Assembly (NCBI GenBank): GCA_037916975.1
Contig: JBAIWX010000009.1
Coordinates: 1 to 61,584, forward strand
Source of the DNA: Gemmatimonadales bacterium
GTDB taxonomy: Bacteria > Gemmatimonadota > Gemmatimonadetes > Gemmatimonadales > GWC2-71-9
Direction of reading: 5' to 3'
Length of the DNA stretch: 61,584 bases
Shown here: one piece after another, positions 1-61,584 of the stretch
Layout: every line of letters begins with the position of its first letter
Numbering within the stretch: the stretch's first letter is position 1
Notes under the pieces: generated by a model
What the model was told of the DNA's origin: nothing
The model's database searches: none
The model's input: only the letters and a program-made list of their open reading frames with translations
Program-made: the position numbers and the translations under genes

Positions 1-2219
1 AGGCTCAGCTCGACGCCGCGGTTCCGCATGCTGCCGATGTTGGTCGTCACGAAGTCGCCGACGTTCGTGCCCGCCGCCACCGGGACCCGGAAGATCAGGT
101 CCGTGGTCTTCTTGTTGTAGAAGTCGATGGCGCCGGAGAAGCGGCCGTTCGCGATGGCGTAGTCGAGGCCGAAGTCGTAGGACTGCGTGGCCTCCCAGTG
201 GATGTTCGGGTCCACCGCGCTCGGGCGGATGGTCGTGATCCAGGTGCCGTCGAGCCAGTACTGCGTCTGCGCGTCACCCACGGTGTAGGTGGAGTTCTGC
301 AGGTAGTTCGCGAAGGCCTGGTTGCCCGTCTTCGCCCACGAGGCGCGGAGCTTGAGGTCCGTCAGCCACTTCACGTCGCGCAGGAAGGACTCCTGCGAGA
401 TGCGCCAGCCTGCCGAGACCGAGGGGAAGTAGCCCCACGCGCGGTCCTTGCCGAAGCGCGACGAGCCGTCGCGCCGGAGGCTCGCGGCGAGGATGTACTT
501 GTCGTTGACGTTGTAGTTCGCCCGCCCGAAGAACGAGATGAGCTTGCTCTCCTGGACGTTGTAGCGGTCCACGCTGGTCCGCGCCCCGGGGATCCCGTTG
601 AGGCCGAGCAGGTCCGTGCTCAGGCCGTTGAGCTGGAGCTCCGGGGTGTCCGCGTACGACTTGCCGTACGAGTAGCCCGCCGTGAGGTCGAGCGCGCCGG
701 GACCGACCGGCTTCGGCGCCGTGTAGCTGAGGAAGCCCTCCAGCACGGTGTTCGTCGCCGTCGGCTGGCGGCGGTAGAGGCTGCCGTCGTTGCCGGTCTT
801 CGACTGCCCGTGGAGGATGCTCGGGAAGAAGTTCTCGCGCGTGGCCTTCGTGACGTCGTAGCCCAGGTTCAGGTTGGCCTTGAGCCCCTCGACCTGCGGG
901 AGGCTGTAGCTCGCCTGGATGTTGCCGATGCTGCGGTAGGTCGTGCCGCGGTCGATCGCCAGCCGGTAGAGCTCGACCGGGTTGTCCGCCGTCGTCGTCC
1001 CGCCGGTCCAGTTGAAGTAGCCCGTCTCCGCGTTCGGGTCGAGCACCGGCTGCGTGGGCCCCATCCCGATCGCGTTCGAGAGCACGCCGTCCGGCGTGAA
1101 CCGGTCCTCGGTGCGCGAGCCGCGGATGCTCGTGCGGAGCGAGAGGCGGTCACTGAAGAGCTTCTGGTTGTAGTTGACGCCGAGGGCCAGGCGGCGCGTC
1201 TTCGTGTCCTGCAGGATGCCGTTCTGGTCGAGGAAGTTGAACGAGAGGCGGTAGTCGTTCGTCGCGCCGCTGCCGGAGATCGCGAAGTTGTGCTCCTGGC
1301 CGTACGCCGAGCGGTCGATCTGCTTGATCCAGTCGGTGTTCGCGTTGCCCAGGAGGCCGACCCGCGTCGGCGCGAACTGCTCGACCGCCGCGCGGAACTG
1401 CGCCGCGTTGAGCATGGACGGCACCCGCGTCACCGCGGAGGCCGAGGCGGTGCCGCTGTACTCGAAGGCCGGCCGGCGCTTGCCCGACTTGGTCGTGATC
1501 AGGATGACGCCGTTCGCCGCGTTGGCGCCGTAGATCGCCGCCGCCGAGGCGTCCCGCAGCACCGTGATGCTCTCGATGTCGTCGGGGTTGATGAAGTTGA
1601 GCGGGTCGCGGCCCGCCGAGAGGCCGCCGCCCGAGCTGCCGAGCGGGAGGCCGTCCACCACGTAGAGCGGCTCGTTGCTCGCGTTCACCGACGTGGCGCC
1701 GCGGATGCGGATCGAGGTCCCGCCGCCCGGCTCGTTGCTCTCCACCACCTGCACGCCCGCGGCCTTGTTCTGGATCAGCTCGCTCGGGCTCACGATGCGG
1801 CCCGTGTTGAACTCGTCGGCGTTCACCGCCGTCACCGCGCCGGTGACCGCACCGGCGCGCTGCTCGCCGTAGCCGACCACCACCATCTCCGTCAGGTTCA
1901 CCGCCTGCGGCGTGAGCGCGAGGTCCACCTCGAGCACGTCGTTCGCCGCCACGGTCACGAGGCGGGACGCAGGGGCGTACCCGAGGATGCGGGTCCGCAG
2001 CGTGTCCGTGCCGGCCCGCACGCCGGTCAGGATGTAGTGGCCGTCCTCCCGCGACAGCGCGCTGCGGCTGCCCACGGTGATGGTCACGCCCGCCACCGGC
2101 TTCTGCGTCGTCGCATCCGTCACGACGCCTTTCACGGTGCCCGTGCTCTCCTGGGCGCGGAGGGGCATGACCCAGGCCGCAGCCAGGAGCATGCCGATGC
2201 CGAACGACAGCCTTCTCAT
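1..2219 (-). CDS. TonB-dependent outer-membrane receptor, SusC/RagA type (C-terminal end runs off the window)
   Basis: Absent from the ORF track because it is open at the window edge. Reverse-complement translation from ATG 2219..2217 gives MRRLSFGIGMLLAAAWVMPLRAQE (signal peptide), TGTVKGVVTDATTQKPVAGVTITV (CarboxypepD_reg-like), then VVVGYGEQRAGAVTGAVTAVNADEF and SIRIRGATSVNASNEPLYVVDG (SusC/RagA plug motifs), followed by barrel sequence down to position 1. AAAGGA lies 8 nt upstream of the ATG. Confidence 0.85.
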   Translation of the reverse strand, partial: MRRLSFGIGMLLAAAWVMPLRAQESTGTVKGVVTDATTQKPVAGVTITVGSRSALSREDGHYILTGVRAGTDTLRTRILGYAPASRLVTVAANDVLEVDLALTPQAVNLTEMVVVGYGEQRAGAVTGAVTAVNADEFNTGRIVSPSELIQNKAAGVQVVESNEPGGGTSIRIRGATSVNASNEPLYVVDGLPLGSSGGGLSAGRDPLNFINPDDIESITVLRDASAAAIYGANAANGVILITTKSGKRRPAFEYSGTASASAVTRVPSMLNAAQFRAAVEQFAPTRVGLLGNANTDWIKQIDRSAYGQEHNFAISGSGATNDYRLSFNFLDQNGILQDTKTRRLALGVNYNQKLFSDRLSLRTSIRGSRTEDRFTPDGVLSNAIGMGPTQPVLDPNAETGYFNWTGGTTTADNPVELYRLAIDRGTTYRSIGNIQASYSLPQVEGLKANLNLGYDVTKATRENFFPSILHGQSKTGNDGSLYRRQPTATNTVLEGFLSYTAPKPVGPGALDLTAGYSYGKSYADTPELQLNGLSTDLLGLNGIPGARTSVDRYNVQESKLISFFGRANYNVNDKYILAASLRRDGSSRFGKDRAWGYFPSVSAGWRISQESFLRDVKWLTDLKLRASWAKTGNQAFANYLQNSTYTVGDAQTQYWLDGTWITTIRPSAVDPNIHWEATQSYDFGLDYAIANGRFSGAIDFYNKKTTDLIFRVPVAAGTNVGDFVTTNIGSMRNRGVELS

Positions 2220-2251
2220 ACGCGGGCGTCCTTTCACGAACAGGCGGGACG

Positions 2252-2274
2252 AAAAACCCCGGACGGGGCCGGGG
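2252..2274 (-). terminator. Intrinsic-terminator-like hairpin plus U5 inside the 5' leader of the SusC-like gene (possible attenuator or riboswitch expression platform)
   Basis: The minus strand reads CCCCGG-CCCCGU-CCGGGG (6-bp GC stem) followed directly by UUUUU. It ends about 32 nt upstream of the ATG at 2219. Confidence 0.45.
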
Positions 2275-2597
2275 CGGAATGGAACAGCGGGAACGACGAC
2301 GCGTTGGGCAGCGCCCGGTTCAGGGCATTGCCGTTGGCGCTCGGGAGTACCGACCGCGCGGCGGGCACGGCGTCAGCGCCGCGCCGGCGCGCGGGGACGC
2401 GCGGACGAGAGGGACCCACTCGGGGCTGGGGACCGCACACGCGGAGTGCCGATCGATCGAGCAATCGGGTTGCTGCGCCTGATGATGTGTGGGGGGCGTG
2501 GCCGCTGGGGCCGACGATGCTGCGTGGCGCGGGCGTTCGACCGGCCAGTCGAGGGGCGGGGGTGGATTCCTGCCGTGCCGACCGCGCTACCGTCACG

Positions 2598-2626
2598 ATT
2601 CTGCTACGCGGTTCGCGCCGCGTCAA
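2598..2626 (-). promoter_or_regulatory. Sigma70-like promoter candidate for the SusC-like gene
   Basis: The minus strand reads TTGACG (2626..2621), a 17-nt spacer, then CAGAAT (2603..2598). This would give a leader of about 370 nt. Confidence 0.3.
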
Positions 2627-2667
2627 GAGGGCATGACAGCAACCGCTGCCGGGTGTCAGGCGCCGTG

Positions 2668-2695
2668 ACAAACCCGGCAGGAACTGCCGGTTTGT
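2668..2695. other. Strong hairpin (12 bp, one bulged C, GAA loop) in the divergent intergenic region
   Basis: ACAAACCCGGCAG-GAA-CUGCCGGUUUGU. On the plus strand the 3' arm ends UUUGUU, so it is terminator-like in both orientations. Confidence 0.4.
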
Positions 2696-2818
2696 TCATC
2701 CTCACGCCGGGGGCGACGCCGCTCCCTCGACAACAGCAAGTGACACGCGCCCGCCCGCGCTGCCCGCGCTACATTCCGCGCGCCACCCGCCGCACCGTCC
2801 TCACCCGGAGCGCCCCGC

Positions 2819-4876
2819 ATGCCCCGCCACTCGTCCGCCGCTCGCCTGATCGCGCACCTCGGCGTCGTCCTCCTGCCGCTCGCCTCGCTGCACGCGCAGG
2901 CCGTCCCCGGCCTCGACGCCGCCGGCATGGACCGGAGCGTGCGCCCCGGCGACGACTTCTTCCGCTACGCGAACGGTGCCTGGGTCCGCTCGTTCGAGAT
3001 CCCGCCCGACCGGAGCGCCTATGGCGCCTTCAACATCGCCGCCGAACGCGCGGACCGCGCGCTGACAGAGCTGGTGGAAGGCGCCGCGGCCACCGAGGCG
3101 CCGGCGGGATCCGACCGACGGAAGATCGGCGACTTCTATCGGGCGTGGGCCGACACCGCGGCGATCGACCGGGCGGGGCTCGCCCCGCTCGCGCCGGAGC
3201 TCGCGCGCATCGCGGCCATCGGGGACCGCACGGCGCTCGCCCGCTACTTCGGCTCCACGCTCCGCGCCGACGTGGACATCCTGAACGACGGCGACCTCCA
3301 CACCGCCAACTTCCTCGGCCTCTGGGTCGAGGAGGACTTCGACGACCCGAGCCGCGCCGCCGCCATCCTCGTGCAGGGCGGGCTCGCGCTCCCGGACCGC
3401 CGCTACTACCTCGACACCACCGCCGCGATGGTCACGCTGCGCGGACAGTACCGCGCGCACGTCGCCCGCATGCTCTCGCTCGCGGGCTTCGCGGACGCCG
3501 AGGCGATGGCCGACCGGGTGCTGGCGCTCGAGACGCGCATCGCGCAGGTGCACGCCTCGCGCGAAGACTCGTGGGACCCGGCCAAGGGGAACAACCACTG
3601 GGCGCGCGCGGACTTCCCCGTGAAGGCCCCGGGGCTCGACTGGGACGCCTTCTTCGCCGCCGCCGGGCTCGCTGCCGCGCCCGCGTATGTCGCCTGGCAG
3701 CCCGCCGCCGTCACCGGCCTCTCGGCCCTCGCGGCGAGCGAGCCGCTCGACGCCTGGAAGGCGCTCCTCGCCTACCACGCCGTCGAGCATCGGGCCGACG
3801 TCCTGCCGGCGCCGTTCCGTGCCGAGGCATTCGCCTTCTTCGGCACGACCCTCGGCGGGACGCCCGCGCAGCCGCCCCGCGCGCGCCGCGCCGTCGCCGC
3901 GACGAGCGCGGCCCTGGGCTTCGCGGTGGGACGGCTCTACGTGGAGCGCTACTTCCCGGCGAGCGCCAAGACGCGCACCGAGCGCATGGTGCGGGAGATC
4001 ATCCGCGCCTTCGGCCGGCGCATCGACGCCCTCGCCTGGATGGCGCCGGCCACGAAGGCGGCGGCGAAGGCCAAGCTCGCGACGCTCCGCGTGAGCGTCG
4101 GGTATCCCGATCGCTGGCCGTCGTACGACGGCCTGGACGTCGTCCCCGGCGACGCGTACGGGAACGCCGAGCGGGTCGAGGCGTTCGCCTACCGGCGCGC
4201 CCTCGCGGCACTCCGGGGGCCCATCGACCGCGACGCGTGGGCGATGACGCCCCAGACGGTGAACGCCGTCAACCTCCCGGCGCGGAACGCGATGAACTTC
4301 CCCGCCGCCATCCTGCAGCCGCCCTTCTTCGATCCCGCGCGCCCCGACGCGATGAATTACGGGGCCATCGGCGCCGTGATCGGCCACGAGATCAGCCACA
4401 GCTTCGACAACCTGGGCGCCCTCTTCGACGCGACGGGCCGCCTGCGGAACTGGTGGACCCCCGACGACCTCGCGCACTTCAACGCCGCCGGCGACCGGCT
4501 CGTGGCGCAGTTCGACGCCTACCGCCCGCTCCCCGACCTCGCGGTGAACGGCCGGCTCACCCTAGCCGAGAACATTGCCGACGTGGCGGGGCTCTCGTCG
4601 GCGCTCGACGCCTGGCACGCGGCGCTCCGCGGCCGCCCGGCACCGCGGGTGGGCGGACTCACCGGGGACCAGCAGTTCTTCCTGAGCTTCGCGCAGGCGT
4701 GGCGCGGCAAGATGCGGGAGGCGGCGCTGCGGCAGCGGCTCCTCACCGACGGTCACGCACCGGGCCCGTACCGGGCGCTCACCGTGCGGAACCTGGACGC
4801 CTGGTACCGCGCGTTCGGCGTGAAGCCCGGCGAGGCGCTCTACCTCGCGCCGGCCGAGCGGGTGCGGGTGTGGTGA
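2819..4876 (+). CDS. M13 family zinc metallopeptidase (PepO/neprilysin-like), secreted
   Basis: 685-aa ORF with a signal-like N-terminus. It carries GDDFFRYANGAW, NAVNLPARNAMNFPAAILQPPFF, the HExxH zinc motif VIGHEISHSF, and AENIADVAGL. Confidence 0.9.
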   Translation: MPRHSSAARLIAHLGVVLLPLASLHAQAVPGLDAAGMDRSVRPGDDFFRYANGAWVRSFEIPPDRSAYGAFNIAAERADRALTELVEGAAATEAPAGSDRRKIGDFYRAWADTAAIDRAGLAPLAPELARIAAIGDRTALARYFGSTLRADVDILNDGDLHTANFLGLWVEEDFDDPSRAAAILVQGGLALPDRRYYLDTTAAMVTLRGQYRAHVARMLSLAGFADAEAMADRVLALETRIAQVHASREDSWDPAKGNNHWARADFPVKAPGLDWDAFFAAAGLAAAPAYVAWQPAAVTGLSALAASEPLDAWKALLAYHAVEHRADVLPAPFRAEAFAFFGTTLGGTPAQPPRARRAVAATSAALGFAVGRLYVERYFPASAKTRTERMVREIIRAFGRRIDALAWMAPATKAAAKAKLATLRVSVGYPDRWPSYDGLDVVPGDAYGNAERVEAFAYRRALAALRGPIDRDAWAMTPQTVNAVNLPARNAMNFPAAILQPPFFDPARPDAMNYGAIGAVIGHEISHSFDNLGALFDATGRLRNWWTPDDLAHFNAAGDRLVAQFDAYRPLPDLAVNGRLTLAENIADVAGLSSALDAWHAALRGRPAPRVGGLTGDQQFFLSFAQAWRGKMREAALRQRLLTDGHAPGPYRALTVRNLDAWYRAFGVKPGEALYLAPAERVRVW

Positions 4877-4911
4877 CGGACGTGGCCGGGGCGGGCCGGG
4901 GGCGGGCGCGC

Positions 4912-4932
4912 GCGTGACCCGTCGGGTCACGC
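4912..4932. terminator. Bidirectional hairpin between convergent genes
   Basis: GCGTGACCC-GTC-GGGTCACGC is a perfect 9-bp stem. It lies between the M13 stop (4876) and the stop of the minus-strand gene (4940). Confidence 0.5.
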
Positions 4933-4939
4933 AGGAGGA

Positions 4940-5320
4940 TCAGGCGGGGACGGGCGCGGCGATGGTGACGCTGACGAGGCGTACGCCGTGGCAGCGCGCG
5001 ATCCGGGCGAGGCAGGCCGAGCAGCGCTCGATCGTGTCGAGCGACTGCAGCGCGAACGGCGTGGCGCCGCGCACGCGCCAGGAGTCGTCGGCGAACGGCG
5101 TGTCCGGGCGCGCGCCGTCGGTCTGCCACCGGTGCTGGCGGCGCAGGAAGCCGGCGACCCGCGCCGCCCGCTCCTCGGTGGAGCAGAGGAAGGCGAAGCG
5201 GAGCTGCGCGACGACCGGCTCGAGCTGGCCCGAGCGGATCCCCTGCCAGAGTCGCAGTGCGCCGCTCAGCGAGCCAGGCGTTCGCGGGTCGCGGTATTCG
5301 TTGTCGGGGTGCTTGGTCAT
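4940..5320 (-). CDS. Hypothetical cytoplasmic protein (126 aa)
   Basis: MTKHPDNEYRDPRTPG... has normal amino-acid composition and very high GC3, whereas the antisense ORF 4914..5399 is Arg/Ser-rich. I recognised no family. Confidence 0.6.
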   Translation of the reverse strand: MTKHPDNEYRDPRTPGSLSGALRLWQGIRSGQLEPVVAQLRFAFLCSTEERAARVAGFLRRQHRWQTDGARPDTPFADDSWRVRGATPFALQSLDTIERCSACLARIARCHGVRLVSVTIAAPVPA

Positions 5321-5395
5321 GGGGAAAGATAGCCCGGTGGACCGTCAGGACCTAATCGGCGACGGCGTCCGCCGGCTCCCCGCGCCCGCAGCCCG

Positions 5396-6625
5396 GTGAC
5401 CGGCCCCGTCCCCCTTCGACGCGCCCGCGGCGCGATCCTCTTCGCCGGGCTCGGCTACTTCGTGGACGTCTTCGACCTGCTCCTCTTCGCGGTCGTGCGC
5501 GTCGCGAGCGTGCGTGACCTCGGGGCGGGTGATCGCGCCCTCGAGGCCGGCACCGCGCTCCAGAACGCGCAGCTCCTCGGGCTCATGCTGGGCGGGCTCG
5601 TCTTCGGCGTCCTCGGCGACCGCCGGGGGCGGCGCGCGGCGCTCTACGGCTCGATCCTCCTCTACAGCGTCGCCAACCTCGCGAACGCCACGGTCACGTC
5701 GCTCCGGGCCTATGAGGCCTGGCGCTTCATCGCGGGGTTCGGGCTCGCGGGTGAACTGGGGGCGGCCCTCACGATCGTGAGCGAGATGGTGGAACCGGCG
5801 CGACGTGGCACCGCGACGACGCTCGTCGCGACGCTCGGCGTGCTGGGGGCGGTGGCGGCGGCGCTCGTCGGCGAGCTCGTCCCCTGGCGCGCCGCGTACG
5901 CGACCGGCGGTGCGCTCGGGCTCCTGCTGCTCCTCGCCCGAGTGCGGCTCCGCGACTCCGGCATGTTCGAGCGGACCCGCGTCGCCGTCGCGCGCCGCGG
6001 CGACCTGCTCCGCCTCCTCGGGCACCCGGCACGTGCGGCGCGCTACGTCCGCGCGATCCTGATCGGCGTGCCGGTCTGGTTCGCGACGGGCGTGCTCGTC
6101 ACCTTCGCCCCCGAGTTCGCGCGGGTGCTGGGTGTGGCGGGCGAGGTCACCGCGGGCCGCGCGGTCCTGGCCTTCTACGCCGCCACCACCCTGGGCGACC
6201 TGACGAGCGGCCTCCTCAGCCAGCGGCTCGAGTCCCGCCGGCGGGCGGTGGCCATCTACCATGCCCTCCTCGCCGGCGGGATCGCCGCCTACCTCCTCGG
6301 CGCCGGGCGCACCCCGGCGGCGTTCTACGCCACCTGCGCGTGGCTCGGCTTCGCGACCGGCTACTGGGCGGTGATGGTGACGATGGCAGTGGAACAGTTC
6401 GGCACCGACCTCCGCGCCACGGCCGCCACGAGCGTGCCGACCTTCGTGCGCGCGACCGCCGTGCCGATGACGCTCGCCTTCCTGGCGCTCCGGCCAAGGC
6501 TCGGCATCGCCGGCGCGGCGGGGCTGGTCGGCGCGCTGTCGCTGGCAGCCGCCACCTGGGCGCTCGCGCACCAGGCGGAGACGTACGGGCGGGACCTCGA
6601 CTTCACCGAGTCAGACGCCGCCTGA
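5396..6625 (+). CDS. MFS transporter
   Basis: 409 aa with about 12 hydrophobic segments and the MFS loop motif GVLGDRRGRRAALYGS. GTG start. Confidence 0.8.
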   Translation: MTGPVPLRRARGAILFAGLGYFVDVFDLLLFAVVRVASVRDLGAGDRALEAGTALQNAQLLGLMLGGLVFGVLGDRRGRRAALYGSILLYSVANLANATVTSLRAYEAWRFIAGFGLAGELGAALTIVSEMVEPARRGTATTLVATLGVLGAVAAALVGELVPWRAAYATGGALGLLLLLARVRLRDSGMFERTRVAVARRGDLLRLLGHPARAARYVRAILIGVPVWFATGVLVTFAPEFARVLGVAGEVTAGRAVLAFYAATTLGDLTSGLLSQRLESRRRAVAIYHALLAGGIAAYLLGAGRTPAAFYATCAWLGFATGYWAVMVTMAVEQFGTDLRATAATSVPTFVRATAVPMTLAFLALRPRLGIAGAAGLVGALSLAAATWALAHQAETYGRDLDFTESDAA

Positions 6626-6643
6626 GGCGGCTCGCGCGGGCCG

Positions 6644-7120
6644 TCAGCCGCAGCTGAAGCAGCGCTCCACCCGCGCCATGAAGCACCCCGCCTCCGCGTT
6701 CCGCAGGTGCACGTAGGCCACGCCCGGCGTCGCGAACACCTCGGCAACCACCGCCTCCGGCTCCCGCCCGCCCACGCGCTCCTGGCGCCGCACCCAGCCG
6801 CCCTCGGCATAACCCTCGACCACGATCGGCAGCGCGCGCAGGTCGGGGGGAAACTCGAGCGCGTCGTAGCGCGCGCAGTGCTCGGCGTGGATGAAGACGG
6901 GACCGGGTGCGGGCAGCGCGCCCGGTTCGCGCACCGGCTGCCAGGTGAAGAGGAGGCGGTCCTCCTCGCCGACCCGGAAGGTGGCGAGGCACGAGCGGCA
7001 GGGGCCGTAGCCGCGCGCCGGCTCGCGCTGGGCGGCATGGCCGTAGCCGGGCGAGCGCAGCGTGGTGCGCACCTGGTCGGCGGCGTCGGCGGGAATGCCG
7101 GTGTAGCGGAAGACGGGCAT
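6644..7120 (-). CDS. DUF1203-like protein
   Basis: I prefer the internal ATG at 7120 (MPVFRYTGIPADAADQVR...). The 62 upstream codons of the track ORF are Arg/Pro-rich. The sequence contains GPCRSCL, PGPVFIHAEHC and FMARVERC. Confidence 0.6.
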   Translation of the reverse strand: MPVFRYTGIPADAADQVRTTLRSPGYGHAAQREPARGYGPCRSCLATFRVGEEDRLLFTWQPVREPGALPAPGPVFIHAEHCARYDALEFPPDLRALPIVVEGYAEGGWVRRQERVGGREPEAVVAEVFATPGVAYVHLRNAEAGCFMARVERCFSCG

Positions 7121-7321
7121 CGTCGGGCTCCGGTCGAAGGTGCCCCACGATACCCGTCGCGTGGTTCCGGTCGCGTCCCGGAACGTGCGGCCGAAGTTGC
7201 AGCGCGCGCTCCGGGACTCGCCGGTCGGCCCACGGCCCGGGCGATGACGTGGAACCGGTGCCCGGCGCGGGGTGCGGATTCCTCCCGCTGGACGCCGCGA
7301 GCGCACCCGGGCCGCCCCGCG

Positions 7322-8809
7322 CTACTGCGTCGCGTCCCGGATGATCTGGAGGATTCGCAGCGCCTCGTCGTGGATCACGCGGTCCTCCACGTTCCCCACG
7401 ACCCCGACGAAGTAGTAGGCGTCGGGGCGGACGAGGCAGGCGACTCGGAGGTTGTCCCCCTGAAGTCCCATGTACTGCGAGAACCCCGAGGGAATCCAGT
7501 CCCCGGCGCGCTCGGCGGTGTAGCCGAGCCGCTGGAATGCGTCCATGCAGCCGCCGGGGAAGCGCGGGCTCTCGCGGCCGTCGTTCCCGGTGGTGTTGAC
7601 CGAGGCCGGGACTGCCGAGATGCCCAGCGACTGGCCGCCCGGACCTGTTCCCAGGATCATGGCGCCCGCGTTGTCGGGATTGTCCGACGGCTGCACTTCC
7701 CACCGCCACGAACCCGCCGGGATGAAGAACGACACTCGGCTCTTCTGCAGCTGCACCCGCAGGCCGGTGCCCGCGCCGGCGGCAGGCGGCGCCATCGTGG
7801 GCGACGGCCCGCCGACGGGCGCCGCCGCCCCGGGCGAGAGCGTGCGCGCCATGGCGTCGAGCGCGGCGTAGATCGCGCTCGCGTCGCCGTCCACGTCGCC
7901 CACCACCGCGACGACGTAGGTCGCGCGGGACGGCACGCCGAGGCAGACCGCCGTGCCGGATGTGCCGCGAATCGCCGTGGGATGGTACGCCGCCGGCAGG
8001 AACCGCGGACGGTCCACCGGCGTGCCGGTGCCGCGCTTCGCGATCTCGCCCATCGCGGTGGCACACGACATGTCCTGCGTCAGCGGGACGGTGTTGAGGG
8101 TGAGCGCCGGCATCCCGCGGCGGGTGAAGGCGGTCCCGCCGTTCCCGAACGCCCCCGCACTCCAGGTCGCCGGGCCACCCGGCAGCGCCGCCACGACGGC
8201 CGCGGTCCAGTCGCCCGACGGGCCTGACGACGGTGCAGGTGAGGCCGGCGCGGCGGCCACCGGCGGGGCGGATGCCCCGAACATCGGCTCGAGCACGAGC
8301 CGCACCGTGCCCGGCACCGACGCGGGCGCGCCGTCGGACACGACGATCGCGGTGAGCGCGCGCGGCGGCTCGTCGTGGCAGAGCATCACGAGGCCCTGCG
8401 AGGTCCTGAGGACGGTCGGGTGCCACCCGGCGGGGGCCGGGAACTCGGATGCCAGTGCGCGCTGCGCCGCCCCGTTCCCCTCGAGCCGGGCGATGAGCGC
8501 CGTGCACGACGTCGGATCCTTGACCCAGCTCACCACGATCTGGAGGCTTCCGCCGCCCGACAGGGCACCGATCAACTGGTCGCTGTCGGGATTGCCGCCG
8601 GTGCCCTGGAAGGTGGAAACGCTCCAGGTCACGGGGCCGGGCAGCGGCACGAAGCGCACCCCGACCCTGGGCAGCGCGAGTTCCTGCGCCGCGAGCGAGG
8701 GGGCAGCTGCCGCTGGGGCGAGGAGGGCGAGGGCCGCCAGCCGCGCAGCGCGCAGGGCGGCCGCGGACCTCGCCGCGGTGCGGAACGAGAGAGACGGGCG
8801 GGCGGGCAT
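7322..8809 (-). CDS. Secreted hypothetical protein built from three divergent copies of a domain of about 150 aa
   Basis: Start at ATG 8809 (MPARPSLSFRTAARSAAALRAARLAALALLAPAAAAPSLAAQE, a signal peptide) with AGAGG 6 nt upstream. For the internal triplication see the findings. Confidence 0.7.
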   Translation of the reverse strand: MPARPSLSFRTAARSAAALRAARLAALALLAPAAAAPSLAAQELALPRVGVRFVPLPGPVTWSVSTFQGTGGNPDSDQLIGALSGGGSLQIVVSWVKDPTSCTALIARLEGNGAAQRALASEFPAPAGWHPTVLRTSQGLVMLCHDEPPRALTAIVVSDGAPASVPGTVRLVLEPMFGASAPPVAAAPASPAPSSGPSGDWTAAVVAALPGGPATWSAGAFGNGGTAFTRRGMPALTLNTVPLTQDMSCATAMGEIAKRGTGTPVDRPRFLPAAYHPTAIRGTSGTAVCLGVPSRATYVVAVVGDVDGDASAIYAALDAMARTLSPGAAAPVGGPSPTMAPPAAGAGTGLRVQLQKSRVSFFIPAGSWRWEVQPSDNPDNAGAMILGTGPGGQSLGISAVPASVNTTGNDGRESPRFPGGCMDAFQRLGYTAERAGDWIPSGFSQYMGLQGDNLRVACLVRPDAYYFVGVVGNVEDRVIHDEALRILQIIRDATQ

Positions 8810-8999
8810 GGCGACCTCTGGTGCGGAATCGGGTTGCGGGGTGCGGATGAGACGCCACAAGGATGGCGGACGGCCCTTAGCCATCCCTTAAGTGCCGACC
8901 GTATAGCATATAAGAGGGTCCGGCCCCCCGCATTGCGCCCCGACCCGGCCTGCGCCGACATTGCGGTCGCCACCATGCGCCGCCCCCCGGCGAGGACTC

Positions 9000-9863
9000 G
9001 TGACCCTGCACCCGTCGAAGCCCCGCCGCCTCGCCCGCCAGCTTCCACTGCTCCTCGTCCTGGGCGGCTGCGCGCCACGGCCCTCGCTCCCCGCCCCCGC
9101 CGCCGGGCAGGCCGCGACGAAGGAGACCTTCACCGTCGCCTCCCGGGCGCTCGGCGAAGTGCGCACGATCAACGTCTACCTCCCGCCCGGGTACGGGGCA
9201 TCACGTCGCCGGTTCCCCGTCGTGTACATGCCCGACGGCGGGCTCGACGAGGACTTCCCACACGTCACCGCCACGATCGACTCGCTCATCCGGCTGGGCC
9301 GCGTGGCGCCGGTCCTCGTCGTCGGCATCCCGAACACCGAGCGGCGGCGCGACCTCACCGGCCCGACCACGGTCGCCGCGGACAGCGCCATCGCCCCGCA
9401 CGTCGGCGGCTCGGCGGCGTTCCGCCGATTCCTGCGCGACGAGCTCCTGCCCGAGGTGCGCCGCCGCTACCGGGCCACCGACGCGACGACCATCGTCGGC
9501 GAGTCCCTCGCCGGGCTCTTCATCATCGAGACCTTCCTCGAGGAGCCCGCGCTCTTCCGGCGGTACATCGCGCTGAGCCCGAGCCTCTGGTGGAACGACC
9601 GGGCACTCCTGCGCCGCGCCGCCTCGGCGGGCGCCGCCCTCGCCCGCGCGGGCCGGGGGCGCGTCCTCTTCCTTTCGGCGGCGAACGAGTCCATCATCGC
9701 CGAGGGCACCGCCGAGCTCGCGCGCGAGCTCGGGCGCGCGGGACGCGGCGGCCCCGCGGTGCACTACGTGCCGCGCCCGGACCTGACGCACGCCACGATC
9801 TACGCCGCCATGGCCCCGACGGCCTTCCTCGCGGTGCTCGACCCCGCCCCCGCCGGGCGCTGA
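9000..9863 (+). CDS. Alpha/beta-hydrolase, putative esterase family (enterochelin-esterase-like), lipoprotein
   Basis: In-frame GTG at 9000 gives VTLHPSKPRRLARQLPLLLVLGGC (lipobox). It carries INVYLPPGY, PVVYMPDGG and the nucleophile elbow GESLAG. The track ORF starts at TTG 8961. Confidence 0.75.
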   Translation: MTLHPSKPRRLARQLPLLLVLGGCAPRPSLPAPAAGQAATKETFTVASRALGEVRTINVYLPPGYGASRRRFPVVYMPDGGLDEDFPHVTATIDSLIRLGRVAPVLVVGIPNTERRRDLTGPTTVAADSAIAPHVGGSAAFRRFLRDELLPEVRRRYRATDATTIVGESLAGLFIIETFLEEPALFRRYIALSPSLWWNDRALLRRAASAGAALARAGRGRVLFLSAANESIIAEGTAELARELGRAGRGGPAVHYVPRPDLTHATIYAAMAPTAFLAVLDPAPAGR

Positions 9864-9884
9864 CCCCCGACCGATCCGACACCG

Positions 9885-10352
9885 ATGCCGATCCCCGCGC
9901 TGCCCGCACTCCTCTGGACCCTGCTCACGACGCCGCAGGCGCCCGCCGCGCCGGATGCCTGCGCCCTCCTCGGGCTCGACCGGATCGGCGTCGTCCTCGG
10001 CCGGGGCTGGCGCCGAGCGGAGGGACCGCCGACTCCGCCCGGGACGAGCCGCTGCGAGTGGCGCCGTGGCGCGAGCGAGTCGGCGGTCCTCACCGTCACC
10101 CCCGTGGCGGACGGCGACGCGCGCGCCGCACTCGGCCTCCGCCAGGCCGGCCACCAGCGGCTGGGCCGCAGCGTCACGCCGCTCCCGACGGTCTGCGACG
10201 GTGCCTTCGCGGTCGAGATCACGGCGACGAGCCACGTCACCACGGCCGCGCGCCGCACCTGGCTCCTGGACGCCCAGGTGCGGATGACCGGGCGGCCGAA
10301 CGCCAGTGCCGAGCGCTCGCTCCTCGTCTTCGCCTGCCAGGGGATTCCCTGA
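9885..10352 (+). CDS. Hypothetical secreted protein (155 aa, 4 Cys)
   Basis: Hydrophobic N-terminus, high GC3 and plausible composition. No family recognised. Confidence 0.45.
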   Translation: MPIPALPALLWTLLTTPQAPAAPDACALLGLDRIGVVLGRGWRRAEGPPTPPGTSRCEWRRGASESAVLTVTPVADGDARAALGLRQAGHQRLGRSVTPLPTVCDGAFAVEITATSHVTTAARRTWLLDAQVRMTGRPNASAERSLLVFACQGIP

Positions 10353-10495
10353 TCGCGCGCCGCACCGGCGTCCCGTCCCCGCTTCCATCCCCCCGATACC
10401 GCTCCGTTACCGCCGCCTGCCCCGGAACGTGACCGGCGCGCGCGTTGATTGCGCGCCCGCGTAGTACCAGAACACGACAATCCGGATTGCATCCC

Positions 10496-12103
10496 ATGCG
10501 CACACCCCGCGCCTTCGCGCTGGCGACCGCCGTACTGGCGGCTGCCTGTGCCCCCGAGACCCCGACCGCCGGCCCCTCCGCCGCGGCCCGCGGCGCCACC
10601 CTGCGCGCCGCCCCCTCCGACCCGACGCCCGCCTCGATCGAGCTCGAGAAGTTCGGCACCTGGCAGGGTGGCGGCGCCGCCGCCGCGGAGATCTCCGCGT
10701 ACGACGACGTGAGCAAGCGCCTCTTCGTGGTGAACGGCGCCCTCGGCACCGTGGACGTGGTGGACCTCCGCGACCCGGCGAAGCCGGCCCCGCTCGCCAC
10801 CCTCTCCGTCACCGCCTTCGGCGCCTCCGCCAACAGCGTGAGCGCCGACCGCGGCGTGGTGGCCGTCGCCATCGAGGCCGCCACGAAGACCAGCCCCGGC
10901 ACCGTCGCCTTCTATCGGGCGACGACGCTCGAGCTCATCAGCAGCGTCACGGTCGGCGCGCTCCCCGACATGCTGACCTTCACCCCGTCGGGGCGGTACG
11001 TGGTCGTCGCCAACGAGGGCGAGCCGAACACCGACTACACGGTGGACCCCGAGGGCTCGGTGAGCATCATCGACGTCCACAACGTCAACCAGCCGACGGT
11101 GCGCACGGCCACCTTCACGGCCTTCGACGGCCGCGCCGACGAGCTGCGCGCGCGGGGCGTGCGCCTCTTCGGCCCCGGTGCGAGCGTCGCGCAGGACCTC
11201 GAGCCCGAGTACGTCGCCGTGGACGCCGACGAGCGCACCGCGTGGGTGACGCTGCAGGAGAACAACGCCCTCGCGGTGGTGGACCTCGCCTCGGCGACCG
11301 TCACCGACGTCGTGCCGCTCGGCTACAAGCGCCACGACCTTGCGGGCAACGGCCTCGACGCGAGTGACCGCGATGGCGCCGTCAACATCCGCACGTGGCC
11401 GGTGCTCGGCATGTACCAGCCCGACGGGATCGCCGCCTACACCGCGGGGGGCCAGACCTTCCTCGTCACCGCCAACGAGGGCGACGCGCGCGACTACGCC
11501 GCCTTCGCCGAGGAGGCGCGGGTGAGCACGCTGCCGCTCAACCCCGCCATCTTCACCGCAGCCGCCTGCGGCGGCAGCTGCACGGCGAACGCGCGCCTCG
11601 GCCGGCTCAACGTGACGAAGACCCTGGGCAAGAACCCCGCGACCGGGCTCTACGACCAGCTCTACGCCTTCGGCGGCCGGTCGTTCAGCATCTGGAGCGC
11701 GTCGGGCCAGCTCCTCTGGGACTCGGGCGAGGAGCTCGAGCAGCGGACCCGGGCGCTCCCGATGGTGCAGTTCAATGCCAGCAACACCGGCAACGCCTCC
11801 GACGACCGGAGCGACAACAAGGGCCCCGAGCCCGAGGGCGTCGTGCTCGGCCAGCTGGGCGAGAAGACCTTCGCCTTCATCGGCCTCGAGCGGGTGGGTG
11901 GCGTGATGGTGTACGACGTGACCAACCCCGCGAGCCCGCAGTTCGTGACCTACGCGAACACGCGGACCGGCGACACCGGCGACCTGGGCCCCGAGGGCCT
12001 GGCCTTCGTGCCGGCGAACCGCGCGCCGGGCAAGGAACCGCTCCTCATCGTGTCGAACGAGGTGAGCGGCACGGCGGCCGTCTTCCGCATCGCGCTGCGC
12101 TGA
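10496..12103 (+). CDS. Choice-of-anchor-I / phytase-like esterase family beta-propeller lipoprotein
   Basis: ATG 10496 gives MRTPRAFALATAVLAAAC (lipobox). It carries EISAYDDVSKRLFVVNG, EPEYVAVDADERTAWVTLQENNAL, MYQPDGIAAY, FLVTANEGDARDY and GPEPEGVVLG. Confidence 0.7.
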   Translation: MRTPRAFALATAVLAAACAPETPTAGPSAAARGATLRAAPSDPTPASIELEKFGTWQGGGAAAAEISAYDDVSKRLFVVNGALGTVDVVDLRDPAKPAPLATLSVTAFGASANSVSADRGVVAVAIEAATKTSPGTVAFYRATTLELISSVTVGALPDMLTFTPSGRYVVVANEGEPNTDYTVDPEGSVSIIDVHNVNQPTVRTATFTAFDGRADELRARGVRLFGPGASVAQDLEPEYVAVDADERTAWVTLQENNALAVVDLASATVTDVVPLGYKRHDLAGNGLDASDRDGAVNIRTWPVLGMYQPDGIAAYTAGGQTFLVTANEGDARDYAAFAEEARVSTLPLNPAIFTAAACGGSCTANARLGRLNVTKTLGKNPATGLYDQLYAFGGRSFSIWSASGQLLWDSGEELEQRTRALPMVQFNASNTGNASDDRSDNKGPEPEGVVLGQLGEKTFAFIGLERVGGVMVYDVTNPASPQFVTYANTRTGDTGDLGPEGLAFVPANRAPGKEPLLIVSNEVSGTAAVFRIALR

Positions 12104-12112
12104 GCCGGGTGC

Positions 12113-12141
12113 GGGCGGGCGGGCCGAGTGCCCGTCCGCCC
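12113..12141 (+). terminator. GC-rich hairpin downstream of the propeller gene
   Basis: GGGCGGGCGGGC-CGAGU-GCCCGUCCGCCC is a 12-bp stem including one G-U pair. It starts 10 nt after the stop codon. Confidence 0.5.
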
Positions 12142-12190
12142 GTGACCGGTCGTCCGCCGATGGCGGCGGCAGGGGCGATTACCATTCGTC

Positions 12191-13747
12191 ATGCCCGAGG
12201 CCCCTGCCCCGCCAGCGGCGCGCTCCTCATCCTTCCATCCTGCCGCGCCCCTCGCCATCGCGGCGCTCTCGCTCGTCCTGCACGTCCTGCCGCGGCCCGG
12301 CTACGGGTTCCACCGCGACGAACTCCTCTACCTCGCGATGGGCGACCACTTCACGCCCTTCGGCATGGCCTTCCCGCCGCTCATCTCGGCGCTCGCCCGG
12401 CTCTCCGGGGCGCTCCCGTTCGACCGCCTCGCCGCGATCCACCTCCTGTCGGCGCTCGCCGGCGCAGCGCTCCCGCTCCTCGCCGCCCTGACCGCCGCCG
12501 CCATGGGCGGGGCCGTGCGCGCGCAGCGGCTCGCCGCCGTCGCCGCGCTCGTCGCACCGCTCTTCCTCCGCGCGGGCACGCTCTTCCAGCCGGTCGTCTT
12601 CGAGCTCGCCGGGTGGTCGGTCGCGACGCTGGCGTTCTCCGCGCTGCTCGCGGGCCGGGACCGGCGCTGGTGGCTGGTGCTCGGTGCGGCGCTCGGCCTC
12701 GGCGCGCTCACCAAGTTCAGCGTCGCGTTCCTGGGCGCGGGGCTCCTCGCCGGCACCCTCGCGTCACCCCTGCTCCGCGCCGACCTGCGCACCCGCTGGC
12801 CGTGGCTGGCGCTCGGCATCGCCGCGCTGCTCGCGCTGCCGAGCCTCGCGGGGCAGGCGGCGCACGGCTGGCCCTTCTTCGCCCAGGCGCGCGCGCTGCG
12901 GGAGCGGCAGTTGAGCCACGTGGACCCGGTCGGCTTCCTGCTGGGGCAGTTCTTCCTCCTCGGCGCCGGGGGACCCCTCTGGGTGATCGGCCTCGCGGGG
13001 CTCGTCGCCGCGCGCGCACTCCGCCCGTGGCGCCCGCTGGGCGTCACGGCGCTCGCGGTGCTGCTCCTGCTCGTGGCGGGCCGAGGGAAGGACTACTACT
13101 ACGGGCCGATGCTCGTCCCCCTCCTCGCCGCCGCCGCGGTGCTGCTCGGTGCGTGGCTCGAGCGCGGGCGGCACCGCCTCGCGGAGGGGGCGATGCTCGC
13201 ATGGCTGCTGGTGGTCGGCGCCCTGCTGCTGCCGGTCGGGATACCGCTCCTGCGGCCGCCCGCGATGGCGCGCTACGCCGAGCGGCTCGGCCTCGCCCCC
13301 GCCACGCGCACGAACACCGGCGGCGCGCTCCCGCTGCCGCAGGACTACGCCGACATGCTGGGATGGCGGGGGCAGGTGGAGGCGGTGGCCGCCGTGTATC
13401 GCACGCTGCCCGCGGACGAGCAGCGGCGGGCCGTCGTCCTCGCCACCAACTACGGACGCGCCGGCGCGCGCGCGCACTTCGGGCCCGAGCTCGGGCTTCC
13501 CTACCCCGTGAGCTGGGCCGGCGACTTCTTCCTGTGGGGACCCGGGGACCGCCCCGGCGACGTGACGATCGTCGTCGGCGGCTCGGCCGACGACTGGCGC
13601 GCGTTCTGGGGGGACGTGACCGAGGTCGCCCGCGCACGCAACCCGTGGGGCGTCGAGGAGGAGCGCGACGTCGCCATCTGGGTCTGCCGCGCACCGAAGG
13701 TCACGCTGCAGGAGTTCTTCCGCCGGCTCGGCCCGCAGTGGGGCTGA
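12191..13747 (+). CDS. GT-C fold glycosyltransferase (family 39/83, ArnT/PMT-like)
   Basis: 518-aa polytopic membrane protein with an N-terminal GYGFHRDELLYLAMG loop and many TM segments. Confidence 0.75.
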   Translation: MPEAPAPPAARSSSFHPAAPLAIAALSLVLHVLPRPGYGFHRDELLYLAMGDHFTPFGMAFPPLISALARLSGALPFDRLAAIHLLSALAGAALPLLAALTAAAMGGAVRAQRLAAVAALVAPLFLRAGTLFQPVVFELAGWSVATLAFSALLAGRDRRWWLVLGAALGLGALTKFSVAFLGAGLLAGTLASPLLRADLRTRWPWLALGIAALLALPSLAGQAAHGWPFFAQARALRERQLSHVDPVGFLLGQFFLLGAGGPLWVIGLAGLVAARALRPWRPLGVTALAVLLLLVAGRGKDYYYGPMLVPLLAAAAVLLGAWLERGRHRLAEGAMLAWLLVVGALLLPVGIPLLRPPAMARYAERLGLAPATRTNTGGALPLPQDYADMLGWRGQVEAVAAVYRTLPADEQRRAVVLATNYGRAGARAHFGPELGLPYPVSWAGDFFLWGPGDRPGDVTIVVGGSADDWRAFWGDVTEVARARNPWGVEEERDVAIWVCRAPKVTLQEFFRRLGPQWG

Positions 13748-13789
13748 GCCGGGCGTTCACCCGCGACTGAACGACACCTGCGGACCGCG

Positions 13790-14323
13790 TCACGGCGACG
13801 GCGCGTCCCGCGCACCGAGCGAGACCTGGGCCGGCACGGCGGGGGCCGCGTACTTGAACGTCCGCAGCATCACGCGCGCGGTGGCTTCGTCGATCTCCTT
13901 GAAGACGAACGGCCGGCCGGCGAACGGCCAGAGCCATCCCTTCCCCGGGTCGTACGCCGCGGAGACGAAGTAGAGGTGGCCGGCCTCCATGGCGATCACG
14001 ACCTTCATGTCGCCCGAGCTCAGCTCGTGCGTGCCGGGCATCAGCACGAGGGTGGTGTACGACCCCCGCGGCAGCGAGGCCGCGTGCTGGCCGTCCACGG
14101 TGATGGCGTACTTCGAGCCGAGGAGCGTCCACCCGCTGGCGTTGAAGGCGTAGAGCAGCGCCTGGCCGTCGGGCGCGGTATCGAGCGCGACCGGCGGCAG
14201 CGTGTCCGCACCGGGCGCCGGTGCCACCGCGGCCGTCCCCGGGACGCCGAGGCAGCCCGCGAGCCACACGGGCACGAGCAGCCCCGCCGCCGCGCGGAGC
14301 AGGGCATTCCTGATGGCCCACAT
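13790..14323 (-). CDS. DUF2846-like lipoprotein
   Basis: The internal ATG at 14323 gives MWAIRNALLRAAAGLLVPVWLAGC (lipobox). It carries YAITVDGQHAASLPRGSYTTLVLMPGTHEL. Confidence 0.65.
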   Translation of the reverse strand: MWAIRNALLRAAAGLLVPVWLAGCLGVPGTAAVAPAPGADTLPPVALDTAPDGQALLYAFNASGWTLLGSKYAITVDGQHAASLPRGSYTTLVLMPGTHELSSGDMKVVIAMEAGHLYFVSAAYDPGKGWLWPFAGRPFVFKEIDEATARVMLRTFKYAAPAVPAQVSLGARDAPSP

Positions 14324-14612
14324 GAGCACCTCCCGGGGACCCGCGGATCGGGGCTCCTCGGGCCGCCCCGCGGCGGCCCCTGCCTCCCCGGTCCACCCCC
14401 GTCCCCGGGGCAACGGTACGGGTTGGGCCATGAGGCGCCGGTGAATCGTCCGCGAAACCGCTGCGACACCTGGGGGTGCGGGCATCCGTAGGGGCGGCTG
14501 GGCCCCCGCCCGGGGTGCCCGCATTCCGGCCACCACCCGCGATGTCGATTCCGGCCACCCCCGTTCGACTACGTGGTGTCCCGTTCGTCCTCACCACGTC
14601 CCGGAGGGAACC

Positions 14613-14969
14613 ATGAAGTACCTGTGCCTCATCTACGACGAGGAGTCCAAGCTCGCGGCCATGCCCAAGGACCAGGCCGACGCCTTCATGGGCGAGTACT
14701 TCGCCTTCACCGACGACATCCGACGGAGCGGCCACTACGTGGCGGGCGAGGCGCTGCACCCCGTCGCCGCCGCCACCACGGTCCGCATCCGGAACGGGAA
14801 GCTCTCGACCACCGACGGGCCGTTCGCGGAGACGAAGGAGCAGCTGGGGGGCTTCTACCTCATCGAGGCGCGCGACCTCAATGACGCCATCCAGGTCGCG
14901 TCGCGCATCCCGTCGGCGCGGATCGGCAGCGTCGAGGTTCGTCCGGTGATGGACTTCAGCCAGCCCTGA
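14613..14969 (+). CDS. YciI family protein
   Basis: MKYLCLIYDEE..., DGPFAETKEQLGGFYLIEARDLNDA. GGAGGGAA lies upstream of the ATG. Confidence 0.85.
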   Translation: MKYLCLIYDEESKLAAMPKDQADAFMGEYFAFTDDIRRSGHYVAGEALHPVAAATTVRIRNGKLSTTDGPFAETKEQLGGFYLIEARDLNDAIQVASRIPSARIGSVEVRPVMDFSQP

Positions 14970-14980
14970 CGGCCGACCGG

Positions 14981-16231
14981 ATGGAGGAGGGCGCGGACGA
15001 CCGGGTCCGGGCGCAGGTCGAGGCGACCTGGCGGGCCGAGTCGCGCCGCGTCCTCGCCACGCTCATCCGCCTCCTCGGCGACTTCGACCTCGCCGAGGAG
15101 GCGCTGCACGACGCGTTCATGGCGGCGCTCGAGCGCTGGCCCGCGGAGGGCGTGCCGCGGAATCCGCGCGCGTGGCTCGTCTCGGCAGGGCGCTTCCGCG
15201 CGATCGACGGGCTCCGCCGGCGCGCGCGCTTCGACGCGGCGCAGGGCGCGCTCGCCGAGCGGCTCGCGGCGGTGCCCCCGCCGGAACTTCCCGACGACGG
15301 CGTGGAGGATGACCGGCTCCGCCTGGTCTTCACCTGCTGCCATCCCGCGCTCGCGCCCGACGCGCAGGTGGCGCTGACGCTCCGGACCGTCTGCGGGCTC
15401 GCGACGGAGGAGATCGCCCGCGCCTTCCTCACCACCCCCGCGACGATCGCGCAGCGCATCGTCCGCGCGAAGGCGAAGATCCGCGACGCGCGGATCCCCT
15501 ACCAGGTGCCGGAGCGGGCCGACCTGCCGGCGCGCCTCGACACGGTGCTGCACGTCGTCTACCTCGTCTTCAACGAGGGCTACTCCGCCACCGCCGGCGC
15601 TGCGGTCACGCGCCATGACCTGTCCGAGGAGGCGATCCGCCTCGGCCGGCTGCTCGCCGAACTCCTCCCCGAGCCGGAGGTGCTCGGCCTGCTCGCGCTC
15701 ATGCTGCTGCACGAGGCGCGGCGCGCGGCGAGGACGTCACCGGACGGCGATCTCGTCCTCCTCGACCGGCAGGATCGCGCGCGCTGGGACGGTGCGCTCA
15801 TCGCCGAGGGGGCGGGGCTCGTGGAGCGCGCCATCGCCACCCGCCGCTTCGGGCCGTTCACGTTGCAGGCGGCGATCGCCGCGGTCCACGCCGAGGCGCC
15901 GAGCGCGGAGACGACCGACTGGGCGCAGATCGTCGGCCTCTACGACGTCCTGCGACGCGCCGACCCGTCACCGGTGGTGGAGCTCAACCGCGCCGTCGCC
16001 GTGGCGATGCGGGACGGCCCGGCGGCGGGGCTCGCGCTCGTGGAGGCGCTCCTCGCGCGCGGGGAGCTCGCCGACTACCACTTGGCGCACGCCGCGCGGG
16101 CCGACCTGCTCCGCCGGCTGGGCCGGGTGGACGAAGCCCGCGCCGCGTACGTGCGCGCGCTCGCGCTCGCCCGGCAGGAGCCGGAGCGGCGGTACCTCGA
16201 GGGAAGGCTCCGGGAGTTGGAAGGAAGATGA
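14981..16231 (+). CDS. Sigma-70 family (ECF-like) RNA polymerase sigma factor with a long C-terminal extension
   Basis: Region 2 is [21 protein letters not shown]. Region 4 is [39 protein letters not shown]-terminal domain of about 200 aa follows. YciI plus this sigma type is a recurrent gene pair. Confidence 0.85.
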
Positions 16232-16314
16232 AGACGATCGGTGTGCAAGCCCGGCGCGGACCGACCGTCGCCCGGCACACCGCATCGTGCCGACCACCCC
16301 TGCAGGAGGCCGTG

Positions 16315-16716
16315 ATGTCCCGACCGGATCTCGTCGCCCTTGCGGCGCTCGCCGTGCTGCTGCTCACCGGCTGCGGCGACGGCACCGCCCCGAGCCCCGC
16401 CGGCGCGTGGGGCGGCACCGAGGCGAGCATGGTCCTCGGCCCGGCGGGCGGCACGATCCAGTATCCCTGCGGCAATGGCACCATCGCATCCGGCTGGACG
16501 GTGGACCGCGCCGGCACCTTCTCCGCCACGGGCACGCACGCGAACGGCGGCGGGCCCGTGCCGCCCGAGGGCTGGCCGACGCACCCCGCCCGCTACGAGG
16601 GGCGCGTCGCGGGCGACAGCTTCGTGTTCACCGTGACGCTGACCGACCTCGACCAGCGGCTCGGGCCGTTCCACCTGCGGCGCGACGGCCCCCCGGTGAC
16701 GCTGATGTGCGTGTAG
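16315..16716 (+). CDS. Hypothetical lipoprotein
   Basis: ATG 16315 is preceded by CAGGAGG and gives [20 protein letters not shown] (lipobox). The track ORF starts earlier at 16228. Confidence 0.6.
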
Positions 16717-16725
16717 CTTTGGGGC

Positions 16726-17688
16726 ATGCCGACACCCGCATGCCCCGCCACGGTCCCGGCCCGCCGGCCGGCCGCGCTCCTCGCCGCGCTGCTCCTCCTT
16801 GCCGCCTGCTCGGGTGGCGCGCCCTCGACCACCCCCGCGCCTGCGGGCGCCACCATCCTCGACGTCCGCTCCGGCAGGCCGATCACGCGGGACGCGCTGC
16901 TCCGGCGCCTGCAGTCGGCGCAGTTCGTCCTGCTCGGCGAGGTGCACGACAACGCCGAGCAGCATGCGGCGCGGGCCGCGCTCATCGAGGCGAGCGCGGG
17001 CCGCCGCCCGGCGCTCGTCTTCGAGCACTTCCCCGCGAGCCGCGACAGCGTCCTCGCCACGAAGCCCGCCGGCGCGATCGAGGACTGGCTCGACGCCGCC
17101 GGCTTCGACCGGAAGGGGTGGCGCTGGCCGCTGCACCGGCCGCTCGTGGACGCGGCGCTCCGGCTCGACCTGCCCCGCTACGGGAGCCTCGTGGAGCGCG
17201 AGCGGCTGCGGCCCGTCATGCGCGGGGGCGCGGTGCCGGAGCCGTACGCCTCGCTCGTCGCGAAGGTCCCGCTCGGCGCGGACGCCACCGCGGCGCTCGA
17301 CCGGACGCTGGTCGAGGGCCATTGCGGCGAGCTGCCCGCGGAGATGGTGGCGCCGCTCCGGCTGGCGCAGGAAGTACGCGACGCCTCCATGACCGACGCC
17401 CTCCTCCGCGCGCAGGCCACGGGGCACCCGGCCTGGCTCCTCGCCGGCAACGGCCACGTCGGGCGCGACTACGGCGTGCCGCGCTTCCTCGCGGCACTCC
17501 GCCCGGACGCCGCGACGGTGGTCGTCGGCTTCCTCGAGCGCGCCGCCGACGGCAGCCTCCCACCCGCCGCGGAGCGGGCCGCCTACGACGTCGTCTGGGT
17601 CACCGGCCGTGCCGAGCGGGAGGATCCCTGTGCGGCGATGCGCCGGATGGCGCCGCCCGCCCCCACGCCCGCCGCGCCCCGGAGCTGA
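16726..17688 (+). CDS. ChaN-family (haem-binding uptake, Tiki-like) lipoprotein
   Basis: Lipobox LLLLAAC, plus [14 protein letters not shown] and [16 protein letters not shown]. Confidence 0.7.
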
Positions 17689-17724
17689 GGCGACCGCCGC
17701 CACCACGCGCAAGGAGCCCGTCCC

Positions 17725-18084
17725 ATGGAGCACCTCACCACCACCACCTTCTCGATCGAGGGCTACCGCGTCGTCGAGACGCTCGGCGTGGTGCGCGGGA
17801 TCATCGTGCGCTCGCGCTCGGTCTTCGGCACCGTCGGCGCCCGGCTGCAGACCATCCTGGGCGGGCACATCACGCTGCTCACGACGCTCTGCGAGAAGGC
17901 CCGCGAGGACGCCTTCGAGATCATGCTCGCCCACGCGCAGCGCCGCGGCGCCAACGCCGTGATCGGCGTCCGCTACGACGCGACGGAGATCATGGCCGGC
18001 GTGACCGAGGTGCTCTGCTACGGCACGGCGGTCGTGGTCGAGCCCGAGCACGAGGCGGGTTACGAGCGGCTGCCGCCGGCATGA
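17725..18084 (+). CDS. YbjQ/UPF0145 family protein
   Basis: [53 protein letters not shown] lies upstream. Confidence 0.85.
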
Positions 18085-18671
18085 GCGTCCTCCGCCGCGT
18101 CTGCGTCTTCACCGGGTCGAGCCCGGGCGCCCGCCCCGAGTACGCCGGGCTCGCGAGCGCCCTCGCCGAGGCGCTGGTCGAGCGCGGGATCGGCCTCGTG
18201 TACGGCGGGGCGAGCGTCGGGCTGATGGGCGTCGTCGCCGACGCGGTGCTTGCCCGGGGCGGCCAGGCGATCGGCGTGATCCCGCGCCACCTCGAGGCGA
18301 AGGAGATCGCGCACCGGGGGCTCACCGAGCTTCGGGTCGTGGGCTCCATGCACGAGCGCAAGGCGATGATGGCCGAGCTCGCCGACGGCTTCGTGGCGCT
18401 CCCCGGCGGCATCGGCACGCTCGAGGAGCTCTTCGAGGTGTGGACCTGGGCGCAGCTCGGCCTCCACGCCAAGCCGTGCGGGCTCCTCGACGCGGCCGGC
18501 TACTACGCGGGGCTCGTCGGGTTCCTCGACCATGCGGTCGCGGAGCGGTTCGTGCGGCCGGGCCACCGCGCGGCGCTCCTCGTCGAGACCGACCCGCGGC
18601 GCCTGCTCGACCGCTTCGCCGGCTGGGTCCCCGTGGCCGCCGAGAAGTGGATCACCGCCGCCGAGACCTGA
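18081..18671 (+). CDS. LOG family protein (TIGR00730, cytokinin riboside 5'-monophosphate phosphoribohydrolase-like)
   Basis: ATG 18081 overlaps the ybjQ-like stop (ATGA). It carries [17 protein letters not shown] and [10 protein letters not shown]. It is the last 196 codons of the otherwise spurious ORF 15615..18671. Confidence 0.85.
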
Positions 18672-18694
18672 CCCGCGCCACCGAGGCTCCCGCC

Positions 18695-20443
18695 GTGACC
18701 GTCCGCCGCTGCCCGCGCCACCTCCTCCTCGCCGCCGTCGCCGTCGTCGCCGCCCTGCCCCTCCGCGGCCAGGAGGCCGCCGGCTGGCCGCTCCACGGCC
18801 ACGACCTGGGCGGGCAGCGCTACTCGCCCCTGGCCCAGGTGGACACCGCCACCGTGGCGCGGCTCGTCCCGGCGTGGACCTGGCACAGCGGCGTGAAGGC
18901 GACCTTCCAGGCGACGCCGATCGTGGTGGACACGGTGATGTACGTCTCGCTCCCGCTGAGCAGCGTCGCCGCACTCGACGCACGCACCGGCCGGGAGCTG
19001 TGGCGGTACGTGCACCGGCCCCGCACCACGAAGCTCTGCTGCGGGCCCGCCAACCGCGGCGTCGCCGTGGCGGGCGACCTCGTGTACGTCGGCACGGTGG
19101 ACGGCCGGCTCGTGGCGCTCGACCGCGCGAGCGGTGCCGTGCGCTGGGAGGTGACCGTCGCCGAGTACGGCGGCACGACGGAGTCGACGGGCCAGCTCCG
19201 CGCGGACGACCCGCTCGCCAGGGTGGGGCAGACGGGCTCGACCGGCGTCGGCATCGGGGCGGCACCGCTCGTCTTCGGCGGGAAGGTGTTCGTCGGGATC
19301 AACGGCGTGGGCTACGGGCTGCATCCCGACCAGGGGCTCGCGGTCGTCGGGCTCTCGGGGCAGTACGGGCGCCCCGGCCTGATGGCCGCGTTCGACGCGC
19401 GGACCGGTGCCCGCCTCTGGCAGTGGGACATCACCGGTCCCGGCTGGGAGGGGCGCTTCCGTGCGCGCACGCCCGACGGGACGCCGCTCCACCGGGACGT
19501 CCGCGCCGAGCGCGCCGCGGCGCGCGCCCACGCGGAGGCATGGCGGTATGGCGGCGGCTCCATCTACGCGACGCCGGTCGTGGACTCGGCCCGGCAGCTG
19601 CTCATCTTCGGCACCGGCAACCCGTCGCCACAGATGGCCGACGCCTCGCGCCCCGGCGACAACCTCCACACCTCGTCGCTCGTGGCGCTCGACCTCCGCA
19701 CCGGCCGCCTCGTCTGGGCGTACCAGCAGGTGCCGCACGACCGCTGGGGCTACGACGTCGCGAGCCCGCCGATCCTGCTCGACGTCTCCTGGCGCGGGCG
19801 GCGCGTGCCCGCGGTCGCGCAGGCGAGCAAGATGGGCTGGGTGTTCGTCCACGACCGGCGCGACGGCCGCTTCCTCTTCAAGTCGGCGCCGTTCGTCCCG
19901 CAGCGGAACCTCTTCACCCCGCCGCAGCCGGGCGAGGGCGTCGTCGTCGCCCCGGGGATCGCCGGCGGCGCCAACTGGTCGCCCTCGGCGTGGGACCCGG
20001 CGCGGCAGCGCTTCTTCGTCGCGGCGCTCCACCTGCCGACGCGCTACATCGCGCACGAGGTGCAGCGCCCCGACGGCACCACGCTCCAGTACGCGAGCAC
20101 GCAGCAGGCCGACGAGGCGTGGGGCACCCTCACCGCGCTCGACCTCGCGCACGGCGGGCGGATCGCCTGGCAGGTGCGGACCGACGAACCGCTCATCGGC
20201 GGCGTCCTCGCCACGGCGGGCGGGCTCGTCTTCAGCGGTGCCGGGAAGGGCGCCTTCGCCGCCTTCGACGCGGCGACGGGCGCGGAGCGCTGGCGCTGGC
20301 AGTGCGACGCCGGCGTCAACGCGCCGCCCGTGACCTACGCCGTCGGCGGGCGGCAGTACGTCGCCGTCGCCGCGGGCGGCAACGCGCTCTTCGGCTTCAC
20401 GCAGGGCGACGCGGTGGTCGCCTTCGCGCTGCCGGCGAACTAG
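18695..20443 (+). CDS. PQQ-dependent dehydrogenase (quinoprotein alcohol dehydrogenase family), secreted
   Basis: GTG 18695 gives VTVRRCPRHLLLAAVAVVAALPLRGQE. It carries WPLHGHDLGGQRYSPL, the vicinal cysteines KLCCGPANRG, and repeated W-containing propeller motifs. Confidence 0.85.
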   Translation: MTVRRCPRHLLLAAVAVVAALPLRGQEAAGWPLHGHDLGGQRYSPLAQVDTATVARLVPAWTWHSGVKATFQATPIVVDTVMYVSLPLSSVAALDARTGRELWRYVHRPRTTKLCCGPANRGVAVAGDLVYVGTVDGRLVALDRASGAVRWEVTVAEYGGTTESTGQLRADDPLARVGQTGSTGVGIGAAPLVFGGKVFVGINGVGYGLHPDQGLAVVGLSGQYGRPGLMAAFDARTGARLWQWDITGPGWEGRFRARTPDGTPLHRDVRAERAAARAHAEAWRYGGGSIYATPVVDSARQLLIFGTGNPSPQMADASRPGDNLHTSSLVALDLRTGRLVWAYQQVPHDRWGYDVASPPILLDVSWRGRRVPAVAQASKMGWVFVHDRRDGRFLFKSAPFVPQRNLFTPPQPGEGVVVAPGIAGGANWSPSAWDPARQRFFVAALHLPTRYIAHEVQRPDGTTLQYASTQQADEAWGTLTALDLAHGGRIAWQVRTDEPLIGGVLATAGGLVFSGAGKGAFAAFDAATGAERWRWQCDAGVNAPPVTYAVGGRQYVAVAAGGNALFGFTQGDAVVAFALPAN

Positions 20444-20477
20444 CGCCGGCGCCACACGTTCCTGCAGGAGGCACCCC

Positions 20478-20942
20478 ATGCACATGCCCGTCCCCACCGA
20501 CGCCCACCGCAAGCTCGAGCGCCTCGCCGGCCGTTGGGTCGGCCGGGAGCGGATCCATCCATCTCCCATGGCGCCGGCCGGCGGGGAGGCGGTGGGGCGC
20601 ATGCGCATGGAGCCGGCGCTCGACGGCTTCGCCGTGCTGCAGGACTACGCGCAGGACCGCGGTGGCGCCGTGACCTTCCGCGGCCACGGCATCTTCCGCT
20701 ACGACGCGTCCGCCCGGGAGTACCAGCTCCACTGGTTCGACTCGCTCGGACAGGCGCCCGGCCTCTTCACCGGCACCTTCGACGGGGACCGTCTCGTCCT
20801 CGTGCAGCGGACACCGCAGGGCCGCGTGCGCTCGACCTGGGACCTCGCCCAGCCGGACGCCTATCGCTGGCTGATGGAGGTCTCCGGCGACGGAGCGCAG
20901 TGGATGCCGTTCATGGAGGGCGAGTACCGCCGCGAGCGGTGA
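20478..20942 (+). CDS. DUF1579-like protein
   Basis: HRKLERLAGRWVG, DGFAVLQDY, YQLHWFDSLG. CAGGAGG lies upstream. Confidence 0.65.
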   Translation: MHMPVPTDAHRKLERLAGRWVGRERIHPSPMAPAGGEAVGRMRMEPALDGFAVLQDYAQDRGGAVTFRGHGIFRYDASAREYQLHWFDSLGQAPGLFTGTFDGDRLVLVQRTPQGRVRSTWDLAQPDAYRWLMEVSGDGAQWMPFMEGEYRRER

Positions 20943-20956
20943 CCTGCGCACAGCGA

Positions 20957-20977
20957 CTGAGGGTCCCTCCCCCTCAG
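20957..20977 (+). terminator. Hairpin after the DUF1579-like gene
   Basis: CUGAGGG-UCCCUCC-CCCUCAG, a 7-bp stem with a 7-nt loop. Confidence 0.35.
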
Positions 20978-21075
20978 CGGCGCTTCACGCCCCTTTCAGG
21001 GGGTCTCGCCTAGTTCTGCAGCATGCAGTCGGGCCTCGTGCGACTCCCCGTCCCGGCCCGCGCAGGACGGCACGC

Positions 21076-24000
21076 ATGGCAGTCCGCTCGTCTCCCGCCC
21101 GCGTGGTCAGCGGGCTCTTCCTTCTCGTCATCGCGGCGGCCGCGCCGTCGTCCGCGCAGGACACGCTGCCGCCCGCCCTGGGCGGCCGGGTGCCATCGCT
21201 CGGCCTCCCCGCGCAGTTCAAGCCGTACTACGGCGCCGCCGCCGGCCTCGAGTCGCGCGACGGCGACACCCACCTCGCGAGCCAGCTCCGCCTCGGCGTC
21301 TTCCGCGACGTCGGCAGCCCCGTCAACGAGCTCCTGGGCTGGAGCGTGGAGTACCGCCTCGGCCTCGAGGATACGCACCTCGACCAGGGGGTCCGCGCCC
21401 TCCTCACCACGCACGCGCTCGGCCTCGCCGTCGGCGGCGAGCTGGGACTGCGCCGGGGCGACGCGCGGTTCGTCGTCGCCGTGCTGCCGCCGATCCGCCG
21501 GGGCGGGCCGGTCGGGGCGGGGAGCGAGCTCCGCGTCGAGTGGACCCACGGCCACGGCGACGCGCTCGCGGTGGCGGTCAACGTTCCCATCGGCCAGCCG
21601 AACCTCGGCCACACCCGCCCGCACGCGACGCGCGTGTCCCTCGGCGAGCCGCCCGAGCCCGCCGTGTCGCTCCCGCCGCCCGACACCGCGCTGGGGGTGA
21701 TCCTCGCCCGCATGGCGCGCCAGGCGTCGTGGGTCGCCCGCTTCGTCGCCCCGCCGCTGGGCGGCTTCTCGACCAACCTGCCGAGCGAAGTCGGTGCAGC
21801 CGTGCGCCCGCTCCGCGACCGCCTGGCCGACGGCGCGCCCGACCTCCCCGGCCCGCACGGCGTGGCCGACGAGTTCGCCGCGTGGCACCGGGCGGTGCGG
21901 GAGGCGTTCGCGCTCACCGTCGGGGCGCTGCCCCCGCCGCCCGGCACCACGACGCCGCTCGGCGACACCGTCGCCGCCCGGGCGCGGGCGATCCTCCTCG
22001 AGCGCGTCCTGCTGCCGTGGAACGGGCTCCTCGGCCAGGCGAAGGACGGCAGCACGCGCGAGTTCGCGCAGCATGCGCGCGGCGCCTTCGCGCGCTGGCT
22101 CATGATGCGCTCGTCCGTCCCCCCCGCTCTCCACGATGCCACCCTGCAGGTCTTCGACGCGCTGCTCGCCGACGTCGAGGCGGTCCGGCGGGAGGCGCAG
22201 CGCACGTGGGATGACTCGCGGCTGGTGTGGCTGCCGCTCCAGCTCGCCCTCGAGCCGGGCGAGTACGGCTCGCAGGAGGAACTCGACTCGCTCGTGAGCC
22301 ACGCCGTCGGCCGCTCGTTCCAGAAGGGCAACCGCCTCCGGTACGTCCACAACGACCGCTTCCTGACCGACCTCATCGCCTCGATCGGCGAGGCGCGCGA
22401 GTACCACGTCCTCTGGATCCACGACGTGCGCGGGCGGACGCCGGCCGGGCGCCCGGACCGGCTCTCCCTGCTCGTCGCCACGCACGCCTACCTCACGGCG
22501 CTCCGCGACCGGGTGCGGGAGTACGACGCCACCGGCCGCCTGCCGCTCTACATCGTCCTGCTCGACCAGCACTACTTCGAGCAGAACCGGAGCCGGGAAC
22601 TCCTCCGCTTCCTGCAGGACCCGCTGCGCCGCCGGCTCGACCTCCCCGACGGCAGCGACTCCCTCGCCGGCGCGATGCGGCACGCGCAGGAGGAGCTGCG
22701 GGCGGCCGTGGCCGACTCCCGCCTCCTCGCGGCGGAGCGCGCCCGGTACGGCGAGGCGTGGCTCCACGACCAGGTGAAGGTGCACGTGAACATCACCTTC
22801 CCGGCCGACCCCTCCTTCCGCAGCGCGCAGATCCTGCCGCTCATCGGCGTGCCCGACGACATCATGCGGGACCACCGGAAGGTGGCGCTCTGGGACGTGA
22901 GCGAGGAGGACCCGTACCGCGGGATGGCGATGTACGCGGGGATGGGCGTGGGCGAGCACTACGCCGGCCCGGGGTGGGAGGACCGGGCGGTGATGCTGCA
23001 GGGCCCCGCGGCGCTCAAGTGCCGCGACCAGGTGCGCGTCCTCCTCGCGGCGCAGGGGATGCGCCCGTGGGAGATCCCGCACGTCCTGCGGCCGCGGCCG
23101 CGCGCCCCGGACTACGACACCCGCGTCCAGGCGGAGATCGACAGCACCGACCGCATCGGCCTCGCCGCGACCCGCGCGCTCGACCTGCACAACGCCCCCG
23201 GCTTCGCGCTCAAGGAGGCGAGCGTGGCGGAGGCGGTCGTGTTCAGCCTCACCGCGCCGGGCGGGGTGGTGAAGGTGCCGGACTCGATCTGGATCAACCA
23301 GCTGCTCGCCTCCCTCCTCACCGGCGCCAGCCTGCGCGGGACGCGCGTCCTCCTCATCGCCCCCGCGCAGTCCACGGCGTCCGCGGGCAACTGGATCAAC
23401 CTCGTCCTGATCCACGACCTCTTCACGCGCCTGCTCGTGGCGCGCGACAGCCTCGCCCCCGTCCTCGCCGCGTCGGGCGGCGTGCTGGCCCCGGGGATCT
23501 ACGAGGCCGACATCGGCGTGGACGACCTCCAGGAGCGCCTCCGGCGCCTCGCGCGCCGCCTGCGCCAGGAGCCGATGCTGCGCGACCTCTACGCCTTCGC
23601 CCCCGCCACCACGACGCTGCTCGACAGCGCCGAGCAGCAGGTCGGGCCGCTCCCGGCGCGGGCCGGCGCGCCCCTGCCCTCGGAGCAGGCCGGCAACGGC
23701 CGCCCGCGGCTCCACTTCAAGGGCTACCTCTACGTCTCCGCCGAGGCGTGGCGGTTCATCGTGAGCGGCGTGCCGATGACCGCGGGCTTCCGCGAGTACC
23801 TGACCCAGCGCGCGCGCCAGGTGCGCGAGGGCCCGGCGGTGGACGAGGGGGTCATGGCGGAGGCGATGCAGCGGGTCGGCGCGATGACGATCAACCCGCT
23901 CATCGACTCGCTCGCCCGGCTCGTGCCGGACTGCCACCTGAGCGCGGTGGACTGCGCGACGCACCGGTGGGTGTTCTACCTCGCCATCGGCTCGGCGAAC

Positions 24001-24201
24001 CAGGACTACCGCAGCATGCTCATGGACGGCGAGGCGATGTTGCTCGTCTCCAAGTGGACGGCGCTCTACGCCCTGCCCGACTTCGTCATGCTCACCGGGC
24101 TCACCGCCTGGCCGCGCACCCCCGCCGACCTCGACCGGTACCTCCCGCCGCCCGCCGATTTCAGGCGCTGGTTCGCCTGGGGCGTGCGCAAGGCATTCTG
24201 A
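21076..24201 (+). CDS. Large secreted protein with two phospholipase-D/cardiolipin-synthase-like HKD motifs (atypical, one split)
   Basis: Signal peptide MAVRSSPARVVSGLFLLVIAAAAPSSAQD. Motif 1 starts at H600: HRKVALWD...YAGMGVGEHY...WEDRAVMLQGPAA. Motif 2 is H880 HFKGYLYV, then about 90 aa, then YLAIGSANQDYRSMLMDGEAMLLV. Confidence 0.7.
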   Translation: MAVRSSPARVVSGLFLLVIAAAAPSSAQDTLPPALGGRVPSLGLPAQFKPYYGAAAGLESRDGDTHLASQLRLGVFRDVGSPVNELLGWSVEYRLGLEDTHLDQGVRALLTTHALGLAVGGELGLRRGDARFVVAVLPPIRRGGPVGAGSELRVEWTHGHGDALAVAVNVPIGQPNLGHTRPHATRVSLGEPPEPAVSLPPPDTALGVILARMARQASWVARFVAPPLGGFSTNLPSEVGAAVRPLRDRLADGAPDLPGPHGVADEFAAWHRAVREAFALTVGALPPPPGTTTPLGDTVAARARAILLERVLLPWNGLLGQAKDGSTREFAQHARGAFARWLMMRSSVPPALHDATLQVFDALLADVEAVRREAQRTWDDSRLVWLPLQLALEPGEYGSQEELDSLVSHAVGRSFQKGNRLRYVHNDRFLTDLIASIGEAREYHVLWIHDVRGRTPAGRPDRLSLLVATHAYLTALRDRVREYDATGRLPLYIVLLDQHYFEQNRSRELLRFLQDPLRRRLDLPDGSDSLAGAMRHAQEELRAAVADSRLLAAERARYGEAWLHDQVKVHVNITFPADPSFRSAQILPLIGVPDDIMRDHRKVALWDVSEEDPYRGMAMYAGMGVGEHYAGPGWEDRAVMLQGPAALKCRDQVRVLLAAQGMRPWEIPHVLRPRPRAPDYDTRVQAEIDSTDRIGLAATRALDLHNAPGFALKEASVAEAVVFSLTAPGGVVKVPDSIWINQLLASLLTGASLRGTRVLLIAPAQSTASAGNWINLVLIHDLFTRLLVARDSLAPVLAASGGVLAPGIYEADIGVDDLQERLRRLARRLRQEPMLRDLYAFAPATTTLLDSAEQQVGPLPARAGAPLPSEQAGNGRPRLHFKGYLYVSAEAWRFIVSGVPMTAGFREYLTQRARQVREGPAVDEGVMAEAMQRVGAMTINPLIDSLARLVPDCHLSAVDCATHRWVFYLAIGSANQDYRSMLMDGEAMLLVSKWTALYALPDFVMLTGLTAWPRTPADLDRYLPPPADFRRWFAWGVRKAF

Positions 24202-24224
24202 CGCGCGGTCCGCCGTGCTATAGT
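24196..24224 (+). promoter_or_regulatory. Sigma70-like promoter candidate for the GNAT gene
   Basis: TTCTGA (which overlaps the stop of the PLD-like gene), a 17-nt spacer, then TATAGT. Confidence 0.3.
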
Positions 24225-24296
24225 TGCGGCACCCTTTTCACGACGCCCGGAACCCGACCCCGGACCCCGCCCCGCGGCCCGGTGCCCAGCAACGCC

Positions 24297-24854
24297 ATGA
24301 CCCGCGTCCGCCAGGATCTCGCCCTCCGTCCCGCCACCGCCGCCGACGTCCCCGCACTCCGCGCCCTCATCGAGCGCTCGGCGCGCGACCTGAGCCGGGG
24401 CTACTACACGGACGCCGAGACGGAGTCGGCGATCCGCCACGTCTTCGGCGTGGATTCCCGCCTCGTCGAGGACGGCACCTACTACGTCGTGGAGGTGGAC
24501 GGCGCCATCGCCGGCTGCGGCGGGTGGAGCCGCCGCCGCACGCTCTACGGCGGCGACCAGCGCCCCGTCGGCGAGCCGGAGCCGCTCGACCCCGCGAGCG
24601 ACCCCGCGCGCGTGCGCGCCTTCTTCGTCGCCCCGGAGGCGGCGCGGCAGGGGGTCGGGCGGCGCATCCTCGTCGAGTGCCTGGCGCGGGCGGAGGCCGA
24701 GGGGTTCCGCGAGCTCGAGCTCATGGCCACCCTGCCGGGCGTCCCCTTCTACTCGGCCCTCGGCTTCCGCGCGGACGGTGAGGTCACTGACATACTTCCC
24801 GACGGCGTGCCGATCCGCTTCGTGCGGATGCGGCGGCGGCTCCGCGACCCCTGA
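24297..24854 (+). CDS. GNAT family N-acetyltransferase
   Basis: ATG 24297 gives MTRVRQDLALRPATAADVPALRALIE. It carries VAPEAARQGVGRRIL (acetyl-CoA motif) and ALGFRADGEV. It is the C-terminal part of the spurious ORF 22227..24854. Confidence 0.8.
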   Translation: MTRVRQDLALRPATAADVPALRALIERSARDLSRGYYTDAETESAIRHVFGVDSRLVEDGTYYVVEVDGAIAGCGGWSRRRTLYGGDQRPVGEPEPLDPASDPARVRAFFVAPEAARQGVGRRILVECLARAEAEGFRELELMATLPGVPFYSALGFRADGEVTDILPDGVPIRFVRMRRRLRDP

Positions 24855-24862
24855 GCGGCGCG

Positions 24863-24880
24863 CGGGCGGTCGGCCGCCCG
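24863..24880 (+). terminator. Hairpin after the GNAT gene
   Basis: CGGGCGG-UCGG-CCGCCCG, a 7-bp GC stem. Confidence 0.35.
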
Positions 24881-24916
24881 TGCTACCTTTCCGGTCCCCG
24901 CACCCCGGACTCGCGC

Positions 24917-25135
24917 ATGCGCCGCCCCGCCACCCCGCTCGTCGCGGCCCTGCTCCTCGCCGCCGCCTGCAGCTCCACCCCGAAGACCAGCACCGGCCGC
25001 ACCGAGCGCGAGACCGACAGCGTCATCGGCAATTCGAAGCTCCCCAATGCCGGTGCCGTGAAGCGCGCCTCCGCCGTGGGCGACAGCGCGGCGGCCCGCA
25101 CCGCCGCGCAGGACTCGGTCGCGAGGGCGGAATAG
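24917..25135 (+). CDS. Small lipoprotein (72 aa)
   Basis: MRRPATPLVAALLLAAAC (lipobox) followed by a polar tail. Confidence 0.5.
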   Translation: MRRPATPLVAALLLAAACSSTPKTSTGRTERETDSVIGNSKLPNAGAVKRASAVGDSAAARTAAQDSVARAE

Positions 25136-25136
25136 C

Positions 25137-25616
25137 GTGGCACCGGCCCAGAAGAAGTGCGCCGTGATCTGCGTGCTGCGCCACGGGGACGAGTTCCTCC
25201 TGCTCCGCCGCGCGCGCGAGCCGAACCTCGGCCTCTACGTCCCGGTGGGCGGCAAGCTCGAGCCCGGCGAGAGCCCGCGCGCCGCCGCGGTGCGGGAGAT
25301 CCACGAGGAGGCGGGGATCGCCGGCGCGGAGGTGCGCTACCTCGGCTCGCTGGTGGAGTCGTCGCCCACCGAGTACAACTGGTGGAGCGCCGTGTACCTG
25401 GCGCACGTGCCGCGCGTCCCCCCGCCCCCCTGCCGCGAGGGTGCGCTCGAGTGGATCCCGCGCGCCGCCCTCGGCGAGGTGCCGATGCCCGTCACCGACC
25501 GCCACATCTACGAGTACCTCGAGGCGGGCCGGCCCTTCGCCTTCTCCGCCGATTACGACGCCAGCCTCACCCTGCTCGCCATGCACGACGAGCTGGCGGG
25601 CGTGCGCGTCGCCTGA
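25137..25616 (+). CDS. NUDIX hydrolase
   Basis: Nudix box GGKLEPGESPRAAAVREIHEEAGI. GTG start. Confidence 0.85.
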   Translation: MAPAQKKCAVICVLRHGDEFLLLRRAREPNLGLYVPVGGKLEPGESPRAAAVREIHEEAGIAGAEVRYLGSLVESSPTEYNWWSAVYLAHVPRVPPPPCREGALEWIPRAALGEVPMPVTDRHIYEYLEAGRPFAFSADYDASLTLLAMHDELAGVRVA

Positions 25617-25623
25617 GCGCCCC

Positions 25624-26376
25624 GTGCACTGGCTCCTCTTCTACGACGTCGTGCCCGACTACCTCGAGCGGCGCGCCCCGCTCCGCGCCGAGCACCTCGC
25701 GCTGGGCCGGGCGGCGGCGGCACGCGGCGAGCTCGTGCTGGGCGGTGCCTACGCCGACCCGGCGGACGGCGCCGTGCTCCTCTTCCGCGGGGAGTCGGCG
25801 GCGGTGGCGGAGCGCTTCGCCCGGGCCGACCCGTACGTGAAGAACGGGCTCGTCACGCGCTGGACGGTGCGCGCGTGGACCACGGTGGTCGGCACCGGCG
25901 CCGCCGTCGTGCCGCCCGCCGTGCGCACCCGCGACGCGATGGAGGTGCTCGAGCTCCTCGGCGCCCGGATCGTGGTGATGCTGTCGGCGGACGACACCCG
26001 CGGCGGCACCACGCTGCTCGAGTACGCCGCGCCACCGCGCTATGCGGGCCCGCCGCCGCACTGGCACGCCGCGACCACCGAGCTCTTCCAGGTGCTCGAG
26101 GGACGGCTCGACGTCGTGGTGGGCGAGGCGTCGCGCACCCTCGCTCCGGGCGACGTGGCCCACGTCCCGCCCGGCACGGTGCACCGCTTCGCGAACCCGC
26201 ACGACGAACCGGTGCGCTTCCAGGTCCAGCTCTGGCCCGGCGGCTTCGAGGGCTACTTCCGCGGCCTGCAGGCGCTCGTGGCCGCGTCACCCGCGTGGCC
26301 CCCGGCCGACCGCTCGGCGCTCGACGCCCTCGCGCGCGAGTTCGACACCTTCCCGCCGCCCGCCCCGGCGCGCTGA
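25624..26376 (+). CDS. YciI-like domain fused to a cupin domain
   Basis: GTG 25624. The N-terminal part HWLLFYDVVPDYLERRAPLRAEHL...DPYVKNGLVTRWTVRAWT is YciI-like. The C-terminal part PPHWHAATTELFQVLEGRL...GDVAHVPPGTVHRFANP is cupin. There is no stop codon between the two. Confidence 0.65.
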   Translation: MHWLLFYDVVPDYLERRAPLRAEHLALGRAAAARGELVLGGAYADPADGAVLLFRGESAAVAERFARADPYVKNGLVTRWTVRAWTTVVGTGAAVVPPAVRTRDAMEVLELLGARIVVMLSADDTRGGTTLLEYAAPPRYAGPPPHWHAATTELFQVLEGRLDVVVGEASRTLAPGDVAHVPPGTVHRFANPHDEPVRFQVQLWPGGFEGYFRGLQALVAASPAWPPADRSALDALAREFDTFPPPAPAR

Positions 26377-26390
26377 CGCGAGGTCCCGCG

Positions 26391-27095
26391 ATGTACGACG
26401 TCATCGCCTTCGACGCCGACGATACCCTCTGGCACAACGAGCCGCACTTCCACGAGACCCAGCGCCGCTTCGGGGAGCTGCTCTCGCGCTACCACGCGCC
26501 CGAGTGGATCGCGGAGCGGCTCTACGCCACCGAGCTGCGGAACCTCCGGCACTTCGGCTACGGCATCAAGGGCTTCACCCTCTCAATGATCGAGACGGCG
26601 ATCGAGCTCACCGAGGGACGCGTCTCGGGCGACGAGGTGCGGCAGGTCCTCGAGTGGGGCCGCGAGATGACGACCGCGCCCGTCGAGCTCCTCGACGGCG
26701 TTGCCGACACGATCCGCGCCCTCGCCGGACGGTACCGGCTCATGCTCGTCACCAAGGGCGACCTCTTCGACCAGGAGGGGAAGCTCGCCCGCTCGGGGCT
26801 CGGCGACTTCTTCGACGTGGTCGAGGTCACCGCCGACAAGACCCCGGCCACCTACGCCGGCATCCTGCAGCGGCACGGCGTCGCGTCGCGTCGCTTCCTG
26901 ATGGTGGGGAACTCCCTCCGCTCGGACGTCCTCCCGGTGCTGGACGTGGGCGGCACCGCCATCCACATCCCCTACCCGCTCACCTGGGCGCACGAGCAGG
27001 TGGATCCCTCGGCGCTCGAGGGCCGCCCCTTCGTGCAGCTCGAACGGATCGGTGAGGTGCCCGGCTGGCTCGAGGCCGCCGGCGCGCAGGGCTGA
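26391..27095 (+). CDS. HAD superfamily hydrolase
   Basis: MYDVIAFDADDTLW (DxDxT), LVTKGD, MVGNSLRSD. Confidence 0.8.
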   Translation: MYDVIAFDADDTLWHNEPHFHETQRRFGELLSRYHAPEWIAERLYATELRNLRHFGYGIKGFTLSMIETAIELTEGRVSGDEVRQVLEWGREMTTAPVELLDGVADTIRALAGRYRLMLVTKGDLFDQEGKLARSGLGDFFDVVEVTADKTPATYAGILQRHGVASRRFLMVGNSLRSDVLPVLDVGGTAIHIPYPLTWAHEQVDPSALEGRPFVQLERIGEVPGWLEAAGAQG

Positions 27096-27110
27096 CCCCC
27101 GGGAGGTGCC

Positions 27111-27578
27111 ATGACCGGTGAACCGCGGAAGATCCCCGGCGTCGTGGCGCCGCCGCCGCTCATCTACGGCGTGCCGCTGCTCGCCGGCATCCTGCTCGAC
27201 CGGGTGCACCACTGGCCGGCGCTCCGGTCGCCCGCGGGCCACGTCGTCGGCCCGATCCTCGTCGCGCTCGGGCTCCTCGCCATCCCGGCCATCCTCGCCT
27301 TCCGCCGCGCCGGGACGAGCCCCAACCCCTGGCGCCCGACCACGGCGCTCGTGACCGGCGGGCCCTACCGCATCTCCCGCAACCCGATGTACGTCGGGTT
27401 CACGTTCATCTACGCCGGCGTGACGGCGTGGGTGGATACGATGTGGCCGCTGCTCGCGCTCCCCGCGGTGCTGTGGGTGATGTACGTCGGCGTGATCCGG
27501 CGCGAGGAGGCGTACCTCGAGCAGCGCTTCGGCGACGAGTACCGGCGCTACAAGGCGTCCGTCCGCCGCTGGCTCTGA
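27111..27578 (+). CDS. Isoprenylcysteine carboxyl methyltransferase (ICMT/PEMT-like) family membrane protein
   Basis: TM segments, GPYRISRNPMYVGF, EEAYLEQRFGDEYRRYKASVRRW. Confidence 0.8.
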   Translation: MTGEPRKIPGVVAPPPLIYGVPLLAGILLDRVHHWPALRSPAGHVVGPILVALGLLAIPAILAFRRAGTSPNPWRPTTALVTGGPYRISRNPMYVGFTFIYAGVTAWVDTMWPLLALPAVLWVMYVGVIRREEAYLEQRFGDEYRRYKASVRRWL

Positions 27579-27631
27579 GCGGGGCACCGCGGCCGCGGTC
27601 ACCGCCGCACCATTCCCCGGCAGGAGGATTC

Positions 27632-28300
27632 GTGGCCACCAAGGACCGGCGCGTGGACGCCTACATCGCCCGCGCGGCGCCGTTCGCGCGGCCGGTGCTC
27701 GCGCACCTGCGGAGCGTGGTGCACGCGGCGGTGCCGGATGTCGAGGAGACGATCAAGTGGGGTCACCCGTTCTTCATGCGGGGACGGGTCGTCTGCTGGA
27801 TGGCCGCCTTCAAGGCGCACTGCGGCTTCGGGTTCTGGCGGCAGGCGCGGCTCGCCGAGGGCCTGCCGCCGCGCGTCCAGGGTGCAATGGGCCACTTCGG
27901 CCGCCTCACCTCGGTGAAGGACCTCCCGCCACGCCGCACCCTCGCGATGCTCGTTCGCCGTGCCGCGGCACTCGTCGCGCCGGCTGCGGCCGCCACCGCG
28001 AAGGGCCGGACCTCGCGAAAGGGTACGAAGGCCAGCCCGCGCGGGGACACCCGCGCCGCGCCCCGCCGGGCCGCCAAACCCGTGGCGGTGCCCAGCGCGC
28101 TGGCGGCGGCGCTCCGCAACGACACGAAGGCCCGCGCCGCGTTCCGCGCGCTCGCTCCCAGCCACCAGCGCGAGTACGCCGAGTGGATCGGGGAGGCGAA
28201 GCGGGAGGAGACCGTGGCGCGCCGTGTCGCGACGGCGCTCGCGCGGCTCGTGGAAGGGAAGTCGCGGAACTGGAAGTACGAACGATCGCGCCGGACGTGA
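27632..28300 (+). CDS. DUF1801 (YdhG-like) plus YdeI/OmpD-associated domain protein
   Basis: GTG 27632 follows CAGGAGG. It carries VDAYIARAAPFARPVLAHLR, IKWGHPFF, a basic linker, then FRALAPSHQREYAEWIGEAKREETVARRV. Confidence 0.7.
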   Translation: MATKDRRVDAYIARAAPFARPVLAHLRSVVHAAVPDVEETIKWGHPFFMRGRVVCWMAAFKAHCGFGFWRQARLAEGLPPRVQGAMGHFGRLTSVKDLPPRRTLAMLVRRAAALVAPAAAATAKGRTSRKGTKASPRGDTRAAPRRAAKPVAVPSALAAALRNDTKARAAFRALAPSHQREYAEWIGEAKREETVARRVATALARLVEGKSRNWKYERSRRT

Positions 28301-28331
28301 GACGGGGGCGCGCCCCTGGCACCTTCGCCGG

Positions 28332-29444
28332 TCAGCGTCCCTCGGCGTCGAATAGTTCGACCAGCCGGCGTTCCGCCACCAGCACGAGGCGGGACGCCGG
28401 CGCGTTCGTCTCGAACAGAACGCCCAGGCCGGGACGGCTGTCGCGGATGAAGACCGGCCCCGCAACCGCCAGCCGGCGCCGCGCACTGCCGCGCACCAGC
28501 GTGAGCTCGGTGCGTTCCGCGCCCCGGCCATCCACCACGTAGTCGGCCAGCAGCACCCCATCGTACAGCGCCGCGATGCCGACCGCGATCGGCGCGTCGG
28601 GATCCACCGACAGCGCCAGCGCCTCACCGCGGGACTTCGCGCCGGCGGTGCGCGGCCGCGCGAGCGCGAAAAGCGATTCGGGCGGCGCGCCTGGCGCACA
28701 GCTCCACGTGACGACGCGCGGATCGGGACCGTAGTCGTGCCGCAGCACCGCGCCGCCCACGCCCGAGACCAGGCCGTGCGCCTTCCCGAACCCATGCGTC
28801 TCGCCGGGGACCGGCGGCTCGAGCAGCTCGACGGCACGCGGCGGTCCGTCGAGCGCGGCGGGAAGGACGTGGAGCCACGGTACCTGCCCCAGCGCCGACG
28901 TGGCGCCGGGGCCGTAGACGAGCCAGCGATCGCCGCAGGCGCCGAGGACGCCCATGGCGCGGAGCGGGGCGTAGCTCCGCTGCGCGAGCAGCCGTCCGTC
29001 GGTCGCGTACAGGCTCAGCCGGCCGGTGGCATCGGCGAGGAGGAGCGAGTCGTCCCCCAGGGCGCCAAGCGCCAGGGGCATGCGCGCCTCCAGCGCCGCG
29101 CCCCCCTGCCCGACGAACCGCGCCTCGGCGGCGCCGTCCCACCGGTGCACGCGCACGAAGGGCGGTTCGGCCGCGAGCACCGCGACGCGGCGGGACCCCT
29201 CGAGGATCCGCGCCGCCACGACGGTGGCCGGCGGCTCGGCGTCCGCGCCGGTTGGCCCGCCGATCACGGCCAGGTGGCTCGCGTGATCGTCCAGGAACCG
29301 ACGTGCCTCGACGGAAAGCGGCATCGTTCGCTGGCACCCCGTGAGCAGGAGGAGGAGGACGATCACGCTCCGGCACGCGAGGCCGAGCCGGTACAGGCAC
29401 CAGCGGACGCGCACCGATCGCGGGCGCGGCGGCCGGCTACGCAT
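28332..29444 (-). CDS. Hypothetical lipoprotein (P1), translationally coupled to the upstream Cys-rich peptide gene
   Basis: Lipobox VIVLLLLLTGC. Its ATG at 29444 overlaps the last codons and the TAG of the peptide gene (TGTTATGCGTAG). The sequence looks beta-rich. Confidence 0.65.
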   Translation of the reverse strand: MRSRPPRPRSVRVRWCLYRLGLACRSVIVLLLLLTGCQRTMPLSVEARRFLDDHASHLAVIGGPTGADAEPPATVVAARILEGSRRVAVLAAEPPFVRVHRWDGAAEARFVGQGGAALEARMPLALGALGDDSLLLADATGRLSLYATDGRLLAQRSYAPLRAMGVLGACGDRWLVYGPGATSALGQVPWLHVLPAALDGPPRAVELLEPPVPGETHGFGKAHGLVSGVGGAVLRHDYGPDPRVVTWSCAPGAPPESLFALARPRTAGAKSRGEALALSVDPDAPIAVGIAALYDGVLLADYVVDGRGAERTELTLVRGSARRRLAVAGPVFIRDSRPGLGVLFETNAPASRLVLVAERRLVELFDAEGR

Positions 29445-29700
29445 AACAGCAGACCGGGTCGCCGTCCTCGACGCGCCGGTAGATGCACTCTACCACGAAC
29501 ACGTAGGAGATGCAGGTGCTGTAGGCGTAGATCATCCCGTTGCGCTCGATGAGGAACCCGTGGGTCCCGATGCAGGCGGCGTCGCAGGCCTTGGCCGCCC
29601 GTGCGGTTCGCGGGGTGACGACGAGGAGGGCGAGCGCGGCGAGCGCTGTGCAGGCCGCGAGGATCGTCGTGCGGCGCGGGGGTCGGTGGTCTCGGCGCAT
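29437..29700 (-). CDS. Small secreted cysteine-rich peptide (87-aa precursor, roughly 52-aa mature form with 6 Cys)
   Basis: ATG 29700 with GGAG about 10 nt upstream. It gives MRRDHRPPRRTTILAACTALAALALLVVTPRTARA / AKACDAACIGTHGFLIERNGMIYAYSTCISYVFVVECIYRRVEDGDPVCCYA. GC3 remains high. Confidence 0.6.
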   Translation of the reverse strand: MRRDHRPPRRTTILAACTALAALALLVVTPRTARAAKACDAACIGTHGFLIERNGMIYAYSTCISYVFVVECIYRRVEDGDPVCCYA

Positions 29701-29819
29701 GGCAAGAGTCTCCGGTCGGGACAGGGACACGTGGAGCGTGACGCCACACCCTGCACCGCCGCGCTCAAGCCCGGCTCAACCGACGCTCATGGCCGCGTAC
29801 CGCACCGCCCGGATGCGAG

Positions 29820-29847
29820 CACGGGGGCGCCGGCCGGCGCCCCCGTG
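29820..29847 (-). terminator. Perfect 28-nt GC palindrome just downstream of the P2 stop
   Basis: CACGGGGGCGCCGG/CCGGCGCCCCCGTG, located 27 nt after the P2 stop codon on the minus strand. Confidence 0.5.
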
Positions 29848-29873
29848 TCTCCGTTCCCTCCACCGCCCGCGCC

Positions 29874-31037
29874 TCAGGGGAGCGGATAGCGCCCCAGGTA
29901 CTGCAGGTCGTCCGCGTCCGAGCGCGCAACGTACACCGACTTCGCGCCGAACCCGACCACCCGGCTCTCCGCCGGCAGCACCACCTGCTTCACGAGCGCC
30001 CCCGACGCGTCGAAGACGTCGTAGGTCGGGGCGCTCCCCGCGGGCATCGAGCGGCGCACCCAGAGCTGTCCGTTCGGCGCCGCCAGCGTTGCGTTCTCGA
30101 CGAACGGCGGCTTCGACTCGGGGAAGTTGACCTCCGGCTCCTGCGGTGGCGGCGCGCTGCCCGGCGCCGGGCCGCCGCGCGTGATGGTCATCCGCCCGCG
30201 CGGGTTCCGCATGCGCTTGAGGATCTCCTCTTTGTCCGCGGCACCGACCTTGACCGGCTGGTAGCGGACCGCCGGTCCCGCCACCGCCTTCCCCGACGCC
30301 GGCACCCAGTCCACGTGGTAGTCGCCGACGCGCGCGATGCCCACGACCCCCTGGCCCGTCACCGCCCAGTCGTCCTGCGGCGCGAAGGGCTCCTGCCGGA
30401 TCATGATGGACCGCGCGGCCTGCCCGCCCGACACCTTGATGCCGAGGTTCGGCCCCTTGATCCGCGCGATCGTGTCCAGCGCGTTCGTCGCCCGGTTCCA
30501 CCGCAGCACCGGCACGGTGTCCGGCACCTGCGCCTGCGGGTTCACCTGCATCGTGCCGCCGCCGAAGGCGAAGGGGGAGCCCTGCAGGTAGAGCCGCCCC
30601 TGCTGGTCGGCACCCCTGAAGGAGACCATGCCGCCCAGCTTCTCGGGGAAGGGGATGTTGCCGGCGGCCTTCCCGTCGGGACCGACGCGGAAGAAGCGCC
30701 GCTGGATCGGGTCGGGGACCAGCGTCGTGTCGCCCGGCAGCGCGATGACGCCGCGCGGGAACTGGTACTCGTTCGGGCCCTGCCCCTCCCGCCCCACCTG
30801 CGTCACCGTGCCACTCGCGAAGTCGGCCACGGAGACCGTCTTCGCGAACACGTCCGCCACCACCACGCGGCCGTCCCGGAGCTCGCGCACGCCGGCGACC
30901 ATGTCGAACGGGTCGGCCAGTTCGGCCGCGGGCTTCGACAGCGTGACCACGGCGGGCTTCCCCTGCGCGTGCAGCGCGGCGGCGAGCAGCAGGATGGACG
31001 GCGACAGCACGGCGACCCGCACGGACGGGCGGCGCAT
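29874..31037 (-). CDS. Secreted beta-propeller-like hypothetical protein (P2), paralogue of 38089..39177 and 39201..40304
   Basis: The internal ATG at 31037 gives MRRPSVRVAVLSPSILLLAAALHAQG (signal peptide). Its C-terminal block GQLWVRRSMPAGSAPTYDVFDASGALVKQVVLP is shared with P3 and P4. Confidence 0.7.
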   Translation of the reverse strand: MRRPSVRVAVLSPSILLLAAALHAQGKPAVVTLSKPAAELADPFDMVAGVRELRDGRVVVADVFAKTVSVADFASGTVTQVGREGQGPNEYQFPRGVIALPGDTTLVPDPIQRRFFRVGPDGKAAGNIPFPEKLGGMVSFRGADQQGRLYLQGSPFAFGGGTMQVNPQAQVPDTVPVLRWNRATNALDTIARIKGPNLGIKVSGGQAARSIMIRQEPFAPQDDWAVTGQGVVGIARVGDYHVDWVPASGKAVAGPAVRYQPVKVGAADKEEILKRMRNPRGRMTITRGGPAPGSAPPPQEPEVNFPESKPPFVENATLAAPNGQLWVRRSMPAGSAPTYDVFDASGALVKQVVLPAESRVVGFGAKSVYVARSDADDLQYLGRYPLP

Positions 31038-31142
31038 CGGGACCTCGCAGGTTGGTGGGGCATCACGGCCCGCCACGCGGTCGGCAGGCTCGCTTGCTGG
31101 GATGCCTCGCCGCCCCGGAGGGTCGCAGGAGCCCGAACGCGA

Positions 31143-31172
31143 GGCGGCCCCGGGAAGTTTCCCGGGGCCGCC
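31143..31172 (-). terminator. Perfect 14+14 inverted repeat downstream of the small ORF and upstream of P2
   Basis: GGCGGCCCCGGGAA-gt-TTCCCGGGGCCGCC. Confidence 0.5.
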
Positions 31173-31221
31173 CTCAGCTCGATCCATCGCGCGTCCGCCG
31201 CGGTCGCCCAGGCCGCCGGGC

Positions 31222-31410
31222 TCACGGCTGGGGCTGCTGCGGAATCGCCGTCCCGCCGCCCGATTCCCGCGCCGGCCTGAGGAGGAGGACCGTCGGCGCG
31301 CCGGGCCCGAGCGCCCCCGGCCCGGGGACCCGCACCACCCCCGCCACGCGCCCGCGTTCGTCGCGGACCTCGGCCACGGCGATGCCGTTCGGGTTCGTCC
31401 GGTGCGTCAT
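31222..31410 (-). CDS. Small ORF (62 aa) forming a self-contained unit divergent from the ECF sigma operon
   Basis: MTHRTNPNGIAVAEVRDERGRVAGVVRVPGPGALGPGAPTVLLLRPARESGGGTAIPQQPQP. A strong SD is present (CCCGAGGAGGACCCC-ATG). An ECF-like promoter lies upstream and a perfect palindrome 50 nt downstream. Confidence 0.4.
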   Translation of the reverse strand: MTHRTNPNGIAVAEVRDERGRVAGVVRVPGPGALGPGAPTVLLLRPARESGGGTAIPQQPQP

Positions 31411-31472
31411 GGGGTCCTCCTCGGGTCTCGGGTCCATCCGGTCCGGGCGGCGCCCCGGCCGCCCACACTTCC

Positions 31473-31499
31473 TGAGATGCATCCAATCCCGTGAAGGTT
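31473..31499 (-). promoter_or_regulatory. ECF-type promoter candidate (site A) for the small ORF
   Basis: The minus strand reads CGCAACCTT-CACGGGATTGGATGCA(16)-TCTCA, located in a locally AT-richer patch. Confidence 0.4.
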
Positions 31500-31557
31500 G
31501 CGTAAGGGCCTCCCCCACCCGGCCGGTCGGCCAGGCCCAGGGGGCCCCCCCCCACGC

Positions 31558-31585
31558 AACCCTATTCGGCGGGGGCGGTGTCAGA
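31558..31585 (+). promoter_or_regulatory. ECF-type promoter candidate (site C), probably the autoregulated promoter of the sigma/anti-sigma operon
   Basis: GCAACCCT-ATTCGGCGGGGGCGGTG(17)-TCAGA, ending 38 nt upstream of the GTG start at 31624. Confidence 0.4.
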
Positions 31586-31623
31586 GGGACGTCACGCAGG
31601 CCGTACCACCCGCGGGGATCACA

Positions 31624-32157
31624 GTGGACGAACCGGAACTGATCGCCCGCACCCTCGCGGGAGACCCGGCGGCGGAACGGGCGCTGTTCGAGGCGCACGT
31701 GGACCGGGTCTACCGGCTCGCGTACCGGATCACGGGCGATCCGGACGTGGCGCAGGACTGTGCGCAGGACACCTTCATCCGCGCCTTCCAGCGCCTCGGG
31801 ACCTTCCGGGGCGATTCGAAGCTCGGCACCTGGCTCGGAGCCATCGCCATCTCCACCGCGCTCAATGCGGTGCGGAGCCGGAAGCGGGGGGAGCGGTTCA
31901 GCGCCCCCCTCGACGAGGCGGTCGAGTCGGGGCAGCTCCCCGTCGCCGCGGACCCGGACCTCCGGGACCGGCTCCATGCGGCGATCGACGGCCTCCCCGA
32001 CGGCTACCGGACGGTGTTCCTCCTGCACGACGTGGAGGGCTACACCCACGAGGAGATCGGGCAGCTCCTCGGCGTGCAGTCCGGGACCTCGAAGGCCCAG
32101 CTGTTCCGCGCCCGCGCGAAGCTGCGCGACGCGCTCGCGGATTTCGCGCTCGGCTGA
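31624..32157 (+). CDS. ECF (group IV) RNA polymerase sigma factor
   Basis: GTG 31624. It carries LFEAHVDRVYRLAYRITGDPDVAQDCAQDTFIRAF (region 2) and YRTVFLLHDVEGYTHEEIGQLLGVQSGTSKAQLFRARAKLR (region 4). Confidence 0.9.
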   Translation: MDEPELIARTLAGDPAAERALFEAHVDRVYRLAYRITGDPDVAQDCAQDTFIRAFQRLGTFRGDSKLGTWLGAIAISTALNAVRSRKRGERFSAPLDEAVESGQLPVAADPDLRDRLHAAIDGLPDGYRTVFLLHDVEGYTHEEIGQLLGVQSGTSKAQLFRARAKLRDALADFALG

Positions 32158-32176
32158 GCGCGCGAGGAGACGAGAG

Positions 32177-32905
32177 ATGAGCGACACCCCGCAGGACGAG
32201 GCCCCGCTGGACCCCCGGCTCCAGGAGCTGGCGCGGAGCTACAACGCGCCGCCCCCGCCGCCGCGCGCGGCGATCTGGGAGGCGGTCCGCGCGGCGCGCG
32301 AGGCGGAACGCACCGGCCGCACGGCCGCTCCGGCCGGGACGTCGGGTCCGGCGGCGCCGGGCGGCGCCGACGTGCTCCCGCTCGAGCGGCGTGGCCCGCG
32401 GACGCGGCGCCTCGCGCCCTGGGCGCTCCCCCTCGCCGCCGCGGCGCTGCTCGCCGTCGGCATCGGGATCGGGCGCCGCATGGGCCGCGGCCCGGTCGGG
32501 ACGCCGGTCGCCGTGGCGCCCGCTCCCGCCGCGGGGCAGCCGAGTCCTGCGCTCGAGGCGGCCGCGATCGCGCACCTGCGCCAGGCCGAGACGTACCTCA
32601 CCCTCTTCCGCGCGTCGGTGGGCGGGCCGGAGGAGACGGGGGCGCTGCCGGTGCGCACCGCGCGCGAGCTCCTCGCGAGCAACCGCCTCCTCCTCGACTC
32701 CCCGGTCCGGAACGACCCGCGCCTCGCGCCGCTGCTCGAGGACCTCGAGCTCGTGCTCGCGCAGATCGCGCAGCTCGGCGGCACGCCGGGCCGGACCGAC
32801 CTCGACCTGATCACCAGCGACCTCGACCATGGCGACGTCCTCGCGCGGCTGCGCGGGGCGGTGCCCGCCGCCACCCGGCGGCCGATTCCCCAGGGAGTGC
32901 TCTGA
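32177..32905 (+). CDS. Anti-sigma factor (single-pass membrane protein)
   Basis: ATG 32177 lies 20 nt after the sigma stop. There is one TM segment (LAPWALPLAAAALLAVGIGIG) and a periplasmic helical C-terminal part. Confidence 0.65.
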   Translation: MSDTPQDEAPLDPRLQELARSYNAPPPPPRAAIWEAVRAAREAERTGRTAAPAGTSGPAAPGGADVLPLERRGPRTRRLAPWALPLAAAALLAVGIGIGRRMGRGPVGTPVAVAPAPAAGQPSPALEAAAIAHLRQAETYLTLFRASVGGPEETGALPVRTARELLASNRLLLDSPVRNDPRLAPLLEDLELVLAQIAQLGGTPGRTDLDLITSDLDHGDVLARLRGAVPAATRRPIPQGVL

Positions 32906-34515
32906 TGTCCCGCGCCCTCGCGTCCCTCGTGCTCCTCGCCGCCGCGCCGCTCCCCGCGCAGGTGGTGGCCCCGACGCCCCCGGCCGCGCCCGGCACCTGG
33001 ACGGTGCCCAGCGCGCCGCTGGCGCTCGCGCCGATGGCCCCGCGCCTCGCGGCGATCACCGCACGGGGAGAGCGGCTCGCCCCGCTCGCGGCACTGGCGG
33101 CCGTGGAGGGCGCCGCCGCGCCGGAGCGCACCCCGCCCGCCGCCTGGCTGCAGGGCGACCCGGCCGACTCCCTCTACCGCGCCGCGCGGCAGCTCCTCGC
33201 GCGCGGGCGGTACGCGGACGCGGCGAACGCATTCCGCGAGGTGCCCCGGCGCTACCCGCGCTCGGGCTACGTGGCGGAGTCGTACTACTGGCACGCCTTC
33301 GCGCTCCAGCGCCTGGGAGGCACGACCAACCTGCGCGTGGCGCTCGCCTCGCTCGAGCAGCAGCGCAGGGCGCTCCCGGCGCGCGGCGAGGACGCCGAGC
33401 GCAAGCGTTCGGAGAACGAGGCGCTCGCCGCGCGGATCCGCGCGCAGCTCGCCTCGCAGGGCGATGCCGACGCCGCGGCCGAGGTGGCGGAGGCAGCCGA
33501 GGCCGCCGCGGCGCCCGAACCCCCCGAGCCGCCCGTGGCGGTCACCGCGAGCGGGCGTGCGCCGCGGCCCCCGCGCCCCCCGCGGCCGCCCCGGGGCGGC
33601 GTGACCGTGCACGACGGCGACGACGACGCCTGCGACAACGAGGACGACGTGGCGACGGCGGCGCTGCAGGGGCTGATGCAGATGGACAGCGAGCGCGCGA
33701 TGCCGGTGCTCCGTAAGGTGCTCGCGCGGCGCGACCCGGGCTCCTACTGCCTGCGGCGGCGCGCGGTGTTCATCGTGGCGCAGCAGCACGGCGAGGGGAC
33801 GGAGCGCACGCTGCTCGAGGTGGCGCGGACCGACCCCGACGCCGGGGTGCGCGGGCAGGCGGTGTTCTGGCTGTCGCAGGTGCAGGGGCCGGCGGCGGTG
33901 GCGGCGCTCGACTCGATCCTCCGCACCTCGAAGGACTCGGCGGTGCAGGAGAAGGCGATCTTCGCGATCGCGCAGCAGCAGGACCCGAAGGCGGCCGACC
34001 TGCTGCGCGACTACGCCGCGCGCGACGGCGCGCCGGAGGAGCTCCGCGCGCAGGCCATCTTCTGGCTCGGCCAGCGCCGCGAGCCCGTGAGCACCGCGTT
34101 CCTGCGCGACCTGTACGGGAAGCTCCGGAACGAGGAGCTCAAGCGGCGGATCCTCTTCGCCGTCTCGCAGGGCGGCGACGAGGGGGCGGGGGCCTGGCTC
34201 GCGGAGATCGCGCGGAACCGCGCGGAGCCGATCGAGGTCCGCAAGCAGGCGCTCTTCTGGGCGGGCCAGCGCGGCGCCTCCACGGCGGAGATCGCGACGC
34301 TGTACGCGCAGCTCGACGACCCGGAGATGAAGCGCCAGGCGGTGTTCGTGCTCGCGCAGCGGCGCGACCGCGCCGCGGTGGACCAGTTGATCACGATCGC
34401 GAAGACGGAGAAGGACCCGGAGATCCGCCGCACCGCGATCTTCTGGCTCGGCCAGAGCCGCGACCCGCGGGCCGCCGAGGCGCTCGAGCAGTTCCTGACG
34501 GGAGAGCAGAAGTGA
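32905..34515 (+). CDS. Secreted TPR/HEAT-repeat protein (HEAT-1)
   Basis: The ATG overlaps the anti-sigma stop by 1 nt. It has a signal peptide, a YbgF-like TPR segment, an acidic/Pro-rich linker, then 8 repeats carrying A(V/I/L)Fxxx(Q), such as AVFWLSQ and AIFWLGQ. Confidence 0.8.
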   Translation: MSRALASLVLLAAAPLPAQVVAPTPPAAPGTWTVPSAPLALAPMAPRLAAITARGERLAPLAALAAVEGAAAPERTPPAAWLQGDPADSLYRAARQLLARGRYADAANAFREVPRRYPRSGYVAESYYWHAFALQRLGGTTNLRVALASLEQQRRALPARGEDAERKRSENEALAARIRAQLASQGDADAAAEVAEAAEAAAAPEPPEPPVAVTASGRAPRPPRPPRPPRGGVTVHDGDDDACDNEDDVATAALQGLMQMDSERAMPVLRKVLARRDPGSYCLRRRAVFIVAQQHGEGTERTLLEVARTDPDAGVRGQAVFWLSQVQGPAAVAALDSILRTSKDSAVQEKAIFAIAQQQDPKAADLLRDYAARDGAPEELRAQAIFWLGQRREPVSTAFLRDLYGKLRNEELKRRILFAVSQGGDEGAGAWLAEIARNRAEPIEVRKQALFWAGQRGASTAEIATLYAQLDDPEMKRQAVFVLAQRRDRAAVDQLITIAKTEKDPEIRRTAIFWLGQSRDPRAAEALEQFLTGEQK

Positions 34516-35279
34516 GCACGCGCGCGGTGCTCGTGGCGGCGCTGGCCCTCGCGGCCGGCGCGCGCCCCGCGGCGGCGCAGTCGCTCGCCGAGCGGCTCCG
34601 CCAGGTGGGCACCGGCCCGGTGCGCTTCAGCTTCGCCGCGCGGCCGGACGTCTGCGGCAACGGCGAGAACATCTCGTGGGGCCGCGGCCGGGACCGCGAC
34701 TGGGCAGCGGACTGCGTCGCCGGCCCGGTGCGCGTCTCGCGCGAGCTCGCGCGCGGCACGCTCGTGCGGCTCCGCACGCGGGTCGGCGGCCGCTGGACGG
34801 CGGCCGCCGCGGGCCCCGACCTCGGCCTGGTCCCGGCGCGCGAGGCGGCGGCCTGGTTCCTCGCGCAGGCGGAGGGCGCGGGCCCGAAGGGCGAGGACGC
34901 CATCCTCCCCGTCATCCTCGCCGACAGCGTGGAGGCGTGGCCGCGACTCCTCGACCTCGCGCGGAACCCCGGCGCACCCGCACGCGTCCGGAAGAGTGCC
35001 CTCTTCTGGGTCGGACAGGCCGCGGCCGAGGAGGCCACGGCCGGCCTCGCCGAGGTGGCGGGCGACGCCGGCGCCGAGCGCGAGGTGCGCGAGGCGGCGG
35101 TGTTCGCGCTGTCGCAGCGGCCCGCGGGCGAGGGCGTGCCGGCGCTGCTCCGCGTCGCGCGCACCGACCGCGACCCGAAGGTGCGCCGCTCGGCGATCTT
35201 CTGGCTCGGGCAGGGCGGCGACCCGCGCGCGGTCGCGTTCTTCGAGGAGGTGCTCACCACCCGCGGCGGAGGACGCTGA
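34512..35279 (+). CDS. Secreted HEAT-repeat protein (HEAT-2)
   Basis: GTGA overlap with HEAT-1. Signal peptide MSTRAVLVAALALAAGARPAAAQ. Three repeats of the same type are present: ALFWVGQ, AVFALSQ and AIFWLGQ. Confidence 0.8.
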   Translation: MSTRAVLVAALALAAGARPAAAQSLAERLRQVGTGPVRFSFAARPDVCGNGENISWGRGRDRDWAADCVAGPVRVSRELARGTLVRLRTRVGGRWTAAAAGPDLGLVPAREAAAWFLAQAEGAGPKGEDAILPVILADSVEAWPRLLDLARNPGAPARVRKSALFWVGQAAAEEATAGLAEVAGDAGAEREVREAAVFALSQRPAGEGVPALLRVARTDRDPKVRRSAIFWLGQGGDPRAVAFFEEVLTTRGGGR

Positions 35280-35280
35280 C

Positions 35281-35307
35281 AACCTTTTCCGCGCGGCCGG
35301 CGTCGAA
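35281..35307 (+). promoter_or_regulatory. ECF-type promoter candidate (site B) upstream of the DUF5916-like gene
   Basis: GACAACCTT-TTCCGCGCGGCCGGCG(16)-TCGAA, starting right after the HEAT-2 stop and ending 62 nt upstream of ATG 35370. Confidence 0.4.
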
Positions 35308-35369
35308 TGAGGGAATGCGCTCCCGAGCGGGAGCACTCCACCCGACGATGACGACGAGGTCCCGGCCGC

Positions 35370-38051
35370 ATGATCGCCGCCCTGCTCCTCCAGGTCTCCC
35401 TGGCCGCAGCCGCCGCGCGCGGCGCCTCACCGGCGCCCGCTGCGGCGGCTGCGCGTTCCGACGCCCCGACCGCCGTCCGCGCCGCGCGCTCCGCCGGCGG
35501 CATCGCGGTGGACGGCGACCTCTCGGACGCGGCGTGGCAGCAGGCCGCGCCGATCGCGAACTTCGTGCAGCGCGAGCCCGCCGAGGGCGCGGCACCGACC
35601 GAGCGCACCACGGTGCGCATCCTCTTCGACGACGACGCGATCTACGTGGCCGCGGAGCTCCACGACACGCAGCCCGACTCGGTGCGCGCGCTGCTCGCGC
35701 GCCGCGACACGCGCTCGCCGAGCGACGCCTTCTACGTCTTCCTCGACTCCTACCGCGACCGGCGCAGCGGCTTCTACTTCGGCGTGAACGCCGCTGGCAC
35801 GCAGTACGACGGCACGCTCTTCAACGACGACTGGGACGACGACACCTGGGACGGCGTCTGGCAGGCCGCGGTGCGCCGCACGCCGGAGGGCTGGGCCGCC
35901 GAGCTGCGCATCCCGTACTCGCAGCTCCGCTTCCGCGCCGGTGCCGAGCAGGAGTGGGGCATCAACTTCAAGCGCGACATCGCGCGGAAGAACGAGTACG
36001 ACTACCTCGTCTACACGCCGCAGAACGGGAGCGGCTTCGTCTCGCGGTTCCCGGCGCTGGTGGGCCTCACGGGCGTCCACGCGCCGCGGCGGCTCGAGGT
36101 GCTCCCCTACGTCACCGGCCGCGCCGAGTTCCTGCGGCACGACGCCGGCGACCCGTACAACGACGGCTCGCGCTACCGCCCGGGCGTGGGCGCCGACGTG
36201 AAGATGGGCCTGGGGCCGAACCTCACCCTCTCGGGGACGGTGAACCCCGACTTCGGCCAGGTGGAGGTGGACCCGGCGGTGGTCAACCTGAGCGACGTCG
36301 AGGTCTTCTTCCAGGAGCGGCGGCCGTTCTTCGTCGAGGGCGCCAACCTCTTCGAGTTCGGCTACGGCGGGTCGAACAACTTCTGGGGCTTCAACTGGGG
36401 CGGGCCGCAGTTCCTCTACACGCGCCGCATCGGCCGGGCGCCGCGCGGCAGCCTCCCCGACGCGTCCTTCTCCGACGTGCCGCAGGGGACGCACATCCTG
36501 GGCGCCGCGAAGGTCTCGGGCCGGGTGGGGTCGTGGAACGTGGGGACGCTCTCCGCGCTCACGCAGCGGGAGTTCGCGCGCCTCACCGCGCTCGACGAGG
36601 CGGGCGGGCCCGCGCGCCAGTGGCGCGCCGAGGTGGAGCCGCTCGCGAGCTACAACGTGATCCGCGCGCAGAAGGAGGTGGACGGCGGCCGCCAGGGGAT
36701 CGGCGTCCTCGGCACGGCCACGCAGCGCTTCTTCGGCGACCGCCGGCTCGACGCCGAGATGAACCGCGGCGCCTACGCCGTGGGCCTCGACGGGTGGACC
36801 TTCCTCGATCGCGGGCGCGTCTGGGTGCTGAACGGCTGGGCCGGCTCGAGCCTCGTGACGGGGACGCCCGAGCGGATGCTCGCGCTCCAGCGGAACAGCA
36901 CCCACTACTTCCAGCGCCCCGACGCGCGGCACGTGCGCGTGGACTCGGCGGCGACCTCCCTCTTCGGCTGGGGCGGGCGGCTCACGCTCAACAAGCAGAA
37001 GGGGAACACGATGGTGAACGCGGCGCTCGGCGTCATCGACCCGGGCCTCGAGCTCAACGACCTGGGCTTCGCGCCGCGCACCGACATGGTCAACGCCCAC
37101 GCGGTGGTCGGCTACCGCTGGACGAAGCCGACCCGCTGGTACCAGCGGGCCAGCGTGAACACCGCCCTCTTCAGCTCGTGGGACTTCGGCGGCAACAACA
37201 CCTGGGCGGGGGTCTTCCACACCGGGAACCTGACGCTCAGGAACTTCTGGCGCCCGCGCTGGCGCGTCGCGGTGAACCCGCGGACGGTGAACGTGCGCGC
37301 GACCCGGGGCGGCCCGGCCATCCTGAACCAGCCCGGGGTCGAGCTGGGCGGCGGCTTCAGCTCCGACGACCGGAAGCTCCTCACCTTCGGGGTGGAGCTC
37401 TCGCTCAACCGGTTCGCCAACGGCGCGGACCGGAGCTGGGGGGTGGAGACCTGGGCGGAGTGGAAGCCGACGCAGCGCCTGCAGCTCATGTTCGGCCCGA
37501 GCCTCTTCCGGAACGTGGACGGGGCGCAGTACGTCGGCACCTTCGCCGACCCGCTCGCGACCGCCACGTACGGGAACCGCTACGTCTTCGGCGACCTGCG
37601 CCAGACCACGCTCTCGGCGAACGTGCGGCTCAACTGGATCTTCACGCCGAAGCTCTCGCTCGAGCTCTTCACGCAGCCGTTCGTCTCCTCGGGCGAGTAC
37701 GCGACGCTCAAGGAGCTCCGGCGGCCGCGCAGCTTCGACTTCCTGCGCTACGGCACCGAGGGCTCGACCTGGGACCGGGCCTCGGGGACGGTGGATCCCG
37801 ACGGCGCGGGGCCCGCGGCGCCGATCGGCGTGGGGAACCCGGACTTCACCTTCGCCTCGCTCCGCGGGAACGCCGTGCTCCGCTGGGAGTACGCGCCGGG
37901 CTCCACGCTCTTCCTCGTCTGGACGCACAACCGGAGCGCGGCGAACGCCGTCGGCCGCTTCGCGCCGGGGCGCGCCTTCGACGACCTCTTCGCCACGCCG
38001 GCGGACAACGTCCTGATGGTCAAGTTCACCTACTGGTGGAACCCCTCCTGA
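35370..38051 (+). CDS. CBM9-like / DUF5916 domain outer-membrane protein
   Basis: 893 aa with a signal peptide. It carries IAVDGDLSDAAWQQAAPIANFVQREPAEGAAPTERTTVRILFDDDAIYVAAEL, FYFGVNAAGTQYDG, and a long beta-rich C-terminus ending FTYWWNPS. Confidence 0.8.
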   Translation: MIAALLLQVSLAAAAARGASPAPAAAAARSDAPTAVRAARSAGGIAVDGDLSDAAWQQAAPIANFVQREPAEGAAPTERTTVRILFDDDAIYVAAELHDTQPDSVRALLARRDTRSPSDAFYVFLDSYRDRRSGFYFGVNAAGTQYDGTLFNDDWDDDTWDGVWQAAVRRTPEGWAAELRIPYSQLRFRAGAEQEWGINFKRDIARKNEYDYLVYTPQNGSGFVSRFPALVGLTGVHAPRRLEVLPYVTGRAEFLRHDAGDPYNDGSRYRPGVGADVKMGLGPNLTLSGTVNPDFGQVEVDPAVVNLSDVEVFFQERRPFFVEGANLFEFGYGGSNNFWGFNWGGPQFLYTRRIGRAPRGSLPDASFSDVPQGTHILGAAKVSGRVGSWNVGTLSALTQREFARLTALDEAGGPARQWRAEVEPLASYNVIRAQKEVDGGRQGIGVLGTATQRFFGDRRLDAEMNRGAYAVGLDGWTFLDRGRVWVLNGWAGSSLVTGTPERMLALQRNSTHYFQRPDARHVRVDSAATSLFGWGGRLTLNKQKGNTMVNAALGVIDPGLELNDLGFAPRTDMVNAHAVVGYRWTKPTRWYQRASVNTALFSSWDFGGNNTWAGVFHTGNLTLRNFWRPRWRVAVNPRTVNVRATRGGPAILNQPGVELGGGFSSDDRKLLTFGVELSLNRFANGADRSWGVETWAEWKPTQRLQLMFGPSLFRNVDGAQYVGTFADPLATATYGNRYVFGDLRQTTLSANVRLNWIFTPKLSLELFTQPFVSSGEYATLKELRRPRSFDFLRYGTEGSTWDRASGTVDPDGAGPAAPIGVGNPDFTFASLRGNAVLRWEYAPGSTLFLVWTHNRSAANAVGRFAPGRAFDDLFATPADNVLMVKFTYWWNPS

Positions 38052-38088
38052 CCGGGTGACGGCCGGCCGGGCGGCTATATTGTCGCCC

Positions 38089-39177
38089 ATGCCGAGCCAC
38101 CCCCTCCGCCGTGCCGGGGCCGGCGCGCTCGCCGCGCTGGCCCTCGCTGCCTGCGGTCCGTCGAGCCCGCCCCCGCCCGAGGTGACCCTGCCCGACGGCG
38201 GCGACACCGTGGTCGTCCGCTTCGCCGAGGCGCGCGACGCGGCGTGGCTCGGGGGGAACCGCTGGGCGGTCCTCCTCCCGGGCGGGCCCGAGGTGGAGGT
38301 GGTGGACCTCGCCGCCGGCACGGCCGTCCCGGTGGGCGGGGCGCTCAAGAACCCCGTCAGCCTCTTCCGCGCCGGCGACTCCCTCTACGTCGCCGACGTC
38401 TTCCCGCCGCGGCTCACCGTGCACGGCCTGGACGGCGCGCTCACGCGCAGCCTCTCGGCCCCCGCGATCGTGCGCGGCGCGCTGCCCCGGGCCCGCGACG
38501 CCAGGGGCAACTTCTACGTCGAGCTCCGCCCGGCGCCGGGCCCCGACGGGAGCGGCAACCGCGACAGCGCCGTGGTCCTCCGCCTGCCCGCCGACCTCGC
38601 GCGCGCCGACACCGTGGCGCGCCTGGCACCGCTCGACCTCGCCAAGGTGCAGTCCGCAACGGGCGAACGGTTCGAGCGCCGCGTCTTCAGCGGCGTGGAC
38701 CGCTGGGGGGTGCGGCCCGACGGCACCGTCTGGGTCGCCCGCGTGTACCACAACCGGCTCGACCGGATCGCCCCCGACGGGACCACGCGCCGCGGCGACG
38801 GCCTCCCCGACCGCGTCCTCGAGGTGACGCGCGCCGACCGCGAGGCCTTCGTGCGGAAGTTCCCCGCGGAGCTCCGGGCGAGCGCCGAGCAGCTGCCCTT
38901 CGCGCCGACCAAGGCGGCGTTCGACGTCGCGTTCACCGACGCGCGCGGCAACACCTGGCTCGAGCGGAGCCGCGCGGTGACCGACACGCTGCAGGGCTAC
39001 CTCGTGGTGGACCCCGACGGCCGTCTCGCCGGCATCGTGGACCTCCGCGGCGACGGCCACGTCATCGGCGCCGGCGACGGCACCGTGCTCGTGGCGGAGT
39101 ACTCGCCCCTCGGCACCCGGCTCCGCCAGGTGGCGGTGCCGCCCCTCGTCCCGGCCGCACCGACGAAGCGGCCGTAG
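38089..39177 (+). CDS. Lipoprotein P3, paralogue of P2 and P4
   Basis: ATG 38089 gives MPSHPLRRAGAGALAALALAAC (lipobox). TATATT lies 7 nt upstream of the ATG, so the transcript may be leaderless. Confidence 0.7.
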   Translation: MPSHPLRRAGAGALAALALAACGPSSPPPPEVTLPDGGDTVVVRFAEARDAAWLGGNRWAVLLPGGPEVEVVDLAAGTAVPVGGALKNPVSLFRAGDSLYVADVFPPRLTVHGLDGALTRSLSAPAIVRGALPRARDARGNFYVELRPAPGPDGSGNRDSAVVLRLPADLARADTVARLAPLDLAKVQSATGERFERRVFSGVDRWGVRPDGTVWVARVYHNRLDRIAPDGTTRRGDGLPDRVLEVTRADREAFVRKFPAELRASAEQLPFAPTKAAFDVAFTDARGNTWLERSRAVTDTLQGYLVVDPDGRLAGIVDLRGDGHVIGAGDGTVLVAEYSPLGTRLRQVAVPPLVPAAPTKRP

Positions 39178-39200
39178 TTCCCGACGCCCCAGGAGATCGC

Positions 39201-40304
39201 GTGACCCCGAACCGCCTCGCTCCCCTCGCCCTCCTCGGCGCGGTGGCCATCGGCTGCGCCGCCACCGCGGAGAAGGCCGCCCCGCCCGTGACGCTCGCGC
39301 AGGACGCCGCGCTCGCCGCCACCTTCGGCGGGGTGAGCAACGTGGTCGAGCTCGCCGACGGGCGCGTCGCCTTCGCCGACACGAAGGACAAGCGCTTCCT
39401 CCTCGCCGACTTCGCGACCGGCAAGGTGGACACCGTGGGGACCCAGGTGGACTCGCTCGCGGGCGACGCCGCGGGCCAGTACAAGTTCCCCGGCGCCGTC
39501 GCACACCTGGCCGGCGACACCCTCGCCCTCGTGGACTTCGCCGCGACGCGCACCACGCTCTGGACCGACCGGGGCGCCTTCGCCCGCGTGCTCCCGCTCC
39601 CGGCGGTGGGCGGCGCCACCCCGGTGCTCACGTACGACCGGGCGGGCCACGGCTACAAGACCGACTTCACCGCGGTGCTGGGCGGCGGGGAGCCGGGCAC
39701 GCCGGTCCGCCCCGACAGCCTCGCCGTGCTCCGCATCTCGCTCGGGAACGGGGCGGTGGACACGGTGGCTCGGCTCAGCGCCCCCGAGTACGGCGACGCG
39801 ACGTTCGGCGAGCAGGTGCAGTCGGTCGCGAAGGTGTTCGGCCCCAACGACGCCTTCGGCGCCACCGCCGATGGCGCCGTCTGGGTGGCGCGGGCGCGCA
39901 GCTTCTCGGTGGACTGGCGCGCGCCCGACGGGACGTGGACCCGCGGGAAGCCGCACGCCTGGACGAAGGTGCCGGTGACGGAGGCGGACCGAGCGGCGGT
40001 GCTCGAGCGGCTCTACGCGCGCGGGCTCCCGAAGGGGGTCGAGGTCAAGTTCCCCTTCGCCGAGACGAAGCCCGCGTTCGAACTGGCGCTCACGCGCGCG
40101 ACGGGCGAGGTCTGGCTCCAGTACAGCCGCGCGAAGGACACCGACGCCGCGCGCTACGCGGTGTTCGGCCGGGACGGGGCGTTCGTGCGCGACGCCATCG
40201 CGCCCGCGGGCGTGCTGCTCGCGGGCGTGGGCGCGACGAAGGCGTACGGGGTGACGAAGACGGCGGACGGGCGGCGGCAGCTGGTGCGGCTCGCCGTGCC
40301 CTGA
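39201..40304 (+). CDS. Lipoprotein P4, paralogue of P2 and P3
   Basis: GTG 39201 follows AGGAG and gives VTPNRLAPLALLGAVAIGC (lipobox). It shares the C-terminal block GEVWLQYSRAKDTDAARYAVFGRDGAFVRDAIAP. Confidence 0.7.
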   Translation: MTPNRLAPLALLGAVAIGCAATAEKAAPPVTLAQDAALAATFGGVSNVVELADGRVAFADTKDKRFLLADFATGKVDTVGTQVDSLAGDAAGQYKFPGAVAHLAGDTLALVDFAATRTTLWTDRGAFARVLPLPAVGGATPVLTYDRAGHGYKTDFTAVLGGGEPGTPVRPDSLAVLRISLGNGAVDTVARLSAPEYGDATFGEQVQSVAKVFGPNDAFGATADGAVWVARARSFSVDWRAPDGTWTRGKPHAWTKVPVTEADRAAVLERLYARGLPKGVEVKFPFAETKPAFELALTRATGEVWLQYSRAKDTDAARYAVFGRDGAFVRDAIAPAGVLLAGVGATKAYGVTKTADGRRQLVRLAVP

Positions 40305-40307
40305 CGC

Positions 40308-41030
40308 TCAGTCCATGATCGGCGGCGGGGCGTCGGGCGGCACCGGCGGCTCGCGGTCGGTCTTCCGGCGGTCGCGGCGCTGGCCCTCCTCGTACCAGCG
40401 CCGCGTGATCTCCCCCGCGAGGTCGCGGTTCCCGAGCCCGAAGGCGAGGCCGGCCGCGAGGGCCACGGCGCCGAGGATGAGCGTGAAGGCGCTCGTCACG
40501 ATCTCCTCGGCGACGCCCACCTGCTGCAGCGCCATGAACATCGCGATGAGCACCACGACGCCCTTCGCCACCTTGGCCACGGTGGGGACCCCGCTCACCG
40601 TCCCCGCCGAGGCGAGGATCACGGCGCGCACGAACTCGCCCACGATCATCCCCAGGATGACGATCACGATCCCCACGATGAGCGTGGGGATGAAGGCGAG
40701 CATCCGCCCGAAGGTCTCGTTGATGCTCTCGAGCCCGAGTGCCGCGCTCGCGAGGAGGATGACCACCAGCATCACGAGCCAGAACAGGAGGTTCGCGAAG
40801 GCGCGCACCGGGTCGAGGTGCGTGCCGGTCCGGACCACCACCTGGTCGAGTCCCTGCTCCTTCGCCACCCGGTTGAAGTCGAGCCGCTTGAGGGTCTGGT
40901 CGGCCCACTTCTGCAGCTGCCGCGCGAGCAGGTAGCCCGCGAGGAGGATGAGGAGCGCCGCCAGGAAGGCGGGCGCCACCTCGAGGATCTGCGCGCCGCC
41001 GGCGCGCAGCCGGTCCAGCAGCTCGTTCAC
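40308..41030 (-). CDS. Membrane protein with conserved-TM-helix repeats (MscS-associated TM_helix-like)
   Basis: GTG 41030 overlaps the upstream stop (GTGA). It has four TM segments, repeats ending LAFGLGNRDLAGEI, and a charged C-terminal tail. Confidence 0.6.
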   Translation of the reverse strand: MNELLDRLRAGGAQILEVAPAFLAALLILLAGYLLARQLQKWADQTLKRLDFNRVAKEQGLDQVVVRTGTHLDPVRAFANLLFWLVMLVVILLASAALGLESINETFGRMLAFIPTLIVGIVIVILGMIVGEFVRAVILASAGTVSGVPTVAKVAKGVVVLIAMFMALQQVGVAEEIVTSAFTLILGAVALAAGLAFGLGNRDLAGEITRRWYEEGQRRDRRKTDREPPVPPDAPPPIMD

Positions 41031-42064
41031 GTCGCCACCTCGATCACGAGTTTGCCCGCCTGCGCGCCCCGCGCCATGCGGGCGTACGCCTCGCGCGCCT
41101 GCGCGAGCGGCACCACGCCGTCCACCCTCGGCCGGAGCCTGCCCTCCCCCGCGAGCGCCGCGAGCGCGGCGAACTCCGCGCGGCTCCCCATCGTGCTGCC
41201 GAGGAGCGACCACTGGTGCCAGAAGAGCTTCCGCACGTCGAGCTGCACCATCGGCCCGCCGGTGGCGCCGCACGTGACTAGGCGGCCCCCGCGCCGGAGC
41301 GCGCGGAGCGAGCGCGTCCACGTCGGCTCGCCCACCGTCTCGACCACCACGTCGGCGCCGCGGTTCGCCGTGACCCGCCGCACCACGGCGAGCACGTCGC
41401 CGGTGGCGTGGTTGACCACGTGGTCCGCGCCGAGCGCCCGCGCGACGGCGAGCTTCGCGTCGTCGCCGCTCGTCGCGACGACGGTGGCGCCGAGGTGCTT
41501 CGCCACCTGCACCGCCGCCTGCGCCACGCCGCCACCCGCGCCCCACACGAGCACCGTCTCCCCGGCGGCGACGCGCGCCCGCGTCGCGAGCATCCGCCAC
41601 GCGGTGAGCGTCGCGAGCGGGAAGGCCGCCGCCTCCGCCCAGCTGAACCCGGCCGGCGCCGGCGCGAGGTTCGCCTCCGGCACCACGACGTAGTCGGCCA
41701 TCGTCCCGTGGCGGTGCTCCCCCAGGAGCTGGAAGGCGGGGCAGAGCGACTCCTCGCCCGCCCGGCACTCGGCGCAGGTGCCGCAGGAGAGGCCGGGGTT
41801 CAGCATCACGCGGTCGCCGGGACGCACCGCGGTCACCGCGCTCCCGACGGCGTCCACCACCCCCGCCCCGTCGGCGCCCACCACGTGCGGGAAGGCGTAC
41901 GCCACGCCCGGGAGGCCGTCGGCGACGAAGAGGTCGAGGTGGTTGAGCGCCGCGGCGTGCACGCGCACGCGCACGTCGTGCGGGCCGTCGAGCGCGGGGA
42001 CGGGGAGGTCCACCAGCGCGAGGTGCTCCGGCCCGCCGGTGGCGGTGAGCGCGAGCGCGCGCAT
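41027..42064 (-). CDS. Zinc-type alcohol dehydrogenase / quinone oxidoreductase (MDR superfamily)
   Basis: MRALALTATGGPEHLALVDLPVP, GADGAGVVDAVG, CGTCAECRAGEE, LVWGAGGGVAQAAVQVAK. Confidence 0.9.
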   Translation of the reverse strand: MRALALTATGGPEHLALVDLPVPALDGPHDVRVRVHAAALNHLDLFVADGLPGVAYAFPHVVGADGAGVVDAVGSAVTAVRPGDRVMLNPGLSCGTCAECRAGEESLCPAFQLLGEHRHGTMADYVVVPEANLAPAPAGFSWAEAAAFPLATLTAWRMLATRARVAAGETVLVWGAGGGVAQAAVQVAKHLGATVVATSGDDAKLAVARALGADHVVNHATGDVLAVVRRVTANRGADVVVETVGEPTWTRSLRALRRGGRLVTCGATGGPMVQLDVRKLFWHQWSLLGSTMGSRAEFAALAALAGEGRLRPRVDGVVPLAQAREAYARMARGAQAGKLVIEVAT

Positions 42065-42081
42065 GAGGAGCGGGGCGGCGC

Positions 42082-44313
42082 TCACCGGAAGGCGGGCGAC
42101 TGCACCTGCTCGCCGGGCCGGAGGCGCACGGTGGCGGGCGCGGCGCCGGGCGTCGCCGCCTGGATCACGAGCGCGAAGCCGCCGGCGCCGCGCTCGGCGT
42201 CGCTCCGGGCGCTCACCCACGCGAGACGGCTCCCGTCGCGCGAGACGGCGAACCCCGTGACCGGCCGGTCGCTCGTGGCGAGCGTCACCGGCGCGACGCC
42301 GCCGGCGGGGCCGGCGAGGATCGCCGAGCTGCTCGTGCCGCGGTCCACCACCCACGCGAGCCGCCCGCCCGGCAGCCAGCGCGGCAGCCGCTCCCGCTCG
42401 GGGGTCGTGGTGAGGCGCCGCTCGTCGGCGCCGTCGATCCGGATGTCGTAGAGGTCGGCCCCGGAGGCGTCGCTCCGCACGAACGCGACCCGCGCGCCGT
42501 CGGGCGAGACGCTGGGCGACGTGGCACTCGCGGTCGGGGCGGTGAGCGGGCGGAGCCCCGTGCCGTCGGCCCCGACCACCCAGAGGCGGCTCGTGCCGCC
42601 GCGGGTGGAGCTGAAGACCAGCGCGGAGCCGTCGGGAAGCCACTGCGGCTCGCCGTCGAAGGCGGGATCGTCGGTCAGGCGGCGGCGGTTCGTGCCGTCG
42701 GCGTCCGCCACCCAGACGTCGTAGTTCCCGCCCTGGTTCGAGGTCCACGCGAGCCGGGTCCCGTCGGGCGAGAGGGCGGGCTGCACCGCGGTGGCGCCGT
42801 CGTCCAGCACGAGCCGGAGCGAGTCGGGGTTCGCGACGGTGAGGTCGTAGATCGCGGGCCGGCCGCCGCGGGTCGAGGCCACGAACAGGTCGCCGGTGAC
42901 GAACACCGGCACCTCGGCGCTCCGCCCCCACGGCGCGGTGGCGGTGATGGTGGCCCGGCCGCGGGTGCCGGCCTCGACGGAGCCGTCCGGCCGCACGCGC
43001 GCCACGCGTGGTTCGCTCGTCACCCAGCGGGCCCCCTCGAGCGGCCCGAGTTCCTTTCCGTCGGGGTCGAGGAGCCGCGCCGAGAGTTGCGCCGCGCCGT
43101 CGGGGGCGAGGCCGAGGCGCGCGGGGCGGATCGCGACGTCGGCGGGGACGACCTCGATCTCCCAGGTCGCGGGAGCGACGCCGGGGACCTTCGCGGTGAC
43201 GGTGGTGCGGCCGGCCGCGAGCCCGGTCAGTGCGCCGCGGGCCCGGTCGAACGCGACGAGCGCCGTGTCCCCCACGGTCCATGCGACCGTGGCCCCCGCC
43301 ACCGGCCGCCCGGCGGTGTCCACCGCCTGTGCGGAGAGGGTGCGGGTGCCCTGCACCGCGAGGCGGAGCGGCCCCTTGCTGAATGGGGGCGAGACCTCGA
43401 GTCCCGCCACGGCGGAGTAGACGGTGATGGGAATCCGGAGCGCGACGTCGGGCCCGACCATGACGGCGGCGGCCGTCCCCGGCGCGCGCCCGGCGACGAT
43501 CCCCTGCGGCGTCACGGTGGCGACGGCGGTATCGGAGCTCGTCCACGCGAAGCCGCCGCCCAGCGGGCGGTCACCCTGCGCGGGGACGATGGCGCGGATC
43601 GAGTCCACGTCCCCCACGCCGAGGCGGAGCTCGGTCCGCGTCACGCCGACGTCGGCGGGGACGACCTTCACGGTGGCCGTGGCGATGAGCCCCGCCGCGA
43701 GCGCCTGCACGACGCCGGTCCCCGCGGCCAGCGCCTCCACCGTCCCGGCGGCATCCACCCGGACGAGGGCGGGGTGGAGCGTGCGCCAGGTGACGGGGCC
43801 CGTCTCCGCCTCGCCGCCGTCCGCCCGGCGGGCGACGAGCCGGAGCGGCTGCCGTTCGCCGGGGATCAGCACGAGGGGCTGGGGCTCGAGCGCCAGCGAG
43901 ACGGGGCGGGTGGCGGCGCTCGGCCCGGTGACGGTCACGGTGATGGCCCCCCGCCGGGACCCGGCGATCGCCTCGATCCGCGCCGCACCGGGCCCGGTGG
44001 CGGTCACCGTCCCGTCCGGGGCCACCGTCGCCACCGCCGTGTCGGAGCTCGCGAAGGTGACCTTCACGTCGAGGAGGACGTTGCCGTCCTTGTCGAAGGC
44101 GAGGGCGGAGACCGGCTGCCGGGCCCCGGTCGCGAGCGCCAGGGACGGCGGCGTCACCCGGACCTCCGCCACGGGGGCCTGGGCGGAGGCGGGCCGGGGG
44201 CCAAGCACGGCAAGCCCGGCCGTCACGAGCAGGAGGAGTCGGCGCGGGGTCGGGGTCACTGGCGGGCTCGGCGTGGCGGCGGGGTTCGAGGTGCGGGAAG
44301 TATACGCGCCCAC
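42082..44313 (-). CDS. Secreted protein with five Big_2 Ig-like domains plus a C-terminal TolB-like (PD40) beta-propeller
   Basis: Five repeats of the form ...SSDTAVATV.PDGTVTA.G.G. A PD40-like repeat follows: SPDGTRLAWTSNQGGNYDVWVADADGTNRRRLT. An alternative GTG start at 44259 is possible. Confidence 0.8.
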   Translation of the reverse strand: MGAYTSRTSNPAATPSPPVTPTPRRLLLLVTAGLAVLGPRPASAQAPVAEVRVTPPSLALATGARQPVSALAFDKDGNVLLDVKVTFASSDTAVATVAPDGTVTATGPGAARIEAIAGSRRGAITVTVTGPSAATRPVSLALEPQPLVLIPGERQPLRLVARRADGGEAETGPVTWRTLHPALVRVDAAGTVEALAAGTGVVQALAAGLIATATVKVVPADVGVTRTELRLGVGDVDSIRAIVPAQGDRPLGGGFAWTSSDTAVATVTPQGIVAGRAPGTAAAVMVGPDVALRIPITVYSAVAGLEVSPPFSKGPLRLAVQGTRTLSAQAVDTAGRPVAGATVAWTVGDTALVAFDRARGALTGLAAGRTTVTAKVPGVAPATWEIEVVPADVAIRPARLGLAPDGAAQLSARLLDPDGKELGPLEGARWVTSEPRVARVRPDGSVEAGTRGRATITATAPWGRSAEVPVFVTGDLFVASTRGGRPAIYDLTVANPDSLRLVLDDGATAVQPALSPDGTRLAWTSNQGGNYDVWVADADGTNRRRLTDDPAFDGEPQWLPDGSALVFSSTRGGTSRLWVVGADGTGLRPLTAPTASATSPSVSPDGARVAFVRSDASGADLYDIRIDGADERRLTTTPERERLPRWLPGGRLAWVVDRGTSSSAILAGPAGGVAPVTLATSDRPVTGFAVSRDGSRLAWVSARSDAERGAGGFALVIQAATPGAAPATVRLRPGEQVQSPAFR

Positions 44314-44436
44314 CTGCGTGCGCGCAGTCTTGCAGAGCGGGACAACTTGTGCATCTTAGACGGCAACCGCGGGAGGCGTCCCGCCTCGTCCCGCAGCAGT
44401 CCCCGCCACACGTTATCGCCCCAGAAGGAGCCGACC

Positions 44437-44835
44437 ATGGCCGAGCTGGATTCGATGGAGTCGGGCTGGCAGAGTGCAGGGTGGATGGACGAATTCCCGG
44501 GCTCGTCCGAGCCGGCACCGCCGCCGCCCCCACCCGCTCCGGCTCCCGCGCCGGTGATGGCGCCCGCCGCCCCGGCTGCGCCCCGGGCCCCGGCCAAGCC
44601 CAAGGCGAAGGCGAAGCCCAAGGCCAAGCCCGCGCCGAAGAAGGCGGCCAAGAAGGCCGTGAAGAAGGCGGCGAAGAAGGCAGCGAAGAAGACCGCCAGG
44701 AAGGCGGCCAAGAAGACGGCGAAGAAGGCCGCGAAGAAGGCGGCGAAGAAGTCGGCCAAGAAGGCCGCGAAGAAGGCCACCAAGAAGACGGCGAAGAAGG
44801 CCGCCAAGCCGAAGAAGAAGGGCAAGAAGCGCTAG
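44437..44835 (+). CDS. Histone-H1-like Lys/Ala-repeat protein
   Basis: ATG follows GAAGGAG. The order is an acidic Trp-containing head (MAELDSMESGWQSAGWMDEF), a Pro/Ala linker, a PKAKAK segment, then (KKxAKKxA)x7 and KPKKKGKKR. Confidence 0.8.
   Translation: MAELDSMESGWQSAGWMDEFPGSSEPAPPPPPPAPAPAPVMAPAAPAAPRAPAKPKAKAKPKAKPAPKKAAKKAVKKAAKKAAKKTARKAAKKTAKKAAKKAAKKSAKKAAKKATKKTAKKAAKPKKKGKKR
44638..44808 (+). repeat. In-frame tandem repeat, 24-nt (8-codon) period x7, encoding KKAAKKAV-type units
   Basis: KKAAKKAV KKAAKKAA KKTARKAA KKTAKKAA KKAAKKSA KKAAKKAT KKTAKKAA, read directly from the sequence. Confidence 0.85.
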
Positions 44836-44861
44836 GCGCCGGCCTCCCGCCGGTCCGTCCC

Positions 44862-44892
44862 GGGCGCCCTGGCCGTCGCGGCCGGGGCGCCC
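44862..44892 (+). terminator. 14-bp GC hairpin after the H1-like gene
   Basis: GGGCGCCCUGGCCG-UCG-CGGCCGGGGCGCCC (one G-U pair), located 27 nt after the stop. Confidence 0.55.
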
Positions 44893-44963
44893 GCGTCGTT
44901 CCCCCGGGCTTGCATCGCCGGGCCGGACCGGTGACCTTCCCCGGGTCCCGAGCCCTTAAACCC

Positions 44964-45443
44964 ATGTCCCTCCGACGTTTCGCGCCCCTCGTGGCCCTCC
45001 TGGCCGCGTGCCACAAGGCTCCCGCGGTGTCGGTGGATCCGTCGCCGAAGAGCCTCGACCCCGTGCGCCTCACCGAGGTGCTCGCCGAGCAGTTCACGCG
45101 TTCGGCCGACGCGTGGAACCGCGGCGACCTCGACGCCTTCGTCGGCGATTACGCGGCGGACAGCGCGACGACGTTCATGGACGGCCGCCGTCCGCAGCAC
45201 GGCCTCGCCTGGATCCGCGCGCACTACGCGCCGCTCTTCCAGCCGGGGGCGAAGCGCGACAGCCTCCGGTTCGAGGAGTTCACCGCGCGCCCGCTCGGCA
45301 CCACCTGGGCGCTCGTCACGGCGCGCTACATCCTCTACCGGAACGGCGCCACGACCGCCAGCGGCCCCTTCACGCTCGTGATGGAGGAGCGCCCCGAGGG
45401 CTGGAGGATCCTGCATGACCATTCGTCGAGCGATCCGCGCTAG
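44964..45443 (+). CDS. SnoaL-like / DUF4440 (NTF2-fold) lipoprotein
   Basis: MSLRRFAPLVALLAAC (lipobox), FTRSADAWNRGDLDAFVGDYA, GWRILHDHSS. Confidence 0.7.
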   Translation: MSLRRFAPLVALLAACHKAPAVSVDPSPKSLDPVRLTEVLAEQFTRSADAWNRGDLDAFVGDYAADSATTFMDGRRPQHGLAWIRAHYAPLFQPGAKRDSLRFEEFTARPLGTTWALVTARYILYRNGATTASGPFTLVMEERPEGWRILHDHSSSDPR

Positions 45444-46782
45444 CGCGCTGGCGCTCGCGGCCCTGCTCGGGCTCGCGGGCTGCCGGAAGCTTCCCCCCAC
45501 GGGCGTGGCGCTCGTGGGGGTCACGGTGTTCGACGGCACCGGCGCCCCGCCGAAGCGCGACATGGTCGTCGTGGCGCGGAACGACGTGATCGAGGCCATC
45601 GTCCCGCGCGACGGCTTCAAGCTCCCCGCGCGCACCCTCGAGGTGGACGCCGCGGGCCAGTTCGTGCTCCCGGGACTCATCGATTCGCACGTGCACGCGG
45701 CGCCGTGGACGCTGCCGCGGTTCCTCGCCTACGGGGTCACCGCCGTCCGCGACGTGCACGGCCCGCTCGACTCGGTGCTCGCCCTCCGCGAGCACGCCGC
45801 GCTCGGCACGCTGCGGGCGCCGCGCATCTACGCCGCCGGCGCCATGATCGACGCCGCGCCTGCCACGTACCCGGACGCGCTCGCCGCCGCGGACGCCAAC
45901 GCCGCGCGGAAGGCGGTGGACCGCCTCGCGGTGGCGGGCGTGGACTACGTGAAGGTGTACACGCGCGTCGCCCCGCCGATGATGCGCGCCATCCTCGACG
46001 AGGCGCAGACCTTCGGCCTCCGCGTCACGGCCCACCTGGGACTCACCGACGCGGTCACCGCCGGCGACCTCGGCGTGAAGGCGATCGAGCACCTGAGCGG
46101 CGTCCCCGAGGCGACGCTCGGCGACGCCGCCCCCATCTTCGCCGCGCACCGCAGCGGCTTCTTCCCCGGCTGGACCGCGTTCGAGCGCGCGTGGCCGGGA
46201 CTCGACTCGGCGGGGATGGCGCGGGTGGCGCAGCACCTCGTGAACGAGCGGGTGACGATGGTCCCGACGCTCGTGCTCCACGAGACCTTCAGCCACCTCG
46301 ACGACCCCTCGGCGCTCCAGGACCCGGACCTCGCCGCAGTCCCCGACTCCGAGATGACGAAGTGGAACGTCCCCGGGATGATCCAGCGCGCCGGCTGGGG
46401 CCCGAGCGACTTCGCCGCGTTCAAGGCGGCGCGGGCGAACCAGGACCTCTTCGTCCGCATCTACCGCGCGCTCGGCGGGCGGGTCGTCGCGGGCACGGAC
46501 GCGGCCAACCAGCTCCTCGTGCCGGGCGCGAGCCTGCACCGCGAGCTCGAGCTCCTCGTCGGCGCCGGCTTCTCCCCCGCCGACGCGATCCTCTCCGCGA
46601 CGCGCGACGCGGCCCAGCTCCTCGGTGCCGACTCCATCGGCACCCTCGCCCCGGGCAAGAAGGCGGACCTCGTGGTGCTCCGCGAGAACCCGCTCACCGA
46701 CATCCGCAAGACGCGCGAGATCAGCTGGGTGATGGCGCGCGGCCTCCTCATGCCGGCGGACTCGCTCCGGAAGCGCTGGTAG
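45415..46782 (+). CDS. Amidohydrolase family protein (lipoprotein)
   Basis: Lipobox LLGLAGC, metal motif LPGLIDSHVHA, and GVDYVKVY, AHLG, GTDA. There is a 29-nt overlap with the upstream gene. Confidence 0.85.
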   Translation: MTIRRAIRASALALAALLGLAGCRKLPPTGVALVGVTVFDGTGAPPKRDMVVVARNDVIEAIVPRDGFKLPARTLEVDAAGQFVLPGLIDSHVHAAPWTLPRFLAYGVTAVRDVHGPLDSVLALREHAALGTLRAPRIYAAGAMIDAAPATYPDALAAADANAARKAVDRLAVAGVDYVKVYTRVAPPMMRAILDEAQTFGLRVTAHLGLTDAVTAGDLGVKAIEHLSGVPEATLGDAAPIFAAHRSGFFPGWTAFERAWPGLDSAGMARVAQHLVNERVTMVPTLVLHETFSHLDDPSALQDPDLAAVPDSEMTKWNVPGMIQRAGWGPSDFAAFKAARANQDLFVRIYRALGGRVVAGTDAANQLLVPGASLHRELELLVGAGFSPADAILSATRDAAQLLGADSIGTLAPGKKADLVVLRENPLTDIRKTREISWVMARGLLMPADSLRKRW

Positions 46783-46787
46783 CACGG

Positions 46788-47126
46788 ATGTCGTTCGGGC
46801 GCGTCGCGCTCGGCTGGCTCGCCGTGGCCGCCTGGTTCCTCCTCGCCGACCGCCTCACCGGCCGCCTCCGCGGCGAGACGGCGACGCCCGCGTGGGTGCC
46901 GCCCGCGGAAGCGGCGTTCTTCACGCTCTTCGCGACGCTCTGGCTCGCGAGCCTGGGCGGCGGCACCCCCTGGCTCGTCTTCCCGCTGCTCGCGCTCGTC
47001 GCCGACACGGCGCCCCGGCTCCGGAGCGCGGAGGAGCGGCGCAAGCCGGCCCGCGTCGCCGTGCGGGCCGCGGTCGCCGCGATCCGTTTCGTCGTGGCGG
47101 GCCTCCTCCTCGGCTGGATCACGTGA
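46788..47126 (+). CDS. Small membrane protein (112 aa, about 4 TM segments)
   Basis: MSFGRVALGWLAVAAWFLLADRL...; hydrophobic segments throughout. It is the C-terminal part of the spurious ORF 45705..47126. Confidence 0.5.
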   Translation: MSFGRVALGWLAVAAWFLLADRLTGRLRGETATPAWVPPAEAAFFTLFATLWLASLGGGTPWLVFPLLALVADTAPRLRSAEERRKPARVAVRAAVAAIRFVVAGLLLGWIT

Positions 47127-48016
47127 GCGCCGTCGCGGCGGCCGCCGAACGCGCCGCGGCGTTCCTCGCCCGCCTCCCCACCCGTCAGGGGCTCCTGGCC
47201 CGCGCGCGCCTGGGCGCCCCCGACCCGGGCGATGCGGCGCTCCGCGCCACGCTCGTCCAGCGCTGCACGCGGGAGGTGCGGCCGGACGGGAGCGTCGGCG
47301 CGAGCCTCCTCGCCACCGCCTGGACCGCCCTCGAGCTCATGGACCTGGGCGTCGCCGCGACGGAGCAGCCGACCGCGCGCCTCGTCGCCTGGCTCCTCGC
47401 GCAGCAGGGCCGCCCCGGTGGCTTCGACGGGACGCTCGGCGAGAGTGGCCCGCTCGCGCACGAGATCGGCACGCTTCCCGGCGGCTTCTTCGCGCCGGCC
47501 GCCCCCGACCAGCGGGTGGCGCCGCTCACCCTCCCCACGGGGAAGACCTTCCGCGCCGAGGCGGCGGCCCGCTTCGCCGCGAGCGCGCTGGCGCTCCGCG
47601 CGGTGCTCCGCGCCGGCCTCGGCCCGCGCGAGCAGGTGCGGCTCCACCTGCAGAGCTTCCAGCGGCTCGGCCGCCACTTCCGGGCGTGGGAGCCGGGCTT
47701 CTTCGCGCCGGACGTGATCGCCTGCGCGGTCGCGCCGCTCGCGGTGGCGGGGACGCAGTGGCGGGAGACGCTCCTCCCGCTCGTGACCTTCGTGGCGGGG
47801 CACCAGGGGGCGGACGGGGAGTGGCCCCACGCCGAGCTCTTCCACGTGCTGGAGGGGCTGCTGCTCGCCGACGCGCCGGATGCGCGCGCGGCGGTGGCGC
47901 GGGCGGTGCCGGCGCTGCTCGCGCGGCAGAAGGGGGACGGGAGCTTCGGCGGGCCCGCGCGCGAGGAACGGGCGTGGATCGGCTGGCAGGCGCTCGAACT
48001 GGCGGCGCGGCGCTAG
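47123..48016 (+). CDS. Prenyltransferase / terpene-cyclase-like alpha-alpha toroid repeat protein
   Basis: GTGA overlap with the upstream gene. It has repeated QW-like motifs: LLAQQGRPGGFDG, VAGHQGADGEWPH, LLARQKGDGSFGG and REVRPDGSVGA. Confidence 0.55.
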   Translation: MSAVAAAAERAAAFLARLPTRQGLLARARLGAPDPGDAALRATLVQRCTREVRPDGSVGASLLATAWTALELMDLGVAATEQPTARLVAWLLAQQGRPGGFDGTLGESGPLAHEIGTLPGGFFAPAAPDQRVAPLTLPTGKTFRAEAAARFAASALALRAVLRAGLGPREQVRLHLQSFQRLGRHFRAWEPGFFAPDVIACAVAPLAVAGTQWRETLLPLVTFVAGHQGADGEWPHAELFHVLEGLLLADAPDARAAVARAVPALLARQKGDGSFGGPAREERAWIGWQALELAARR

Positions 48017-48020
48017 CGCC

Positions 48021-48920
48021 TCACGCGGCCACCACGCCGGCCGCCCGCAGCACCCACCACACGCCCACCACCACGCCCGCGGCGCCGACCAGGCGCGCCG
48101 CCAGCCGGCCCCACGCGAGCGACCGCTCCGCCGCCTGCCGCATGGCGAGCGCCGCCACGGACGCGAAGAGCGTCATCCCCACGATCGTCCCGCACCCGAA
48201 GGCGAGCAGGTAGCCGAGCCCGAGCCCCTTGCTCCGGAGCAGGGTCACGGGGAGGAGCGCCACCACGGCGCTCGTCCCCGCGAGGCCGTGCATCAGCCCC
48301 ACGAGGGTGATCCCCTGGTGGTCGTGCGCGTGGCCGCCGGGGCCGTGGCGGTGGGGATGGTGCGGGTCGTGGCGGGCGTCGTGCGCGTGGGCCGGCGCGT
48401 GCTCGTGCGGGTGCGGGTGCGGGTGGCCGGCCGCGGCGTGGTCGTGCCCGTGGCCGGGCGCGTCGGGATGGTGGTGCCCCGCGTCGTCGTGCGGGTGATG
48501 GTGCGCCGAGCCGTCGTGGTGGTGGTGCGCGTGCTCGTGCGCGGGGTCGCCGGGATGCGCGTGGAGGTGGGCGTGGCCGCCGTGCCCGGCGGGGTCGTGC
48601 AGGTGGAGCCGCGCCGCGGAGCGGAACGCCCAGAGGCCGAGCCCGACGAGCATGAGGCCGACGACGCCCTCGCCGAGCGCGTCGAGCCGGTCGGGGAGCC
48701 GGAGGCCGGTCACGAGCAGCACGCCGCCGGCGAGGAGCACCGCCGCCGAGTGCCCCACGCCCCAGCGGAAGCCGAAGTTCGCCGCGGTGGCGAGGGCCGG
48801 CCGCCGCGTGACGAACGCCGTCACCGCCAGCATGTGGTCCACCTCGAGGGCGTGCAGGAAGCCGAGCAGGCACGCCGTGCCGAGCACCACCAGGGATTCC
48901 ACCGTCACCCTCCGCCGCAC
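48021..48920 (-). CDS. NicO/RcnA-like nickel/cobalt transporter with a very long His-rich loop
   Basis: It has TM segments, LHALEVDHM, FRWGVGHS and GLMHGLAGTSA. The central loop has 38 His in residues 106-201. Confidence 0.7.
   Translation of the reverse strand: MRRRVTVESLVVLGTACLLGFLHALEVDHMLAVTAFVTRRPALATAANFGFRWGVGHSAAVLLAGGVLLVTGLRLPDRLDALGEGVVGLMLVGLGLWAFRSAARLHLHDPAGHGGHAHLHAHPGDPAHEHAHHHHDGSAHHHPHDDAGHHHPDAPGHGHDHAAAGHPHPHPHEHAPAHAHDARHDPHHPHRHGPGGHAHDHQGITLVGLMHGLAGTSAVVALLPVTLLRSKGLGLGYLLAFGCGTIVGMTLFASVAALAMRQAAERSLAWGRLAARLVGAAGVVVGVWWVLRAAGVVAA
48318..48608 (-). repeat. Low-complexity coding region (His/Pro/Ala/Gly/Asp) of the transporter loop
   Basis: HLHDPAGHGGHAHLHAHPGDPAHEHAHHHHDGSAHHHPHDDAGHHHPDAPGHGHDHAAAGHPHPHPHEHAPAHAHDARHDPHHPHRHGPGGHAHDH. 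Confidence 0.8.
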
Positions 48921-48955
48921 TGCGTTATCTTCGGGCCGTCCCGGCCCTCGCTCCC

Positions 48956-50035
48956 ATGTCCGACACGCCCCGCGACCAGCGGCCCGCGATCCGGCTCTCG
49001 AGCCTCTCCCACGGCGCCGGCTGAGCCTGCAAGCTCGGGCTCGCCGAGTTGACGCACGTGTTGCGTCAGGTGCCGGGGATCGCCGACGACCGCGTCCTGG
49101 TGGATGCCTCCACCCGCGACGACGCGGCGGTGTACCGGATCGCGCCCGACCGGGCGCTCGTGGCCACGGTGGACTTCTTCACGCCGATCGTGGACGATCC
49201 CGGCACGTGGGGCGCCATCGCCGCCGCGAACGCGCTGAGCGACGTCTACGCGATGGGCGGGACCCCGCTCTTCGCGCTCAATATCGCGGGGTGGCCGCGC
49301 GAGCGGCTCCCCCTCGAGCTGCTGGGCGAGGTGATCGCGGGCGCCGGCCGCGTGGCGCGCGCCGCGGGGTGCCTCGTGCTCGGCGGCCACACCGTGGACG
49401 ATCCCGAGCCCAAGTTCGGGATGGCGGTGACCGGCGAGGTGCACCCCGACCGGATGCTCGTGAACGCCGCCGCGCGCCCCGGCGACCGGCTCGTGCTCAC
49501 CAAGCCGCTCGGCACCGGGATCCTCACCACCGCGTTCAAGCGGGACGCGATCGGCGAGGCGGACCTCGCCGCCGCGGTGGCGAGCATGACGGCGCTCAAC
49601 GCCGGCGCCGCGCGCGCCGCGGTGGCGACCGGCCTCCGCGCCGCCACCGACGTGACGGGGTTCGGCCTCCTGGGCCACCTGGGCGGGATGCTCGAGGCGA
49701 GCGGCGCCGCCGCCGAGCTCGCAATCGACGCGCTGCCGCTCCTCGCGGGTGCCCTCGACCTCGCAGGGCGGGGCTTCGTGCCGGGCGGCACGCGCCGGAA
49801 CCTCGAGGCGGCGCGCGTCACGTGGGACCCGTCGCTCGGCGAGGCGGAGCGGCTGCTCGCCGCCGACGCGCAGACCTCGGGCGGGCTCCTGCTCGCGGTG
49901 CCGCCGGCGCGGCTCGACGCGCTGCTCGCCGCGCTCGCCACCGAGGGGACGCTGGCGCGCGCGGTGATCGGCCGCGTGGTCGCGGGCGAGCCCGGCCGCA
50001 TCACGGTGCGGCGCACCATCGACCCGGTAAGCTAG
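48956..50035 (+). CDS. selD: Selenide, water dikinase (selenophosphate synthetase) with in-frame UGA (Sec) at codon 23
   Basis: ATG 48956 gives MSDTPRDQRPAIRLSSLSHGAG-[TGA 49022..49024]-ACKLGLAELTHVLRQV..., in frame with track ORF 49049..50035. The rest is colinear with SelD: TRDDAAVY, VDFFTPIVDDP, SDVYAMGG, GGHTVDD, TDVTGFGLLGH, QTSGGLL. Confidence 0.85.
49032..49068 (+). promoter_or_regulatory. Candidate bacterial SECIS region (two adjacent hairpins downstream of the UGA)
   Basis: Hairpin 1 (49032..49050) is AGCUCGG-GCUCG-CCGAGUU. Hairpin 2 (49050..49068) is UGACGCA-CGUGU-UGCGUCA, a perfect 7-bp stem with G/U residues in the loop. Confidence 0.5.
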
Positions 50036-50052
50036 CGAGGCATCGCTCCCGC

Positions 50053-50280
50053 ATGTCGCCCGTCCGCTGGACCCCCGAGATGATGGACCGCCTCGAGCAG
50101 GCCGCCCGCCGGGGGCTGCGCGTCCAGGTGTCGCGCCGCGGCACCGAGTACGTCGTCGTCGCGCGCGCGGTGCGGAGCGTCGGCCGCGACGAGGCGCTGG
50201 TCGGCTTCCTCCCCATGACCGGCGAGGAGCTCACCTTCCGCCTCGCCGACCTCGACGACTTCCAGGTGCTCGGCACGTGA
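50053..50280 (+). CDS. Small hypothetical protein (75 aa)
   Basis: MSPVRWTPEMMDRLEQAARRGLRVQVSRRGTEYVVVARAVRSVGRDEALVGFLPMTGEELTFRLADLDDFQVLGT. Its stop overlaps the rnhA GTG. Confidence 0.5.
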   Translation: MSPVRWTPEMMDRLEQAARRGLRVQVSRRGTEYVVVARAVRSVGRDEALVGFLPMTGEELTFRLADLDDFQVLGT

Positions 50281-50897
50281 GCGGGCCCGTCGTGGTCCAC
50301 CTCGACGAGAGCTGCCTCGGGAACGGCCAGGAGGGGAGCAACCCCGGCGGGGCGGGCGGGCTCGTGGAGGTGCGGACGAAGGCAGGCGTCGTCCGCCGCG
50401 ACTTCTTCCTGCACGCCCCCGCCACGACCAACAACCGGATGGCGCTCCGCGGCGCCATCGAGGTGCTCGACCTCCTCGGCCGGAAGGGGGCGCGGCTCCA
50501 CGTCCTCTGCGTCTCCGACTCGGAGTACCTCGTGAAGGGACTCCGCGAGTGGGCGCCGGGGTGGGAGGCGCGCGGCTGGCGGCGGAAGGGCGGCGCGATC
50601 GAGAACCTGGAGCTCTGGCAGGACCTCGTCCGCCTCGCGCGGCAGCACGACGCGCAGTGGACCTGGGTGCGCGGGCACAAGGGCCACGCGAAGAACGAGT
50701 ACGCCAACGACCTCGCCATCCGCGCGGCGCGCACCCAGGCGAGTTCCGCCGGGCTCGTCGAGTCGGGCTTCGGCGAGTGGCTGGCCGCGAAGCGGAAGCA
50801 GGCCCTCTACCTCGCCTACGACCCCGACGAGAGCTTCACGGCGATCGAGGCGCGCCTCGCCCGCGGCGAGCGCTGGCCGCTCCGCGAGGGGCGCTAG
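50277..50897 (+). CDS. rnhA: Ribonuclease HI with a C-terminal extension of about 55 aa
   Basis: VVHLDESCLGNG (catalytic Asp), NNRMALRGAIEVL (Glu), CVSDSEY (Asp), VRGHKGHAKNEYANDLA. Confidence 0.85.
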   Translation: MSGPVVVHLDESCLGNGQEGSNPGGAGGLVEVRTKAGVVRRDFFLHAPATTNNRMALRGAIEVLDLLGRKGARLHVLCVSDSEYLVKGLREWAPGWEARGWRRKGGAIENLELWQDLVRLARQHDAQWTWVRGHKGHAKNEYANDLAIRAARTQASSAGLVESGFGEWLAAKRKQALYLAYDPDESFTAIEARLARGERWPLREGR

Positions 50898-50974
50898 CGT
50901 CGCGGCCCCGCGCGCGCCTCGCTAGAATCCGGCTGGTTCGCGCGTCCCGACGTCCGGCCCCGCCCGGAGCCCCG

Positions 50975-51754
50975 ATGACCGACCTCGACCGCCTCTTCCG
51001 CCACCTCGTGAGCGTGCTGGCGCAGCGCGACCCCGCGCGGCTCCACCAGCCCATCGCGCTCGGCGAGCTCACCGGCACCATCCTGCCCTACCGGGCCGCG
51101 CGCCGCGCGCTCGGCGTGGACACGAGCGAGGACTACGAGCTCCTCGTGATGCGCCTCGCGAGCGGGGAGCGCGAACTGGTGGCCACGGAGCCGGAGACCG
51201 TCCGCGCGCGCTTCGCCGACGAGGCGCGGAACGCGAATCCCGACCTGGGGCTCCTGCGCGAGTTCCGCGACGCCACCCTCCGCCTCCGGACCGAGCCGCT
51301 CGCCTATGCGCTGGGCGGGAGCGCGGACGAGCGCGCCTTCGCGCCGCCGGAACCGCCCACGGAATCGGGGGTCGGCGCACCGCCGTGGGGGGACCTCACC
51401 GAGCCCGCCGAGCCCGCGGAGCCGCCGGCGCCCTGGTCGCCACCCGCCGCGCCCGCGGCCGCATCGCCCGGCGGCGCGGCCGACGACCTGCCGCTCGATG
51501 CGGTGCGCCGCGTGCCGCCCACGCCGGCGCCGATGCCCGCGCCCCTCTCGCCGCGCGCCGTGCCCGCGCCGATCGCCCCGCCGGCGAACTGCGCCTTCTG
51601 TGGCGGCGCGCTCCCGCCGAAGCGGCGCGTCAACTTCTGCCCGCATTGCGGCGAGGCGCAGGCCACGGGACGCTGCCCCGACTGCCGGGCGGAGGTCGAG
51701 GTGGGGTGGCGGCACTGCGTCGGCTGCGGACGCGCCCTCGAGGCGCCGCACTGA
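50975..51754 (+). CDS. Hypothetical protein with a C-terminal double zinc ribbon
   Basis: Helical N-terminal domain, then a Pro/Ala-rich linker, then CAFCGG...CPHCG...CPDCR...CVGCG (four CxxC pairs). Confidence 0.7.
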   Translation: MTDLDRLFRHLVSVLAQRDPARLHQPIALGELTGTILPYRAARRALGVDTSEDYELLVMRLASGERELVATEPETVRARFADEARNANPDLGLLREFRDATLRLRTEPLAYALGGSADERAFAPPEPPTESGVGAPPWGDLTEPAEPAEPPAPWSPPAAPAAASPGGAADDLPLDAVRRVPPTPAPMPAPLSPRAVPAPIAPPANCAFCGGALPPKRRVNFCPHCGEAQATGRCPDCRAEVEVGWRHCVGCGRALEAPH

Positions 51755-51770
51755 GCGGAGGCCGCACACC

Positions 51771-52379
51771 ATGCCCGACCCGGCGATGTGGGACGAGCGG
51801 TTCAGCGAGCCGGCCTATGCGTACGGCACCGAGCCGAACGACTTCCTCCGGGAGGTGGCGCCGCGCATCCCGCGGGGCCGCGTCCTCTGCCTCGCCGAGG
51901 GGCAGGGCCGCAACGCGGTCTATCTCGCCTCGCTGGGCCACGACGTGACGGCCATGGACCTCTCCGCCGTCGGGCTCGCGCGGGCGCGCGAGCTCGCGGC
52001 CGCGAAGGGCGTGCGGATCGCCACGGTGCAGGCGGACCTCGCCGACTTCGTGATCGAGCCCGGGGCGTGGCAGGGGATCGTCGCGATCTTCATGCACCTG
52101 CCCCCCGACCTGCGCGCGCGCGTGCTCCGCGCGGCCGCGACGGGGCTCGCACCGGGCGGGGCGTTCGTGCAGGAGACGTACGGCCCCGCGCAGCCGCGCT
52201 ACGGCACGGGCGGCCCGCGCGAGCCGGACCGGCTCGCTTCGCTCGCCGAGATGCAGGCGCTGCTGCCGGGCCTCGAGTTCGCCGTGGCGCGCGAGGTGGA
52301 GCGGGACGTGGTCGAGGGCCCGCACCACACGGGCCGCTCGGCCACCGTGCAGCTCCTCGGCATCCGGCCGGGGCGCTGA
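51771..52379 (+). CDS. Class I SAM-dependent methyltransferase
   Basis: VLCLAEGQGRNAVYLASLGHDVTAMDLS (motif I), GIVAIFMHL, LAPGGAFV. Confidence 0.8.
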   Translation: MPDPAMWDERFSEPAYAYGTEPNDFLREVAPRIPRGRVLCLAEGQGRNAVYLASLGHDVTAMDLSAVGLARARELAAAKGVRIATVQADLADFVIEPGAWQGIVAIFMHLPPDLRARVLRAAATGLAPGGAFVQETYGPAQPRYGTGGPREPDRLASLAEMQALLPGLEFAVAREVERDVVEGPHHTGRSATVQLLGIRPGR

Positions 52380-52436
52380 GGGCGGCGCGCCGGCGCGGCG
52401 GCTCGTCGAACACCTCACCGGGCGGGTGACGCGCAG

Positions 52437-53486
52437 ATGGGGCCGGTCGAGTCCGTCGAGCACCTGGTGGTGGGCGCCGGCCCCGCCGGCCTGCGCGCGG
52501 CGCAGGTCCTCGCCGAGGCGGGGCGCGAGGTGCTCGTCGCCGAGAGGAACGCCGAGGTGGGGCCCAAGACCTGCGCCGGCGGGCTCACGGTGAAGTGCGT
52601 GCGCGAGCTCGCGGCGCTGGGCCTCCCCGACGACGTCGGCCTCACGAGCGTGGGCCACGCCGCGTTCAGCCGCGGCGACGCGATCGCCCTCGACCCCGAC
52701 CTCTGCGCCGTCCGCACCGTCGCACGCCGCACCCTCGGCCGGTACCAGCTCGAGTGGACGCGCCGGGCCGGTGCGGAGGTCCGTACCGGCACGGCGGTGC
52801 ACCACCTCGACCTCGCGGCGCGCACCGCGCAGGTCGGCGACCGCACCATCCGCTGGACCCACCTCGTCGGCGCCGACGGCAGCGAGTCGCGCGTGCGCCA
52901 CGCCCTCGGCCTCCCCGCCCCGCGCGCCTACTTCGCCTGCGAGTACAACGTCCCCGGCGTCCGGCTCGGGCCGCTCCGCGTCGAGTGCGACCCGGTCGCC
53001 TTCGCGAACGGCTACTTCTGGGTCTTTCCCCACGAGGACTACACCTCGATCGGGTGCGGTGCGCCGAAGCACCAGGTGCGGCCCGCCGACCTCCACCGCG
53101 AGCTCGACCGGCGGATGGACGCCCTCGGCCTGGCCTCCGACGCCGCGCCCTTCGAGGGGGCGACGATCGAGGTGGACTTTCGCGGCACCGACTTCCCCGG
53201 CAACGTCCATCTCGTAGGCGACGCGGCGGGGCTGCCGTCGTCACTCACGGCGGAGGGGATCTACGCGGCACTGGTGAGCGGAGAGGCGGTGGCGCGGCGG
53301 ATCCTCGAGCCGGGCCATCCCGCGCCGGCGCTCCGCCGCTGGCTCCGGGTCAAGCGCCGGCACGACGCCCTCGCGACGCTCCTCGGCGCGAAGGCGGTGC
53401 GAGTGGCGCTCCTGCCGGTGTTCCAGGCGCTCGCGGCGCTGCCGCCGCTCCGCCGGGCGATGGCGCGCTTCTACCTGGGCGGCTGA
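52437..53486 (+). CDS. FAD-dependent oxidoreductase, geranylgeranyl-reductase family
   Basis: VVGAGPAGLRAAQVLAEAGREVLVAERN, CAGGL, VGADGSESRVR, LVGDAAGL. Confidence 0.8.
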   Translation: MGPVESVEHLVVGAGPAGLRAAQVLAEAGREVLVAERNAEVGPKTCAGGLTVKCVRELAALGLPDDVGLTSVGHAAFSRGDAIALDPDLCAVRTVARRTLGRYQLEWTRRAGAEVRTGTAVHHLDLAARTAQVGDRTIRWTHLVGADGSESRVRHALGLPAPRAYFACEYNVPGVRLGPLRVECDPVAFANGYFWVFPHEDYTSIGCGAPKHQVRPADLHRELDRRMDALGLASDAAPFEGATIEVDFRGTDFPGNVHLVGDAAGLPSSLTAEGIYAALVSGEAVARRILEPGHPAPALRRWLRVKRRHDALATLLGAKAVRVALLPVFQALAALPPLRRAMARFYLGG

Positions 53487-54091
53487 GCGGCCCGGCGCGC
53501 GGGGAAGGCGAGCCGCACCCCGATCGCGGCGAGGAGGACGAGCGCCGCGAGGCCCACCGCACCGAGGATGCGGTCCAGGGTCGCGACGCCGGTCCACTGC
53601 AGGTAGTGGATGCGGTACAGGAGGTCGATGCGGTCGGTGTCGCGGCCGCGCTGGGACAGGGTGAGCGCGGGCCAGTCGAGGGTGATGCGGGCACCGGTGC
53701 TGGTGCGCACCGTGTCCCCGTCCACGGCGGTGATGCTCCCGTAGCGTGCGCGGTCGGCGGCGATCGCGTCGTCCACGAGGCGCCGCACGTCGTCGGCGCC
53801 CGGCCGCGGGCGCGGCGCGCTCGTCTCCGGATCCACCTGCCGCCAGCCGCCGCCGTCCCGCACCAGCAGGTGGAGCCCGAGTACGGTCCGGAGCATCCGC
53901 GTCTCGCGCCACGCCGTGTCGGGGACGGCGATCTGCATCGCCTCGAGCGGGTAGCGCCGCACCGTGAGCGGCGCGTACGCCGCGCCGTAGCCCGGCTTGA
54001 GGAAGAAGACGAGCCCCGTCGCCGCCCACCCGAGCATCGGGAGGAGGAGCACGAGGCCGAGGAGGCGGTGGAGGCGGCGGGGCGCGGTCAC
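53471..54091 (-). CDS. PepSY-associated-TM-helix-like membrane protein
   Basis: I prefer the GTG at 54091 because the longer track ORF would overlap the thiolase start. It carries RRLHRLLGLVLLLPMLGWAATGLVFFLKPGY and a C-terminal TM segment ILGAVGLAALVLLAAIGVRL. Confidence 0.5.
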   Translation of the reverse strand: MTAPRRLHRLLGLVLLLPMLGWAATGLVFFLKPGYGAAYAPLTVRRYPLEAMQIAVPDTAWRETRMLRTVLGLHLLVRDGGGWRQVDPETSAPRPRPGADDVRRLVDDAIAADRARYGSITAVDGDTVRTSTGARITLDWPALTLSQRGRDTDRIDLLYRIHYLQWTGVATLDRILGAVGLAALVLLAAIGVRLAFPARRAAQPPR

Positions 54092-54095
54092 GGGC

Positions 54096-54111
54096 GGGAA
54101 TCTATATTCCC
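54096..54111. promoter_or_regulatory. Perfect palindrome overlapping a TATATT box in a divergent promoter region (operator candidate)
   Basis: GGGAAT-CTAT-ATTCCC. A GGGATTCCCC half-site-like repeat lies 13 nt downstream. Confidence 0.35.
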
Positions 54112-54158
54112 CGGGTGCGCCGGGATTCCCCCGGCGCCGGATCGCACGGACCCGTCGC

Positions 54159-55358
54159 ATGTCCTCCCCCGACATCGTCTTCCTGAGCGCCGTCCGCACC
54201 GGCTTCGGCACCTTCGGCGGCACGCTCAAGGACTTCTCCGCCACCGAGCTCGCCACCCTCGCCGCCACCGAGGCGATCGCCCGGAGCGGCCTCGCCGCCG
54301 ACGACGTGGGCCACGTCATCGTCGGCAACGCGCAGCAGACCTCCGCCGACGCCATCTACCTCGCCCGCCACGTCGGCCTCGGGGCGGGCTGCCGCATCGA
54401 GACCCCCGCCGTCACGGTGAACCGCCTCTGCGGCTCCGGGTTCGAGGCGGTGGTCCAGGGGGCGCAGCGGATCCTGCTGGGCGAGTGCCGCGCGGTGCTC
54501 GCCGCCGGGACGGAGAGCATGAGCCAGGCGCCGCACGTCGTGCGCGGCGCGCGCTGGGGGATCCGCTTCGGGCAGTCGCCGCCGTTCGAGGACTCGCTCG
54601 CGCAGGCGCTCACCGACTCCTGGTGCCGGCTCCCGATGGCGGAGACGGCGGAGAACCTGGCGCGGCAGTACGGCATCTCGCGCGAGGACTGCGACCGCTT
54701 CGCGCTCCAGAGCCAGGAGCGCGCGCGCGACGCCTGGGCCGCCGGCACCTTCGCCGAGGAGGTGATTCCCGTCCCCGTTCCCGACCGGAAGACGAAGCAG
54801 CCCGCGCCCTGGGCGGCGGACGAGCACATCCGGCCGGCGACCACGCTCGAGTCGCTCGCGAAGCTGGCCCCCGCCTTCCGGAAGGACGGGATCGTGACCG
54901 CGGGGAACGCCTCCGGCATCAACGACGGCGCGGCGGCCCTCGTCGTCGCGGACGCGGCGCTCGCGCGGGAGCGGGGCCTGAAACCGCTCGGCCGGCTCGT
55001 CTCGTACGCGGTGGCGGGCGTGGACCCGTCCGTCATGGGGATCGGCCCGGCGCCGGCGGCCCGCGAGGCGCTGGCCCGTGCGGGGCTCGCGCTCGCGGCG
55101 ATGGACCTCGTGGAGGTGAACGAGGCCTTCGCCGCGCAGTACCTCGCGGTCGAGCAGGAGCTGGGGCTCGACCGCACGCGCACCAACGTGCACGGCGGGG
55201 CGATCGCGATCGGCCACCCGCTCGGTGCCAGCGGCGCCCGGATCACCGCGCACCTGCTCCACGCGCTCCGGCGCACCGGCGGCCGCTACGGCCTCGGCAG
55301 CGCCTGCATCGGCGGCGGCCAGGGGATCGCCGTCGTCGTCGAGTCGCTCCCGGCCTGA
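54159..55358 (+). CDS. Acetyl-CoA C-acetyltransferase (thiolase II)
   Basis: IVFLSAVRTGFGTFGG, VNRLCGSG (nucleophile Cys), NVHGGAIAIGHPLGASGARI, GLGSACIGGGQGIA. Confidence 0.9.
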   Translation: MSSPDIVFLSAVRTGFGTFGGTLKDFSATELATLAATEAIARSGLAADDVGHVIVGNAQQTSADAIYLARHVGLGAGCRIETPAVTVNRLCGSGFEAVVQGAQRILLGECRAVLAAGTESMSQAPHVVRGARWGIRFGQSPPFEDSLAQALTDSWCRLPMAETAENLARQYGISREDCDRFALQSQERARDAWAAGTFAEEVIPVPVPDRKTKQPAPWAADEHIRPATTLESLAKLAPAFRKDGIVTAGNASGINDGAAALVVADAALARERGLKPLGRLVSYAVAGVDPSVMGIGPAPAAREALARAGLALAAMDLVEVNEAFAAQYLAVEQELGLDRTRTNVHGGAIAIGHPLGASGARITAHLLHALRRTGGRYGLGSACIGGGQGIAVVVESLPA

Positions 55359-55370
55359 GGGGAGGGCCCC

Positions 55371-56291
55371 ATGGAAGTGCTCATCGGCCTGCTCGCCATC
55401 GCGGTGGGCTACACCTTCGGCAGCCTGCGCGTGCTCAAGCAGTACGAGCGCGGCGTGACCTTCTTCCTCGGCCGCTACTGGGGCACGAAGGGGCCGGGGC
55501 TCGTCTTCCTCCCCTTCGGCTTCGCGCACCAGAAGCGGGTGTCGCTCCGCATCGTGGCGCTCGACATCCCGCCGCAGGACGTGATCACCCGCGACAACGT
55601 CTCGGTCAAGGTGAACGCCGTCCTCTACATGCGGGTGGGGGACCCCGCCAAGGCCGTCATCGAGATCGAGGACCACCTCTACGCCACGAGCCAGCTCGCG
55701 CAGACCACGCTCCGCTCGGTGCTGGGCGAAGTCGAGCTCGACGAGCTCCTCGCCGACCGCGAGAAGATCAACGCTGTCCTCAAGAAGATCATCGACGAGC
55801 GCACCGACCCGTGGGGCATCGACGTCTCCGCCGTCGAGGTGAAGGACGTCCTCCTCCCCGACCAGCTCAAGCGCGCGATGGCCCTCCAGGCCGAGGCCGA
55901 GCGCGAGCGGCGCGCCAAGGTGATCGCGGCGCAGGGCGAGCTGCAGGCCTCGGAGACGCTCGCCCAGGCGGCGCGCACCCTCGCCACGGAGCCCACGTCG
56001 CTCCAGCTCCGCTACCTGCAGACGGTGACCGAGATCGCCGCCGAGAACAACTCGACGACGATCTTCCCGCTCCCGATCGAGCTCTTCCGGCCGTTCCTGC
56101 AGGCGGCGCAGGGCGGGCTCGCCGGCGGGCTCCCGCAGGTGCGCGCAGCCGCGCCGGCCGCGATCCCCGCCCCCGCCCCGGGCGGGCTGCCCCCCGCCGA
56201 GTCCCCGATGGCGGCGGCCGAGATCATGGACCTGATGCAGCAGCTCCGCGCGGAGGCGGCGGCCCGCTCGGCCACGAAGGGCGATGACTGA
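55371..56291 (+). CDS. SPFH/Band-7 (stomatin-like) protein
   Basis: N-terminal TM segment, [58 protein letters not shown]. Confidence 0.9.
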
Positions 56292-57144
56292 GCGGCTCCC
56301 CGCCCGCTTCGAGCGCGCGCAGCTCGAGCGCATCCTCCAGCGCGCCGCGGAACTCCAGGCGGGGGAGCGGGAGCTGGGCGAGGTGCTCACCCCCGAGGAG
56401 GTGCTGGCCCTGGGCAAGGAGGTCGGCATCCCCGACCGCTACCTGCGCCAGGCGATCCTCGAGGAGACGACCCGCGCCCCGCTCGCCGAGGCGGAGGGGT
56501 GGCTCGACGAGGTGAGCGGCCCGGGGACGGTCCGCGCCGAGCGCGTGGTGCTGGGGGAGGTCGAGGCGGTGGAGGCGGCGCTCCTCCGGCGGATGGAGGA
56601 CGAGGTCTTCCGCGTGCAGCGGCAGGTCGGGGGGCGCATCACCTGGGAGCCGCGGAGCGGCTGGCACGCCCTCGTGCGGCAGGTGTCCGGCGAGGGCGGC
56701 CGGATGCTGGACAAGGCGAGCCTCGTCGGCGCGACGATCACCCCGCTCGAGCCCGGCTACGTGCACGTTGCGCTCACCGCCGAGCTGCGGGAGCGCCGCG
56801 GCCAGTACGTCGGCGGCGCCGCCGCGCTCGCGAGCACCGGTCTCGCCGCCACCACCGTCCTGGCGGCGCTCCACGCCTTCTGGGGCGTGATGGTGCTCCC
56901 GCTCCCGTTCGGGCTCGTCTTCGCGTGGACCGCGCTCCGCGCCTTCCGCCCCGTCGCGGAGCGGGCGCAGCTCGGCCTCGAGGTGATCCTCGACCACCTC
57001 GAGCGCGGCGCCGCCAAGCCGGCGCACGTGACGCCGCCGCGGGGGAGCGGGCTGCTCGAACAGGTCGCCACCGAGATCCGCCGCGCCCTCGAGGCCCCGC
57101 GGACTCCGCGCCCGCGCTCCGACGGCGGGACGCCCCCGCGGTGA
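56284..57144 (+). CDS. Hypothetical membrane protein coupled to the SPFH gene
   Basis: 8-nt overlap with the SPFH gene. It has a soluble N-terminal part and two adjacent TM segments ([37 protein letters not shown]). Confidence 0.55.
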
Positions 57145-58043
57145 CGGCGCCCGGCCCCATCCCCGGCCTCACCTGCGTCGGCGTCGCCGGCGCGGGACAG
57201 ATGGGGAGCGGCATCGCGCAGGTGGCGGCGGCCGCCGGCTACGCCACCGTGGTGCGGGACGTGGACGCCGCCGGGCTCGAGCGGGCGCGCGCCGGGATCG
57301 CGAAGTCCCTCGGCAAGCTGGTCGAGAAGGGCCAACTCGACGCCGCCACGCGGGACGCCGCCCTGGGCCGCCTCACCTTCACCACCGACCTCGGCGCCCT
57401 GGGCGCGGCCGGCCTCGTGATCGAGGCGATCCCCGAGGAGCTCGGGCTCAAGACGGACCTCTTCCGCGCCCTCGACGCCCGCTGCGCGCCGGACGCGATC
57501 TTCGCCACCAACACCTCGAGCCTCACCGTCGCCGCCATGGCGGCGGCGAGCGGCCGCCCCGACCGGTTCGCCGGGCTCCACTTCTTCAATCCCGTCCCGC
57601 TGATGCCGCTGGTCGAGGTGGTCCGCTGCGTCACCACGAGCGACGCCACCCACGCCCGCGCGCTCGCCTTCGCGCGGAGCCTCGGCAAGACCGCCATCGA
57701 GGCGCGGGACGCGAGCGGGTTCGTCGTGAACCTCCTCCTCGTCCCCTACCTGCTCGACGCAGTGCGGGCCTACGAGCGGGGGGTCGGGACGATCGCGGAC
57801 ATCGACGCGGGGATGACGCTGGGCTGCGGGCACCCGATGGGGCCGTTGACCCTGCTGGACTTCGTGGGGCTCGACACGGTGGTGAAGATCGGCGAGATCA
57901 TGTTCGACGAGTACCGCGAGGCGCGCTACGCCCCGCCGCCGCTCCTCCGGCGCATGGTGCTCGCCGGCTGGCTCGGCCGGAAGAGCGGGCGCGGCTTCTA
58001 CGACTGGTCGGCGACGCCGCCCCGCCCGGTGGAGGTCCGGTGA
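57141..58043 (+). CDS. 3-hydroxyacyl/3-hydroxybutyryl-CoA dehydrogenase
   Basis: GTGA overlap with the upstream gene. It carries VGVAGAGQMGSGIA, IEAIPEELGLK, NTSSL, HFFNPVPLMPLVEV and GFVVNLLLVPYL. Confidence 0.9.
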   Translation: MTAPGPIPGLTCVGVAGAGQMGSGIAQVAAAAGYATVVRDVDAAGLERARAGIAKSLGKLVEKGQLDAATRDAALGRLTFTTDLGALGAAGLVIEAIPEELGLKTDLFRALDARCAPDAIFATNTSSLTVAAMAAASGRPDRFAGLHFFNPVPLMPLVEVVRCVTTSDATHARALAFARSLGKTAIEARDASGFVVNLLLVPYLLDAVRAYERGVGTIADIDAGMTLGCGHPMGPLTLLDFVGLDTVVKIGEIMFDEYREARYAPPPLLRRMVLAGWLGRKSGRGFYDWSATPPRPVEVR

Positions 58044-58534
58044 TCCGGCGCGCCCCGCTGCTCCTGGCGGCGCTCCTCGTCGCCTGTGACCCCACCTCGC
58101 TGCGGCCCGCCTTCAGCCCGGTACCCGAGGCGCAGAAGGTCGAGACCCGCTTCCGCATCGTCCCCGCCACCGACCGCCTCGCGAAGGCGCTCCAGGACCA
58201 CGACATCCCGCTCACCACCATCGCGCTCCGCGACGGCTACGTCGAGTCGCCGTGGATCGACACCACCACCATGAGTGCCACCACCGCACGTCCCCTCGGC
58301 GAGGGCGTGGTGCGGGTCCGCGGGTGGGTGACCCCCGGGCAGCTGGGCTACAGCTTCCTGACGGTGGAGGTGGTCTACCGGAAGGTGGTGGACCCGAGCC
58401 TGCCGGGACGCGAGCTCGACGTGCCGGTGCCCGACAGCCACCCGGTCCGCAAGCGCGTCGCCGAGGCGCTCGAGGGACTCAAGTCGAAGCGGACCGCGAC
58501 GCCGCCCGTGCCCGCGCCCGCCGCCGCCGACTGA
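58040..58534 (+). CDS. Hypothetical lipoprotein
   Basis: GTGA overlap with the upstream gene. It starts MIRRAPLLLAALLVAC (lipobox). Confidence 0.55.
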   Translation: MIRRAPLLLAALLVACDPTSLRPAFSPVPEAQKVETRFRIVPATDRLAKALQDHDIPLTTIALRDGYVESPWIDTTTMSATTARPLGEGVVRVRGWVTPGQLGYSFLTVEVVYRKVVDPSLPGRELDVPVPDSHPVRKRVAEALEGLKSKRTATPPVPAPAAAD

Positions 58535-58570
58535 CGCGCCCGGACGCAACTCGGCGGGCTTGCCCGCGCG

Positions 58571-59050
58571 TCAGTGCTGCCGGTAGAACCGCCCCGGCCC
58601 CGCAGTCCCGTACATCTCGACCTTCCACCAGAGCGGCGTGAGCGAGTCGGGGAACGCGGTGAACCGTACCCGCTCCCCCGTCGGCGTCCCGTCGGGCCGG
58701 GTGAACTTCACCACCAGCTCGTTGTCCTCGAGGTACCAGGTCGCCGGCTGCTCCACCGGGCCCTTGCCCAGGACCTCGGTGCGGAGCGTGGCGTGGCTGT
58801 CGGGGCCGAGGAAGAGTTCGCGCACGAGGCCCCGGACGTCGGCGGCGCGGAGCGTGTCGGTGCGCCAGACCCCGTCCATCGGCGGGAGGGGGATCGTGTC
58901 CGGCTGGTAGGCGGGGTAGATGGACGCCGCCGGCTTCTCCGGCCAGCGTGGCGTGCGGCCGCGGTTGCGTTCGAGCTCGGAGCTGGCAGGGAGGCAGGCG
59001 GCGGCCGCGAGGGCGGCGAGGACGAGCGGGAGGGTGCGGGGACCGGCCAT
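58571..59050 (-). CDS. Hypothetical lipoprotein
   Basis: ATG 59050 gives MAGPRTLPLVLAALAAAAC (lipobox). Its start overlaps the stop of the DUF116-like gene (TGATG). Confidence 0.55.
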   Translation of the reverse strand: MAGPRTLPLVLAALAAAACLPASSELERNRGRTPRWPEKPAASIYPAYQPDTIPLPPMDGVWRTDTLRAADVRGLVRELFLGPDSHATLRTEVLGKGPVEQPATWYLEDNELVVKFTRPDGTPTGERVRFTAFPDSLTPLWWKVEMYGTAGPGRFYRQH

Positions 59051-59844
59051 CAGGCGACGTAGCTCTTCACCCACTCCTCGAAGTGCGCGAGGTCGAGGAG
59101 CGCGTCCTTGCAGGGGCCTGCGGGGAGCGTCATCGTGAGGCCGAGCACCGGGACCTTGTCGGCCACGTCGTGCAGGCCGCTCACCATGTCCCGCTCGCAC
59201 GCCACCGCCACCACCGCGCGCGGCCGCCGCTCGCGGATCACCCGCCGGGCGAGCTGCCCGCGCGTCGCCACGAACACCGGCACCTCGTACTTCCCCGCGA
59301 TCTGGAGCACGCCATCGAGCGTCTCGCGCGAGAGGCAGCGCGGGATGAGGACGAGCAGCTCCCCCTTCCCGACCCTCCGGCCCCGCGCCCGCGCCAGGGC
59401 GTTGTAGACCTTCACCGCCGCGTTCTCCACCCAGTCGCGCCGCCCGAACCGCTCGGCGACCCGCGAGGTGAGCCGCATGAGCCGCAGGAAGGCGCCGCGC
59501 TCCGCCATCGGCTCGGGGAGGATCGGCCGGCGGATGACGTAGGCGAGGAGGATGAGCCCCCACCAGGCCCACACCGTCGCCGTGAACCCGGCGAGCGTGA
59601 CCCAGAGGAAGGACGGCAGCCAGGCGGCGACCCGCTGGAGCTGCGGCTCGAGCAGCCAGACGAGCCCCGCGATGACGGCGAGCCCGACCGCCAGCGAGAC
59701 CGCCGACCACCCGAAGAAGAGCCGGGGGGCGGAGTCGTAGTCGCCGCGGTTGGGCAGCGGCTTCCCGTCCCACTCGTCCCACTCGTGGCCGAGGCGGCGG
59801 TCCACTTCGATATGGATGAGCTGCGCGCGCGGGGAGTCCGACAT
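59050..59844 (-). CDS. DUF116-like membrane protein
   Basis: TM segments are followed by LVLIPRCLSRETL, KYEVPVFVATRGQLARRVI and AVVAVACERDMVSGL. Confidence 0.6.
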   Translation of the reverse strand: MSDSPRAQLIHIEVDRRLGHEWDEWDGKPLPNRGDYDSAPRLFFGWSAVSLAVGLAVIAGLVWLLEPQLQRVAAWLPSFLWVTLAGFTATVWAWWGLILLAYVIRRPILPEPMAERGAFLRLMRLTSRVAERFGRRDWVENAAVKVYNALARARGRRVGKGELLVLIPRCLSRETLDGVLQIAGKYEVPVFVATRGQLARRVIRERRPRAVVAVACERDMVSGLHDVADKVPVLGLTMTLPAGPCKDALLDLAHFEEWVKSYVA

Positions 59845-59913
59845 AGGCGAGAGAGATAGTCACTGATGCGGCCCCCGTTGGCAAGAGCGGCGCCCGGCCC
59901 GACCTTTCCCCCC

Positions 59914-61560
59914 ATGCCCGCCCGCCCGCCCATCCGCGGCACCGTCCGCACCGACGAGCGCGCCCGCGCCGCCTACGCCGAGGGCGCGGGGATCTACCGC
60001 ATCGTGCCGGCGATGGCGTGCGTCCCCGCCGACGAGGCCGACGTCGCGGCGCTGCTCCGCTGGGCGTCGGCCGAGGGCGTGGCCCTCGTCCCGCGCGGCG
60101 CGGGGAGCGCCATGGGCGGCGGCAACGTCGGCGAGGGCGTGGTGGTGGACCTCACGCAGCTCGCGCCGCGCCGGCTTGAGGTGGACGCGAACCGCCGCCG
60201 CGCGCGGACCTCGGCGAACGTGACGCTCCGCGAGCTCGAGGGCGCCGCCGCCCCCCTCGGCCTCCGCATGCCGGTGGATCCCTCGAGCGCCCGGTGGGTG
60301 ACCCTGGGCGGGATGCTCTCGACGAACGCCGCCGGCGCCCGGTCGGTGCGGTGCGGCGCCGTGCGCGCGTGGGTCGAGGGATGCACCCTCGTCACCGCCG
60401 ACGGCGAGCGGCTCGCGCTCGTGCGCGGCGAGGCACCCGAGCCGGCGGTGGCGGCGGTGGCGCGCTTCGCGCGCGACGTGGCGCCCGCGGTGCGCGCCGC
60501 GGCGGCGGAGGTGGCGACGCGCGCCCCGCGCACGCGGAAGAACACCGCGGGCTATGCCCTCGACGCCTGGCTCGCCTCGGGCGACCTGCTCGACCTCGTG
60601 ATCGGCGCCGAGGGGACGCTGGGCGTCGTGACCGACGTGACGTGGCGGCTCGAGCCGTCGCCGGCGGCGCGCCTCGGGCTCCGCGTGGAACTCGACGCGC
60701 TCGACGCGATCGCCCCGGCGGTGCGCACCCTCCTCGCCACCGGGCCCGCGGCGCTCGAGCTCCTCGACCGGACCTTCCTCGACGTGGTCCGCTCGGGCGG
60801 CGCCGGCGACGTCCCCCCCGGCGAGGCGGTGCTCCTCCTCGAGTACGAAGGCGGGAGCGAGGCGGAGGTCCGCGCCGCGGCGGAGGCGGCGGCCGCGGCG
60901 GTGCGGCATCATGCGGCGCGCGTCACCCTGTCGCGGAATGCCGCGGAGACGGCGGCGATCTGGGCGCTCCGCCACGCGGCGAGCCCGATCCTCGCGCGCC
61001 TCCCCGAGACGCGCCGCTCCCTCCAGGTGGTGGAGGACGGCTGCGTCCCCCTCGAGCGGCTGGGCGAGTACCTCGCCCTGCTGCGGGGCGCCGCCGAGCG
61101 GCGCGGGATGCCGATCGTCCTCTTCGGCCACGCCGGCGACGGGCACGTCCACGCGAACCTCCTCCCCGACGTGACGGCACCGGGGTGGGAGCGGCTCGCC
61201 GCGTCGCTCCTCGAGGAGGTGACCGACGGCCTCCTCGCGCTGGGCGGCACCCCCGCGGGAGAGCACGGCGACGGGCGGCTCCGCGCTGGGTTCGTCGAGC
61301 GGCTCTACGGTCCGACGGTGATGGGCCTCTTCCGGCGGCTCAAGGCGGCGTTCGATCCCGCCGGCGTGCTCAATCCCGGCATCAAGCTCCCGGCGCCGGG
61401 CGCGCCGGGCGGTGTCGCGCGGCTCAAGGTCGGCGCCGGCGCCGAGCCGATCCCCGCCGACATCGAGGCGGCGCTCCGCGCGGTCGAGCGCCACGGCGGC
61501 TACGCGACGCCCCGGCTGCTCCTCGCCGACGGCGAGGCGCCGGGCGCCGGGCTCGCCTGA
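59914..61560 (+). CDS. FAD-linked oxidase (GlcD / D-lactate dehydrogenase-like)
   Basis: ATG 59914 gives MPARPPIRG. It carries VALVPRGAGSAMGGGNVGEGVVVDL (FAD_binding_4), GAEGTLGVVTDV, LFGHAGDGHVHANL, GGTPAGEHGDGRLR and FDPAGVLNPG. Confidence 0.85.
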   Translation: MPARPPIRGTVRTDERARAAYAEGAGIYRIVPAMACVPADEADVAALLRWASAEGVALVPRGAGSAMGGGNVGEGVVVDLTQLAPRRLEVDANRRRARTSANVTLRELEGAAAPLGLRMPVDPSSARWVTLGGMLSTNAAGARSVRCGAVRAWVEGCTLVTADGERLALVRGEAPEPAVAAVARFARDVAPAVRAAAAEVATRAPRTRKNTAGYALDAWLASGDLLDLVIGAEGTLGVVTDVTWRLEPSPAARLGLRVELDALDAIAPAVRTLLATGPAALELLDRTFLDVVRSGGAGDVPPGEAVLLLEYEGGSEAEVRAAAEAAAAAVRHHAARVTLSRNAAETAAIWALRHAASPILARLPETRRSLQVVEDGCVPLERLGEYLALLRGAAERRGMPIVLFGHAGDGHVHANLLPDVTAPGWERLAASLLEEVTDGLLALGGTPAGEHGDGRLRAGFVERLYGPTVMGLFRRLKAAFDPAGVLNPGIKLPAPGAPGGVARLKVGAGAEPIPADIEAALRAVERHGGYATPRLLLADGEAPGAGLA

Positions 61561-61584
61561 GGGCGCCCGCGCCGCGCGCGCGGG

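Follow-up and report, generated by a model that had tools for sequence, protein, structure and literature searches.

The locus studied here represents a variant, as yet uncharacterised, of ECF envelope-signalling systems. It is read, with moderate confidence, as an ECF sigma signalling unit together with the gene it is predicted to control, with a separate unit of propeller proteins at its flank. The four-gene operon for the sigma factor, a putative anti-sigma, and two HEAT-repeat proteins occurs throughout Gemmatimonadota. The gene for a DUF5916 outer-membrane barrel is a likely target of the sigma factor because the same promoter motif precedes both genes. The stretch of DNA analysed, called the window below, is 61,584 nt long, and the features of the locus are listed in Table 1.

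Table 1 Features of the locus and its upstream flank, in window positions
Feature	Positions	Strand	Description
up1	29874-31037	-	Third L1/L2 paralogue, downstream of the small ORF
Small divergent ORF	31222-31410	-	62 aa; GAGGAGG Shine-Dalgarno
Divergent ECF-like promoter	31472-31501	-	GCAACCTTCACGGGATTGGATGCATCTCAG; upstream of sigma
ECF-type promoter of the sigma operon	31556-31586	+	GCAACCCTATTCGGCGGGGGCGGTGTCAGAG; motif conserved
Sigma	31624-32157	+	ECF sigma factor, 177 aa, RpoE/SigE/SigW type
Anti-sigma (gene 2)	32177-32905	+	Putative, single-pass, 242 aa
HEAT-1	32905-34515	+	536 aa; signal peptide, YbgF/BamD-like TPR, Pro-rich linker, 8 HEAT/PBS repeats
HEAT-2	34512-35279	+	255 aa; signal peptide, Cys-containing N-terminal domain, 3 HEAT repeats
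Second ECF-type promoter	35279-35308	+	ACAACCTTTTCCGCGCGGCCGGCGTCGAAT; precedes DUF5916
DUF5916 gene (gene 5)	35370-38051	+	893 aa; CBM9-like beta-sandwich and barrel; predicted sigma target
-10 box of L1	38076-38081	+	TATATT, 7 nt before the L1 ATG
Lipoprotein L1	38089-39177	+	362 aa, six-bladed beta-propeller
Lipoprotein L2	39201-40304	+	367 aa, L1 paralogue

Gene content and conservation

Genes were called using a GC3 frame plot and translations, which gave seven co-directional genes, as in the first-pass annotation of this DNA. The junctions from sigma to L2 are 19 nt, a 1-nt overlap, a 4-nt overlap, 90 nt, 37 nt, and 23 nt. The first-pass annotation had given the two overlaps and the 90-nt gap at these lengths and the sigma/anti-sigma gap as 20 nt, which is corrected here. 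Its statement that every product after the sigma factor is exported or membrane-bound agrees with the leaders, lipoboxes, and transmembrane segment predicted from the translations. The gene up1 and the small divergent ORF are additions to it. Genes of the locus are represented by metatranscriptome contigs, one of which spans 31216-31432, at the small ORF.

Sigma, anti-sigma, HEAT-1, and HEAT-2 co-occur in 80/80 Gemmatimonadota loci, where the contig allows. Where the contig continues for at least 3 kb past HEAT-2 (59 loci), the following gene is DUF5916 in 11, L1 in 10, and others in about 36. Envelope-related genes follow HEAT-2 in other lineages (CcdA with a TlpA-like redoxin, DUF218, and S41 and M48 peptidases), and on Mb-scale contigs two DUF5916 orthologues (P0150 and P0185) immediately follow the four-gene operon. 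Gene-neighbourhood conservation, by which the seven genes had been proposed to be checked as one module, thus holds for the first four and fails for the seven together.

Sigma factor, putative anti-sigma, and HEAT proteins

The sigma factor has the Pfam domains Sigma70_r2 (1.1e-17) and Sigma70_r4_2 (1.3e-17) and scores 96 bits with NCBIfam sigma70-ECF TIGR02937 (cut-off, 42.9). Like ECF (group 4) sigma factors, which are about 180 aa long, it has regions sigma-2 and sigma-4 only, in 177 aa. The solved structures nearest to it are M. tuberculosis SigE, 6in7_B (which we take to be P. aeruginosa AlgU), SigW, and RpoE.

Gene 2 is found between sigma and HEAT-1 in 77/80 loci. In the alignment, its product consists of a conserved N-terminal segment of ~40 aa, which is shorter than a class I anti-sigma domain, then a single transmembrane helix, and finally a periplasmic domain of ~110 aa that is helical and conserved. 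Sequence searches of Pfam and the PDB gave no match and no recognisable anti-sigma domain, and no RseA-type domain was detected in Pfam or NCBIfam, even at E up to 1. The features of a ZAS protein were also absent, namely Cys, a zf-HC2 match, and an HxxxCxxC motif. The transmembrane and periplasmic part is homologous to that of a zinc-finger anti-sigma at locus L086 (hhalign, 95.8%, E = 8e-9), a relative that has the same periplasmic domain and carries HVSGCPEC. Gene 2 is called a putative anti-sigma by its position, its topology, and this homology to a ZAS protein.

HEAT-1 and HEAT-2 match Pfam HEAT_2 (1.6e-29 and 2.6e-11, respectively) and contain the tandem two-helix repeats of ~31 aa that define the HEAT_2/PBS-lyase HEAT-like family; HEAT-1 is also matched in NCBIfam. 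The signature [RKQE]xx[AIL][VIL]FxxxQ is present in eight copies in HEAT-1 (spacing, 30-33), where the repeat signature is A-x-F-W-L-G-Q, and in three copies in HEAT-2 (spacing, 32-33), the numbers first reported for these arrays. Profile matches of HEAT-1 in the PDB are alphaRep, YbgF 2xev, and BamD. HEAT-2 is 45% identical to the C-terminus of HEAT-1, and its repeats are paralogous to the last HEAT-1 repeats. The Cys pair of HEAT-1 (C243 and C282) is invariant; in 69 HEAT-2 orthologues, C48 is kept in 96% and C68 in 100%, and the leader cleavage site is conserved. Both proteins would be exported, judging from hydrophobic N-terminal leaders with an A-x-A site before Q that is kept in orthologues and from the invariant Cys pairs. 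More than 2740 HEAT-1 homologues were found, with source names, where given, in Gemmatimonadota, and relatives of HEAT-1 are present in at least 582 species genomes.

Promoters and predicted outer-membrane target

The motif GCAACCCTTT-N12-GTGTCAGAG, of the AAC...CGT type, is found about 68 nt upstream of sigma in 60/62 loci; the window copy, in which the spacer has one extra nucleotide, scores 29.3 bits, and the sigma operon is predicted to be autoregulated from it. A matrix trained on the sigma-upstream sites alone was then run over the 61.6-kb window and gave two matches, one before sigma and one before DUF5916. The second site is placed directly 3' of the HEAT-2 stop codon, 62 nt before the DUF5916 ATG, and scores 16.2 bits, at which 0.06 matches are expected per shuffle. 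It is the weakest site in its class, with CGTC replacing TGTC, and GCAACC(C/T)TTT-N12-CGTCTAAG precedes 12/12 DUF5916 orthologues adjoining HEAT-2. The promoter-like motif that the first reading had placed in the 90-nt gap is real and conserved, and it occupies the start of the gap.

A site of at least 16 bits was also found within 300 nt upstream in 18/73 other metagenomic DUF5916 loci, nearly all operon-unlinked; the background is 10 matches in 1.69 million positions, and the DUF5916 rate is ~150x higher. Over 162 loci, 97 sites scored at least 18 bits, comprising about 66 before the sigma operon, 24 before DUF5916, 1 before HEAT-2, and about 6 before other ORFs. Many distant DUF5916 genes in the metagenomic loci are without the motif, and an ECF sigma is encoded upstream in 5 of the 45 metagenomic DUF5916 loci that have at least 3 kb of upstream sequence.

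The product of gene 5 has a CBM9_1 domain (PF06452; 33.5 bits, 5e-08) and then a DUF5916 region (PF19313; 192.6 bits, 1.8e-56), both above the cut-offs, which is the architecture of DUF5916/CBM9-like outer-membrane proteins. The AlphaFold2 model (pLDDT 79, pTM 0.75) has a 200-aa N-terminal CBM9-like beta-sandwich followed by a barrel of ~26 strands. Foldseek matched the model to CBM9 1i82 (TM 0.72) and MtrB 6r2q_B, with other large barrels ranking behind, and similarity to TonB-dependent transporters was of a generic kind (TM normalised by target length, 0.25-0.39). No STN, Plug, TonB_dep_Rec, or FecR domain was found at the locus using Pfam, and no TonB-box was found.

Propeller proteins

L1 and L2 are paralogous lipoproteins, as first described, with 31% identity (E = 4e-22) and lipoboxes read from the sequence as LALAAC (LAAC) in L1 and VAIGC (AIGC) in L2; C22 is at least 90% conserved over the L1 family. 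L2 has an AGGAG Shine-Dalgarno ahead of a GTG start. The AlphaFold2 model of L1 (pLDDT 92) is a six-bladed propeller with Foldseek matches to Drp35, NHL (Brat-NHL), and SGL propellers (TM 0.55-0.65, E about 1e-9); the Pfam SGL score is 21 bits, below the cut-off. The L1 family has ~1120 members; among the 120 matches listed, none has a functional name, and the few named by organism are Gemmatimonadales.

A TAnnnT box stands 5-9 nt before the start codon in 22/24 L1 orthologues, regardless of the preceding gene (HEAT-2, DUF5916, or other), and the TATATT box of the window suggests a leaderless, housekeeping-type promoter. No ECF motif was found before L1 in the matrix scan. L1/L2 are limited to one Gemmatimonadales subclade and are missing in 80/80 metagenomic DUF5916 loci and in about 36/59 operon loci. 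Because of their own conserved -10 box and their absence from most loci, they are treated as a neighbouring unit, separate from the sigma unit. Transcription may read through from DUF5916 into L1/L2, as no terminator was identified in the 37-nt gap between them. The first-pass annotation had hypothesised that the sigma/HEAT unit controls an outer-membrane protein plus accessory lipoproteins; the shared conserved ECF-type promoter backs the former part, and the lipoproteins fall outside.

The product of up1 is 32% identical to L2 (E = 4e-36), starts at M51, and has a type I signal peptide without a lipobox; an orthologue is divergent from sigma in L072. The small ORF has no signal peptide and is similar to the final blade of the propellers L1, L2, and up1. 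An HMM places it divergent from sigma in 24/64 loci and gives further matches at the C-terminal ends of these three proteins; over 173 pairs, the median dN/dS of the small ORF is 0.39. The motif GCAAC-N15-18-[GC]CATC is present upstream of sigma, on the minus strand, in 22/64 loci and coincides with the small ORF in 19.

Proposed mechanism and alternatives

The mechanism proposed here builds on the genes called, their co-conservation, the conserved motif shared by sigma and DUF5916, the folds, and the fusions of HEAT repeats to an anti-sigma seen in other lineages. The promoter upstream of sigma would drive a translationally coupled operon for the sigma factor, the single-pass anti-sigma, and the two exported HEAT proteins. 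In the resting state, the sigma factor would be held by the short cytoplasmic N-terminus of the anti-sigma, whose periplasmic domain would be bound or shielded by HEAT-1 (TPR and eight repeats) and HEAT-2. We infer that an envelope cue alters the HEAT/anti-sigma complex, upon which the anti-sigma would be inactivated, probably by regulated proteolysis. The freed sigma factor would read the motif to transcribe its own operon and, via the second promoter copy, the DUF5916 gene, and probably also the divergent small ORF with up1. The DUF5916 protein, with its ~26-strand barrel and CBM9-like N-terminal domain, would be the main output, and the L1/L2 propeller lipoproteins, with their own leaderless-type promoter, would be neighbours in one subclade.

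The locus could instead be a general sigma-E-like envelope-stress system, with HEAT proteins that act like RseB and DUF5916 as one of many regulon members, seen through proximity. The nearest structures of the sigma factor, the spread of the operon across the phylum, and the envelope-related genes after HEAT-2 in other lineages are consistent with this, but the motif is almost confined to the regions upstream of sigma and DUF5916 within ~2.2 Mb of loci, beyond which the regulon may be wider, and no RseA or RseB domains were found using Pfam. This reading is considered rather unlikely. In FecIRA, the sigma and anti-sigma genes are followed by an outer-membrane protein gene under a sigma promoter, and FecA signals to FecR. 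A similar loop, in which DUF5916 is both sensor and output and a ligand at the barrel or CBM9-like domain is relayed via the HEAT proteins to the anti-sigma, inducing more DUF5916, has matching promoter logic. ECF, HEAT, and DUF5916 genes are grouped in at least four gene orders and lineages, and the 200-aa domain ahead of the barrel would start in the periplasm by normal barrel topology. The loop is nevertheless judged unlikely: the domains and TonB-box of such receptors were not found, as given above, and the four-gene core is near-universal, whereas DUF5916 stands next to it in only about 20% of loci.

The first-pass annotation had taken all seven genes as one envelope module, with L1/L2 as accessory lipoproteins of the DUF5916 barrel. 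Shared direction and short gaps argue for this, as does the order HEAT-2, (DUF5916), L1, L2, which recurs in about 20 loci of one subclade; in addition, the small divergent ORF under the ECF-like promoter derives from the propeller family and is followed by up1. In Bacteroidota, outer-membrane barrels are capped by propeller lipoproteins such as BtuG, and such proteins are among the weak Foldseek matches (TM about 0.4). Against it are the loci without L1/L2 and the L1 -10 box, which is constant whatever gene precedes. Downstream, the convergent genes dn1 and dn2 show synteny to the same degree, which indicates clade-level synteny. The seven-gene reading is considered very improbable.

Relation to characterised systems

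The window resembles RpoE-RseA-RseB-RseC of E. coli (AlgU-MucA-MucB in Pseudomonas) in having an ECF sigma from the same broad clade, predicted to be autoregulated, whose gene heads a translationally coupled operon with a putative single-pass anti-sigma and, after it, exported accessory proteins. Unlike that system, no RseA_N, RseA_C, or MucB/RseB domains were found in genes 2-4 (Pfam and NCBIfam), the accessory proteins are TPR-HEAT solenoids, and the promoter is of the motif given above, with the DUF5916 barrel as predicted target. With FecI-FecR-FecA and the Bacteroides ECF-sigma/anti-sigma/SusC-like systems, the window shares a sigma, an anti-sigma, and a barrel gene with a sigma-dependent promoter (predicted in the window), and the barrel has an extra N-terminal domain. 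It differs from them in having no FecR, STN, Plug, or TonB-dependent receptor domains, in a barrel nearer to MtrB than to a 22-strand transporter, and in the interposed HEAT proteins. CnrH-CnrY-CnrX of Cupriavidus metallidurans has an anti-sigma with a short cytoplasmic segment and a separate operon-encoded periplasmic sensor. By analogy, the window would share the short segment and the separate periplasmic partner, but the two systems showed no relationship in sequence, the partners in the window are HEAT/TPR proteins, and a 110-aa periplasmic domain belongs to the anti-sigma itself.

Related arrangements occur in other lineages, where a zinc-finger anti-sigma encoded near DUF5916 carries HEAT repeats at its periplasmic end, in agreement with the connection first suggested between HEAT proteins, anti-sigma, and an outer-membrane protein. 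In L090 and L091, sigma is followed by a zf-HC2-TM-HEAT anti-sigma and, after one further gene, by DUF5916. In L086, DUF5916 comes first, ahead of sigma, a ZAS anti-sigma, and an SP-TPR-HEAT protein, and L089 has HEAT, HEAT, and DUF5916. The fusions of L090 and L091 resemble the window in the ECF sigma upstream, DUF5916 downstream, and HEAT on the periplasmic side, whereas the window HEAT repeats are separate proteins and its anti-sigma has no HxxxCxxC. Tentatively, ECF sigma, anti-sigma, periplasmic HEAT solenoid, and DUF5916 might together form an undescribed TonB-independent envelope-signalling system in several phyla, with HEAT arrays, either fused or as separate TPR-HEAT proteins, as the sensing module and the CBM9-bearing ~26-strand barrel as the dedicated output and possibly the input.

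Gene set and conservation of the core

Genes were called from GC3 frame plots and translations; raw ORF lists were noisy because the window has a G+C content of about 75%. The run of seven co-directional genes described in the first-pass annotation was supported by both and is flanked by a divergent gene upstream and a convergent gene downstream. The junctions are, in order, 19 nt, a 1-nt overlap, a 4-nt overlap, 90 nt, 37 nt, and 23 nt, so that both overlaps and the 90-nt gap agree with the earlier description and its 20 nt between the sigma and anti-sigma genes is corrected to 19 nt. The previously described repeat signature was recovered in 8 copies in HEAT-1 and 3 copies in HEAT-2 at a spacing of 30-33 residues, and the lipoproteins L1 and L2 are paralogous, as had been stated, with 31% identity.

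Features of the window and gene order in comparison loci from other lineages
Feature	Position	Strand	Description
up2	28332-29444	-	370-aa lipoprotein (lipobox LLTGC) upstream of up1
Cysteine-rich ORF	29437-29700	-	87 aa, signal peptide, mature part ~50 aa, 8 Cys; no Pfam family
up1	29874-31037	-	Third L1/L2 paralogue, 32% identity to L2
Small ORF	31222-31410	-	62 aa, between up1 and sigma; strong Shine-Dalgarno
Divergent ECF-like motif	31472-31501		Upstream of small ORF
ECF-type site before sigma	31556-31586		29.3 bits
Sigma	31624-32157	+	GC3 frame plot, translation; ECF sigma (Pfam, NCBIfam)
Anti-sigma (gene 2)	32177-32905	+	GC3 frame plot, translation; no match in Pfam or NCBIfam
HEAT-1	32905-34515	+	GC3 frame plot, translation; HEAT_2/PBS repeats (Pfam, NCBIfam)
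HEAT-2	34512-35279	+	GC3 frame plot, translation; HEAT_2/PBS repeats (Pfam, NCBIfam)
ECF-type site before DUF5916	35279-35308		16.2 bits
Hairpin	35319-35334	+	Perfect, GCTCCC-GAGC-GGGAGC
DUF5916 (gene 5)	35370-38051	+	GC3 frame plot, translation; CBM9_1 and DUF5916 (Pfam, NCBIfam)
TATATT box	38076-38081	+	Window copy of the L1 TAnnnT hexamer
L1 (gene 6)	38089-39177	+	GC3 frame plot, translation; no match in Pfam or NCBIfam
L2 (gene 7)	39201-40304	+	GC3 frame plot, translation; no match in Pfam or NCBIfam
Convergent gene dn1	40308-41768	-	Membrane protein with mechanosensitive-channel helix
Convergent gene dn2	42082-44313	-	Big_2 and PD40 propeller protein
L090 (61% G+C)			ECF sigma, zf-HC2-TM-HEAT anti-sigma, DUF4097 protein, DUF5916
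L091 (36% G+C)			ECF sigma, zf-HC2-TM-HEAT anti-sigma, unassigned 377-aa protein, DUF5916
L086 (53% G+C)			DUF5916, ECF sigma, ZAS anti-sigma, signal peptide-TPR-HEAT protein
L089 (52% G+C)			Two HEAT proteins, DUF5916 with 16-bit motif
L109 (38% G+C)	6246-10637		ECF sigma, 189-aa protein, DUF4252 protein, DUF5916

HEAT-1 has more than 2,740 homologues, and those carrying an organism name are from Gemmatimonadota. In an alignment-based scan with one genome per species, at least 582 genomes contained a HEAT-1 relative, and the best 80 loci, all from Gemmatimonadota, were taken for tblastn with the window proteins. HEAT-1 and HEAT-2 were each found in 80/80 of these loci, the anti-sigma in 77/80, and the sigma in 73/80, and the four genes co-occur wherever contig extent permits. 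This four-gene core, the sigma operon, seems to be an ECF system that is nearly universal in Gemmatimonadota, a phylum abundant in soil yet little studied. Among the 59 loci with ≥3 kb past HEAT-2, the gene directly following was DUF5916 in 11, L1 in 10, and another gene in about 36. Co-directional genes at this position in other lineages encode CcdA (DsbD_TM) with a TlpA-like redoxin, DUF218 with NUDIX and a second ECF sigma, or an S41 or M48 peptidase (loci L027, L029, L080, L016, and L071); that they are mostly envelope related hints at an envelope-stress role. In locus L018, a remnant of the DUF5916 C-terminus (11487-11663, 66% identity) lies between HEAT-2 and L1; this lineage has thus undergone a deletion of DUF5916, and having L1 immediately behind HEAT-2 may be a derived state. 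Farther out on the divergent side, gyrA, an M28-like peptidase, and a TolC-like gene (the latter two identified by eye only) differ from locus to locus and were treated as no more than synteny.

Predicted promoters and targets

The element GCAACCCTTT-N12-GTGTCAGAG, with a layout typical of ECF promoters, lies about 68 nt upstream of the sigma start in 60/62 loci. A weight matrix trained on these sigma-upstream sites alone was used to scan both strands of the 61.6-kb window and yielded two sites, one before sigma and one before DUF5916; shuffled windows gave 0.06 matches at the score of the latter. This second site starts at the final base of the HEAT-2 stop codon, 62 nt upstream of the DUF5916 ATG, and corresponds to the promoter-like motif already noted in the 90-nt gap; it is kept as GCAACC(C/T)TTT-N12-CGTCTAAG at the same position in 12/12 DUF5916 orthologues following HEAT-2. 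A hairpin is also present within the predicted 5' leader of DUF5916. A consensus scan of positions 31200-40500 found neither a sigma-70 promoter nor an intrinsic terminator.

Eighty metagenomic DUF5916 loci (39-58% identity), nearly all unlinked to sigma or HEAT genes, were fetched. A site of ≥16 bits was located ≤300 nt upstream of DUF5916 in 18/73 of them, many scoring 23-30 bits, and elsewhere in these loci 10 such sites occurred in 1.69 million positions, giving a roughly 150-fold enrichment upstream of DUF5916. When 97 sites of ≥18 bits with a downstream ORF were collected from 162 loci, about 66 preceded the sigma operon, 24 DUF5916, 1 HEAT-2, and about 6 other genes. From this distribution, DUF5916 is predicted to be the main target of this sigma apart from its own operon. 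A matrix match inside HEAT-1 of locus L004 (10892-10920) was rejected as false, the AIFWLGQ codons (GCA ATC TTT TGG CTG GGG CAG) mimicking the -35 element.

The divergent motif upstream of the small ORF, GCAACC(C)TTC-N11-12-GCATCTCA, is present in 22/64 loci and coincides with the small ORF in 19. The ORF itself is conserved in 24/64 loci under moderate purifying selection (median dN/dS 0.39) and resembles the final blade of the L1/L2/up1 propeller family; together with up1, it is probably a further sigma target. The nearby gene up2 was rejected as a fourth paralogue of this family (hhalign 15.6%), and the cysteine-rich ORF could encode a bacteriocin-like or other secreted peptide.

The first-pass annotation had proposed, as one hypothesis, a periplasmic scaffold or sensor that feeds the anti-sigma and controls an outer-membrane protein plus accessory lipoproteins. 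DUF5916 holds as the predicted target; L1 and L2 were dropped owing to their own -10 box and patchy occurrence. L1 orthologues carry a TAnnnT hexamer (TACATT, TAGATT, TACCTT), a signal differing from the ECF motif and recognized through orthologue comparison only, which lies 5-9 nt upstream of the start codon in 22/24 orthologues, independent of the preceding gene. At this distance a ribosome-binding site could not be accommodated, consistent with a leaderless L1 transcript initiated at a housekeeping-type promoter. L1 and L2 were absent from 80/80 metagenomic DUF5916 loci, and the few organism names in their family are all Gemmatimonadales. In the same subclade, synteny with L1 and L2 extends to the two convergent downstream genes, consistent with synteny at the level of the clade. 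L1 was modelled by AlphaFold2 (pLDDT 92) as a six-bladed beta-propeller of the NHL/SGL/Drp35 type.

The soil/root metatranscriptome assemblies X5, X7, and X8 contained near-identical contigs (0-3 mismatches) matching window positions 29800-41800 and spanning the small ORF (31216-31432) and parts of up1, the anti-sigma, HEAT-1, HEAT-2, DUF5916, and L1. These samples seem to contain the source organism, or a nearly identical strain, in a transcriptionally active state; the assembled contigs are of sparse coverage and demonstrate gene representation only.

Encoded proteins

The sigma most closely resembles M. tuberculosis SigE, 6in7_B (P. aeruginosa AlgU), SigW, and RpoE, and its group may already be catalogued among the ECF groups. 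It scored 81 bits against the NCBIfam sigma_PG0214 model, under the cut-off of 130, and the uncharacterised PG0214-0218 cluster of P. gingivalis is a possible distant relative. In the gene 2 product, an N-terminal segment of about 40 aa and a helical periplasmic domain of about 110 aa are conserved and are separated by one transmembrane helix. The protein lacks a zinc motif and gave no Pfam match and no meaningful PDB match in a profile search. Over the transmembrane and periplasmic part, it shows homology to the L086 protein following the ECF sigma (hhalign 95.8%, E = 8e-9), which has a canonical HxxxCxxC motif; this homology supports, without proving, the assignment of gene 2 as a putative anti-sigma. 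Against the L090 anti-sigma, the transmembrane helix alone was matched.

HEAT-1 begins with a signal peptide and a YbgF/BamD-like TPR, which a proline-rich linker connects to eight alphaRep-like repeats with two cysteines that are invariant. In HEAT-2, the leader and two cysteines are conserved, and the last three repeats are common to HEAT-1 (45% identity). Sigma, HEAT, and DUF5916 parts recur in differing arrangements in other lineages, and the sigma link is not universal, an ECF sigma being found upstream in 5/45 metagenomic DUF5916 loci with ≥3 kb of upstream sequence. Since HEAT repeats are fused to the periplasmic end of the anti-sigma in L090 and L091, HEAT-1 and HEAT-2 would act together with the anti-sigma; this fusion is the best available evidence for such a role. 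The literature searched gave no report of periplasmic HEAT proteins linked to ECF systems, and HEAT repeat proteins do not appear in the main text of the ECF reclassification paper; a concrete role is now available for testing.

The DUF5916 model (pLDDT 79, pTM 0.75) shows a CBM9 fold (TM 0.72 to 1i82) and, after it, a barrel of about 26 strands, for which MtrB was the best structural match, followed by TonB-dependent transporters and SlpA, all with low TM scores. The most conserved stretch, NPDFGQVEVDPAVVNLSDVE..FF.ERRPFF (residues 292-321), is within a low-confidence loop of the model. DUF5916 is unmentioned in any paper of the literature searched, and the predicted promoter offers a first regulatory handle on this family of >7000 members.

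Interpretation and comparison with known systems

The best-supported reading of the sequence comparisons is a four-gene ECF unit, predicted to be autoregulated, with DUF5916 as its putative dedicated outer-membrane target and the small ORF with up1 as a probable additional target, L1 and L2 presumably forming a separate adjoining unit. The promoter GCAACCCTTT-N12-GTGTCAGAG and its two or three local targets are directly testable in cultured Gemmatimonas, and the sigma/promoter pair could become an orthogonal expression part. The steps from signal to sigma release would proceed by analogy to RseA/RseB, CnrY/CnrX (Cnr), and FecR/FecA. The defining domains of RseA/RseB and of FecR/FecA were looked for at this locus and not found, and the unit is therefore filed outside RseA/RseB, CnrY/CnrX, and FecR/FecA as a putative distinct variant of ECF envelope signaling.

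Follow-up and report, generated by a model that had tools for sequence, protein, structure and literature searches.

The selenophosphate synthetase SelD is itself a selenoprotein in several bacteria (with examples in Haemophilus influenzae, Aquifex aeolicus, Geobacter and Clostridium), where selenocysteine (Sec) stands in the motif GxG-U-x-C/S-K, and the Cys17 and Lys20 residues of SelD (E. coli numbering) are essential for catalysis. No bacterial selenoproteins are more widespread than FdhA and SelD (PMC1794560), SelD ranking as the second most widespread family (PMC1794560, PMC13188914), and in SelD conversions of Sec to Cys have been described (PMC1794560). The Sec-containing form of SelD is likewise well documented, as is its misannotation (PMC1794560, PMC13188914, PMC13326102). 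[quoted passage not shown] 2 legend).

No paper on Sec-SelD in Gemmatimonadota was found in the literature; TGA-type selD genes are nonetheless present in public MAGs of the phylum. The locus considered here lies in a window (the whole stretch of DNA analysed, 61.6 kb long) with a base composition of about 75% GC. It resembles the Sec-SelD of other bacteria in its TIGR00476 family membership, in the Cys17 column concerned, and in the succession of an in-frame UGA and a stem-loop within the coding region, and differs from them in its host, a Gemmatimonadota-like genome of about 75% GC. As developed below, the UGA at 49022-49024 very probably encodes Sec at position 23 of SelD, yielding a full-length product (Table 1).

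Table 1. Features of the selD locus and its surroundings, in window coordinates.
Feature	Position	Strand	Remarks
Divergent His-rich membrane protein	48021..48920	-	35-nt gap to the selD ATG; context only, outside the Sec element
Full-length selD CDS	48956..50035	+	ATG at 48956, 359 codons including predicted Sec23, stop TAG 50033-50035
Predicted Sec-encoding UGA, codon 23	49022..49024	+	Motif HGAG-U-A-C-K
Proximal hairpin	49032..49050	+	7 bp, loop GCUCG; -10.4 kcal/mol folded alone; begins at the 8th nt after the UGA
Distal hairpin, putative SelB-binding SECIS	49049..49069	+	Stem 49049/49050-49056 with 49062-49068/49069, loop CGUGU at 49057-49061
Truncated public gene call P0001, 325 aa	49058..50035	+	GTG start, begins MLRQVPGIADD
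75-aa ORF between selD and RNase HI	50053-50280	+	4-nt overlap with the start of RNase H; no family match
SAM methyltransferase, 202 aa	51771-52379	+	About 1.7 kb downstream of selD; weak TehB (tellurite resistance)/TPMT-type similarity, far below cutoffs

A full-length selD gene interrupted by one in-frame TGA

The selD translation runs from the ATG at 48956 through MSDTPRDQRPAIRLSSLSHGAG to the TGA at 49022-49024, continues with ACKLGLAELTHV... and ends at the TAG at 50033-50035, this TGA being the only one within the 359-codon frame. In the mechanical ORF list the gene appears only as 49049..50035, with a TTG start. The initial annotation had read the frame upstream from the same ATG and across the same TGA, noting that the ORF track displays just the part from 49049 onwards, and every one of these coordinates is confirmed. 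The 22 codons upstream of the TGA have a GC3 of 1.0 and conserved residues, and beyond the TGA the frame is undisrupted and its composition strongly that of a coding sequence. The ATG is further backed by two closer metagenomic relatives, L081 (M-S-D...DQRP-IRL) and L082 (M-S-S...DQRP-LRL), each of which has, as in the window, an ATG six codons ahead of DQRP.

Of all TGA codons in the window, only that of selD is flanked on either side by in-frame sequence of coding character (GC3 ≥ 0.95), if a trivial gene junction at 55356 is disregarded; the other in-frame stops flanked by coding signal were discarded, as they are TAG or TAA codons in the antisense frames of real genes, together with the junction at 55356. 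TGA otherwise serves as a normal stop: of the 49 called genes of the window that reach a stop codon, 33 finish on it. The code is therefore the standard one, and a reassignment of TGA was rejected. In Longimicrobiales, what seemed a conserved gene upstream of selD (ORF cluster 17) proved to be an artefact, namely the stop-to-stop frame closed by the Sec TGA itself.

Scored against family models with the TGA read as Cys, the translation (359 residues) exceeds the cutoffs of both TIGR00476 (selD; 379 bits, cutoff 125) and NF002098 (357.7 bits, cutoff 299), in alignments that start at residue 10-13, upstream of the TGA, and cross it. Its best solved-structure match is E. coli SelD (3U0O, E = 4.6e-78, residues 11-351), on which U23 aligns with Cys17, C25 with Cys19 and K26 with Lys20, so that the N-terminal glycine-rich loop is present; this alignment supports the earlier reading of the gene as a SelD whose TGA falls on the E. 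coli Cys17 column. The AIRS (PF00586) and AIRS_C (PF02769) domains are precomputed on the public protein P0001 and on every listed homologue. On sequence grounds, 48956-50035 is a gene for a full-length selenophosphate synthetase, with a predicted ATP-dependent activity.

The public gene model covers 91% of the query at 100% identity and is devoid of the catalytic Sec/Cys-Lys loop. It forms a singleton cluster in the protein collection, with a nearest relative 73-76% identical, and the relatives with the highest similarity to the window in the aligned part (74-76%) are cut short too, at L[AST][QH]VLRH. Automatic gene callers had been predicted to truncate this gene, and the database protein of 325 aa, starting from 49058, does precisely this. 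The deposited 325-aa model is wrong, the correct one being 48956-50035 with a Sec translation exception at 49022.

Sec- and Cys-type selD genes among relatives

How is the catalytic column encoded elsewhere? With one genome per GTDB species, 80 SelD loci were retrieved and each was read in frame upstream of the match, the closest being Gemmatimonadota MAGs at 64-69% identity. The catalytic codon is TGA in 47 of the 80 orthologues and TGC or TGT in the other 33, so that a UGA aligned with Cys, the expected Sec/Cys pair, is found with 33 orthologues. TGA-type genes occur in Gemmatimonadota MAGs (L001, L024, L049 and L057) and are spread over Actinomycetota, Chloroflexota, Verrucomicrobiota, Bacillota, Planctomycetota, Marinimicrobia and others, and the DNA of L081 and L082 shows the same succession of an ATG, 22-24 codons, HGAG, TGA and ACKLG. 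The alignment of the Cys/Sec column proposed in the initial annotation hence places a TGA there in 47/80 loci, plus L081 and L082. The best 120 database clusters comprise 114 full-length Cys-type proteins, 6 truncated ones and none with an annotated U.

Three Gemmatimonadota loci (L002-L004) carry Cys-type selD, and the window is 64-73% identical to the Cys-type orthologues of this phylum. Cys-type SelD proteins (E. coli SelD 3U0O, and most of the Gemmatimonadales relatives) share with the window product the fold family and the length, and the gene is syntenic with the Gemmatimonadota L001-L004 locus; the differences are a TGC or TGT in place of the TGA, and the lack of a conserved downstream hairpin. 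L001, L002, L004 and partly L003 have in common with the window the neighbouring genes for RNase H, a PD40/Big_2 protein and a thiolase (the last not in L003), and L081 is syntenic with it over the amidohydrolase, the divergent membrane protein, selD, a 73-aa ORF and RNase H. As Gemmatimonadota Sec- and Cys-type selD genes occupy the same syntenic locus, they provide a clean natural comparison for the Sec/Cys exchange.

One of these Cys-type genes (L002, TGC) retains at 9974-10033 a whole first hairpin (AGCUCGG...CCGAGCU) and most of the second (GGCGCAG GUG CUCCGGC), which looks like a SECIS remnant left by a Sec-to-Cys change.

A hairpin conserved downstream of the UGA in Sec-type genes only

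Two hairpins had been proposed downstream of the UGA, the second starting 26 nt after this codon, with a perfect 7-bp stem and a CGUGU loop, and this description holds for the distal hairpin, in which seven Watson-Crick pairs (49050-49068) are extended by a U.G pair (49049/49069) and whose pairing begins at the 26th nt after the UGA. It passes all the bSECIS criteria, with a 5-nt loop, a stem of 7-8 bp, a G at loop position 2, 32 nt between UGA and loop, and an energy of -9.2 to -9.6 kcal/mol. Folding had been suggested in the initial annotation as a check; the stability of the lone sequence (49016-49090) is not significant (z = -0.94 versus shuffles). Because such single-sequence folds are uninformative in DNA of 75% GC, the evidence for the hairpin is taken from the comparison between Sec- and Cys-type genes. 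The outer helix of the window MFE structure (49025-49028 with 49068-49071) was dropped, as its position is not conserved in relatives.

For this comparison, the 60 nt from the codon onwards were aligned without gaps in 48 Sec-type sequences (set A1, including the window) and 33 Cys-type sequences (set A2). At the distal position, 41/48 Sec-type sequences pass the bSECIS criteria versus 0/33 Cys-type ones, and a stricter enumeration of contiguous stems retains 37/48 versus 2/33. Over columns 30-46 (window 49051-49067), 91.2% of the cells are paired in Sec-type genes versus 41.6% in Cys-type genes, the latter value being indistinguishable from controls, and sliding the partner positions lowers Sec-type pairing to 28-44%. 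Double-sided changes affect six of the seven pairs in Sec-type genes. None of 500 shuffles equalled the observed covariation score, percentage paired, number of cells changed on both sides or number of pair types, and a single one equalled the number of pairs with double changes, these statistics overstating independence because the Sec-type sequences are related to one another. RNAalifold folds the Sec set into a hairpin of 8 bp (columns 29-47) and leaves the Cys set entirely unstructured, and the energies of the distal hairpin differ between the two types (p = 3e-12; 1e-5 to 2e-6 after GC matching).

The covariation can be followed at the codon level, where the third position of an Ala/Thr codon changes together with the first position of the Arg/Ser/Gly codon located four codons further on (GCG-CGC, GCU-AGC/AGU, GCC-GGU), and where the Thr codon ACG, which is that of the window, is always partnered by the Arg codon CGU and not by CGC. 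Read from the aligned sequences, the distal covariation is one that couples a synonymous with a nonsynonymous site, independently of the protein. The suggestion that a bacterial SECIS lies in this region is accordingly sustained, the published criteria applying to a hairpin that covaries and is conserved in TGA-type genes only, and we infer that the distal hairpin is the SelB-binding element in the window.

The SECIS of E. coli fdhF offers a useful reference. Its apex (GCA-GGUC-UGC), confirmed against 5,413 E. coli records, is close to the SelD consensus (GCA-GGUN-CUGC) and to the window (GCA-CGUGU-UGC), and as in SelD a small loop bearing GU is found in the coding region downstream of the UGA. 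The two elements differ in that the loop GU lies at positions 37-38 from the UGA in SelD versus 23-24 in fdhF (14 nt further), and in that fdhF has one continuous long stem, whereas SelD has a separate 19-nt hairpin between the UGA and the SelB-type hairpin. The window moreover has no bulged U, and its CGUGU loop differs from the closed G-GUN-C form seen more often, a His codon placing a C at the first loop position.

A second, proximal hairpin

The other hairpin of the initial annotation, said to begin 8 nt after the UGA, is likewise found (49032-49050). Its UGA-to-loop spacing of 14 nt is slightly below the bSECIS minimum of 16 nt. In GC-matched comparisons the proximal region folds at -8.9 kcal/mol in Sec-type versus -3.6 kcal/mol in Cys-type genes (p = 4e-6), and pairing in a fixed register amounts to 72.6% versus 55.8%; the register varies, many Sec-type genes taking GGUCCnnnGGACC instead. 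A few Sec-type genes (L017, L067) have the proximal hairpin only. In BSepDB, an example SelD entry (Acetomicrobium) gives a hairpin at the proximal position as the 'canonical SECIS', which implies that the SelB-binding hairpin may differ between lineages.

The proximal hairpin is possibly a spacer or an accessory part of the SECIS; it could bring the distal one into range, or tune the self-dependent translation of SelD. That most Sec-type SelD mRNAs, including that of the window, carry a two-hairpin recoding element, made of a distal fdhF-like SelB-binding hairpin and a conserved proximal hairpin of about 19 nt, is a tentative proposal to which we give rather low credence. The recurrent two-hairpin layout is mildly unexplained, and is the one feature for which experimental work might prove worthwhile.

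Sec machinery in the window and around other selD genes

No tRNA-Sec was detected in the 61.6-kb window (ARAGORN, and Rfam at gathering thresholds), where Rfam at these thresholds gives no matches at all, and Pfam and NCBIfam scans of the approximately 50 called window ORFs reveal no selA, selB, selU or yqeB/yqeC. Similarly, tblastn with SelA, SelB and SelU probes drawn from other loci (verified at 511, 376 and 359 bits) finds no match in the window or in seven Gemmatimonadota loci, and no selA, selB, selU or tRNA-Sec occurs in the +/-10 kb flanks of the seven Gemmatimonadota relatives. The search for selA, selB, selC and selU that had been recommended for the rest of the genome is thereby covered for the window and for the selD flanks of seven relatives, with none found. 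ARAGORN does report a 93-nt 'tRNA-Gly(GCC)' at 12107-12199 (- strand), of about tRNA-Sec length, which was set aside for its wrong anticodon and the absence of an Rfam tRNA at gathering score; it lies in a very GC-rich region that abuts or overlaps the start of the ORF at 12191-13747, and is probably a false positive.

Elsewhere, a tRNA-Sec is found beside selD in L030, L035, L036, L037, L048 and L062, and selA and/or selB in L035, L036, L037, L042, L048, L062 and L063. Such loci, where selA, selB or tRNA-Sec adjoin selD, belong to Verrucomicrobiota, Bacillota and some Myxococcota-like lineages, and include Sec-type selD in several phyla. Where selU/mnmH adjoins selD, the locus is Cys-type in five cases out of six.

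The initial annotation had further held that the organism decodes Sec. This stands as a strong inference from a SECIS under selection, whereas selA, selB and tRNA-Sec are absent from the 61.6-kb window; binding of SelB, actual insertion of Sec, and the presence of selA, selB and selC elsewhere in the genome are all presumed on the same basis. The GU-containing apical loop of the distal hairpin, 32 nt past the UGA, would direct recoding via SelB, and Sec would be inserted at the UGA in place of termination. The resulting SelD would supply selenophosphate for the charging of tRNA(Sec), so that the full-length translation of the gene would depend on its own product.

Other readings of the TGA

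Could the TGA be a true stop after all, with SelD starting at TTG 49049 or GTG 49058 without its N-terminal loop, and the 22 upstream codons forming a separate short ORF or remaining untranslated? A downstream start would match both the public call (P0001, 325 aa) and the ORF list, and no Sec machinery is visible in the window. The protein made from it, however, would miss the residues equivalent to Cys17 and Lys20, both essential for catalysis, and a true stop is at odds with the protein-level conservation of the upstream segment, its GC3 of 1.0 and its coverage by the family HMMs, besides leaving unexplained a covarying hairpin specific to TGA-type genes, and we regard it as extremely improbable. 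There is an equally slight chance that the TGA stands for an ancestral TGC or TGT Cys codon, from which it is one base away, either through faulty sequencing or assembly or through a recent nonsense mutation that made the gene a pseudogene; the close database relatives are mostly Cys-type (114 of the best 120 clusters). Against this, TGA recurs in 47/80 independent orthologues as well as in L081 and L082, the nearest relatives, the gene is otherwise undamaged and strongly coding in character, and the SECIS hairpin is present here and missing in Cys-type relatives; purifying selection across the clade speaks against the pseudogene version in particular.

The UGA might instead be read through as an amino acid other than Sec (such as Cys or Trp, through suppression that is near-cognate or independent of SelB) following a partial loss of the Sec pathway. 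The lack of Sec machinery in the window and in the flanks of the Gemmatimonadota relatives would agree with such a loss, and SelD can also act in uses of selenium outside Sec, for instance selenouridine or a Se cofactor (PMC1794560). The fdhF-like SelB-type hairpin has nevertheless been kept with compensatory changes, which indicates continued selection by a SECIS-binding factor. We know of no alternative non-Sec decoding for SelD, and consider this reading very improbable, Sec insertion at the UGA remaining the preferred one.

Neighbouring genes

The initial annotation also described a His-rich Ni/Co-type transporter next to selD. The divergent orientation, the His-rich character and the distance of 35 nt are all correct, whereas the label of Ni/Co transporter depends on a sub-threshold match to the nickel/cobalt efflux protein RcnA (NF007454; 33.5 bits for a cutoff of 195, E = 2.5e-8, residues 12-285). 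The score against TIGR00802 is also below the cutoff (18.9 bits, cutoff 333), and no Pfam family matches the gene at E ≤ 0.01. As the RcnA match is near full-length and accompanied by a His-rich loop, a distant RcnA/NicO relationship is plausible but unproven. A divergent gene without a Pfam match is found at the equivalent position in L081.

Downstream of selD lie a conserved 75-aa ORF, then genes for RNase HI, a double-zinc-ribbon protein and a SAM methyltransferase. The 75-aa ORF is probably a real, conserved small protein, given the 73-aa gene at the matching position in L081 (8711-8932). A tie between the methyltransferase and selenium or tellurium methylation would be speculative.

Several other features of the window may be mentioned. 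A 1041-aa ORF (21076-24201, + strand) is strongly coding in composition (GC3 of 0.98) but matched no family of Pfam or NCBIfam at the cutoffs applied. Composition-based calls at 26558-26851, 39653-41693, 57239-57697 and 58638-58910 have GC1 ≤ GC2 and no family matches, and are probably artefacts of a wrong frame or strand. Two genes for ECF-type sigma factors (14613-16231 and 31498-32157) are unrelated to selD, one of them encoding a sigma-70 r2/r4 protein with DUF6596 and TPR and preceded by a YCII-domain gene.

Implications

The current understanding of these genes is unchanged, as the Sec form of SelD, the SECIS that goes with it and the misannotation of such genes were already established (PMC1794560, PMC13188914, PMC13326102). 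What the corrected model brings is to flag a high-GC, Gemmatimonadota-like organism as a probable user of selenocysteine, and hence as a place in which to seek further missed selenoproteins.
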